The notes: generated by a model not told the origin, from the letters alone. A stretch of DNA of 41,010 nt from a virus (IMGVR_UViG_3300017910_000924:1-41010); one strand, 5' to 3'; positions 1 through 41,010 are shown, counted from the first letter of the stretch. Numbers and translations: made by a program.

Positions 1-2
1 AG

Positions 3-1172
3 ACTTATGACTTTGTCATCGGTAGTCGTGAAGATAAAGTTTCTCGACAGCCTGCGGCAGGCTCACTATTCCTATCACAGAACGGATCGACGTGGGCACC
101 GGATCAATCTAAGGACTTGATGTTCGAACTAGATCGCGCAGAGTTTGATACTTCGGGTGCGCTAGTGCTTGATAATGCACCTCTACCAAAGGTTACTCTG
201 GGTACTGATCCACTAGAAACCACTTCAGGTTCAGTATCTGTCAAGGTATATCATGAAGGTCATGGTTTCAGTCTGGGTGATAACGTTGCAATCTCAGGTG
301 TTGCGAATACAATTGGTGGCGTCGCTGCGTCAGAGTTCAACGGAACGTTCGATATCAAGAGTGTGAACTGGGATGGGTATACAATCGAGGTCGTTACAGC
401 TGCACCTATGTCAGGTATTGGTGGTGGTAATACAGTTGTTGCATCACAGCAAGTATACTATGATAGCTTTATGCCTCAGATACAAAGTGTCATCCCTAAT
501 AAGACAGCGGTTACTGCAAAACTATTTGACGCAAAGGCAAAGTCATATGGTGGTAACTCTTCAACCGACAGTCGTAAACTAGGTCAGTTCAGTTACAGTC
601 TACCAAGTAGTCTAGCGAATGCACGTCAAGTATTCTTGAACGATCATAATACAAACACTCAACCAAGCATTGTCGCTTCTTCAGAGAATGCGAGTGGTGC
701 AGAGACAATGAAGTTCAATCTTCAGATGACGACAAGTGACCCTAAAGTTTCTCCAGTCATCGATCTACAGCGAGTTTCTGTTCTTGCGTTAGAAAATGTT
801 ATTGACAACGTGGATGCTGCACAACATATCACAACTGCAGTGACTGTTAATGATTCTTCACAGGCAATCAAAATAGCCTTCTCTGGTAATCGACCACCAG
901 GCTCAGACTTTGAGGTCTATGTTAAGGCCGCGGCAGATGAAGACGCATTGACTGCCACTGACGACAATGGAGATTTCATCACAAACTGGACGCAAGTCAC
1001 AATAGACAAAGTTCAACCTAGTGATGAAAACCCAGCGACATTCCGTGATTATGAATACACGGCAGACGTTGATCAGTTCACTGCGTTCAAGGTCAAGATT
1101 GTAATGCACGCCAATAACTCATCTAAGTCTCCGACTATTAGAGATTTGCGTGCAATTGCATTGGTAGTATAA
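3..1172 (+). CDS. Large virion structural protein (DUF4815/VrlC-like), 5'-truncated by the window edge
   Basis: The frame is open from nt 3 (TYDFVIGSREDKVSRQPAAGSLFLSQNGSTWAPDQSKDLMFEL), so the 117 start is artefactual. GSLFxSQNxxTW..DL.F and the C-terminal SPVIDL..R / F.DYEY..F..KIVM..P.I.DLR.IAL motifs are typical of this protein in marine T4-like phages. Confidence 0.75.
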   Translation, partial: TYDFVIGSREDKVSRQPAAGSLFLSQNGSTWAPDQSKDLMFELDRAEFDTSGALVLDNAPLPKVTLGTDPLETTSGSVSVKVYHEGHGFSLGDNVAISGVANTIGGVAASEFNGTFDIKSVNWDGYTIEVVTAAPMSGIGGGNTVVASQQVYYDSFMPQIQSVIPNKTAVTAKLFDAKAKSYGGNSSTDSRKLGQFSYSLPSSLANARQVFLNDHNTNTQPSIVASSENASGAETMKFNLQMTTSDPKVSPVIDLQRVSVLALENVIDNVDAAQHITTAVTVNDSSQAIKIAFSGNRPPGSDFEVYVKAAADEDALTATDDNGDFITNWTQVTIDKVQPSDENPATFRDYEYTADVDQFTAFKVKIVMHANNSSKSPTIRDLRAIALVV

Positions 1173-1402
1173 TGAAATTTAAAAAGGTTGAAGGACACAG
1201 TAATTTAGTTAGAGATAGCAGAACAGGTGCTGTTTTAAATACAAATAAAACGGAGATAGAACGAGCGAGAAAGATTAAACAAGTAAATGAAGAGAGACAA
1301 CAACATATTAGTTCGTTGACACATGAAGTTAAAGAATTAAAGAAAGATATGTCTCAAATAAAAGATTTACTTTTTCGTTTAGTAGAGGATAATCATGAGT
1401 AA
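1172..1402 (+). CDS. Conserved small hypothetical protein of T4-like phages (C-terminal coiled coil)
   Basis: TAATG stop/start overlap with the upstream gene; VEGHSNLVRD..TGAVLN motif, then a heptad-like segment. Confidence 0.7.
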   Translation: MKFKKVEGHSNLVRDSRTGAVLNTNKTEIERARKIKQVNEERQQHISSLTHEVKELKKDMSQIKDLLFRLVEDNHE

Positions 1403-2753
1403 TGTACAAGTAGTCAATCTGGCTGATAATATTAATGCAGCGATACTAAAAATAAATCAAAACTTTGCTGGTGTTGATGCTGGTGATATCGGTGGTGGAC
1501 TAGATTCTGCAGAAGTTAGGGCTCTCATTACTGGTTCCGATTTGGACATGGGTGGTAATAAGGTTCTCTTTGGTAATGTTTACTCTACTATTGCTGATTT
1601 ACCAGATGCAGGAACATATCATGGTATGTTTGCACATGTACATAACACGGGTAAAGGTTACTTCGCACATGCTGGTCAGTGGGTAGAATTGGGAGGTGTA
1701 GACTCTTCTCAAATTAGTAATATCGTAAATAATATTCTTGACTCTGACTACTTTATTACAGTCATTAATCAAGACTATCTAAATCAGTTCACAATCAATA
1801 CCGACGTAAGTTACTTAGATTCGGACATTTCTGCTAATGCATCTGCGATCTTCCAGTTAACTTCTCGTATTGACGCGACTGACTCTGGCGTCCTAGTATT
1901 ATCGCAAGCATTAACTCAAACGCAGGCTGACCTAGATGGATTAGTACTTGATGGGTTTGATTCGGATGCTCTTGTTTCTGCAGTAACATCTGCAAACTCT
2001 CAAGTTATTTCTAGAATCGAAGCAACAGAAAGTGATTTGACTATATTTTCAGGGGTTCTTGATTCAGTCGAGGCACAATTAATTATTATCGATAGTGACC
2101 TTGGTGTTCGCATCGACGCAGAAGCAAACGCAAGAAGTCAATTGTCTTCGACGGTAACTGCGCAGGGTGGTACAATAACAACCCTAAGTCAGGAAGTTAC
2201 TGCATTAGACAATGCTGTGTTCATTCGAGATAGTGATGGTAACATAACATCAACCGCATTAGCATCTGCTGAAAATGCATTGACAAACCAAATCACTCAG
2301 GTTGACGGTCGTATCACTACTGTTGAGGCGGGACTAACTACTGACCTACAAGCATATGCAGACGGTGTCGGTGCATCGGTGACTAATACGTTAGAGGCTT
2401 ACGTTGATGCCGCAACCGGAAACACGACTGCGTCATGGAACTTAGACCTAACTGCTGGAGATACAAACAACCCATACGTTGCTGGCATAAAGTTTGGTAA
2501 CGATGGTGCCTCGGCAGACTTTGTTCTTTCTGCAGACACTTTCCAGTTAGTCACACCAACCGATTCAGATGGTACGGGAGGCATTAGTCCGTTTACAGTT
2601 ACCGCGAATGGTGTTGAACTTTCAAACGCGACAGTTACTGGCGCGATAGATGTCACTACAACAGATTCAGATGGGTCTATGAATATTACAGGTAATCTCA
2701 TTACCATAAGTGATGGCGCTGGAAATGTAAGAGTAAAGTTAGGTAAAATCTAA
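1395..2753 (+). CDS. Tail fibre/tail-tip protein: coiled-coil stalk with a C-terminus resembling the lambda gpJ/DUF1983 region
   Basis: SD gagg; LPDAGTYHGMFAHVH..GKGYFAH motif; heptad-rich middle; C-terminal YVAGI.FG......FVLSADTF.LV...PFTV...RVKLGKI. Confidence 0.6.
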   Translation: MSNVQVVNLADNINAAILKINQNFAGVDAGDIGGGLDSAEVRALITGSDLDMGGNKVLFGNVYSTIADLPDAGTYHGMFAHVHNTGKGYFAHAGQWVELGGVDSSQISNIVNNILDSDYFITVINQDYLNQFTINTDVSYLDSDISANASAIFQLTSRIDATDSGVLVLSQALTQTQADLDGLVLDGFDSDALVSAVTSANSQVISRIEATESDLTIFSGVLDSVEAQLIIIDSDLGVRIDAEANARSQLSSTVTAQGGTITTLSQEVTALDNAVFIRDSDGNITSTALASAENALTNQITQVDGRITTVEAGLTTDLQAYADGVGASVTNTLEAYVDAATGNTTASWNLDLTAGDTNNPYVAGIKFGNDGASADFVLSADTFQLVTPTDSDGTGGISPFTVTANGVELSNATVTGAIDVTTTDSDGSMNITGNLITISDGAGNVRVKLGKI

Positions 2754-3052
2754 TGAGTTACGGTCTATATATTTCAGACGGTGTTAATGGCGGAGTTATT
2801 ACTAATTCGAATACTGTTCTCAACGAAGAGTTTTCATATTCTCTTACTGCAACATTAGCCCCTAGTGCAAGTACTAGTGTACAGTTTTCAGGTGCAGGCA
2901 ATTCCGCATTGATAGGAGTCACCTTTAGTAATGCATCTCCAGAACAGAATGATTTATCTATTTCTAGAAATTCGTCAACTGATACATTGACTATTACTAA
3001 CAGTGGGGCAAGCGCTGTAACTTTTACTGCAGATTTTTTTAGGTTTGGATAA
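2753..3052 (+). CDS. Small tail-tip accessory protein
   Basis: TAATG coupling; N-terminal MSYGL.I.DG motif of the kind that follows J-like tail-tip genes; beta-rich composition. Confidence 0.5.
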   Translation: MSYGLYISDGVNGGVITNSNTVLNEEFSYSLTATLAPSASTSVQFSGAGNSALIGVTFSNASPEQNDLSISRNSSTDTLTITNSGASAVTFTADFFRFG

Positions 3053-3777
3053 TGGCAGATTACGGATTAACAGTTTATAACAACAACGGCGGACTAATGT
3101 TTGATACTCGCCGTGATATGAATAGTTACGTTGTTACCGAAGTGGGTACAGGCACCGCACCTAGTGATTTCAGTTTAGCTGATGGAGATTTCTTGTTCGT
3201 TGCTATTCCTTCTGGACAAGCGAATACGATGTCTCAATATGTAATATTTCTTGGACTGAATACCGGCACCTTGTCTGTAGAGTTTAGAGGATATCCTATC
3301 GACACTGACGGAGCTGTTGTTAGTCTCACATTAGATTATTTCGTAGTAAAACATGCGAAGAATGTTACTTCTACAAATACACACGGTTTAGTTGTGTATA
3401 ATGAAGATCAAACAGTACAGTTTGATAGTCGATCTGTAAAGACAGGAAACCATTTTACTATTACATCATATACTCAACCAAAATCAATAATTGGCTGGAC
3501 TCCTACTACTGGAGGAGTTGACTTAGGAGACCCTTCAGATTATTGGGAAATAGGAACTTGGACAAGCGGTTCATTTAGTTTTGAGGGTAAATACGTTAGA
3601 GGAATAAGACTTACTGCAGATCCTTTGTACTATAATTATAATAAGGTGACCAGTTCAAGTGGTGGCGGAGGCTTTGGCGAAGGCTTTGGTGGAGGATACG
3701 GAGGTGGATCCACAACAACCACCGAAACATATTATAGAGACAATCCTAGCATGATATTGTCTGCCGAATTAGTTTAA
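3052..3777 (+). CDS. Tail-tip accessory / putative receptor-binding protein
   Basis: TAATG coupling; internal duplication YGLTVYNNNGGLMFD / HGLVVYNEDQTVQFD; Gly-rich loop near the C-terminus. Confidence 0.5.
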   Translation: MADYGLTVYNNNGGLMFDTRRDMNSYVVTEVGTGTAPSDFSLADGDFLFVAIPSGQANTMSQYVIFLGLNTGTLSVEFRGYPIDTDGAVVSLTLDYFVVKHAKNVTSTNTHGLVVYNEDQTVQFDSRSVKTGNHFTITSYTQPKSIIGWTPTTGGVDLGDPSDYWEIGTWTSGSFSFEGKYVRGIRLTADPLYYNYNKVTSSSGGGGFGEGFGGGYGGGSTTTTETYYRDNPSMILSAELV

Positions 3778-3787
3778 AGAGGAAAAA

Positions 3788-4225
3788 ATGATTTACTATA
3801 TCGCGACTATTGAAGATAGTCAAATAAAAACATTAAAATTATCAAGTGGTGATAATGAGCCTGAAGGTGTACGTGAAGATGGCAATACTATTGTACACAT
3901 TGATTTTCCAATAGAAGACCGCTTTGAATTCATCAATACTCATTTTTGGGAAGGTGAATGGAAACAGCGTGAGCCTTCTCCAAACAGACATGCTGAATGG
4001 ATGGACGGAGAGTGGGTTTGGAATCACGAAGACCTAATGAACGATGTTAGGCTTGTAAGAAATAAATTGCTGTTTGATTGCGATTGGACTCAGTTGCCAG
4101 ATGTCGATCTAACAGAAGAACAAAAGGATTCTTGGACAACATATCGCCAATCCCTGAGAGATCTTTCATTCGTATCTTCTAACATTACTTGTCTAGATGA
4201 TGTGTCTTGGCCAGTGTCTCCATAG
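3788..4225 (+). CDS. Tail fibre assembly chaperone (Tfa-like)
   Basis: C-terminal R..RN.LL..CDWTQLPD.....W..YRQ.LRD....WP..P signature; SD agagg. Confidence 0.8.
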   Translation: MIYYIATIEDSQIKTLKLSSGDNEPEGVREDGNTIVHIDFPIEDRFEFINTHFWEGEWKQREPSPNRHAEWMDGEWVWNHEDLMNDVRLVRNKLLFDCDWTQLPDVDLTEEQKDSWTTYRQSLRDLSFVSSNITCLDDVSWPVSP

Positions 4226-4233
4226 TATAAATA
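4226..4233 (+). promoter_or_regulatory. T4-type late promoter consensus (upstream copy)
   Basis: Exact TATAAATA right after the chaperone stop, upstream of a terminator, so possibly non-productive. Confidence 0.4.
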
Positions 4234-4251
4234 TTTTTTTAAATAAAATTC

Positions 4252-4290
4252 AAAAATGTGTGGTTACTTCGGTTTCCGCACATTTTTTTT
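4252..4290 (+). terminator. Intrinsic terminator
   Basis: aaaaatgtgtgg...c-ttcg-g...ccgcacattttt stem with cUUCGg loop, then a T-run. Confidence 0.75.
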
Positions 4291-4292
4291 AT

Positions 4293-4300
4293 TATAAATA
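4293..4300 (+). promoter_or_regulatory. T4-type late promoter for the giant gene
   Basis: Exact TATAAATA about 50 nt before the GTG at 4349. Confidence 0.8.
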
Positions 4301-4348
4301 AAGTACGTTATAACCTTTAATTTTAACCCTAACAAGAGAGCGATTATT

Positions 4349-7300
4349 GTGTCAGCATCGAGCATACCACTAAAAATTAAAAATTCGAATGGTGACCTAC
4401 AGGAATTCACTCCGGCGCAGGAAAACTATCTTGCGTACGCAGTGGGTCAAGTACTAGCAGAGGCCTCTGCTGGTGATGTCGGCGATATCAGTCTAACAGA
4501 CGGTAACTCTATCGGTTCATTTACGGACGCGTACTATAATGAGCCAGCAGGAACTCACCCTCTGTCCAATCTCACAACTACCACAACTACTACTACGTTG
4601 AAGCAAGTTGCTGGTCCAGCTGATGAATCTGGTGCTGATTTTACCCGTCCTGTTGGTTACTATGAAAACGGACCAAATCCAGGCTTCTACGAAATGGTAG
4701 ATGCAGATTTGGATAATCTTGCGGGTCGTGTTATAGGCAACATGGCTCAGAACAATTATACTGGTACATTTAAGCTGGCGAAAACATCGCCAGGCGCAGA
4801 CTACTCTGTCTTCATTGAAAACGCATTCTCTGATACTCACGGTGATGGCACCGTCGAGAACTATAGCATTTATCAGCGCGTTACGATGCCTGCAGTTGAT
4901 GCGCATCGCCCAGTTACTATTTGTTATGATGATGATGCGTCAGTAGCAGTCAACCTTTCGGACGTTTCTTCACTTAATCTATATCAAGGTCAGGACACTG
5001 TAATTACTGCGGCTCCTACTGATTCTAACGGTGACGCAATTACTTGGTCGTTCGAAGAAGTTAAAAGTTCGCTCTTCTTTGCAGCAGATGATTATATGAA
5101 CGTATATGATCCAAACACTCTGCAACTGTTACATTCCCTTGGTCCTTTCCAGTCTAATTTGGGAACTCAGATCGGTTCTATGGCAGTTGGAGGAGGAAAA
5201 TATGCAGTTGGTGATGGAATACAAACGAACTCTCAGATTTTAGTTTATGATATAAACGATCTAACTGCAACACCAACTACGATTACAGATAGCAGCGATA
5301 ATGGTTTCGGTAAATCAATTGCTCTGTCAGATGATAAACTGTATGTTGGAATGTGGAAGAGCAATAATCGTGCTGGCGGTGTACTTGTATATGATCTTAA
5401 TGATTTAAGTGCCTCTCCTACAGAGATTACTTCTCCATATCCATTTCCGAATTATGGCCGATTCGGCGATAACAATCTCGAAGTTGTAGGCAACAAAGTC
5501 TTCATTAGTCAAGTGCGAGGACAAAATGGTGAAGGTGTGATTTATGTTTATGATAATAGCGATTTGTCTGCAACACCTATCGAAGTACGCGCTCCTGGCT
5601 CAGATTCATTCAATGGTGATGGTTTCGGTTGGGAAGGAAGGTTCGCTGTATCTGATACGCATTTAATTGTTGGTCAGATTTATGGCGGCAGTATGGCACA
5701 ACGTAGCACCCCGACACATTCAGGTCTTGTACATATCTATGATATCAGCGACCTTTCTGCAGCACCGAAAACAATTCAACCATTCGATGCAACAGCAAAC
5801 GGTTACTTCGGATACACGGTAGAAATTTCAAACGATTACATTGTTGTAGGAGCGAAGAATAACAATACTTCCATCGAAAGTTTTTACACGTATAACATGA
5901 GTGACATTTCTGGTGCGCCGCACTACGATCAAACATACAAACCAACAGTCACTAAAATAGAATCACCAGAAACTGCTGGCCAGCGTTTCGGTAAATCTAT
6001 CAGAATAATTGAAAACCAGATTTTCGTTTCCGTTGAACTGGGTGACACTAATGGAACAAACACTGGTTCAGTTTATGTCTATGATGCAACAGATTTAACT
6101 GCAACACCACAAGAGATCGTCGGAAGTCGCGATTATGCTAATTTCGGAAACTCTATGGTGGCATACAAAGCACCATCTGCAGCATCCAACGGTGTCACTG
6201 TAACACAATCTGATAACGTGTTCACTGTGACTCCTGGCTCATCTGCAGCATCTTTCAAATTAAGATTTACTGGTGATGAAACAAAGGACGTTGATTTCAC
6301 AGTATCCGCTGCACAGAAGTTTGACGGTTTCAAAGAGATGACCGACGCACAGATCAAGTATTCACTTGGTCAACGAGTCAAGTCTCTACGTGCAACTGCA
6401 GGTGCGATCGGTTCTTACCAATTACGATCTTCTGCACAAGGCGCACCTATCATGCCAGGCACTTGGTTGTCTGCAGGTACTGCGACTAACACACGTCGCT
6501 CGCTAGTTGATGTAGGGTATACACGTACTCGTAACTCATCGTATGTTCGTTCTCGTGTTTCCGCATATACTCGTGATCGTATTTCAACATTTACACGCAA
6601 TAGTATAGCCTCATTTGCTCGTACATTTACGGGTGATTATACGGGCGAATACTCACGTGGATTTACGGGTAATTATTCACGTGACTTTGTTGGTAACTAT
6701 TCACGTACTCGTACTTCTACGTTTGATGGAACATATACACGCGGTCGCCTATCAACATTTGCAGCAGACTACGTACGTAGCCGCGTATCAACATATGACG
6801 GAACTTTCTCACGTAACCGCCTCTCAACATACTCTCGTGAGTCAACTCGTTCACGTAACTCGGCATACACTCAAGTGTTTTCACGTACACGTGCTAGTGC
6901 ATTTATTGCGGACTACACTCGCGCACGTACATCCACATATGACGGAACATTCGCTCGCGACCGTATTTCTTCATACATAGACACTTATACACGCACACGT
7001 CCATCAACTTTTGCGGGTAATTTTACAACAACTCGTACATCTACATACGATGGTACTTTCTCTCGCGTACGTAATTCTTCATATACTGGAACGTATTCTC
7101 GTGATCGTGTTTCCTCTTATGCAGGAACTTACACACGTGAAAGAGCTTCTACATACACTGGAGAATACACTCGCGCACGTACGTCAACATTTGATGGTAC
7201 TTTCTCACAATTACGTACCTCTTCGTTTAGTGACACATACGCACGTACGCGTACGTCATCATATGACGGTACCTATGCAAGAACACGTACTTCTACGTAT

Positions 7301-10300
7301 GACGGCACTTATGCTCGCACACGTGTTTCTTCATACGTAGACACTTATACACGCACACGTAATTCAACGTTCTCTGCGTCATACACTCGTGAGCGTCCAT
7401 CATCGTATTCTGGTGAATTCACACGTAACCGTACGTCAACATTTGATGGGACTTTCTCACGTACTCGTAACTCATCATACTCAGGTACTTTTACGCGCAC
7501 TCGTGTATCGTCTTACATAGACACATACTCACGTGCTCGTATCTCATCATATTCTGGTACCTTTGCACGTAATCGTATCTCATCATATAGCGATACTTAC
7601 GCACGTACACGTAACTCTATATACACTGGACAATATACTCGTACACGTACATCGACGTTTGACGGCACTTTCTCCCGTGTACGTAACTCTGCATATGCTG
7701 CAGACTACACGCGCACACGTACTTCAGCGTACGGTGCAACATACTCAAGAGTCCGTGCGTCTGCGTATACGCGCACACGTCTAACTGCATTTACTAACAG
7801 TTATTCAGGTACTTTCAGCCGCGCACGTGTTTCAGTATACACTCGTGATCGTGTAACAAACTTTGCTGGTATCTTTGCACGTACTCGTACATCGGCATAT
7901 ACACGTGGCCGTGTTTCTACTTACTCAGGAACATTTGCACGTGCACGTACTTCGGTATACTCAGCGGCCTACTCACGTACTCGTGTATCATCTTATACAG
8001 GTACTTACGCAGGAACTTTCTCACGTACTCGTATCTCCGCATATTCCGATACATACTCCCGTTCACGTAACTCCGTGTACACTCGCACATCTGCAAGAAC
8101 ACGTAACTCATCTTACTCTGCAGACTATACTCGTACACGCGTAACAGACTACACACGTAATCGTGTCACCAACTTTGCTGGTGTCTTCTCACGTGCACGT
8201 GTTTCAACATATGCTCGCACACGTACTTCTGTATACTCTGCGGCCTATGCACGTGATCGCGTTTCTTCGTATGTTCGTGCGCAAAATCTTGCACAATTTA
8301 CTGGTAACTTTGCAGGAAACTACAGTCGTAACTTTGCAGGAAACTATTCACGTAACTTTGTAGGAAATTACTCTCGTGGTTTCGCTGGTAACTATGTTGG
8401 CAACTATGCTCGAGTTTCTACTCGTGTATCTGCACGTACCCGTTACTCAGCTTATGCACGTACGTCAACACGTACTCGTGCATCTGCATACACACGTGAT
8501 CGTGTCACTAACTTTGCTGGTAATTTTGTCGGTAACTATTCTCGTAACTTTATAGGAGATTACGTAGGAAACTATAGCCGCACATTCGTAGGCGACTACA
8601 CAGGTAATTACACTGGCAACTATGCAAGAACATTTACTGGAAACTTTGCTGGTAACTATGCACGTGCTTTTGCTGGTAACTACGCAGGTAACTATACAGG
8701 AAACTACACAACAACATTTACTGGTAACTTCGTAGGAAACTATGCTCGCAACTTTGTAGGTGACTACGTTGGAAATTTTGTCGGTAACTACGCACGTGCC
8801 TTTGCTGGTAACTTCGCTGGAAACTACGTAGGCGAATATACTCGTGCGAGACCATCGAGTTTCGTAGGTAATTATGCCCGAGGGTTTGTTGGTAATTACG
8901 TTGGAAACTTTGTCGGTAACTATGCACGTGCCTTCGCAGGCAACTTTGCTGGTAATTATACTGGTAACTATGCAACAACATTTACCGGAAACTTTGTCGG
9001 TAACTATGCTCGTGGATTCGCAGGTAACTTTGCTGGTAACTACGTAGGTGAATACGCTAGAACATCGACGCGTACATCAACTCGTGTACTACCATATACG
9101 CGTTCACTGAGCTTCACTGGTGACTTCGTAGGAAACTATGCACGTAATTATTCTGCTAACTATACTCGTACACCAGCATACACTCGTACACTATATTACG
9201 CAGGTGACTTCGTAGGAAACTATGCACGTACACGTACTGGTTCATATGAAGGCAACTACGCTCGTACACGTGTTACAAACTTTGCTGGTAACTTTACTGG
9301 TAACTATACTCGCGGTGTAACATATACTGGTAACTACAACCGTAACGTAACATATACTGGTAATTACGCCCGTAGTGTTGCATATACGCGTACTAGAACA
9401 GTAACATCAACTCAGGCAGCAACATTTACACGTACATCTACACGTACATCAACCACTTCTGGTACTACAGTAAATGATGCATATGTAGCGAACTACTTTG
9501 TTGTAACAACTGGTTGGGTTCGTGATAGTGAGGGTGGAGTAACAATAAACCAAGTTTACATAGATGGCATGGTTGTAGCTCAAGCTACCGGAGCATCTGT
9601 TACTCAAATCACTGCCGGTGGTGTAACATATTATCGTGGATCACATAGACAAAACTTCGGTGCATTTGTATCTCGATACGGTGTAACCTACCAAGCAGGT
9701 GGTGGTAGTTTTGCAGGCAACTTCGTAGGAAACTACACAGGAACACAAAGCTTCAGTACAAACTATACAGGTAACTATGCTCGTAACGTTGCATATACTC
9801 GTAACCGTGTGGCTGCAGTCGCTTATACAAGAAATAGAGCAGCGACTTTAACCTATACACGTGATCGTGTTACTAACTTTGCAGGCGACTTCGTAGGAAA
9901 CTATGCACGTAATCGTGCATTCTCTTATGAGGGTAATTATGCACGTACTTCAACGCGCACGTCTACAAACACAGGTTACTATACTCGTACGTTAAGCTAT
10001 ACTGGTAATTATGCACGAGCGTTTACACGTAATCGTACTCAGGTTTCAACTCGTACTGATACTTACACACGAACTGGTTCTTATGTCGGTGATTTTGTAG
10101 GTAATTATGCTCGTACTTCTACACGTACATCAACGCGTACTCGTTACTCAGCTTATGCAAGAACTCGCGTAACCAACTTTGTTGGTGACTTCTCACGTGT
10201 TTCTACACGTACGTCAACACGTACTCGTTACTCAGCATACGCTCGTACACGTGCAACAGATTATACTCGTACACGTAACAGCGCATACTCAAGAACTAGC

Positions 10301-13300
10301 GCAGTAACATATACAGGTAATTACGCTCGTACTTCTACACGTACGTCAACACGTACTCGTTACTCAGCATATGCAAGAACTCGTGCGACAAACTATACAC
10401 GTACACGAAACTCGGCTTATGCTCGTACACGTATCACAGACTACGTAGGTAACTTCACACGTGTCTCGACTCGTACGTCAACTCGTACCCGTTACAGTGC
10501 ATACTCAAGAACACGTATCACAGACTACGTAGGTGACTTTACACGCGTTTCAACACGAAACTCGACTCGTAACCGTGGTTCTGCTTACGCACGTACATCG
10601 ACTCGTACACGTGGCTCAGCATACACTCGTGACCGCGTAACCAACTTCGCAGGTAACTTCGTCGGAAACTACAGCCGTAACTTCGCTGGAGATTTCGTTG
10701 GAAACTACTCTCGTGCATTCGTTGGTGAGTACACTGGTAACTATACTGGTGAGTACACTCGTACTTCAACACGCACACGTTACTCTGCGTACGCACGTAC
10801 ACGTCTATCGACATTCGTAGGACAGTATGCGAACAGCTATACACGTCATCGCATCACGTCTTACTCACGCGTAGCTACTGCATACCCACACACAAGTGCT
10901 TACAACGATTTGTCTAACAAGTTGTGGGATGCCGGATTTATGAATAACTGGTCTGCGCCTAATACAGGTTCAGCTACAGGATATCCGACAGCAAGTCATG
11001 GTTTCCACCAGAATGGTGACGGCAACTCCATCATTTCTATCCCAGACACACCAAGAGGTGCTGGTGACGTTTGGGATATTTCTAATCAAGATGCCGAATC
11101 AAACGCGGACGGTGGTTGGAATAGTTCGTGGATGTCAGTAGATACAACTAAGACATATCGCTACTCAGTTTGGGTACGACGTAATACTATCGGTAATGGC
11201 CATACATATCTTGGTTCACGCGCATATAATTCAGGTGGTACTAATGTTGGTATGATTCCTGTTCATGGTCCAAATAACCACGGTACAGCAAATACAAATA
11301 CTTATTTTGTATCTAGTTTATGGAATTCGTTGACAGGAACAACAGCAAACACTGCTGGTGAGTGGTTCTTGTTAGTTGGTCACGTACATCCAGCAGATTA
11401 TACTGGTGGTGTAGATACAACTTCAGGTATCTATAACGAATCTGGAGAAAAAGTTGCTAACGTTAACTATGATATGAAGTGGGTGTCAGGCACTGCTTGG
11501 CAGCTACATCGTGCATACTTGTACTACTCAACAGACACTAGCACTAACCAACAGTTCTGGGAACCACGTGTTGATGATATGTCTCACGGTAGTGCGCCAA
11601 GCATTGACTTGCTACGTCACGGAACTCCATCATACTCACGCGTATTCACTGGTAACTACACTGGCAACTACTCACGCGGATTTGTTGGAAACTACTCGCG
11701 TAACTTCTCTGGTCAGTACAGCCGTAACTTTGCTGGTGACTTTGCAGGTAACTACGTAGGTAACTTCGCTGGAAACTATGTGGGCAACTACTCACGCGGT
11801 TTCGCAGGCGAATACACTGGTAATTACTCACGCAACTTCGCAGGTGAATATGTAGGCAACTATTCACGTGGATTCGCGGGAGAATATACAGGCGAATTCT
11901 CTGGCACTTACTCACGTAACTTCGCCGGTGATTATGTCGGTAATTACTCACGCAACTTTGCTGGTGAATACACCGGAACATACACTAACACATTCACTGG
12001 CAACTATTCACGTGACTTCGTCGGTAATTATGCTCGTGACTTTGCTGGTAACTTCGTAGGCGACTATGCAAGAACATTTACTGGTGAGTACACTGGTACA
12101 TATACACGCGACTTCGTCGGTAACTTTGCGGGTAACTACTCACGTGGATTCGCCGGTGAATATGCAGGAAATTACAGTCGCGACTTTGGTGGCAACTATG
12201 TAGGTAACTACAGCCGCGGATTTGCTGGTGAGTACACTGGAACGTTTACTGGTCCAAATCTACCTTTCCAAATGTCTAGATATGGATCATCTGGTGATCC
12301 AACACGTTTGATCGTAGGATCAACTACTCAAGCAGACACTATTGCAAGTGGGTTTACCAACCTTATTGTCAATCAAAATGAAAGATTGGGTAGAATCGAG
12401 TTTGTAGGAACAAATGGTAATGTTGCTGTAATTGAAGTTCAAGGAATGAGTGAGATATCTTCTATTCAAAGTAAGGTGGCTGAAGGCGTACCTTACATTG
12501 ACATTGGAGTATCTGGAACTGTTTCAAATTCAACTCTTGCAGCTGCACCAACAACACCTACTGATATTACTGAAGTCAGATTCCTATACAATCATACTGG
12601 AAACGATCAATATATCGGATCTGTTTACTCAACAAGCACAGGCTTCGTAGGCAACTACACTGGTGCATATTCACGCGGTTTCGCTGGTGATTATGTTGGT
12701 AATTACTCTCGTGAATTTGCAGGTGAGTATACTGGTGCTTTCACTCGTGCGTTCTCTGGTCAGTATGTCGGTAACTATAGCCGTGATTTCGTTGGCGAAT
12801 ACACAGGTAACTTCTCTCGTGACTTCGCTGGTGAGTACACTGGAACGTTTACTGGTCCAACAGAAAAGGTCTATCAGTCTGAGATTGGTATACGTGATGC
12901 AGGAACTTTGATCTCGTTTGGTGTTGGTAATGATGCACTAGCAGTTAAACAAGATTTTCAGGATCAAGTTACTGCGTCCGGTGTTAATAAAATAGAAATT
13001 TACTCTGGCACTAGGTTGGTGTATAGTGTAGAAACTACTAATGGCGAAGACCTATCTTGGTCTAATTACAATGTCCAAAGCAATCTAAACACCGGATACG
13101 GTATGAGTGTCACTAATGGTCATACCACCAAATTAGGATTATTGAGCTCAAGTTATGCTGTAAGGTCTGTTTATGGTGTTACGAATGATACTAATCACTT
13201 CTCATTTGATATGATTAAAGCATATGGTACTAGTGGATTGATTTCGACCGTTAACTACACTAGCAACCTAACAACAAACTTGGTAGATATACCTAACGGA

Positions 13301-16003
13301 ACAGCAGGTTTCGTAGGTAACTACACTGGTGCATACACTCGTAACATTACAGACTCGTTTGTAGGTAACTACAGCCGTAACTTTGTCGGTGAATATGCAG
13401 GTAACTATGCACGTGGGTTTACTGGTGAATATACTGGTACATTCTCGCGTGACTTTGGTGGCGAATACACCGGAACATATTCCCGTGACTTTGTTGGTGA
13501 ATACGTAGGAAACTACTCTCGCGACTTTGCTGGTGAGTACACTGGAACATTTACTGGTCCACTAGGAAGATCTTATGTAGAATTCGATTCTTCTAATCAG
13601 GATGGTGTTACTGTTCCTTCCGCTCACATAGGATCGGATGATTATACTATTGAAGCTTGGGTATATCCAACGACTTCTGGTGGCACTCGAATGATTGCTC
13701 GTAAAGATACTGGTGGTGTAGGTCATGGTAGTTGGGAGATATCTTTAGTTAATGGCAACAAGGTACGATATGAAGTTAAAGTTTATGGATCATCTTCAAG
13801 TACTACTGGTGTTCGTCAGCTTGATTCCAACACTACTTTGCCGGTTAACCAGTGGTCGCATATTGCTATCGTAGGTAATGCGGTCGGTGGTTATTCTCCT
13901 ACACAATATCAAGGTGGGCAAAATAGAATAAACAGAATGTGGATTAATGGTCAATGGCAAGGCGATTCAATGTCTGATGCATCTAGGCCGCCTGGAAGCA
14001 CTAAATTCCATATTATGAATTTGAGTTCTAGCTCGGGCACAATTCAACTTGGTTATCAAAATGTTAGTGGTAATACATCCCTGCATTTTGATGGTAAGAT
14101 CTCAAACTTTAGAATTGTCAAGAATGCGGTTGCGTATCCTACAACAGAACATTCTTTCTACAATTCAGTATCAGATCCTGCTTCTGATTCGACATTTACT
14201 CCAAACATTAACTTGTCAACCTCAGTTTCTGGTTTCCAGATGTTAGCACTTGCTGCGGGTAATGAGAATATTATCTCGAACCCTAATAACCTATCACTAA
14301 TTTCAGAGGTGGGTTTCGTAGGCAACTACACTGGTGCATACACTCGTAACATTACAGACGCATATACTGGCGCATACACTCGAAACTTTACTGGTGACTA
14401 CACTGGAGCATACTCTCGTGGATTCTCAGGACAGTACACCGGAACATTCTCGCGTGGATTTACTGGCGACTTCGTCAATAACTTCTCTCGTGACTTTGTT
14501 GGTCAGTATACAGGTAACTATTCACGCGGATTCGCTGGTGAATATACTGGAACGTTTACTGGACCAGTATTCCCAATTGTTGAATTGGTCAATCAAGGTG
14601 TTTTTGCAAATAACCCATCTAATAGTGGTCAGTTCCCAGCTGGGTGGCAAAATTTGAACTACCCAAATACTGAGCCACAGATTACAACAGCCTTGGGAGA
14701 TGGCTCTAAACGATTGCATATCAAACAATGGTCGTTTACTCCTAGAGTTAATAACCAGAGAGTTATGAAGCAGACAATAAATGGGCTTACTCCTGGCCGA
14801 GAATATGAGTTGAAGATTTTTGCTTACGATACAAGCCAAGTATCAGATGGTGCTGGTGGAACTATAGAAAACCCTCCAGCATTAGAACTTGTACACGGGA
14901 GTACATCTGAATTTGTGGGCGAGGCGTTGACGCCAAGAAATCATAACTTCCCACCATATAATTCGGACAGTGTTACATTTATTGCATCAGCAACCAGCGC
15001 CACACTATATGTTTTGAGAGCTGTGAGTGTTGTTAGCGATATCTCATTGAAGGCTACTCAAGTATTAACTGGCTTTGCAGGTAACTACGTAGGTAACTAT
15101 AGTCGTGACTTTGTTGGTGATTACACAGGTGACTTCTCTCGTGACTTCGCTGGTGAGTACACTGGTAACTACAGTCGTTCGTTCACTGGAGAGTACACCG
15201 GAACATTCTCATCGTACTTCACAGGAAACTACACGGGTAATTACTCACGTACGTTTGCTGGTGAGTATACTGGAACGTACACTGGTCCACAGCAAACTGC
15301 ATATCAGTCTGATGTTGGTGTAGTGAACGGTTTCGGTTCTTCTAACGGCATATACTTCAGTACAGCCACTAATTCTCAATCGGTTAGAGATACCGTTATG
15401 AGCGCAATTACTGGAGATACGGCAAAGATTGAGTTCTGTTTTGGACCAAATACATTCTTCAGCATAGAATCGCCGTCACACCTAAACTCCGGTATTCTTC
15501 AGACACATAATTATTACTTTAATAATTCTTCTAGTGGATATGGTATTACGTTCTCAAATGGAAATAACCTTATTGTTACTTACGACGGAAGTAAGTCGGT
15601 TAATGCACAGGCATATGTTCTTTCTAAATCGTTTGATACCGTTAAGACATATGATGTGAACGGTAACTTACTACAAAGCGTAGAACTAACAAGCAACTTG
15701 ACATCTAACTTGGTTAATGTCCCAGGCGCAGTTGGTTATGTCGGTAACTACTCACGTGTCCGTGTATCAGCATACTCACGTCTACGTACGTCTGCTTATA
15801 CTGGCACTTACTCACGTGATCGAGTGTCTACATATGTCGGTGACTTTATTGGTGACTACGCTCGAAACTTTGCTGGTAATTACACACGTTCGTTCGAAGG
15901 TAACTATGCAAGATCGTTCGTAGGTAACTATGTCGGTGCAACGGTTTCGGACAGTCTAACAAACGTTACTGAAACATATACATTATATGTGAGGGTTGCA
16001 TAA
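4349..16003 (+). CDS. Giant (3884 aa) virion fibre/filament-like protein: base domain, beta-propeller, two complementary tetrapeptide-repeat arms, tip domain and six inserted domains (one LamG-like)
   Basis: Uninterrupted 11.65-kb ORF behind a late promoter, among tail/fibre genes; [YF]xRx / RxSx / [YF]xGx repeats; FG-GAP-like blades; YTIEAWVYP...QWSHIAIV...FDGKISNFRIVK LamG motif at about 13562-14314. Confidence 0.8.
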   Translation: MSASSIPLKIKNSNGDLQEFTPAQENYLAYAVGQVLAEASAGDVGDISLTDGNSIGSFTDAYYNEPAGTHPLSNLTTTTTTTTLKQVAGPADESGADFTRPVGYYENGPNPGFYEMVDADLDNLAGRVIGNMAQNNYTGTFKLAKTSPGADYSVFIENAFSDTHGDGTVENYSIYQRVTMPAVDAHRPVTICYDDDASVAVNLSDVSSLNLYQGQDTVITAAPTDSNGDAITWSFEEVKSSLFFAADDYMNVYDPNTLQLLHSLGPFQSNLGTQIGSMAVGGGKYAVGDGIQTNSQILVYDINDLTATPTTITDSSDNGFGKSIALSDDKLYVGMWKSNNRAGGVLVYDLNDLSASPTEITSPYPFPNYGRFGDNNLEVVGNKVFISQVRGQNGEGVIYVYDNSDLSATPIEVRAPGSDSFNGDGFGWEGRFAVSDTHLIVGQIYGGSMAQRSTPTHSGLVHIYDISDLSAAPKTIQPFDATANGYFGYTVEISNDYIVVGAKNNNTSIESFYTYNMSDISGAPHYDQTYKPTVTKIESPETAGQRFGKSIRIIENQIFVSVELGDTNGTNTGSVYVYDATDLTATPQEIVGSRDYANFGNSMVAYKAPSAASNGVTVTQSDNVFTVTPGSSAASFKLRFTGDETKDVDFTVSAAQKFDGFKEMTDAQIKYSLGQRVKSLRATAGAIGSYQLRSSAQGAPIMPGTWLSAGTATNTRRSLVDVGYTRTRNSSYVRSRVSAYTRDRISTFTRNSIASFARTFTGDYTGEYSRGFTGNYSRDFVGNYSRTRTSTFDGTYTRGRLSTFAADYVRSRVSTYDGTFSRNRLSTYSRESTRSRNSAYTQVFSRTRASAFIADYTRARTSTYDGTFARDRISSYIDTYTRTRPSTFAGNFTTTRTSTYDGTFSRVRNSSYTGTYSRDRVSSYAGTYTRERASTYTGEYTRARTSTFDGTFSQLRTSSFSDTYARTRTSSYDGTYARTRTSTYDGTYARTRVSSYVDTYTRTRNSTFSASYTRERPSSYSGEFTRNRTSTFDGTFSRTRNSSYSGTFTRTRVSSYIDTYSRARISSYSGTFARNRISSYSDTYARTRNSIYTGQYTRTRTSTFDGTFSRVRNSAYAADYTRTRTSAYGATYSRVRASAYTRTRLTAFTNSYSGTFSRARVSVYTRDRVTNFAGIFARTRTSAYTRGRVSTYSGTFARARTSVYSAAYSRTRVSSYTGTYAGTFSRTRISAYSDTYSRSRNSVYTRTSARTRNSSYSADYTRTRVTDYTRNRVTNFAGVFSRARVSTYARTRTSVYSAAYARDRVSSYVRAQNLAQFTGNFAGNYSRNFAGNYSRNFVGNYSRGFAGNYVGNYARVSTRVSARTRYSAYARTSTRTRASAYTRDRVTNFAGNFVGNYSRNFIGDYVGNYSRTFVGDYTGNYTGNYARTFTGNFAGNYARAFAGNYAGNYTGNYTTTFTGNFVGNYARNFVGDYVGNFVGNYARAFAGNFAGNYVGEYTRARPSSFVGNYARGFVGNYVGNFVGNYARAFAGNFAGNYTGNYATTFTGNFVGNYARGFAGNFAGNYVGEYARTSTRTSTRVLPYTRSLSFTGDFVGNYARNYSANYTRTPAYTRTLYYAGDFVGNYARTRTGSYEGNYARTRVTNFAGNFTGNYTRGVTYTGNYNRNVTYTGNYARSVAYTRTRTVTSTQAATFTRTSTRTSTTSGTTVNDAYVANYFVVTTGWVRDSEGGVTINQVYIDGMVVAQATGASVTQITAGGVTYYRGSHRQNFGAFVSRYGVTYQAGGGSFAGNFVGNYTGTQSFSTNYTGNYARNVAYTRNRVAAVAYTRNRAATLTYTRDRVTNFAGDFVGNYARNRAFSYEGNYARTSTRTSTNTGYYTRTLSYTGNYARAFTRNRTQVSTRTDTYTRTGSYVGDFVGNYARTSTRTSTRTRYSAYARTRVTNFVGDFSRVSTRTSTRTRYSAYARTRATDYTRTRNSAYSRTSAVTYTGNYARTSTRTSTRTRYSAYARTRATNYTRTRNSAYARTRITDYVGNFTRVSTRTSTRTRYSAYSRTRITDYVGDFTRVSTRNSTRNRGSAYARTSTRTRGSAYTRDRVTNFAGNFVGNYSRNFAGDFVGNYSRAFVGEYTGNYTGEYTRTSTRTRYSAYARTRLSTFVGQYANSYTRHRITSYSRVATAYPHTSAYNDLSNKLWDAGFMNNWSAPNTGSATGYPTASHGFHQNGDGNSIISIPDTPRGAGDVWDISNQDAESNADGGWNSSWMSVDTTKTYRYSVWVRRNTIGNGHTYLGSRAYNSGGTNVGMIPVHGPNNHGTANTNTYFVSSLWNSLTGTTANTAGEWFLLVGHVHPADYTGGVDTTSGIYNESGEKVANVNYDMKWVSGTAWQLHRAYLYYSTDTSTNQQFWEPRVDDMSHGSAPSIDLLRHGTPSYSRVFTGNYTGNYSRGFVGNYSRNFSGQYSRNFAGDFAGNYVGNFAGNYVGNYSRGFAGEYTGNYSRNFAGEYVGNYSRGFAGEYTGEFSGTYSRNFAGDYVGNYSRNFAGEYTGTYTNTFTGNYSRDFVGNYARDFAGNFVGDYARTFTGEYTGTYTRDFVGNFAGNYSRGFAGEYAGNYSRDFGGNYVGNYSRGFAGEYTGTFTGPNLPFQMSRYGSSGDPTRLIVGSTTQADTIASGFTNLIVNQNERLGRIEFVGTNGNVAVIEVQGMSEISSIQSKVAEGVPYIDIGVSGTVSNSTLAAAPTTPTDITEVRFLYNHTGNDQYIGSVYSTSTGFVGNYTGAYSRGFAGDYVGNYSREFAGEYTGAFTRAFSGQYVGNYSRDFVGEYTGNFSRDFAGEYTGTFTGPTEKVYQSEIGIRDAGTLISFGVGNDALAVKQDFQDQVTASGVNKIEIYSGTRLVYSVETTNGEDLSWSNYNVQSNLNTGYGMSVTNGHTTKLGLLSSSYAVRSVYGVTNDTNHFSFDMIKAYGTSGLISTVNYTSNLTTNLVDIPNGTAGFVGNYTGAYTRNITDSFVGNYSRNFVGEYAGNYARGFTGEYTGTFSRDFGGEYTGTYSRDFVGEYVGNYSRDFAGEYTGTFTGPLGRSYVEFDSSNQDGVTVPSAHIGSDDYTIEAWVYPTTSGGTRMIARKDTGGVGHGSWEISLVNGNKVRYEVKVYGSSSSTTGVRQLDSNTTLPVNQWSHIAIVGNAVGGYSPTQYQGGQNRINRMWINGQWQGDSMSDASRPPGSTKFHIMNLSSSSGTIQLGYQNVSGNTSLHFDGKISNFRIVKNAVAYPTTEHSFYNSVSDPASDSTFTPNINLSTSVSGFQMLALAAGNENIISNPNNLSLISEVGFVGNYTGAYTRNITDAYTGAYTRNFTGDYTGAYSRGFSGQYTGTFSRGFTGDFVNNFSRDFVGQYTGNYSRGFAGEYTGTFTGPVFPIVELVNQGVFANNPSNSGQFPAGWQNLNYPNTEPQITTALGDGSKRLHIKQWSFTPRVNNQRVMKQTINGLTPGREYELKIFAYDTSQVSDGAGGTIENPPALELVHGSTSEFVGEALTPRNHNFPPYNSDSVTFIASATSATLYVLRAVSVVSDISLKATQVLTGFAGNYVGNYSRDFVGDYTGDFSRDFAGEYTGNYSRSFTGEYTGTFSSYFTGNYTGNYSRTFAGEYTGTYTGPQQTAYQSDVGVVNGFGSSNGIYFSTATNSQSVRDTVMSAITGDTAKIEFCFGPNTFFSIESPSHLNSGILQTHNYYFNNSSSGYGITFSNGNNLIVTYDGSKSVNAQAYVLSKSFDTVKTYDVNGNLLQSVELTSNLTSNLVNVPGAVGYVGNYSRVRVSAYSRLRTSAYTGTYSRDRVSTYVGDFIGDYARNFAGNYTRSFEGNYARSFVGNYVGATVSDSLTNVTETYTLYVRVA
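6518..9448 (+). repeat. Coding repeat, outgoing arm (about 977 aa) with 12-nt / 4-aa periodicity
   Basis: Words YTRT RNSS YVRS RVSA ... in continuous register, broken only by QNLAQ and eight dipeptide shifts near the tip. Confidence 0.9.
9710..15928 (+). repeat. Coding repeat, returning arm (about 972 aa after removing six inserts)
   Basis: Words FAGN FVGN YSRN ...; inserts at about 10874-11632, 12257-12643, 12860-13309, 13562-14314, 14567-15073 and 15290-15736. Confidence 0.9.
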
Positions 16004-16024
16004 GCGCCCTCATTATGATATAAT
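15996..16024 (+). promoter_or_regulatory. Putative sigma70-type promoter for the downstream three-gene operon
   Basis: TTGCAT (15996-16001), 17-bp spacer, TATAAT (16019-16024) with extended TG at 16016-16017. Confidence 0.55.
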
Positions 16025-16064
16025 AGTCAAAACGGGTCATTCACGTGGCCCGTTTTATTTGACT
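16025..16064 (+). terminator. Stem-loop, probable terminator of the giant gene
   Basis: aaaacgggtcat-tcac-gtggcccgtttt followed by attt; stem extendable via agtcaa/ttgact. Confidence 0.6.
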
Positions 16065-16106
16065 ACTATATACATTTGAATTGAACTGAACTCTTTGGAG
16101 ATATTG

Positions 16107-16568
16107 ATGAGTTATAAAAGATGGATGGATAATGCATTCTGGGAAACAGAACAGAAAAACGAATTAAACTGTATCCTAGAACTTGAAGATGATGTCGGTC
16201 GTGTTACGCGGCAACAAATGTTTTTACGTCGTTTTGAAAAGAATGGCAATGAAAACGAACTGTTTAATGAAGTAGTTGATGCGCTAGGTGAAGCAAGAAT
16301 TGATGAGGAAACTGAGGCACGTGTCGTTCGTAAGAAGGCAGAGGCCGAAGAATCTAAGATTCGTGAGGATGAACACAACAAAGCGCGTAAACTAGAAAAA
16401 CTGTTCAACTACAAACTAGAAGCGTTTGAGGTTGAAGAGATTAAAAACTCTAAGAACCGAAAGTTGAAGGCAAAATTGCGTCGTGCGAAATCTAAGATCG
16501 AAGTAGATATGTACTCGATCATGATCTTACAAGACCAACTAGAGGCCGAGACAGATGGAAAAGAGTAA
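16107..16568 (+). CDS. Hypothetical charged helical protein (possible assembly chaperone)
   Basis: ATG at 16107 has SD ggag, a better start than 16095; E/K/R-rich; overlaps the next gene. Confidence 0.6.
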   Translation: MSYKRWMDNAFWETEQKNELNCILELEDDVGRVTRQQMFLRRFEKNGNENELFNEVVDALGEARIDEETEARVVRKKAEAEESKIREDEHNKARKLEKLFNYKLEAFEVEEIKNSKNRKLKAKLRRAKSKIEVDMYSIMILQDQLEAETDGKE

Positions 16569-17283
16569 AGGATTTATAATTGTTGCGTCTAAGAATCGCA
16601 ACTTTTATTTGTATGCAATCAACCTAGCAGAATCGATTCGAGACTACTATGAGGATTGTAAGATCTGTCTAGTGACAGAAGAACGCTTTATTGATGCACG
16701 TGGTGAAGATGTTGCGGATGATATTATCTTCTGCGATGACCACTACCGTGCGAAGTTATGGGGTATGGCTAAGTCACCATATGACATAACTATGTACATT
16801 GACGCTGATATGGAAGTAGAGCATGAAGATATTGTCAATGTATGGGATGAACTAAAGGACCATGATATGGTCTTTACTGCGTTGACAGACGACCGTAGTT
16901 ACATCTATGCGGAACGTGACTTTGATACGCCTCAAGGTAAAGCGAAGTTCACATTGTGCGGTGCGGTATGTCTATATGATATGAGCAAACCAATTGTTCG
17001 TGAGTTCATGGATGATTGGTGGGACTTAACGTATCGTCAAATGAACGATACTTGGTGGCCAGAAGGGTATGCAGACAGTCTCAAGTCTTGGGACCAGTTC
17101 TCACTCTGGTGGCTGACCAACAAAGAAGAAAAGTACAAGGATCTCAAGGTTGGCATTTTTGATGACGACTTGAGATGGAACTATTATAACGCTCTTAACT
17201 GGGCGAGAACAAAACCTGAGACAGGACCAGTGATTATTCGTCACTTCTCTGCGGGTTTAAACAAGGATACTCCAATCATATGA
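16555..17283 (+). CDS. Glycosyltransferase, GT-A fold (GT8-like)
   Basis: N-terminal GFIIVA...A.NLAESIR; K...M..SPYD.T.YIDAD (DxD motif); WDQFSL; RWNY; IIRHF. Confidence 0.8.
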   Translation: MEKSKGFIIVASKNRNFYLYAINLAESIRDYYEDCKICLVTEERFIDARGEDVADDIIFCDDHYRAKLWGMAKSPYDITMYIDADMEVEHEDIVNVWDELKDHDMVFTALTDDRSYIYAERDFDTPQGKAKFTLCGAVCLYDMSKPIVREFMDDWWDLTYRQMNDTWWPEGYADSLKSWDQFSLWWLTNKEEKYKDLKVGIFDDDLRWNYYNALNWARTKPETGPVIIRHFSAGLNKDTPII

Positions 17284-17987
17284 CACAGGTAAACGATCAA
17301 TATCTAAAGCACGTGGAAGTTAATAACCCAGAATTGCTTGAGATCCTAGATCAGTATGCAAAACTGCATACGATGGAAGGGTTTAAAGAAAACTGTCATT
17401 TGACTGCAGCACAGCAGCTTCGTCAACGTTCGTACTTCGTTGGTGAGAAGTACATGCAACAAGTTGTAAACCAGGGCCCGAGACATGATGGGTTTCCTGA
17501 GTCTCTAGTTGCATACAACTTTAAGTTGTCAGATAAGTCTCACCAGATGTTCGAACCAAATGCGGACGCGATTTTCAAGCGCGATATGACACATCACCTA
17601 CGTGATCTAAACGACAAGATGATGAACTTCTTGTCTGTCAAGCACAATGCACTCGCAGCAGTATACCCGCCAGGCGGCTTTATTTCTTGGCATAATAATG
17701 CGAATGCGCCAGGCTTTAATCTAATCTTCTCTTACTCAGAAGACGGCTCTGGTTACTTTGATTACATCCATCCAGAGACTAAAGAAGTCATTCGTTGTCA
17801 AGACAAGCCAGGCACTTGGACATGTAAGGCTGCGTACTTTGGTCACTATGACGAACCAGAAAAACTAATGTATCACGCTGCTTCAACCGAAGATTGGCGA
17901 GTTACTGTATCATACGTCTTCGATTGGTCAGAAACGTCTGAAGACTTCCGTGAAATGGTTCTAGAAGACATTTCTGCAGAATATTAA
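17280..17987 (+). CDS. Putative Fe(II)/2-oxoglutarate oxygenase-like (double-stranded beta-helix) protein
   Basis: ATGA overlap with the GT gene; YPPGGFISWHNN...YHAA....RVTVS pattern (H-x-N...H...R, where H-x-D is canonical). Confidence 0.55.
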   Translation: MTQVNDQYLKHVEVNNPELLEILDQYAKLHTMEGFKENCHLTAAQQLRQRSYFVGEKYMQQVVNQGPRHDGFPESLVAYNFKLSDKSHQMFEPNADAIFKRDMTHHLRDLNDKMMNFLSVKHNALAAVYPPGGFISWHNNANAPGFNLIFSYSEDGSGYFDYIHPETKEVIRCQDKPGTWTCKAAYFGHYDEPEKLMYHAASTEDWRVTVSYVFDWSETSEDFREMVLEDISAEY

Positions 17988-18006
17988 TTTCTAATTCCCT
18001 AAGTTG

Positions 18007-18014
18007 TATAAATA
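18007..18014 (+). promoter_or_regulatory. T4-type late promoter
   Basis: Exact TATAAATA, intergenic. Confidence 0.8.
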
Positions 18015-18050
18015 GAGAAAGACGTTTATACACTTAGGGTCTTTACGACG

Positions 18051-18407
18051 ATGGCGCATTACGAAGATTTTACAATTGATCAAGGTGCAGATCTAGCTCT
18101 ACAATTAGAACTAGTGAACCCAGATGGATCAACAAAAGATCTTACAGGGTTTTCAGCTGCAGCTAAAATGAAAAAAAACTTCAATAGCCTTGCAGCTGAT
18201 ACTGTTGATTTTACTGCTGCTGTCAATGAACCCCCAACCAGTGGTATAGTTACATTATCCCTTACCAATCTTCAGACTGACGAACTATCCACACGCGGTC
18301 GTTATGTTTATGATGTTGAAATCAATTATACCGATAGTGATGGCAACAATATCATAGAGAGAGTACTAGAAGGTAAAATAAAAGTAAACCCTTCAGTGAC
18401 AAGGTAA
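18051..18407 (+). CDS. Virion structural protein (BppU-N-like beta-sandwich)
   Basis: IDQGAD......DLTG.SA.A.MKK...G.V.LSL...QT..L...RYVYDVEI....RVLEG.I.V.P.VT motif common in T4-like marine phages. Confidence 0.65.
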   Translation: MAHYEDFTIDQGADLALQLELVNPDGSTKDLTGFSAAAKMKKNFNSLAADTVDFTAAVNEPPTSGIVTLSLTNLQTDELSTRGRYVYDVEINYTDSDGNNIIERVLEGKIKVNPSVTR

Positions 18408-18411
18408 TAAT

Positions 18412-19287
18412 ATGCCTATACGGAAGGTTTCTACATCCGGACCAGATACACTTGTCAAAAAGATTGGTGGTATTCGTACCGGAACAACTAAAGTACGAAG
18501 AATTACAGTCGGCCGACCTGTAAGCGGTATTGTACAAAATATCTCTTCAAATATTAAAACATTTGATGGTCTTGGCGATGTCCCAGGCATCGAAGAGTTA
18601 AGGTTAGGCGAGATTGGTATTAATACCCAAGATGGTAAATTATACATCAAAAGGGCATATGACGGTGTAGAAACAATCGTCGAGATTGGTGCAGGTGGTT
18701 CCGGAAACTTATCTGCAACAACTACATTTAATGCTTACATTTATACGTCAGACGGAACGTTAGAAACAATTACAGGTGCGGATGACACAGGTAATGTATT
18801 ACAATATGATCCGGACCCAAATACTCCGTCAAGAATTCAGGTATATTTGAACGGTGTCTTACTTCATCAAGGAATAGACTACGTTGCAAATGATGGAGAG
18901 AGCATAACTTTAACACACGTTGTCGGTGAAGAGCAAGTCGTTCAAGTAGCCGCATACAACTCTACTGGTGTTTCTCTTAATAATGACCTAATATTAGATG
19001 ATCACTTTTCATTGACATTAGGTACAAACGAGGAAACTAGATTTTATCATAACGGTACTGATACTATTATTAAGCATATGGGTTTTAATGATAGTCAGTT
19101 TAAGATGCAATATCTAAGTGATGATAGATTTATTATGGATGATACAGGTGTCCAGTTACTGGGACAATACAAACTTAACGGCGAGAATGTCGCCAGCCAG
19201 TCTGACATCGATCAGATTAATACTAGACTTAACGCTTTGGATAGTGATATTCAAGAAATAAAGTCTATTTTATCACAATTAAATTAG
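18412..19287 (+). CDS. Virion structural / fibre-associated protein
   Basis: LGEIGINT.DGKLY fibre motif; QVYLNGVLL..G.DY beta domain; short C-terminal coiled coil. Confidence 0.55.
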   Translation: MPIRKVSTSGPDTLVKKIGGIRTGTTKVRRITVGRPVSGIVQNISSNIKTFDGLGDVPGIEELRLGEIGINTQDGKLYIKRAYDGVETIVEIGAGGSGNLSATTTFNAYIYTSDGTLETITGADDTGNVLQYDPDPNTPSRIQVYLNGVLLHQGIDYVANDGESITLTHVVGEEQVVQVAAYNSTGVSLNNDLILDDHFSLTLGTNEETRFYHNGTDTIIKHMGFNDSQFKMQYLSDDRFIMDDTGVQLLGQYKLNGENVASQSDIDQINTRLNALDSDIQEIKSILSQLN

Positions 19288-19317
19288 AATTAGTTGTTCG
19301 GTTAAACTCGTTTTTAA

Positions 19318-19325
19318 TATAAATA
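19318..19325 (+). promoter_or_regulatory. T4-type late promoter
   Basis: Exact TATAAATA, intergenic. Confidence 0.8.
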
Positions 19326-19361
19326 AAAACAGTATATTAACCATCCTTAGTATTCCACGAT

Positions 19362-19721
19362 ATGATCAATAATAAGTCCTTTAACAGGGTACTTGCGGAA
19401 AGTCTATTCAACCTTGCAAAACAAAAGCAAGAAGAAGTTTCGGCAGTCCCAGGCCAAGAAACTGCGTTATTCGATTATATCGAGGGTACCTCTTCATCAA
19501 CGAATGATCGAACTGTAATCCCAGAGGCACAATCGATCATTGCCCCTGGCGATACTGCAGTATTCACTTTGAACGGTACCCCATCTCGTGATGACTTAAT
19601 TGATGTATGGGTGAACGATGTTCTTCAGCATCCTGAAGAGATCTATGAAACCATTGACGATACTATTCAGTTTTTTGAGATCCCTCCGCAAGGAACGGAC
19701 ATCTACATTAAATTTCGTTAG
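19362..19721 (+). CDS. Small virion structural protein
   Basis: GD..VFTL......DVWVNDVLQ.P...Y......IQF...P..G domain, related to the C-terminal domain of the next gene. Confidence 0.55.
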   Translation: MINNKSFNRVLAESLFNLAKQKQEEVSAVPGQETALFDYIEGTSSSTNDRTVIPEAQSIIAPGDTAVFTLNGTPSRDDLIDVWVNDVLQHPEEIYETIDDTIQFFEIPPQGTDIYIKFR

Positions 19722-19772
19722 TATATTATTTAAACGTTTAATTCCAATAACACTAACTAGGAGATTACCCTA

Positions 19773-22700
19773 ATGGCATTTAGGCAGATTAAATCCCCAG
19801 CATTAGCCGACAAAGCGGTCATCAATACCAAGCTTGACGAAAGCGCGGTACAAGGACAAGCAGAACTACAGGGAATGGTAAACCCTTCAGAATGTTTTAC
19901 TCTTTTGTATGACGTAAGTTCTGACTCGCTAAAGAAAATCGGTGCTGATGATTTCTTCGCTTCTTTCTCTACAGACGATCTAAGCGAAGGGTCAAACCTT
20001 TACTTCACAGACGCTCGTGCAAAGACTGCTGTTGCTCAAGACATCGCTGACGCGGTTGCAACAGAGACATCTCGTGCACAAGCTGCTGAGACTCTACTAC
20101 AACAAAACATCGACGCAGAAGCAGCGACACGTCTTGCTGCTGACAACGCATTACAAGCTGACATCGACGCAGAAGTTGTTCGTGCAACTGCACGTGAAAA
20201 TGCAATTGAACTTGCATTCCAAACTGCAGACTCTGCTCTAACAACTCGTATCGACAACATCGTAAGCAACACTGATCCAGCTGCATTGGATTCACTTGCT
20301 GAGATCGTTACTGCATTCCAAGACGCAGATGACGTTCTAACTGCATCGACAATCGCTAACTCAACTGCAATCTCTAACGAGGTTACACGTGCAACTACTG
20401 CAGAAGCTGATCTACAAACACAGATCACTGCAGAGGTTTCTGCTCGTACTGCAGGTGATACTGCTCTAACTAACGCATTGTCTGCGGAAGAAGCGGCACG
20501 TATCGCAGGCGATAACTCGCTAGACGCACGTTTGACTACAGAAGAAGGTAATGTAGATGATCTACAATCAGACCTTGCTGATGAAATCACACGCGCAACA
20601 TCTGCAGAAGCAGTTCTAACTCAAGATCTTGCTGACGAAGTTACTCGTGCAACAACAGCAGAAGCTGCGAACGCACAGTCAATCCAAGACGAAATCTCTG
20701 CACGTGCTATTGCTGACACTGCTGTCCGCACAGACATGACTGCATTGATCAATTCTGGTGACGCGACAACTCTACAGTCAGCGAAGGATCACGATGATCT
20801 ATTGATCGGTGACGCAACTGTTGACGGTACTACTGGCAACACTGTAACTGACCGCATCGCAACTGCTAAAGCAGAAGCAATCGCAGACGCAGACGCAGAT
20901 GTTGCGGCAGAGCAGGCTGCTCGCGAGGCTGCAGATTCTGACCTACAAGCAGGTCTAGATGCAGAAATCGCTCGTGCAACTGCTGCAGAATCAACAATCG
21001 CTACTGACCTAGCAAACGAAGTAATTCGTGCGACAGGTGTTGAAGCGGGTCTACGTACAGACGTTGATGCTGTTCAGTCACAAGTTACAGATATCTTGGG
21101 TGCATCCCCAGAAACTCTAGATACACTAGAAGAGATCGTTGCAGCGTTCCAAGACGCAGATTCAGACATCTCTGCATTAGTATCTTCAAACACTACAGCA
21201 ATCGCAACTGAAGCATCTACACGCGCAGCTGCGGACACTGCACTACAAAACAACATTGACGCGGAAGCGGCGACTCGTGGTACTGCAGATGCTGGTCTAC
21301 AAACTCAGATCGATAACATCGAACTAGACTATGTTGCACGTGACTCAGACGTTCTTGCAGCTGCTAAGGCTCACACAGACGTTGAAGCAGACGCGCACCA
21401 GGCTGTTGCAATTGCACACGCTGATGCACAAGACACTGCTCTAATCGGTGACGCAACAGTAGATGGTACTGCAGGTAACACTATCACTGCACGTATCGCA
21501 ACTGCTAAGACAGAAGCAAATGACTTCACTACTGCGCAACTTGCAACTGAAACAGCTGCACGTATCGCTGCGGACGACGCACTTTCTCTACGCACTACTG
21601 CACTAGAAGGTGAGATGGACGTTGTTGAAGCATTGGCTGCTCAGAACGAGACAGACATCCGTGCAGAAGAAGTTGCACGTGCTACTGGTGATTCGACTCT
21701 ACAGTCTAACATCGACTCAGAAGCAACTGCTCGTGCAAACGCAGACACAGTTCTACAGAACAACATCGACGCAGAAACTCTTGCTCGTTCAGGTGCTGAC
21801 TCAGATCTATCTGCATCAATTGCGGCTGAGATCTCTCGTGCAACTGGCATCGAAGCAGGTCTACGTACAGATGTTAACACAAACACTGCAAGCATTGCAA
21901 CTAACGCAACTAACTTGGCGAACGAAGTAACACGTGCACAAGCTGCAGAAGCGGCAAACGCACAGTCTATCGCTGACGAAGTTACTCGTGCAACTGCTGC
22001 AGAAGCAACTCTACAGACTGCAATCGACACAGAGAAGGCACGTGCCGAAGGTGTTGAGGCAGGTCTACGTACAGACGTTGATGCAAACACTGCAGACATC
22101 GCAGGTCTAGATTCAGATCTATCTGCGGAAATCACTCGCGCTACAGCTGCTGAACTAACCCTAACTCAAGATCTAGCGGCAGAGGTAACTCGCGCAACTG
22201 GTATCGAGTCAGGTCTACGTACAGACGTTGACGCAGTAACTACACGTGTTGACAACATCATCGGTACTTCACCAGAGACTCTAGACACTCTACAAGAAAT
22301 CGTTGCTGCATTCGAAGACGCAGACTCAGACCTACAAGCAGTTATCTCTGCTAACTCTGGTCGTTTGACTGTTAACGAAGGCGATATCGATGCACTAGAA
22401 ATTCGCGCAACTGACCTTGAGTCACGTGCAACTCTAGTCGAAGGTCGTGCAACTGCACTTGAGACAGAGCAATCTGCTCAGGGTGGACGCTTGACTGTCA
22501 ACGAAGGTGATATCGACGCACTAGAAGCGAAGGTTGGTACTACAACTCTAGCGACTGTTGCAACTACAACTACTGGTGCTATCAACGAACTACATGCTGA
22601 ACTAGACGGAGAAGTGGCTAAGGTTGCAACTCTTGAGTCAGAGATGGATGCAGTCGAAGGTCGTGCCACTATTCTAGAAGATCGCGTTGACGGTATCGAT

Positions 22701-24827
22701 TCTGATCAGGTTGTTCAGAATACTCGTCTAACTACTAACGAAGCAGACATCGACGCTCTAGAAGCTAAAGTCGGTGACGCAAGTGTTTCTCTAGACACAG
22801 TTGCACAAACTCTAGTTGGTGGTATCAACGAAGTACACGGTGAACTAGACGCAGCAGTTGCTCGTATCGACGGTCATGATTCAGACGTATCTTCACTACA
22901 GACTCAAATCACTGCGGAAGTTACTCGCGCTACTGGCGAAGAAACACTTATCCGTTCTGAGTTTGCAGCTGCAGACGTTGTTGTTACTAATGCATACATC
23001 GCAGCAGACGCAGTTGTTACTGCAAACGCGGCGGCAGATGCTACATCTAAGGCAAACAATGCAGAAGCGGCAGCTAAAACTCACGCCGATAACGTTGTTG
23101 CTGCAGAAGCGACTCTACGTGAAAACGCAGACGACGTACTAGACGCGAAGATCGATACAGAGATCAACGCACGTCAAGTTGCTGATAACGCACTAGACAC
23201 ACGCGTAATTGTTGTTGAGACAGAACTGACTGCAACTCAAACTGCAGCTGGTTTCAACGCAGACGGTACTTACGCACAGCCATCAGGCACAAACTACATC
23301 GATCTATCTACATCTCTAGCAGATGCAGACGCGAAGTTGGATGCAGCTATTAAAGCAGTTGACAACAGTCGTTCAACTGTAGAGGCATCTCTACAGGCAC
23401 AGATCGATGCAGAAGAAGCTGCTCGTATCGCTGGTGATTCAGATCTAACTGCATCCCTAGCGGCAGAGGTTGCACGTGCAACAGCTGCAGAGCAAGCAAA
23501 CGCTACAAACATCGCAACAAACGCAACAGCAATCGCTACTGAATCTTCACGTGCACAGGGCGTTGAGTCATCTCTACAATCACAGATTGACTTCATCACT
23601 TCTAACACTGATTCAGCTGCACTAGACTCACTAACAGAAATCGTCACTGCATTCCAGTCAGCAGACGGTACTATGCAGGGTCTAATCACTCAGAACCAGC
23701 AGGATATTTCTACTAACGCAACTGCAATCGCTGCAGAAGCAGTCACTCGTGCAGCACAAGATGCATCGATTCGTGCAGAGTTTGCTGCAGTTGATACTGC
23801 ACTACAGACTCAGATCAATGGTAAGGTATCTAAGTCTGGCGATACTATGTCTGGTGTCCTTAACATGGGCAACAACAAGATCGTTGACGTTGCAAACGGT
23901 GTTAACACTAAGGACGCAGTAAACAAAGGTCAGTTGGATGCAGGTCTTGCTGCACAGCACATCTCACAGTTTACTACGGACGACCTAACAGAAGGTTCAA
24001 ACCTATACTACACAGACGCACGTTCACGCGCTGCATTCTCTGTCACAGACGTAGACGGTGAAGGTGACGTATCGTACGATAGCGCAACTGGTGTTCTATC
24101 AGTATCAACTGGTAAGGCATTCGTTGAGTTGGAAGACGTTACTGATTCATCTCTAGGTACTGATAAGGCAGGTTTCGTTGCACGTGTACGTACAGACGGA
24201 ACTGGTATTGAGCTTGTTGATCCAGCACAGTTACAGTTTAATGACGCACAACGTCAGACACTAAACGGTGACGGTGCGCAGACTGTATTTGCACTAAACT
24301 TCGAAGTTGTGGAAGCTAACGCATTCGTATTCGTAGGTGGTGTAATTCAGGATCCATCAACTCACTACTCTATCGACTCAGCTAACCAGCAGATCACATT
24401 TACTTCTGCTATCCCAGTTGGTACACAGGCGGTCATCATCGCTCAGTCTACTAACTCAGTTGGTGTCCTAGATCCTAAGTCTGTTGGTGTTGAAACATTT
24501 GCTGACAACATCAAGCCAGCAGTACAGAGCAACGACGTACTAGTCGGCACATCTGCTACTGTAGTGTCTTCATTCAACGCTTCTACAACTCGCGCTGCGA
24601 AGTTCATCGTAACTGTTGATCTAAACGGCGAGCACGAAGTACGTGAGTGTATGGTTGTCCACGATGGAACTACTGCATACATCAACGAGTTCGGTATTGT
24701 ATTCACTGGTGCAGCTGTACTAGGTGATACCGACGTACAAATGTCTGCTGGCTCCGTTGAACTAACGTACACTGCAGTATCTGCAGGTGCGGTAGTCAAG
24801 GTTGTCAAGACTAGCGTTGACGTATAA
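19773..24827 (+). CDS. Long coiled-coil fibre protein (1684 aa)
   Basis: Repeats E..RA.AAE..L...I.AE; recurring LD[ST]L.EIV.AF..AD; YadA-neck-like NKIVDVANG...DAVNKGQL; SD ggag. Confidence 0.75.
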   Translation: MAFRQIKSPALADKAVINTKLDESAVQGQAELQGMVNPSECFTLLYDVSSDSLKKIGADDFFASFSTDDLSEGSNLYFTDARAKTAVAQDIADAVATETSRAQAAETLLQQNIDAEAATRLAADNALQADIDAEVVRATARENAIELAFQTADSALTTRIDNIVSNTDPAALDSLAEIVTAFQDADDVLTASTIANSTAISNEVTRATTAEADLQTQITAEVSARTAGDTALTNALSAEEAARIAGDNSLDARLTTEEGNVDDLQSDLADEITRATSAEAVLTQDLADEVTRATTAEAANAQSIQDEISARAIADTAVRTDMTALINSGDATTLQSAKDHDDLLIGDATVDGTTGNTVTDRIATAKAEAIADADADVAAEQAAREAADSDLQAGLDAEIARATAAESTIATDLANEVIRATGVEAGLRTDVDAVQSQVTDILGASPETLDTLEEIVAAFQDADSDISALVSSNTTAIATEASTRAAADTALQNNIDAEAATRGTADAGLQTQIDNIELDYVARDSDVLAAAKAHTDVEADAHQAVAIAHADAQDTALIGDATVDGTAGNTITARIATAKTEANDFTTAQLATETAARIAADDALSLRTTALEGEMDVVEALAAQNETDIRAEEVARATGDSTLQSNIDSEATARANADTVLQNNIDAETLARSGADSDLSASIAAEISRATGIEAGLRTDVNTNTASIATNATNLANEVTRAQAAEAANAQSIADEVTRATAAEATLQTAIDTEKARAEGVEAGLRTDVDANTADIAGLDSDLSAEITRATAAELTLTQDLAAEVTRATGIESGLRTDVDAVTTRVDNIIGTSPETLDTLQEIVAAFEDADSDLQAVISANSGRLTVNEGDIDALEIRATDLESRATLVEGRATALETEQSAQGGRLTVNEGDIDALEAKVGTTTLATVATTTTGAINELHAELDGEVAKVATLESEMDAVEGRATILEDRVDGIDSDQVVQNTRLTTNEADIDALEAKVGDASVSLDTVAQTLVGGINEVHGELDAAVARIDGHDSDVSSLQTQITAEVTRATGEETLIRSEFAAADVVVTNAYIAADAVVTANAAADATSKANNAEAAAKTHADNVVAAEATLRENADDVLDAKIDTEINARQVADNALDTRVIVVETELTATQTAAGFNADGTYAQPSGTNYIDLSTSLADADAKLDAAIKAVDNSRSTVEASLQAQIDAEEAARIAGDSDLTASLAAEVARATAAEQANATNIATNATAIATESSRAQGVESSLQSQIDFITSNTDSAALDSLTEIVTAFQSADGTMQGLITQNQQDISTNATAIAAEAVTRAAQDASIRAEFAAVDTALQTQINGKVSKSGDTMSGVLNMGNNKIVDVANGVNTKDAVNKGQLDAGLAAQHISQFTTDDLTEGSNLYYTDARSRAAFSVTDVDGEGDVSYDSATGVLSVSTGKAFVELEDVTDSSLGTDKAGFVARVRTDGTGIELVDPAQLQFNDAQRQTLNGDGAQTVFALNFEVVEANAFVFVGGVIQDPSTHYSIDSANQQITFTSAIPVGTQAVIIAQSTNSVGVLDPKSVGVETFADNIKPAVQSNDVLVGTSATVVSSFNASTTRAAKFIVTVDLNGEHEVRECMVVHDGTTAYINEFGIVFTGAAVLGDTDVQMSAGSVELTYTAVSAGAVVKVVKTSVDV

Positions 24828-24849
24828 GAACTTAACTTAAATCATAATC

Positions 24850-24879
24850 GGGGGGAGAATCAGTCTCCCCCCATCTTTC
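24850..24879 (+). terminator. Stem-loop / weak terminator
   Basis: ggggggaga-atcag-tctcccccc 9-bp stem with a poor U-tract (atcttt). Confidence 0.5.
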
Positions 24880-24905
24880 AAAGTTTTTCCAAAAGGTAAA
24901 CAAAC

Positions 24906-27900
24906 ATGAGTACAAATAAAAAGTTCAGAGTACAGAACGGACTCGATGTTACTGGTGAGGTAACAGTCGGTGGCGTTACTGTAATTAATGCTGACGGTAC
25001 CGTTGTTTCCGATGTAAGTGATCAGTTAGTCCCGCTTCAGTCAGATGTTGCGGCATTACAGGCTTCAGTTCAAAATATTATCGGTACGTCACCAGAAACT
25101 CTTGATACACTTCAAGAGATTGTCGCAGCCTATGAGGGTGCGGATTCAGATTTACAATTATTAATTGCAACAGCAGTTGCAACAGGTACAGCAAATGCAA
25201 CAGCAATTGCTGCTAACACATCGTCAGTTTCAGTTCTAGACGCATTTGTTGGTGAAGGTAATACGGAAACACCAAACTTTCAATCAGAAATACTAAGATC
25301 AGATTGGACCGCTATTGCTGCGGGTGAATCCAATTATGAATCATCTGGCGGCATGAACCATTCGTTCTTTGAGACTATTACTAAAACAGGAACTCACTCG
25401 TTCCGCATGTTGAATGCTGATGGTGGCGGTGACCTTGCAAGATTTGATATTGACACTAGCAGTTTAGTAGTAGGTACACAATACAACCTAGAGGCGACTC
25501 TGGTTCCTGTAGATGCGCGTGGTTATGGTGGTTCTCTAAAGATCCAAAGAAAGTCAACTGGTAGTCAGGTAGGTAGTGTATACTTCCCTGAAACAGGTGG
25601 TTTTGTCAACAACGGAGGCGATTTTACTTTCCAGAGCGGTATGGAAAATGATCTGGAAGTAGTTTATCGAAACGATGTTAACTCTGCAACTTGGGATCTT
25701 AATGACATCGCATTGCGAGAGGTTGGCGCGACTGTCAGTGCACTGGACACAACTGCTCAAACGCTAGCGGAAGCAATTAATGAATTGCACACTGAAGTTC
25801 TAACACTTAGCGGTGCAGACACTTCCTTAACAGATTCAATTTCAGCAAATACTACTGCAATCTCTAACGAGGTAACTCGTGCGACTGCTGCAGAACAAGC
25901 AAACACCGACGCAATCGTAGTTGAAGCAGCTGCTCGTGCGGCCGCTGACTCAGATCTTTCTGCAAGTATTTCTGCAATCTCATCTGGTGTCAACACTGGT
26001 GACCTAACAGTTACTGGTTCAGCAACATTCGAGAGTGGAATCAACGTTGGTTCTAACGGTGGTTCAATCGGTTACGACGACACATCTGAAGACATCCAAA
26101 TGATGTCAGACGTAGATATGTCTGGTAACTTGATCCACAATCTAGGTGCTCCAGTATCTGCTACAGACGCTGCATCTAAGTCATATGTTGACGGTCGTAT
26201 CAGCGCTGTTATCGGTGGTTCGGTTGAGTCTCTAGACACAATCAAAGAAGTTGTTGACGCGTTCGAAGGTGCAGACAGTGATTTGCAATCTTTGATCACT
26301 GCAAACTCTACATCTGTATCTGCTAACACTACAGCGATCGCTGCAGAGACTACTCGTGCACAAGGTGTCGAGGCGTCACTACAGTCACAGATCACTGCGG
26401 CTGCTGATACTTCAGGTCTAGAAGCTGACATACAAGCAAACGAAACTGCAATCGCAACACTAGACGCATTTGTTGGTGAAGGTAACACTGAAGCACCTAA
26501 TTATCTACCAGCAATAGCATCTAACGGATCTTCTTACCTAGGCAATGTCGGTCCATCTGCTACGCTTACTGGGGTTGGTACACATGGTGTTAATATTGTC
26601 CAATCTAATAACAGTTCCTTCTCAGCTGCTGGTTCATATACGTTATCAGGACTAACTGCTGGAACAGAATACAGGTTTGATGTAGATGTGACTGCAGTGA
26701 ATGCAGGGAATGGCTTGGGTGCTGATGGGATTAATCTTTACATCAATGACGGAAGCAGCAATTCTGTTGGTGGACCAACTACTCTAGAAATGCTTGGCGT
26801 TTCTAAGTTTGGTGGTCCAGAGCATCAGTACTTTACACCTACTAGCGATACCGTTACTATTGTTTTCTACGCGCAGAATACAAATTGTGAATGGACTATT
26901 GAAAACATGTCTATCACAATAGAAGGAGATTCTCCTGTTGCGCTAGACACCACTGCTCAGACTGTTGCAGGTGCGGTTAACGAACTTGCTGCTGCTGTAG
27001 CAGATACTTCAAGTATCACTGCTGCATTCCAAGCTGCAGATTCAGACGTTACTGCTGCATTCACAGCAGCAGATGCGGCGATCACTACTGCATTCCAAGC
27101 TGCAGATGCGTCTTTACAGGCACAGATTAGTGCAGGTTCATTTGATGGTTCTGCTATCGATCAGAATCTAGTTCCGTCTGTAACTGATACGTACAGTCTT
27201 GGTACAGCTGATAAGGTCTGGAAAGATCTTTACATTGGCCCAGGATCTCTATACCTAAATGGTACTAAGATTCTTGAGGATGATTCTGGTACAATTACCA
27301 TGAATGCAGACGCAGGTCAAAATCTATCGTTCGGTGCAACCGGCGGTGGTTCGATCGATTTGAATGCAGGTACCGAAAGCATCCAAATGAAGTCAGACAT
27401 GGTCATGTCTGTTGGTAAGACTATCACAACTGTTGGTGGCGCTGCTACTAAGTTTGGTGGTCCAGTTGACATGCAAGCTTCTAAGATAGAAAATCTTGGT
27501 GTTCCAACTTCAGACACAGATGCAGCAACTAAGTCGTATGTAGATACTGCAGTTTCATCAAGCACAGTCTCTGGTGACCGTACATTCGACGCTAATGTTA
27601 TCGTTGAAGGTAACCTAACTGTTTCAGGCACAACTACTACTGTAAACAGTGAAACTATCTCATTAGCAGATAACATTATTGATCTAAACTCAAACCTAAC
27701 TAGCGGAACTCCATCAGAGCACGCTGGTATCCGCGTCCTACGTGGAGACGAATCTGCAGTACAGGTTCGTTGGAATGAGACTTCAGATCACTGGGAAGTA
27801 TATAACGGATCTACATGGACCAAGATCGCACTAGATACAGATGATCTTGCTGAAGGTTCAACTAACCTATACTTTACAGATGCTCGTGCACGTGGTTGTG

Positions 27901-28085
27901 TATCGGCTGATGATCATTCTTGCATCGACTACGATGAGACAACAGGTAAGTTCTCTCTAGACGTTGCAGAAACTGAAGCTGCTATTACACCAGACAGCGC
28001 AAAAGATGCTGATAAGTTAGATGGACAACATGGTTCATTCTACCGTATCAACGTCTATGACGCAAACGGTACGTTAGTAAACTAA
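24906..28085 (+). CDS. Fibre protein (1059 aa) with two inserted beta-sandwich domains
   Basis: Shares SPETLDTLQEIVAA and TDDL.EGS.NLYFTDARA motifs with the upstream fibre; NLG.P....DAA.KSYVD twice; GNLTVSGTTTTVNS...DN.I.LN; C-terminal DADKLDG.HGS.Y. Confidence 0.7.
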   Translation: MSTNKKFRVQNGLDVTGEVTVGGVTVINADGTVVSDVSDQLVPLQSDVAALQASVQNIIGTSPETLDTLQEIVAAYEGADSDLQLLIATAVATGTANATAIAANTSSVSVLDAFVGEGNTETPNFQSEILRSDWTAIAAGESNYESSGGMNHSFFETITKTGTHSFRMLNADGGGDLARFDIDTSSLVVGTQYNLEATLVPVDARGYGGSLKIQRKSTGSQVGSVYFPETGGFVNNGGDFTFQSGMENDLEVVYRNDVNSATWDLNDIALREVGATVSALDTTAQTLAEAINELHTEVLTLSGADTSLTDSISANTTAISNEVTRATAAEQANTDAIVVEAAARAAADSDLSASISAISSGVNTGDLTVTGSATFESGINVGSNGGSIGYDDTSEDIQMMSDVDMSGNLIHNLGAPVSATDAASKSYVDGRISAVIGGSVESLDTIKEVVDAFEGADSDLQSLITANSTSVSANTTAIAAETTRAQGVEASLQSQITAAADTSGLEADIQANETAIATLDAFVGEGNTEAPNYLPAIASNGSSYLGNVGPSATLTGVGTHGVNIVQSNNSSFSAAGSYTLSGLTAGTEYRFDVDVTAVNAGNGLGADGINLYINDGSSNSVGGPTTLEMLGVSKFGGPEHQYFTPTSDTVTIVFYAQNTNCEWTIENMSITIEGDSPVALDTTAQTVAGAVNELAAAVADTSSITAAFQAADSDVTAAFTAADAAITTAFQAADASLQAQISAGSFDGSAIDQNLVPSVTDTYSLGTADKVWKDLYIGPGSLYLNGTKILEDDSGTITMNADAGQNLSFGATGGGSIDLNAGTESIQMKSDMVMSVGKTITTVGGAATKFGGPVDMQASKIENLGVPTSDTDAATKSYVDTAVSSSTVSGDRTFDANVIVEGNLTVSGTTTTVNSETISLADNIIDLNSNLTSGTPSEHAGIRVLRGDESAVQVRWNETSDHWEVYNGSTWTKIALDTDDLAEGSTNLYFTDARARGCVSADDHSCIDYDETTGKFSLDVAETEAAITPDSAKDADKLDGQHGSFYRINVYDANGTLVN

Positions 28086-28105
28086 TCATCTTTTATGTTG
28101 ATATT

Positions 28106-28134
28106 AAAGGGAGGCTTCGGTCTCCCTTTTTTTT
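28106..28134 (+). terminator. Intrinsic terminator
   Basis: aaagggaggc-ttcg-gtctcccttt plus T-run. Confidence 0.9.
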
Positions 28135-28147
28135 ATTTCAAAAAACG

Positions 28148-28155
28148 TATAAATA
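28148..28155 (+). promoter_or_regulatory. T4-type late promoter
   Basis: Exact TATAAATA before gp13. Confidence 0.85.
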
Positions 28156-28183
28156 GAGGTATAACAAATTTCGGAAACTGACA

Positions 28184-28954
28184 ATGTATTCTACAAGCAG
28201 AGAAGAGTTGATGGATTACTGCCTACGTGCGTTAGGCCATCCAGTAGTTGAAGTCAACATTGATGAAGAACAGCTTGACGATCGTATTGACGAGGCGTTA
28301 CAGTGGTTCCGTGAAAACCATCCGGACGGTTCTAAACGTTACTATTTAAAGCACCAGATCACTCAGACAGATATCGACAATCAATATGTTGACCTAGATG
28401 ATAATCTTGATCTTACTGCAGTTGTGCGCATGATTCCTATATCATTTAATACAGCACACTCAGGGTGGTTCAGTGATGCTTGGCAAGTGATGGCATACAC
28501 AGTCACAGACTTCACGCGAGGTCAAGGGATTCTTGGTGATTTAGCTTACTATGAAGGTATGCAACAGCACTTGTCTCTTCTTGATATGAAATTAGGTGGT
28601 GTTCCACAAATCACGTTTGATCGACAGTATAATCGAATCAACTTACATATTTCCAAAACAAAACTAAATGTAGATGATTATATTATTTTCGAAGTATATG
28701 GTATCCGAAATCCAGACGATACTGTCAACGAGTATAACTCTCTATGGAATCATCGCTTCCTAAAAGAATACGCAACCGCATTGATCAAGCGTCAGTGGGG
28801 TCTTAATCTAATTAAGTTTGACGGTATGGCACTGCCTGGCGGTGTTACCGTTAACGCACGTCTTATCTATGAAGATGCACTAGCAGACATTGAAAGAATT
28901 ATTGAGCGCTTCCGTATGGACGAAGACGAAGGCCCAATGTTCTTTATGGGGTAA
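28184..28954 (+). CDS. gp13: Neck protein gp13
   Basis: YCLRALG.PV.EVN...QL.DRIDEALQ; YATALIKRQWG.NL.KF.G..LPGGV; synteny. Confidence 0.92.
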   Translation: MYSTSREELMDYCLRALGHPVVEVNIDEEQLDDRIDEALQWFRENHPDGSKRYYLKHQITQTDIDNQYVDLDDNLDLTAVVRMIPISFNTAHSGWFSDAWQVMAYTVTDFTRGQGILGDLAYYEGMQQHLSLLDMKLGGVPQITFDRQYNRINLHISKTKLNVDDYIIFEVYGIRNPDDTVNEYNSLWNHRFLKEYATALIKRQWGLNLIKFDGMALPGGVTVNARLIYEDALADIERIIERFRMDEDEGPMFFMG

Positions 28955-28957
28955 GAT

Positions 28958-29836
28958 ATGGCGACCAACCCATATATCAGTTTAAAGAATCGTGGTGAAC
29001 AGAGTCTTTACGAAGACATTGTTATTGAGGCGATTAAATTTTACGGTCAGGATGTTTACTATCTCCCAAGAGAGGTGGTAGAGCGTGAAGACATTTTTCT
29101 AGATGCAATTCAATCACAATTCTCTGACGCATACAAAGTAGAAACCTACATCGAGAACGCAGAAGGGTTTGAAGGTGAAGGCGATCTATTCACTAAGTTT
29201 GGTATCGAGTTGCGAGACCAAGCCACGTTTGTTATTGCACGTCGCCGTTGGAGAGAGTTGGTGGGTGATCGTCTAGTTGAAGAACACCAGTTCCGTCCAC
29301 GTGAAGGCGACCTTATATTTTTACCTTTATCAGAATCTTTGTTTGAAGTAAAGCGTGTCTTTACTGAATCACCATTCTATCAACTATCTCAACTACCATT
29401 ATTCAGACTACAGTGCGAGTTGTTCGAGTTCTCAGACGAAGATTTCGACACGGGTATCGAGGCAATCGATCAGGTCGAAGAGGAACATGCATTTCAGTAC
29501 GAGTTGGTTATGGAGGATGGACCAGCTGATCAATATTACACGGTCGGTGAAACAGTTCAGCAAAACTTTGATACATTTACATTAGAAGGCGAAGTAACTG
29601 CATTCAATCCAGAAACGCGTTTGTTAAAGATTGCACATACAGGTGGTACAGACGGTAAATATCATGAGTGGGCAACAGATCGAGCGGTCATAGGTGAGAA
29701 TGCCCAGCTGACTCCAACCTCTCAAGATGAGGGTATCAATGAACTCGATCGTCTCGATCAGAAGACACAGTTCGATGACTTTGCAAATGACTTCCTAGAT
29801 TTTAGTGAGTCGAATCCGTTTGGAGATATAATATAA
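28958..29836 (+). CDS. gp14: Neck protein gp14
   Basis: EQ.LYED...E.I...G.DVYYLPR; KFG.E.RD; RP.EGDLI..P; DFSE.NPFG. Confidence 0.92.
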   Translation: MATNPYISLKNRGEQSLYEDIVIEAIKFYGQDVYYLPREVVEREDIFLDAIQSQFSDAYKVETYIENAEGFEGEGDLFTKFGIELRDQATFVIARRRWRELVGDRLVEEHQFRPREGDLIFLPLSESLFEVKRVFTESPFYQLSQLPLFRLQCELFEFSDEDFDTGIEAIDQVEEEHAFQYELVMEDGPADQYYTVGETVQQNFDTFTLEGEVTAFNPETRLLKIAHTGGTDGKYHEWATDRAVIGENAQLTPTSQDEGINELDRLDQKTQFDDFANDFLDFSESNPFGDII

Positions 29837-30615
29837 TGATGGGTGGACATTTTTATCATAAACGAGTAAGGTCATGTGTGGCTTTGTTCGGTTCTATGTT
29901 TGATGACTTACATGTTTTAAGAACAAACAGTAATGGAAAGGTTCTGTCTCAGGTTAAAGTTCCTTTGTCGTATGCACCTGCGCGTTCTTTTATTGAACGT
30001 CTAGAGGAAATGACACAAGGCGAGCAAGCAGAACGTCGCGTTGCCCTGAAACTTCCTCGCATGTCATTTGAGATCACATCAATTGCTTACGATGCTCAAA
30101 GACAGCTACCTAAGATAAATCAATTTTCAGTCACTGGTGATAATCAGCGCGCAAAGAAATATTATGTTGGCGTTCCTTACACGCTGTCGTTTGAATTAAA
30201 TGTATATGCTCGATCACAAGATGATGCACTTCAAGTGGTCGAACAAATTATACCATACTTCGCACCTCAATATAGTATAACTGTTAAACCTTTTATTGAT
30301 CAACCAGATATTAAAGAAGATATTCCGATTAGTTTAACAGGGGTTAGTTTTCAGGATGACTACGAAGGTCCAGTAGAACAACGTCGTACCATCATATACA
30401 CAATGAGTTTTGACATGCGTGTCAATTTTTATGGTCCAGAATATAGCGGTCCAGCTATTCGTGAAGTAAACACCAATCTAAATCTTATAGATAATAATGG
30501 ATCAGGCTTTGTTGAAAATATTCAAGTGACGCCAGATCCAATTGATGTAAGTCCAGATAGCGACTATGGATTCCAAATCCAAATAAATGATAATGATTTT
30601 ACGAGTGATTCATAA
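29836..30615 (+). CDS. gp15: Tail sheath stabiliser / terminator gp15
   Basis: FYH...R..V..FG..F; VPL.Y.P; LPRMSFE; QIIPYF.P; synteny. Confidence 0.92.
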   Translation: MMGGHFYHKRVRSCVALFGSMFDDLHVLRTNSNGKVLSQVKVPLSYAPARSFIERLEEMTQGEQAERRVALKLPRMSFEITSIAYDAQRQLPKINQFSVTGDNQRAKKYYVGVPYTLSFELNVYARSQDDALQVVEQIIPYFAPQYSITVKPFIDQPDIKEDIPISLTGVSFQDDYEGPVEQRRTIIYTMSFDMRVNFYGPEYSGPAIREVNTNLNLIDNNGSGFVENIQVTPDPIDVSPDSDYGFQIQINDNDFTSDS

Positions 30616-30998
30616 TGTCAGACCGTAGTAAACCGCCAGCATTATTTGACAAAGAGCAAAAAGAAAATTTTGTTCATGAACAAGATTATGAATACTCTCG
30701 CGATACTTACTATGATCTAATAGAAAAGGGTCGTGAGTCACTTGATCTCATGATTGAAGTAGCACGCGAGTCTGAGCATCCACGTGCATTTGAAGTATTA
30801 TCCAATATGATCAAAGGCATTGCAGATGTCAATGATAAATTGATGGATCTTAATAAGAAACAGAAAGAGCTCAAAAAAGAAGATAAACCTGCCGAAACAA
30901 CTACTAATAACAATCTATTTGTCGGGTCAACGACTGATTTACAGCGTATGCTATTGGGTGATGAAAAAACTATAGACCACGACGACAAAGATGAGTAG
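30615..30998 (+). CDS. gp16: Terminase small subunit gp16
   Basis: DYEYSR..Y..LIEKG; ESEHPRAFEV; NN.FVGST.DLQ. Confidence 0.92.
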   Translation: MSDRSKPPALFDKEQKENFVHEQDYEYSRDTYYDLIEKGRESLDLMIEVARESEHPRAFEVLSNMIKGIADVNDKLMDLNKKQKELKKEDKPAETTTNNNLFVGSTTDLQRMLLGDEKTIDHDDKDE

Positions 30999-32598
30999 TT
31001 ATACAAAGAACTCCTACTTAGGCAATCCGTTAGTTAAAAAGGATGGTGTCGCAGAAGAATGGGACGCCAAGAAACTGCGTGAGTATAAAAAGTGCATGAA
31101 GGATCCTGCATACTTCTGTCGAAAGTATGTTAAAGTAGTGCACCTTGATAAAGGTCTAGTGCCATTTAAACTCTATCCGTATCAGGAGAAGATGTTTCAG
31201 CACTTTAACGACAATCGATTCAATATCGTATTGGCTTGTCGTCAGTCGGGTAAGTCGATTAGTTCGGTAGGATACCTTTTATGGTATGCCCTATTCCATC
31301 CAGAGAAAACCATCGCAATCCTTGCAAACAAAGGTATGACTGCACGTGAGATGTTGGCGCGTGTCACGCTCATGTTAGAGAATCTACCTTTCTTTCTACA
31401 GCCAGGGTGTAAGGCACTGAACAAAGGTTCGCTAGAATTCTCTAATAACTCACGTATTATCGCTGCAGCGACATCCGGATCATCAATTCGTGGTATGTCG
31501 GTCAACCTGCTGTTCTTAGATGAGTTTGCATTCGTCGAGAACGCGGCAGAGTTCTATACATCTACCTATCCGGTAATCTCATCGGGTAAGGACACTAAGG
31601 TCATCATCACGTCAACCGCCAATGGTATTGGTAACACCTACCATAAAATATGGGAAGGTGCTGTACAAGGTGTAAATGAATATACGCCATTCCGTGTGGA
31701 TTGGTGGGATGTGCCGGGCCGTGATGACAAATGGAAAGAACAAACAATCGCAAACACTTCAAGTCTGCAGTTTGATCAAGAATTTGGTAACACCTTTTTC
31801 GGTACAGGGAATACTCTCATTGAGGGTCAGGTGCTTCTTGATTTAAGGGCTAGAGAACCCATACATCGATATGAAGGTGGAGACTTATGCGTTTATGAAG
31901 AACCTAAACAAGACCATCAATATATCATGACTGTGGATGTTTGTCAAGGGCGTGGACAAGATTATTCCACATTTAATATTATTGATGTCACCAATCAACC
32001 ATTTAGACAAGTGTGTGTATACAGAAATAATAAAATTTCTCCAATATTGTATCCAAATGTAATTTACAAGTACGCAACATTGTATAACGAGGCATATGTT
32101 GTAGTAGAAAACAACGATCAAGGAATGGTCGTTTGTGTAGGACTGTATCAAGAGCTTGAATATGAGAACATTCACCTTGAGTCTGCAATCAAATCAGATG
32201 CGATTGGTATTCGCATGGACCGTAAAGTAAAGCGCATCGGGTGCTCGTCGATCAAAGACATCATCGAGGCAGGAAAGTTAGAGATTGTCGATGAAAACAC
32301 TATCATGGAGATCTCTACATTTGTATCTAAAGGTCAGTCATTCGAGGCGAGTGATGGTAACCACGATGACTTAATGATGAATCTTGTAATGTTTGGATAC
32401 TTTGTAGGTACTCAGTCGTTCGGTGATATGACAGATGTAAATTTAAAACAGATGCTATTCGATCAACGTATGAAAGAGATTGAGGACGATGTTCCTCCGT
32501 TTGGTATAATAGATGACGGTAACCCACACATACCTGTAGTTGCGGAAGACGATCCCTACAGTATGGGTTGGGCCAATTATGACCCTGAAGAATGGTAA
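30991..32598 (+). CDS. gp17: Terminase large subunit gp17
   Basis: Walker A CRQSGKS, Walker B LLFLDEFAF, ITSTANG, nuclease D...G.GQDYS and HDDL.M. Confidence 0.97.
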   Translation: MSSYTKNSYLGNPLVKKDGVAEEWDAKKLREYKKCMKDPAYFCRKYVKVVHLDKGLVPFKLYPYQEKMFQHFNDNRFNIVLACRQSGKSISSVGYLLWYALFHPEKTIAILANKGMTAREMLARVTLMLENLPFFLQPGCKALNKGSLEFSNNSRIIAAATSGSSIRGMSVNLLFLDEFAFVENAAEFYTSTYPVISSGKDTKVIITSTANGIGNTYHKIWEGAVQGVNEYTPFRVDWWDVPGRDDKWKEQTIANTSSLQFDQEFGNTFFGTGNTLIEGQVLLDLRAREPIHRYEGGDLCVYEEPKQDHQYIMTVDVCQGRGQDYSTFNIIDVTNQPFRQVCVYRNNKISPILYPNVIYKYATLYNEAYVVVENNDQGMVVCVGLYQELEYENIHLESAIKSDAIGIRMDRKVKRIGCSSIKDIIEAGKLEIVDENTIMEISTFVSKGQSFEASDGNHDDLMMNLVMFGYFVGTQSFGDMTDVNLKQMLFDQRMKEIEDDVPPFGIIDDGNPHIPVVAEDDPYSMGWANYDPEEW

Positions 32599-32610
32599 AT
32601 ATTCTTTTAT

Positions 32611-32618
32611 TATAAATA
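32611..32618 (+). promoter_or_regulatory. T4-type late promoter
   Basis: Exact TATAAATA before gp18. Confidence 0.85.
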
Positions 32619-32682
32619 GATACATTGAAATAATTATACCGTATTATGATAACTTATTATACCTTAACAAAAGGACACTATT

Positions 32683-34326
32683 ATGGCTCTTAAATTTTCT
32701 GAGTCACCGGCGGTAACTGTTCGTGAGATTGATCTAACTGGGGTTGTCCCATCGGTCACATCTACCACAGGTGCATTCGTTGGTGATTTTAACTGGGGCC
32801 CTGTAAATACACCAGTACTGGTCGGTACCGAATCTGAACTGGCGTCAACTTTCGGGTCTCCTCTAGCGGGAGATGCATACACAGGCGACTTCTTGTCTGT
32901 CGCGCATTTTCTAAAATATTCTTCAAGCGCATTCGTTGTACGCGCTGCTAAAACAGGTTCTGCAGCTGCGACTGCTGCACCATTCACTGCAAAATATCCA
33001 GGCGAACTAGGTAACTCAGTAGTCGTCGAAGTCTGTGACGCTGCTCACTGGCTTGACACTTCTGACACTCAAGTTCAAGCAACAGATTCAGATGGCAACC
33101 CTGTCACAGAAACTGTTCCTGTACTTGACTCAGATGGTAACCCAGTACTTGAGTCAGACGGAACACCTGTCACACAGGAAGTTCCAGTGATGGTAGATGC
33201 AAGCACTGATCCGTGGGCATATCAAGGTCTTTTCTCTTCTGCTCCAGTAGGAGATGAACTGCACGTTGTTGTTCTAGTTGCGGGAGAAGTTGTGGATACG
33301 TTTGAATACGTCTCAACAGATCCAAACGCAAAACTAGACAACGGTTCAACTAACTACATCGTAGACGTTGTAACAGCAGGTTCATCTTGGGTAGATTTAT
33401 CAGGCATTCCAACTGCTGGTCAATATCCACTACAAAATGGTGATGATGGAACTACTCCAGAATATGTTGCTGCATACGGCGTATTCGGAGATAAGGACAC
33501 TATCCAGATCGACTTCTTGGTCCCACCAGCTGGCGGTCAAAGTTCTGCTGTTACAATCCAACAAGAATTGGTAAGTATCGCAGAAGCACGTAAGGATTGT
33601 ATCGCAGTTGTTTCACCAGCATTCACTGGCGCATTGACTGTAGACGCAATGTTGTCGCATGTAGAATCATTAGCACAAAACTCATCATACCTAGTTGTCG
33701 ATGGCAACTGGTTGAAGGTCTATGACAAGTTCAACGATAAGTACGAGAACATTCCAGCGGCATCATCAACTGCAGGCATCATGGCTGCAGGTGACGTAAC
33801 AGACGCACCTTGGTTCTCACCAGCAGGTTCGCGTCGAGGTCAATACTTGGGTGTCACTGACATTCTAGTCAATCCATCTAAGACAGACCGTGATCGTTTA
33901 TACAAAGCAGGAATCAATCCAATCGTCAGTTTCCCTGGCCAGGGTATCATGCTTTACGGTGACAAGACTCACATGTCTCGCCCGTCTGCATTCGATCGCA
34001 TCAACGTACGTCGTCTGTTCCTAGTTCTAGAACGTGCAATTTCTGCAGCTGCAGAGAACGTAATGTTCGAACTAAACGATGAGTTTACTCGTGCAGAGTT
34101 CGCAAACGTCGTAGAACCATTCCTACGTGAAGTTCAGGGTCGTCGCGGTATCACTGATTTCCGTCTTGTTTGTGACGAAACAAACAACACGCCAGAAGTT
34201 ATTGATCGCAACGAATTCGTCGCATCTTGCTTCATCAAGCCAGCACGTTCAATCAACTACGTAACTCTAAACTTCGTAGCAGTGAGAACTGGTGTTGAGT
34301 TTGAAGAAGTCGTCGGCACAGTATAG
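32683..34326 (+). CDS. gp18: Tail sheath protein gp18
   Basis: SP.V..REIDLT; F.WGP; PWFSPAG..RG; FDRINVRRLF; IKPARSINY..LNFVA. Confidence 0.97.
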   Translation: MALKFSESPAVTVREIDLTGVVPSVTSTTGAFVGDFNWGPVNTPVLVGTESELASTFGSPLAGDAYTGDFLSVAHFLKYSSSAFVVRAAKTGSAAATAAPFTAKYPGELGNSVVVEVCDAAHWLDTSDTQVQATDSDGNPVTETVPVLDSDGNPVLESDGTPVTQEVPVMVDASTDPWAYQGLFSSAPVGDELHVVVLVAGEVVDTFEYVSTDPNAKLDNGSTNYIVDVVTAGSSWVDLSGIPTAGQYPLQNGDDGTTPEYVAAYGVFGDKDTIQIDFLVPPAGGQSSAVTIQQELVSIAEARKDCIAVVSPAFTGALTVDAMLSHVESLAQNSSYLVVDGNWLKVYDKFNDKYENIPAASSTAGIMAAGDVTDAPWFSPAGSRRGQYLGVTDILVNPSKTDRDRLYKAGINPIVSFPGQGIMLYGDKTHMSRPSAFDRINVRRLFLVLERAISAAAENVMFELNDEFTRAEFANVVEPFLREVQGRRGITDFRLVCDETNNTPEVIDRNEFVASCFIKPARSINYVTLNFVAVRTGVEFEEVVGTV

Positions 34327-34337
34327 GGGGAATAATC

Positions 34338-34862
34338 ATGTCACTAAGAGTAGATGATTTTAAAGCAAAACTAAAGGGTGGCGGTGCACGTCCTAATTTA
34401 TTCCGTGTAACCCTAAATTTCCCAGCGTATGCCGATGGTAATGCAGAACTAACTTCATTCATGTGCAAAGGCGCACAGTTGCCTGCATCAACAATCAATG
34501 CTGTCGAAGTACCATTCCGTGGTCGTCAGTTGAAGATTGCTGGTGACCGTACATTTGAGGATTGGTCAGTTACAGTAATCAACGATACAGGTTTCGAAGT
34601 CCGTAACGCAATGGAGCGTTGGATGAATGGAATCAATGGTCACACTGCAAACACGGGTTTCACAAACCCTGTTGCATATCAGGCAGATCTAATTGTAGAT
34701 CAGCTAGATAAGGATGGTGGCGTATTGAAGACCTACAACTTCCGTGGCGCATTCCCTAACAGCGTTAGCGCAATTGATCTATCGTATGATACTGTCGATA
34801 CAGTTGAAGAGTTTGAAGTAGCATTTTCTATTCAATATTGGGAGTCAAATACCACTAGTTAA
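34338..34862 (+). CDS. gp19: Tail tube protein gp19
   Basis: GGARPNLF.V; FRGR.LK.AGDRTF..W..T..ND. Confidence 0.96.
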   Translation: MSLRVDDFKAKLKGGGARPNLFRVTLNFPAYADGNAELTSFMCKGAQLPASTINAVEVPFRGRQLKIAGDRTFEDWSVTVINDTGFEVRNAMERWMNGINGHTANTGFTNPVAYQADLIVDQLDKDGGVLKTYNFRGAFPNSVSAIDLSYDTVDTVEEFEVAFSIQYWESNTTS

Positions 34863-34868
34863 TGGTAT

Positions 34869-34876
34869 TATAAGTA
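34869..34876 (+). promoter_or_regulatory. Variant late promoter (TATAAGTA)
   Basis: One mismatch to TATAAATA, intergenic before gp20. Confidence 0.4.
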
Positions 34877-34885
34877 AGTTTGATA

Positions 34886-34912
34886 GGGGGTGGTTAAACA
34901 CCCCCCATTTTA
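34886..34912 (+). terminator. Intrinsic terminator / stem-loop after gp19
   Basis: gggggtg...caccccc followed by catttta. Confidence 0.65.
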
Positions 34913-34927
34913 TTATTTGAGGATTAT

Positions 34928-36433
34928 ATGGCAGACGACAAGAATATATTTCAAGCATTCGGGTTTGAACTAAAACGTGTTCAAAACAAAAAGGATGAAG
35001 ATAATAAGACACCGTCAATCGTACCAAAAGTCGATGAAGACGGGGCTGGGTATGTCTCTGCGTCAGGTTCTTACTTTGGTCAGTACATCGATATGGACGG
35101 TGGTGCTGCTAAAGACAATTCAGAGCTGATTCGTAAATATCGTGCAATTGCAGAACATCCAGAATGTGATGCTGCCATTGAGGATATTATTAATGAGTCA
35201 GTAGTTTCTTCAGAAATGGAGGCATCAGTTAGCATCAATTTAGATAAAGTTGAAGCACCAGAAAAAATCAAGAAAACCATCACCGAAGAATTTGATAATA
35301 TTCTTTCTATGTTAAATTTTGAGGAACATGGCCATGATATGTTCCGTGGTTGGTATATTGATGGTCGTATGTATCATCACTTAGTCGTAAACGAATCTAA
35401 CTTAAAAGCAGGCATCCAAGAAATTCGTCCTATTGATGCAACTAAGATTCGTAAAGTTAAAGAGGTAAAATACAAAAAAGATCCAAAAACTGGCGCAAAG
35501 TTAGTTGATAAGGTCAATGAGTTTTACATCTTCCAAGAGAAGGGTGGAGCTGCAACTGGTGTGAAATTAACACCGGATTCTGTTTCGTATGTTACTTCAG
35601 GACTATTAGATACGTCTAAAAAGCGCGTCCTATCTTACCTGCAAAAAGCAATCAAACCAGTAAACCAGTTACGTATGATGGAAGACTCTTTGGTCATCTA
35701 TCGTATGGCTCGTGCACCTGAACGTCGAATTTTTTATATCGACGTAGGTAATCTACCAAAGGGTAAAGCAGAGCAACACTTGAAAGACATCATGGCGCGT
35801 TATCGTAATAAGATCGTTTATGATGCAAACTCAGGTGAATTAAAAGATGACCGTAAGCATATGTCGATGCTCGAAGACTTTTGGTTGCCGCGTCGTGAAG
35901 GTGGACGTGGTACAGAGATTAGTACTTTGCCTGGTGGTGAGAACTTAGGTCAGATCGACGACATCATTTATTTTCAAAAGAAGCTGTATCGTTCTTTGAA
36001 TGTACCACTAAATCGCCTCGAGCAAGAGTCACAGTTCTCTTTAGGTAGATCTACAGAAATAAATCGCGATGAAGTAAAATTCCAGAAGTTTATTGATCGT
36101 CTGCGTAAGAAGTTTTCACATTTGTTCATAGGCGTCCTAAAGAAACAATTAATTTTAAAAGGTGTGTGTACTGAACAAGATTGGGAGTCTTGGAAAAACG
36201 AAATACAGGTTGACTATAATAGAGACAACCACTTTGCTGAACTAAAAGATTCAGAACTATTACGTGAGCGTTTAGCTACTATGGATCAAATTTCTAGTTA
36301 TGTAGGCGAATACTTTTCACGTACATGGGTTATGAAAAACGTCATGATGTTCGACGAGAAAGACATCGAAGAAATGGTGAAAGAAATTAACACTGAGACA
36401 GAGGCGTCCGGTGGTGAAACTGAAGATGAATAA
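34928..36433 (+). CDS. gp20: Portal vertex protein gp20
   Basis: RAPERRIFYIDVGNLPK.KAEQ; EDFWLPRREGGRGTEI.TLPGG.NLG. Confidence 0.98.
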   Translation: MADDKNIFQAFGFELKRVQNKKDEDNKTPSIVPKVDEDGAGYVSASGSYFGQYIDMDGGAAKDNSELIRKYRAIAEHPECDAAIEDIINESVVSSEMEASVSINLDKVEAPEKIKKTITEEFDNILSMLNFEEHGHDMFRGWYIDGRMYHHLVVNESNLKAGIQEIRPIDATKIRKVKEVKYKKDPKTGAKLVDKVNEFYIFQEKGGAATGVKLTPDSVSYVTSGLLDTSKKRVLSYLQKAIKPVNQLRMMEDSLVIYRMARAPERRIFYIDVGNLPKGKAEQHLKDIMARYRNKIVYDANSGELKDDRKHMSMLEDFWLPRREGGRGTEISTLPGGENLGQIDDIIYFQKKLYRSLNVPLNRLEQESQFSLGRSTEINRDEVKFQKFIDRLRKKFSHLFIGVLKKQLILKGVCTEQDWESWKNEIQVDYNRDNHFAELKDSELLRERLATMDQISSYVGEYFSRTWVMKNVMMFDEKDIEEMVKEINTETEASGGETEDE

Positions 36434-36444
36434 AGGGTAAATTT

Positions 36445-36795
36445 ATGAGTGATTTAGATAATACATTAGACCAAGAAGAAGTTGTAGATCAAGAAGTTGC
36501 AGCAGAAACCGAAGAGGATACACTTGACCCTCTTCGCAGTTTTGTTGATGCACTTCAAGGTGGTAACTTCAATAGCGCAGAAACCATGTTTAATGACATT
36601 TTGGGTAACAAGGTGCAGGACGCATTGGATGCTGAAAAGATTGCGGTCGCAGATGAGATCTTCAACGGCGTTGAGCCAGTTGAGTTTGATGATGAGGAAG
36701 AGGTCGAGGATGATGTTACTTCCGAAGTCGAATATGGATCTGAGGCTGAAGAGTTTGGCTCAGCTGAGTCTGAAGAGACTGAAGAAGAGGTCTAA
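36445..36795 (+). CDS. Acidic prohead core protein (gp67 position)
   Basis: Very acidic; A...F..IL..KV.DALD..K..VA motif; directly after gp20. Confidence 0.65.
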   Translation: MSDLDNTLDQEEVVDQEVAAETEEDTLDPLRSFVDALQGGNFNSAETMFNDILGNKVQDALDAEKIAVADEIFNGVEPVEFDDEEEVEDDVTSEVEYGSEAEEFGSAESEETEEEV

Positions 36796-36827
36796 TAACA
36801 AAAAGTTTCATTTAAAAAACTTTTTTG

Positions 36828-36835
36828 TATAAATA
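36828..36835 (+). promoter_or_regulatory. T4-type late promoter
   Basis: Exact TATAAATA, intergenic. Confidence 0.8.
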
Positions 36836-36855
36836 CCTTCTAAAGGAGACTAAAC

Positions 36856-37053
36856 GTGAAAACTTTTAGGGAGTTACGAGAGGCAAAGGACAAGGTAGTC
36901 TTCAAAAAGAAGATGTCTGGTTATCCTGTCGTAATCACAAAAACGAATAAAGGTTTTCACCTAAGTATCGATGGTGATTCTGTCGATACATTCAAGTCGC
37001 AGAAAGAAGCGGAATCAACCGCAAAACAAGTCCTAAAGGACTTAGGAAAATAA
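36856..37053 (+). CDS. Small basic protein, prohead-core-like (gp68 position)
   Basis: SD aaggag with GTG start; MKTF.ELRE N-terminus typical of T4-like head-internal proteins. Confidence 0.55.
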   Translation: MKTFRELREAKDKVVFKKKMSGYPVVITKTNKGFHLSIDGDSVDTFKSQKEAESTAKQVLKDLGK

Positions 37054-37054
37054 A

Positions 37055-37714
37055 ATGAAACTGATTAGCGAATACGTAGAAAACGACATCGAGTGCATCG
37101 TTGAAGCCAAAGAGAATGGCGAGAAAAACTATGTGATTGAAGGTGTATTCGCGCAAGCAGACAAAAAGAATCGCAATGGGCGTGTATACCCTAAACCAAT
37201 TATGGAGAAGGCTGTAAATACGTACGTTGAAACACAGGTTAGCAAAAAACGCGCTGTCGGTGAGTTGAATCACCCAGAGGGTCCAACTGTTAACCTTGAT
37301 AAAGTTTCCCACCTTATTACTGACTTAAAACTTGAAGGCAATGATGTGGTTGGAAAGGCACAAATTTTGGATACCCCAATGGGTAAGATTGTGAAAGGTC
37401 TCTTAGAGGGCGGTGTTCAATTAGGTGTGTCAACTCGTGGAATGGGAAGTCTTGAGAGTAGAAATGGCGTAATGTACGTCAAAGAAGACTTTATTCTTAA
37501 TACGGTAGATATCGTACAAGATCCAAGTGCACCGGATGCTTTCGTTAATGGGATTATGGAAGGTGTTGATTGGGTCTGGAATAATGGTATTCTGGAACCT
37601 CAAGTCATTGAAGATATAGAGACTGAAATTAAGCAAGCACCTATCGCACATCAACCTGAAGTGCAGATTCGTGAGTTCAAGAATTTCCTCTCGTTAATCA
37701 AATCTAAACTATAA
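37055..37714 (+). CDS. gp21: Prohead protease gp21
   Basis: IEGVF.QA...NRNGR.YP; GELNHP; GVS.RG.GS; D.V.DPSAPDAFV. Confidence 0.96.
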   Translation: MKLISEYVENDIECIVEAKENGEKNYVIEGVFAQADKKNRNGRVYPKPIMEKAVNTYVETQVSKKRAVGELNHPEGPTVNLDKVSHLITDLKLEGNDVVGKAQILDTPMGKIVKGLLEGGVQLGVSTRGMGSLESRNGVMYVKEDFILNTVDIVQDPSAPDAFVNGIMEGVDWVWNNGILEPQVIEDIETEIKQAPIAHQPEVQIREFKNFLSLIKSKL

Positions 37715-37723
37715 GGAGTCACT

Positions 37724-38764
37724 ATGACTGATTTAAATCAAGTAGAAAGTGAAATCCGCGATCTAGATGTTGAAACAAACGAAGTCGTGGAGGAAACTCT
37801 CGAAGAAGCAAAAGCTCCTGTTGCTAAGGGCGATGCAAAGGTAAGTCAACCAGTTGATGAGCCAGAGTCAATCGCTACTGTAGACAAGGCGGCAAAGAGC
37901 ACTTCAAAGACTGCCCCACCTAAAACAAAGGCAGGCATGGTTAACGCTATGTACAAAGCTGCTTCTAAGATGAAGAAAGCAGAATTGACTGACGCATTTA
38001 ACAAGATGTTCGAAGGAACAGATCTTGTTGATGATCTTGAAGCTGCTGATACAAACGCAGAACTAGCTGCAATTGTTGAAGGCGAAGCAACACTATCAGA
38101 AGAGTTCAAGGAGAAGACTTCGGTCATCTTCGAGGCTGCGGTTAAGTCTAAGCTTTCTGAAGAAGTATCTCGCCTAGAAGAGCAGTATGCTGAAGAGCTT
38201 GCTGAAGAAGTCGAGTCGATCAAAACTGACCTAGTTGGTAAGGTTGATTCATATCTTAACTATGTAGTTGAATCTTGGATGGAAGAAAACAAGTTAGCGA
38301 TCCAGAACGGTCTTCGTACTGAAATCGCTGAGAACTTCATGAACGGAATGCGTGACCTATTCGTAGAGTCTTACGTTGAAGTTCCAGAGTCCAAGGTAGA
38401 CCTAGTTGATGAACTAGCAGAACAAGTAAATGAGTTAGAAGAAAAGCTAAACTCAACTACTGGTGATGCAATCTCACTTGCTGAGGAACTAGAAACTTAC
38501 AAGCGTAACACAATTATCGCTGAAGCTTCTCGTGACCTAGCAGACACTCAAGCTGAGAAGCTACGTGAACTTGTAGAGACTGTTGACTTCGAGAACGAAG
38601 AGTCGTTCGCTAAGAAGATTAATACTGTCAAGGAATCATACTTCTCGAAAGAAATTCCAGAGCAGATTGAAGAGTCAGTTTCAGAAGAAGCTGAAGAAGA
38701 AGTAGAAGTATCATCATCGATGAATAACTACTTGAGTGCTCTACGTAAAACCTCTAAGAAATAA
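37724..38764 (+). CDS. gp22: Prohead core scaffold gp22
   Basis: LSEEFK.K...IFEAAV; VD.YL.YVVE.W..EN; synteny. Confidence 0.93.
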   Translation: MTDLNQVESEIRDLDVETNEVVEETLEEAKAPVAKGDAKVSQPVDEPESIATVDKAAKSTSKTAPPKTKAGMVNAMYKAASKMKKAELTDAFNKMFEGTDLVDDLEAADTNAELAAIVEGEATLSEEFKEKTSVIFEAAVKSKLSEEVSRLEEQYAEELAEEVESIKTDLVGKVDSYLNYVVESWMEENKLAIQNGLRTEIAENFMNGMRDLFVESYVEVPESKVDLVDELAEQVNELEEKLNSTTGDAISLAEELETYKRNTIIAEASRDLADTQAEKLRELVETVDFENEESFAKKINTVKESYFSKEIPEQIEESVSEEAEEEVEVSSSMNNYLSALRKTSKK

Positions 38765-38775
38765 GGAATCTAACA

Positions 38776-40086
38776 ATGAACAATTCATTCGATCAATTGA
38801 TTGAGAAGTGGGCACCAGTTCTAAACGAAGAATCTGCTGGTCAAATCACTGATCATCACCGTAAGGCAGTTACTGCTGCTATCCTAGAAAACCAAGAGCG
38901 TGCAATGACTGAAGAGCGTGCTGCAATGGGTGGTTTTCTAACAGAAACTGGTCCAACTAATAGCGTTGCTGGTGGCCAGGTATCAAACTGGGATCCAATC
39001 CTAATCTCACTAGTACGTCGTGCAATGCCAAACCTAATGGCATATGACCTATGTGGTGTCCAGCCAATGTCTGGTCCAACTGGTCTAATCTTCGCGATGA
39101 AGTCAAACTACCAGCCATCTGGTACAGAGGCACTAGGTCTAGACGAAGCAGAAACTGCATTCTCTGGTGACGCTGGTACTCTAGGTCAGGACGTTGACGG
39201 TTCAGGCATGTCTGGATTCGATTCAGCAGGCGGTCGTGTTGTTGACGCAGTCGGTCGTCCAATGTCTACAGAAAAGGCAGAAGGTCTAGGTCGTGATACA
39301 GGCTCTTTCCAAGAGATGGGCTTCACGATCGAGAAGACAGCCGTCACTGCAAAGTCACGTGCACTAAAGGCTGAGTACTCTCTAGAACTAGCGCAGGACT
39401 TGAAGGCAATTCACGGTCTTGACGCTGAGACAGAACTAGCAAACATTCTGTCTACAGAAATCCTAGCAGAGATCAACCGTGAAATCGTACGTTCAATCAA
39501 CTTCCAAGCTAAGTTGGGTGTACAGACTTCTAACGTTGCGCTACCAGGCGTATTCGACCTATCAACAGATGCTGATGGTCGTTGGTCTGCTGAGAAGTTC
39601 AAGGGTCTTGCAATGCAGATCGAACGCGAAGCAAACGTAATTGCAAAAGAAACACGTCGTGGTAAGGGTAACATCATCGTATGTTCATCTGACGTTGCGA
39701 CTGCTCTTGCAGCTTCTGGTCAGCTAGACTACACGCCAGGCGCTGGCATGAACATCGACGACACTGGTAACACATTCGCTGGTACTCTAAACGGTCGTCT
39801 ACGTGTATTCATCGATCCATATGCAACTACCAACTACTGTACAGTAGGTTATAAGGGTACTAACCCATATGACGCAGGTATGTTCTACTGCCCATACGTA
39901 CCACTACAGATGGTCAAGGCAGTTGGCGAGAATGACTTCCAGCCACGTATCGGGTTCAAGACTCGTTATGGCATGGCTGCGAACCCATTCGTAGGCGCTC
40001 TAGATGGTTCTTCACGCGACATCGATGCAACTGCTGGTACTAACCAGTACTACCGCATCTTCCGCGTAGACAACATCCTAGCATAA
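38776..40086 (+). CDS. gp23: Major capsid protein gp23
   Basis: LVRRAMPNL.AYD.CGVQPM.GPTGLIFAM; AKSRALKAEYS.ELAQDLKAIHGLDAE.EL.NILS.EI; FQP.IGFKTRYG. Confidence 0.99.
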   Translation: MNNSFDQLIEKWAPVLNEESAGQITDHHRKAVTAAILENQERAMTEERAAMGGFLTETGPTNSVAGGQVSNWDPILISLVRRAMPNLMAYDLCGVQPMSGPTGLIFAMKSNYQPSGTEALGLDEAETAFSGDAGTLGQDVDGSGMSGFDSAGGRVVDAVGRPMSTEKAEGLGRDTGSFQEMGFTIEKTAVTAKSRALKAEYSLELAQDLKAIHGLDAETELANILSTEILAEINREIVRSINFQAKLGVQTSNVALPGVFDLSTDADGRWSAEKFKGLAMQIEREANVIAKETRRGKGNIIVCSSDVATALAASGQLDYTPGAGMNIDDTGNTFAGTLNGRLRVFIDPYATTNYCTVGYKGTNPYDAGMFYCPYVPLQMVKAVGENDFQPRIGFKTRYGMAANPFVGALDGSSRDIDATAGTNQYYRIFRVDNILA

Positions 40087-40114
40087 TAAAAAGAACTAGT
40101 TCACTAGTCATTTT

Positions 40115-40141
40115 AGGGGAGTCTTCGGGCTCCCTTTTTTT
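40115..40141 (+). terminator. Intrinsic terminator after gp23
   Basis: aggggagtc-ttcg-ggctccctt plus T-run. Confidence 0.9.
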
Positions 40142-40148
40142 ATAAATA
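40141..40148 (+). promoter_or_regulatory. T4-type late promoter for the riboswitch/small-ORF unit
   Basis: Exact TATAAATA 6 nt before aptamer 1. Confidence 0.8.
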
Positions 40149-40154
40149 ATAATC

Positions 40155-40207
40155 CGTTCATCTATATTCACAATATAGACGGAAGTAGTCTTTAGACGAA
40201 GGAACGC
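40155..40207 (+). ncRNA. glnA-motif (glutamine-I) riboswitch aptamer, copy 1
   Basis: CGTTCA-[P2 tctatatt/aatataga]-CGGAAGTA-[P3 gtc/gac]-GAAGGAACGC matches the recalled glnA RNA consensus (P1 cgtt/aacg, E-loop AGUA/GAA). Confidence 0.85.
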
Positions 40208-40212
40208 ATCTT

Positions 40213-40260
40213 CGTTCATCTCGAAAGAGACGGAAGTAGGTGATTTTACCGAAGGAACGC
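40213..40260 (+). ncRNA. glnA-motif (glutamine-I) riboswitch aptamer, copy 2
   Basis: CGTTCA-[P2 tctc-gaaa-gaga]-CGGAAGTA-[P3 ggtg/tacc]-GAAGGAACGC; same core with different but still paired stems. Confidence 0.85.
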
Positions 40261-40287
40261 ATCTAACTTTTAACTAAGGAGGATGTT

Positions 40288-40455
40288 ATGGCTACATACT
40301 ATAGAGGTGTTAAAATTCAAAACAAAGTCGTCGAGAAAAGATCTCCACAATTATCGGGTCTTTATCGCGGCGTGTCTTGGACAAGTAAAGACCTAGAACA
40401 GTCACCTAAAGCTTCAGGTGAAAGAGTTTATCGTGGCGTAAAGTGGACTGTCTAA
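40288..40455 (+). CDS. 55-aa DUF4278-like protein with three YRGV motifs (absent from the ORF track)
   Basis: Strong SD taaggagg; translation MATYYRGVKIQNKVVEKRSPQLSGLYRGVSWTSKDLEQSPKASGERVYRGVKWTV*. Confidence 0.8.
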   Translation: MATYYRGVKIQNKVVEKRSPQLSGLYRGVSWTSKDLEQSPKASGERVYRGVKWTV

Positions 40456-40470
40456 TATAGAAAGGAATGG

Positions 40471-40496
40471 AAGGGACTCAACAGAGTCCCTTTTTT
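40471..40496 (+). terminator. Intrinsic terminator
   Basis: aagggactc-aaca-gagtccctt plus T-run. Confidence 0.9.
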
Positions 40497-40501
40497 ATGC
40501 G

Positions 40502-40509
40502 TATAAATA
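40502..40509 (+). promoter_or_regulatory. T4-type late promoter
   Basis: Exact TATAAATA before gp3. Confidence 0.8.
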
Positions 40510-40530
40510 AAGGGATATAGAGGACTTATC

Positions 40531-40998
40531 ATGAGTTTAACAGACAACAAGAATTTTTTGCAACCAACGGGTTTTCGCGTTGTAATCGAGCGCGATCAGT
40601 ACGCAAATCTTGAGTTCTTTTCCCAGTCGGTCACACACCCAGGCTCTACAGTAAATGCTGTGGAATTAGGTATTCCTAGAATACAAGGGTTGCCTCTGTC
40701 GGGTGACACTATCAACTACGGTGACTTAACGCTAAATTTGATACTTGATGAAGACTTATCCGCGTACAAAGAAATGCAAGCTTGGTTGGAAGAGTGTGTG
40801 TACAAGAAAGGTGAGACCGTAAACCACGACGTGACAGTTATCATTCTGAACAGCCATAACAATTCGTGCGGTAAGATTCGTTACAAGAATGCAATTCCAA
40901 CACAGTTGGGGTCAGTTGAACTTACATCGACTATTGGTGATGTCGCGTACATCTCTTTTGACGTGACATTTAGATTTACTGAGTTTGAATTTATTTAA
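40531..40998 (+). CDS. gp3: Tail completion / tube terminator gp3
   Basis: NFL.P.GF......FF.Q....PG; GD...Y.DL......DED...Y.E...W; F.VTF.F; follows gp23 as in marine T4-like phages. Confidence 0.88.
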   Translation: MSLTDNKNFLQPTGFRVVIERDQYANLEFFSQSVTHPGSTVNAVELGIPRIQGLPLSGDTINYGDLTLNLILDEDLSAYKEMQAWLEECVYKKGETVNHDVTVIILNSHNNSCGKIRYKNAIPTQLGSVELTSTIGDVAYISFDVTFRFTEFEFI

Positions 40999-41010
40999 GG
41001 AGATATTATG

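What the first reader, a model, noticed from the sequence alone, without database searches (positions are those of the whole stretch)
6518..15928. A protein 'stem-loop': two ~975-residue arms that are complementary in antiparallel register
Seen: splitting the repeats into 4-residue words and reading the second arm backwards against the first gives a consistent match at word position 3: Arg faces Gly/Ser/Asp, Thr faces Gly, and I found no Arg facing Arg in the stretches checked. At position 1, Arg or Ser faces Phe/Tyr. At the outer end, N-arm YTRT RNSS YVRS RVSA YTRD RIST FTRN SIAS FART FTGD YTGE YSRG FTGN YSRD FVGN YSRT lies against the reversed C-arm FVGN YARS FEGN YTRS FAGN YARN FIGD YVGD RVST YSRD YTGT RTSA YSRL RVSA YSRV YVGN. 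Where one arm switches from R-rich to G-rich, the other switches the opposite way. Hand counts of words between landmarks are identical on both arms (16, 18, 21, 21, 18, 52), and arm lengths are about 977 and 972 aa once inserts are removed. Inference: the chain folds back around the tip at 9449-9709 into one enormous beta-hairpin ribbon, about 320-330 nm if fully extended at ~0.33 nm per residue. It may oligomerise, zipped by Arg-over-Gly packing and cation-pi pairs. I know of no described phage fibre built on such a long-range complementarity code.
Basis: partly seen in the sequence, partly recalled or inferred. Interest (0 to 1): 0.97.

Follow-up and report, generated by a model that had tools for sequence, protein, structure and literature searches.

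The report
Branched self-pairing giant phage hairpin fibre
A 3,884-residue protein of a marine T4-like phage has two 967-residue arms that match each other residue by residue in reverse order, so the chain very likely runs out up to about 320 nm and zips back along itself, carrying six separate domains looped out of the return strand like beads, a likely host-catching fibre of a build that my literature searches did not find described.

Summary
Confirmed. ORF 4349-16003 lies in the tail-fibre module of a T4-like phage (near relative: Phage C48C1). Residues 724-1690 pair with 3861-1799 in antiparallel order for 967 residues with no small gap once six inserts are removed; Arg faces Arg in 1 of 252 Arg pairs. 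The same gap-free diagonal holds in 14 homologues of 850-2059 aa, each arm fitting its own partner best. Close relatives gain and lose 44, 14 and 28 residues at mirror sites. All 253 Arg lie on one strand face. A short relative's AlphaFold model closes start and end into one MABP-like beta-prism base; the stalk itself was not confidently modelled, and oligomer state is untested. This scan noted the family before on other DNA. Added here: six domains (one LamG) branch from the return strand, five at one Gly-Gly site at 72/84-pair spacing; relatives lack or swap them without losing register; a conserved downstream trio includes a glycosyltransferase-like and an oxygenase-like gene. Against: point compensation is rare, and some relatives carry 12-residue bulges.

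The parts
4349..16003 (+). Whole fibre gene, 3884 aa
   Evidence: relatives of 3893 aa (P0002) and 3347 aa (C48C1)
4349..4927 (+). Base domain, repeats 1 and 2 and start of repeat 3 (aa 1-193); predicted MABP-like beta-prism
   Evidence: internal repeats (repeat 2 vs 3 E 2.5e-7, repeat 1 vs 2 E 5e-4); model and fold match of relative P0034
4928..6319 (+). Insert in the base with FG-GAP repeats (likely beta-propeller); absent in C48C1, exchanged in P0002 and P0004
   Evidence: Pfam FG-GAP_2 E 1.2e-15
6320..6517 (+). Rest of base repeat 3 (aa 658-723), leading into the outgoing strand
6518..9418 (+). Outgoing arm, aa 724-1690, 967 residues, no insert
9419..9742 (+). Tip, aa 1691-1798; non-repeat core 9449-9709; variable between relatives
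   Evidence: no family hit of weight
9743..10882 (+). Return arm, distal segment (aa 1799-2178), pairs with aa 1690-1311
   Evidence: rank 1 of 602 placements
10883..11626 (+). Branch domain 1, 248 aa, after pair 587; strand parity flips on both arms here
   Evidence: relatives in L001, L003, L103, L106; no hit
11627..12253 (+). Return arm segment aa 2427-2635
   Evidence: rank 1 of 774 placements
12254..12640 (+). Branch domain 2, 129 aa, after pair 378; absent in C48C1 and P0002, where an ordinary repeat word stands
12857..13306 (+). Branch domain 3, 150 aa, after pair 306; paralogue of branch 6
   Evidence: 29% identity, E 1.6e-11
13559..14311 (+). Branch domain 4, 251 aa, after pair 222; LamG / concanavalin A-like lectin fold
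   Evidence: Pfam Laminin_G_3 E 1.2e-15, above cut-off
14564..15070 (+). Branch domain 5, 169 aa, after pair 138; weak fibronectin-III likeness only
   Evidence: Pfam fn3 E 0.0099, below cut-off; PDB E 0.003 over 30 residues
15287..15733 (+). Branch domain 6, 149 aa, after pair 66; a related strain lacks it with register kept
   Evidence: joint 15280 to 15743 with 15 letters between in run X12
15734..15931 (+). Return arm, proximal segment (aa 3796-3861), pairs with aa 789-724
   Evidence: rank 1 of 919 placements
15932..16003 (+). C-terminal strand that is predicted to complete base repeat 3
   Evidence: resembles the second hairpin strand of repeat 2; pLDDT 86-97 in the relative's model; inside the MABP match range 40-420
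16095..16568 (+). Conserved 157-aa protein, no family; candidate chaperone (inference)
   Evidence: found in 79 of 80 loci
16555..17283 (+). Glycosyltransferase-like protein with invariant DxD
   Evidence: D83, D85 invariant in 33 sequences; weak Pfam GT2 match in 17 of 33, best E 0.0023
17280..17987 (+). 2-oxoglutarate/Fe(II) oxygenase-like protein, HxN...H...R
   Evidence: H138, N140, H199, R207 invariant in 110 sequences; only 1 of 110 hits Pfam 2OG-FeII_Oxy; Atlas leads at 0.87
18051..18407 (+). LtfC-like fibre attachment protein
   Evidence: PHROG 3304 E 7.6e-17; in 76 of 80 loci
3788..4225 (+). Tail fibre assembly chaperone-like gene directly upstream
   Evidence: Pfam Phage_tail_APC E 1.2e-15

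Best explanation
The two arms of this protein match in antiparallel order over 967 residues, and the chain very likely folds as one giant beta-hairpin that grows out of a single turn of a small predicted beta-prism base, likely serving as a long host-capture fibre on the phage particle. Shown: the reverse-order match, its conservation through mirror gains and losses, the strict two-residue alternation (Arg, Tyr, Phe, Gly, Ser on one face; Thr, Ala, Asn, Ser, Val, Asp, Glu on the other), and six domains looped out of the return arm. Predicted: the last 23 residues complete the base, clamping both ends together. Inferred: on the Arg/aromatic face each Arg lies over a Gly, Ser or Phe of the partner strand and Tyr meets Tyr, so the order of words sets one best register, as in an RNA stem; five branches leave and re-enter between two glycines of one repeat word, so the ribbon continues past them; tip, LamG and the other beads, at about 22, 46, 73, 101, 125, 194 and 320 nm if fully extended, together with a net stalk charge of +150, would bind acidic cell-surface or exopolymer targets at many points. 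Inferred more weakly: the downstream glycosyltransferase-like and oxygenase-like enzymes modify the Thr/Ser/Asn face, and the 157-aa protein keeps the outgoing arm unpaired until the return arm is made. Whether hairpins bundle is open.
For: Window: 967 gap-free pairs, R:R 1 of 252; score 593 vs shuffles 167 and 228, parallel 182. Homologues, anchored only at conserved base motifs, no gap allowed: in 14 of 14 tested (14 of 18 complete loci; four same-length near-copies left out) R:R is 0-6 against shift means of 6.5-34.7, and 79-93% of Arg pairs face G/S/F against shift maxima of 55-71%. Own-arm score is the highest of its row in 11 of 11 (0.74-0.90; 21). Mirror indels: -44/-44, +14/+14, +28/+28 against P0002, +14/+14, +28/+28 against C48C1, each with 1 R:R (50). 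Coupling peaks at offset 0 with +/-2 shoulders and none beyond +/-4. Base and C-terminal strand confidently modelled in P0034; top four fold matches are MACPF-associated/MVB12 beta-prisms, Z 5.2-6.9, next 2.8. Branch loss with register kept; side loops of 41-53 aa or a 395-aa domain on the return arm in L093, L088, L106. Tail-fibre gene context; repeat gene just upstream of the enzyme pair in 67 of 72 loci.
Against: No confident model of any stalk: single-sequence model pLDDT 31.6; stalk of P0034 under 50. Point compensation is rare: of 71 N-arm Arg gains or losses in aligned pairs only 3 have a matching change opposite, and only 63 of 154 N-arm indels had a same-size mirror partner within 40 pairs (88; repeat alignments split indels). 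L090, L082 and L015 carry uncompensated 12-residue bulges, L081 has gaps on the outgoing arm, and P0076, L084 and P0033 follow the code for only 84-113 pairs. Near the tip Arg often faces Tyr or Ala, so the code loosens. The MABP match is Z under 8 and was made on a relative. No evidence that the protein is in the virion or what it binds; only 1 of 6 branches has a family. Enzyme assignments are motif-level.
Confidence: 0.8

Rival explanations
1. Same pairing, but three hairpins close into a six-stranded antiparallel tube like the T4 gp37 needle (or arms pair between chains), so the fibre is an oligomer with trimeric knobs.
For: Arg also never meets Arg at shift -2 (0 in the window, 0 in 12 pooled proteins), as a second neighbour strand could cause; gp37's needle is six-stranded and trimeric (PMC9659904, one passage); a lone two-stranded ribbon of this length would be floppy (own knowledge).
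Against: The base has its threefold repeat within one chain; shift -2 is also the diagonal neighbour in a plain twisted hairpin; 94 Asp/Glu on one face and 253 Arg on the other make either face awkward to bury.
Confidence: 0.35
2. The paired strands coil into a compact double-stranded beta-helix, with a turn at each Gly, giving a rod far shorter than 320 nm.
For: Gly is 191 of 968 residues on the Arg face; compact solenoids are common fibre shafts (own knowledge); the length would be nearer to usual fibres.
Against: No coupling peak at any cross offset from 6 to 28 (gains 0.011 bits or less vs 0.166 for offsets 0 and +/-2); word lengths of 4, 6, 8, 10, 12, 16 mix freely while only parity is kept; indels of 14 are tolerated.
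Confidence: 0.1
3. The hairpin is real but is not an outer fibre: an Arg/aromatic ribbon that binds nucleic acid or polyphosphate, inside the virion or the cell.
For: 253 Arg, no Lys, net +150, aromatic-rich face.
Against: Gene sits between a fibre chaperone and an LtfC-like gene; lectin-fold, propeller and variable branch and tip domains; distant relatives have Arg-poor or acidic stalks on the same base.
Confidence: 0.05
4. Each arm folds alone as a beta-solenoid, or the match is a by-product of periodic repeats or DNA symmetry.
For: Middle segments are periodic and individually ambiguous.
Against: Own-arm specificity, mirror indels, gap-free diagonals in homologues; no long DNA inverted repeat.
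Confidence: 0.03

Closest known systems
Needle domain of the T4 long tail fibre tip, gp37
   Same: A phage fibre whose strands run antiparallel with a head at the far end (PMC9659904, one passage seen: six-stranded antiparallel needle, three chains, last 215 residues). That each chain runs out and back is recalled, not read.
   Different: There the whole tip is 215 residues; here each arm is 967. No sequence match to any PDB chain; BFVD top hit gp37 is not significant (E 0.022, TM 0.10). No His-metal motifs (1 His in the arms); tetrapeptide pairing code, mirror indels and side branches have no counterpart I found.
MABP (MVB12-associated beta-prism) domains: MVB12B 3tow, Plu-MACPF 2qp2, Mp2Ba1 8b6v, perforin-2/MPEG1 P2 domain 6sb1
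   Same: Predicted base fold (Z 5.2-6.9, rmsd 3.5-5.6, 116-122 residues aligned). MPEG1 has an 'extraordinary elongated' hairpin growing from this domain that binds acidic lipids (PMC6753088, passages).
   Different: 8-11% identity; no MACPF domain; helices added in each repeat; the hairpin is about 2,000 paired residues. Whether it grows from the same turn as in MPEG1 was not tested.
LamG / concanavalin A-like and FG-GAP propeller domains of marine phage virion proteins
   Same: Branch 4 and the base insert are members; the propeller region also matches cyanophage S-TIM5 virion proteins weakly.
   Different: Here they are inserted in a strand or turn rather than strung end to end.

Membership tests
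T4 gp37-type needle fibre | Sequence relationship to gp37 / solved fibre tips | tested here: not met
   no Pfam or PHROG fibre family on the protein; profile A1 has no PDB match to E 1
T4 gp37-type needle fibre | Antiparallel out-and-back strands with distal head | tested here: met
   sequence-level evidence; no structure
T4 gp37-type needle fibre | Homotrimer forming a six-stranded barrel | not tested
T4 gp37-type needle fibre | His-x-His metal sites along the needle (recalled feature) | tested here: not met
   1 His in 1934 arm residues
MABP beta-prism | Three internal repeats forming one domain | tested here: met
   profile comparison of repeats, E 2.5e-7 to 6e-4; confident single-domain base model in P0034
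MABP beta-prism | Structural match to solved MABP domains | tested here: inconclusive
   top four of 48,161 chains, Z 5.2-6.9, next 2.8, but under the tool's Z 8 caution; model of a relative
MABP beta-prism | Binding to acidic lipids | not testable with these tools
   needs a binding assay
Beta-solenoid repeat fibre | Fixed coil length with i to i+n stacking | tested here: not met
   no coupling peak at offsets 6-28; mixed word lengths with only parity kept
GT-A glycosyltransferase (16555-17283) | DxD after a beta-strand and family match | tested here: inconclusive
   DxD invariant; GT2 matches below cut-off in 17 of 33; PDB heparosan synthase E 0.14
2OG-Fe(II) oxygenase (17280-17987) | HxD/E...H triad and 2OG-binding Arg (recalled motif) | tested here: inconclusive
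   HxN...H...R invariant, Asn in place of the acid; 1 of 110 Pfam hit; no PDB match to an oxygenase

The most novel reading that the evidence does not exclude
A natural protein family that builds filaments by RNA-like rules: one chain, a residue pairing code that fixes register over about 1,000 residues, length tuned by mirror indels, and standard junctions where whole domains or side hairpins branch off the return strand; the fibre is finished by its own glycosyltransferase and oxygenase. This member would be a 300-nm programmable, multivalent tether, longer than the phage tail.
Probability: 0.55. Interest if true: 0.95.

Novelty: categorically new. Interest (0 to 1): 0.87.

Why it matters
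If the fold holds, it is a beta-hairpin some twenty times longer than the gp37 needle strands, in which sequence alone predicts every pairing, length and branch position. That makes it a direct test of long-range beta-strand register codes, a ready scaffold for spacing domains along a nanometre ruler, and a candidate answer to how marine myoviruses meet dilute hosts. The function class (phage fibre) is ordinary; the architecture is what I could not match to any family, structure or paper in the searches made. The family is widespread in marine T4-like phages.

Tried and rejected
Single-sequence AlphaFold of L022 gave pLDDT 31.6 and is meaningless. The complex predictor was not available, so no oligomer test exists. 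Foldseek against BFVD gave nothing under E 0.001; the Foldseek PDB library was not run. ESM Atlas gave only unnamed viral clusters at 0.82-0.83 for the fibre. The word-shuffle control loses phase and is weaker than the shift and cross-species controls. One search had a one-residue slip in the boundary of branch 1 for P0002 and C48C1, corrected. In one search, of 52 representatives the gap-free diagonal held in 21, broke at inserts or bulges in 11, and was uninformative or failed in 20 short or distant ones (few Arg, other repeat chemistries). Equal arm length is set by construction and is not counted as evidence. RNA-run contigs (X12) hold a related strain but do not show transcription. No family hit for the tip, base, branches 1, 2, 3, 6 or the 157-aa gene. 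Literature: no paper for C48C1, tetrapeptide hairpin fibres, fold-back fibres, MABP in phage fibres (129) or Arg-rich giant virion proteins; listings showed nothing on this design (titles and abstract starts only; one passage of PMC13055192 and passages of PMC10713586 read). The library lacks most subscription papers, and no supplements were read. Host unknown: the C48C1 record names none.

Full report
Context. The window is the structural module of a T4-like phage: neck, terminase, sheath, tube, portal, protease, scaffold and major capsid genes at 28184-40998. The capsid protein is 98% identical to that of Phage C48C1, OQ984149.1, filed under Kyanoviridae with no host given. The finding lies in ORF 4349-16003 (3884 aa), between a fibre-assembly chaperone gene and an LtfC-like gene; LtfC attaches lateral fibres in DT57C (PMC10713586, passages). 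The seven runs holding half or more of the sampled words are seawater metagenomes of three studies.

Observation. An antiparallel alignment with free gaps pairs residues 724-1690 with 3861-1799: 967 pairs, no small gap, six large gaps on the C-arm. R:G 104, Y:Y 81, R:F 71, R:S 52, R:R 1 of 252; other even shifts give about 20 R:R on average, but shift -2 gives 0. Score 593 against 167 +/- 18, 228 +/- 17 (two shuffles of 100) and 182 for parallel order. Three of seven segments rank first among all placements; four periodic middle segments rank 3-20, but their register is fixed by the flanks and by a motif rule that reproduces five insert lengths exactly. There is no DNA palindrome and no sign of misassembly.

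Out-of-sample test. Of 25 loci, 18 held the whole gene; I tested 14 and left out four same-length near-copies. Anchoring only at the conserved base motifs and allowing no gap, the diagonal runs to the tip: R:R 0-6 against shift means 6.5-34.7; Arg faces G/S/F in 79-93% against at most 55-71% for shifts. In an 11 by 11 swap each N-arm scored best with its own C-arm (0.74-0.90; others 0.31-0.80, the high values between close kin). Some of the 14 are close relatives, so they are not 14 independent events. Against P0002 the arms differ by -44/-44, +14/+14, +28/+28 at mirror places; against C48C1 by +14/+14, +28/+28; each protein has one R:R. Among 52 representatives the gap-free diagonal held in 21, broke at inserts or bulges in 11 and was uninformative or failed in 20 short or distant ones. 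Against a strict code: 12-residue bulges in L090, L082, L015; poor fit in P0076, L084, P0033; only 3 of 71 Arg changes answered opposite and 63 of 154 indels individually mirrored. Length seems to change by blocks, not by point compensation (inference).

Shape. All 253 Arg, 224 Tyr, 191 Gly and 144 Phe lie at one parity; Thr, Ala, Asn, Ser, Val, Asp, Glu at the other; there is no Lys; net charge +150; parity flips once, on both arms, at branch 1. Cross-arm coupling peaks at 0 with shoulders at +/-2 and shows nothing beyond +/-4. This is the pattern of two long antiparallel strands, not of a fixed coil (established knowledge of beta-sheets). Relatives of 392-836 aa carry shorter stalks of other chemistry on the same base. 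A model of P0034 from a 46-sequence alignment is confident for the base and for the last strand, and under 50 for the stalk. The four best of 48,161 solved chains are MABP-type beta-prisms (Z 5.2-6.9; next 2.8), the match spanning residues 40-420. The base has three repeats, and the window's C-terminus resembles the second hairpin strand of repeat 2. So the 3,138 residues between are an outgrowth of one turn (prediction on a relative, transferred by homology). MPEG1 has an elongated hairpin on the same fold that binds acidic lipids (PMC6753088, passages).

Branches. Six domains leave the return arm after pairs 66, 138, 222, 306, 378 and 587. Five sit between two glycines of one word, in the same context and facing the same word on the outgoing arm; spacings 72, 84, 84, 72 are multiples of 12. 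C48C1 and P0002 have a plain word at branch 2; a contig of run X12 has five codons in place of branch 6, which keeps the count of eight residues (my reading of the letters). At the same sites relatives carry other domains. Branch 4 is LamG; 3 and 6 are paralogues; 5 is weakly fn3-like; 1 and 2 have no family. L093 has three 41-residue side loops on the return arm that repeat a motif of its tip, L088 three of 45-53, L106 one of 395; L081 has gaps on the outgoing arm instead. A reason for the one-sidedness could be that the return arm zips as it is made while the outgoing arm must wait unfolded (speculation).

Partner genes. The 157-aa gene, a DxD protein and an HxN...H...R protein follow in this order in 78 of 80 loci (57 distinct glycosyltransferase-like genes), and a repeat gene lies within 3.5 kb upstream in 67 of 72 loci long enough to tell; the loci were found with the DxD protein. 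They are 64-99% identical in the loci, where the fibre base is mostly about 60%. Family support is weak. C48C1 also encodes a nucleotide-sugar epimerase and a UDP-glucose dehydrogenase by its annotation. That these enzymes modify the fibre is inference from position only.

Mechanism and odds. Best reading (0.8): a giant hairpin from a beta-prism base, register set by Arg-over-Gly/Ser/Phe and Tyr-Tyr pairs, serving as a multivalent outer tether. A trimeric six-stranded tube is compatible with the same data (0.35) and untested; a compact double helix (0.1), an internal polyanion binder (0.05) and chance (0.03) are less likely. The 320 nm figure is 967 times 0.33 nm, an upper bound.

Novelty. It works like the gp37 needle in running antiparallel to a distal head (PMC9659904, one passage) but fails sequence and metal-site tests for membership. 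Searches found no description; subscription papers and supplements were not seen. Earlier notes of this scan report the same family, the three-repeat base and the MABP likeness on other genomes; they are not independent evidence. Two word look-ups found no note holding all the words for branches or for the enzyme pair. This member and P0002 are the longest I saw and the most branched.

Noticed in passing
window 19773-24827 +: 1684-aa Ala/Thr/Glu/Asp-rich protein with repeated modules, likely a long helical coiled-coil fibre; C48C1 calls its relative a tail fibre protein.
   Followed up: no
window 24906-28085 +: 1059-aa protein with similar modules and two inserted globular stretches; weak PHROG head-decoration and tail-fibre matches; C48C1's version is much shorter.
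   Followed up: no
L093 1974-9494: Relative with three 41-residue side loops on the return arm that repeat a motif of the tip: a branched fibre with several tips.
   Followed up: partly
L081, L082, L090, L092, L093, L096, L106: Two paralogous fold-back fibre genes in tandem upstream of the enzyme pair.
   Followed up: no
L001 15001-25044 (C48C1 protein, aa about 2010-2160): A 75-residue direct duplication at the end of branch 1; real or an assembly slip.
   Followed up: no
P0032, P0035, P0036, P0057, P0064, P0066, P0069: Distant relatives with the same base but other stalk repeats (Pro/Cys/Thr-rich, acidic, or Arg-Pro-rich) that look mirror-arranged but do not obey the Arg code.
   Followed up: partly
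window 40531-40998 +: Second tail-tube-like gene after the major capsid gene, as in C48C1.
   Followed up: no
L095, L100, L101, L104, L105: The enzyme pair follows other genes, one of which looks like a fibre with a C-terminal chaperone domain (recalled likeness), instead of the repeat gene.
   Followed up: no
window 1395-3777 +: Variable cassette of tail-tip-like and small genes between the conserved upstream gene and the fibre; differs between close relatives.
   Followed up: no
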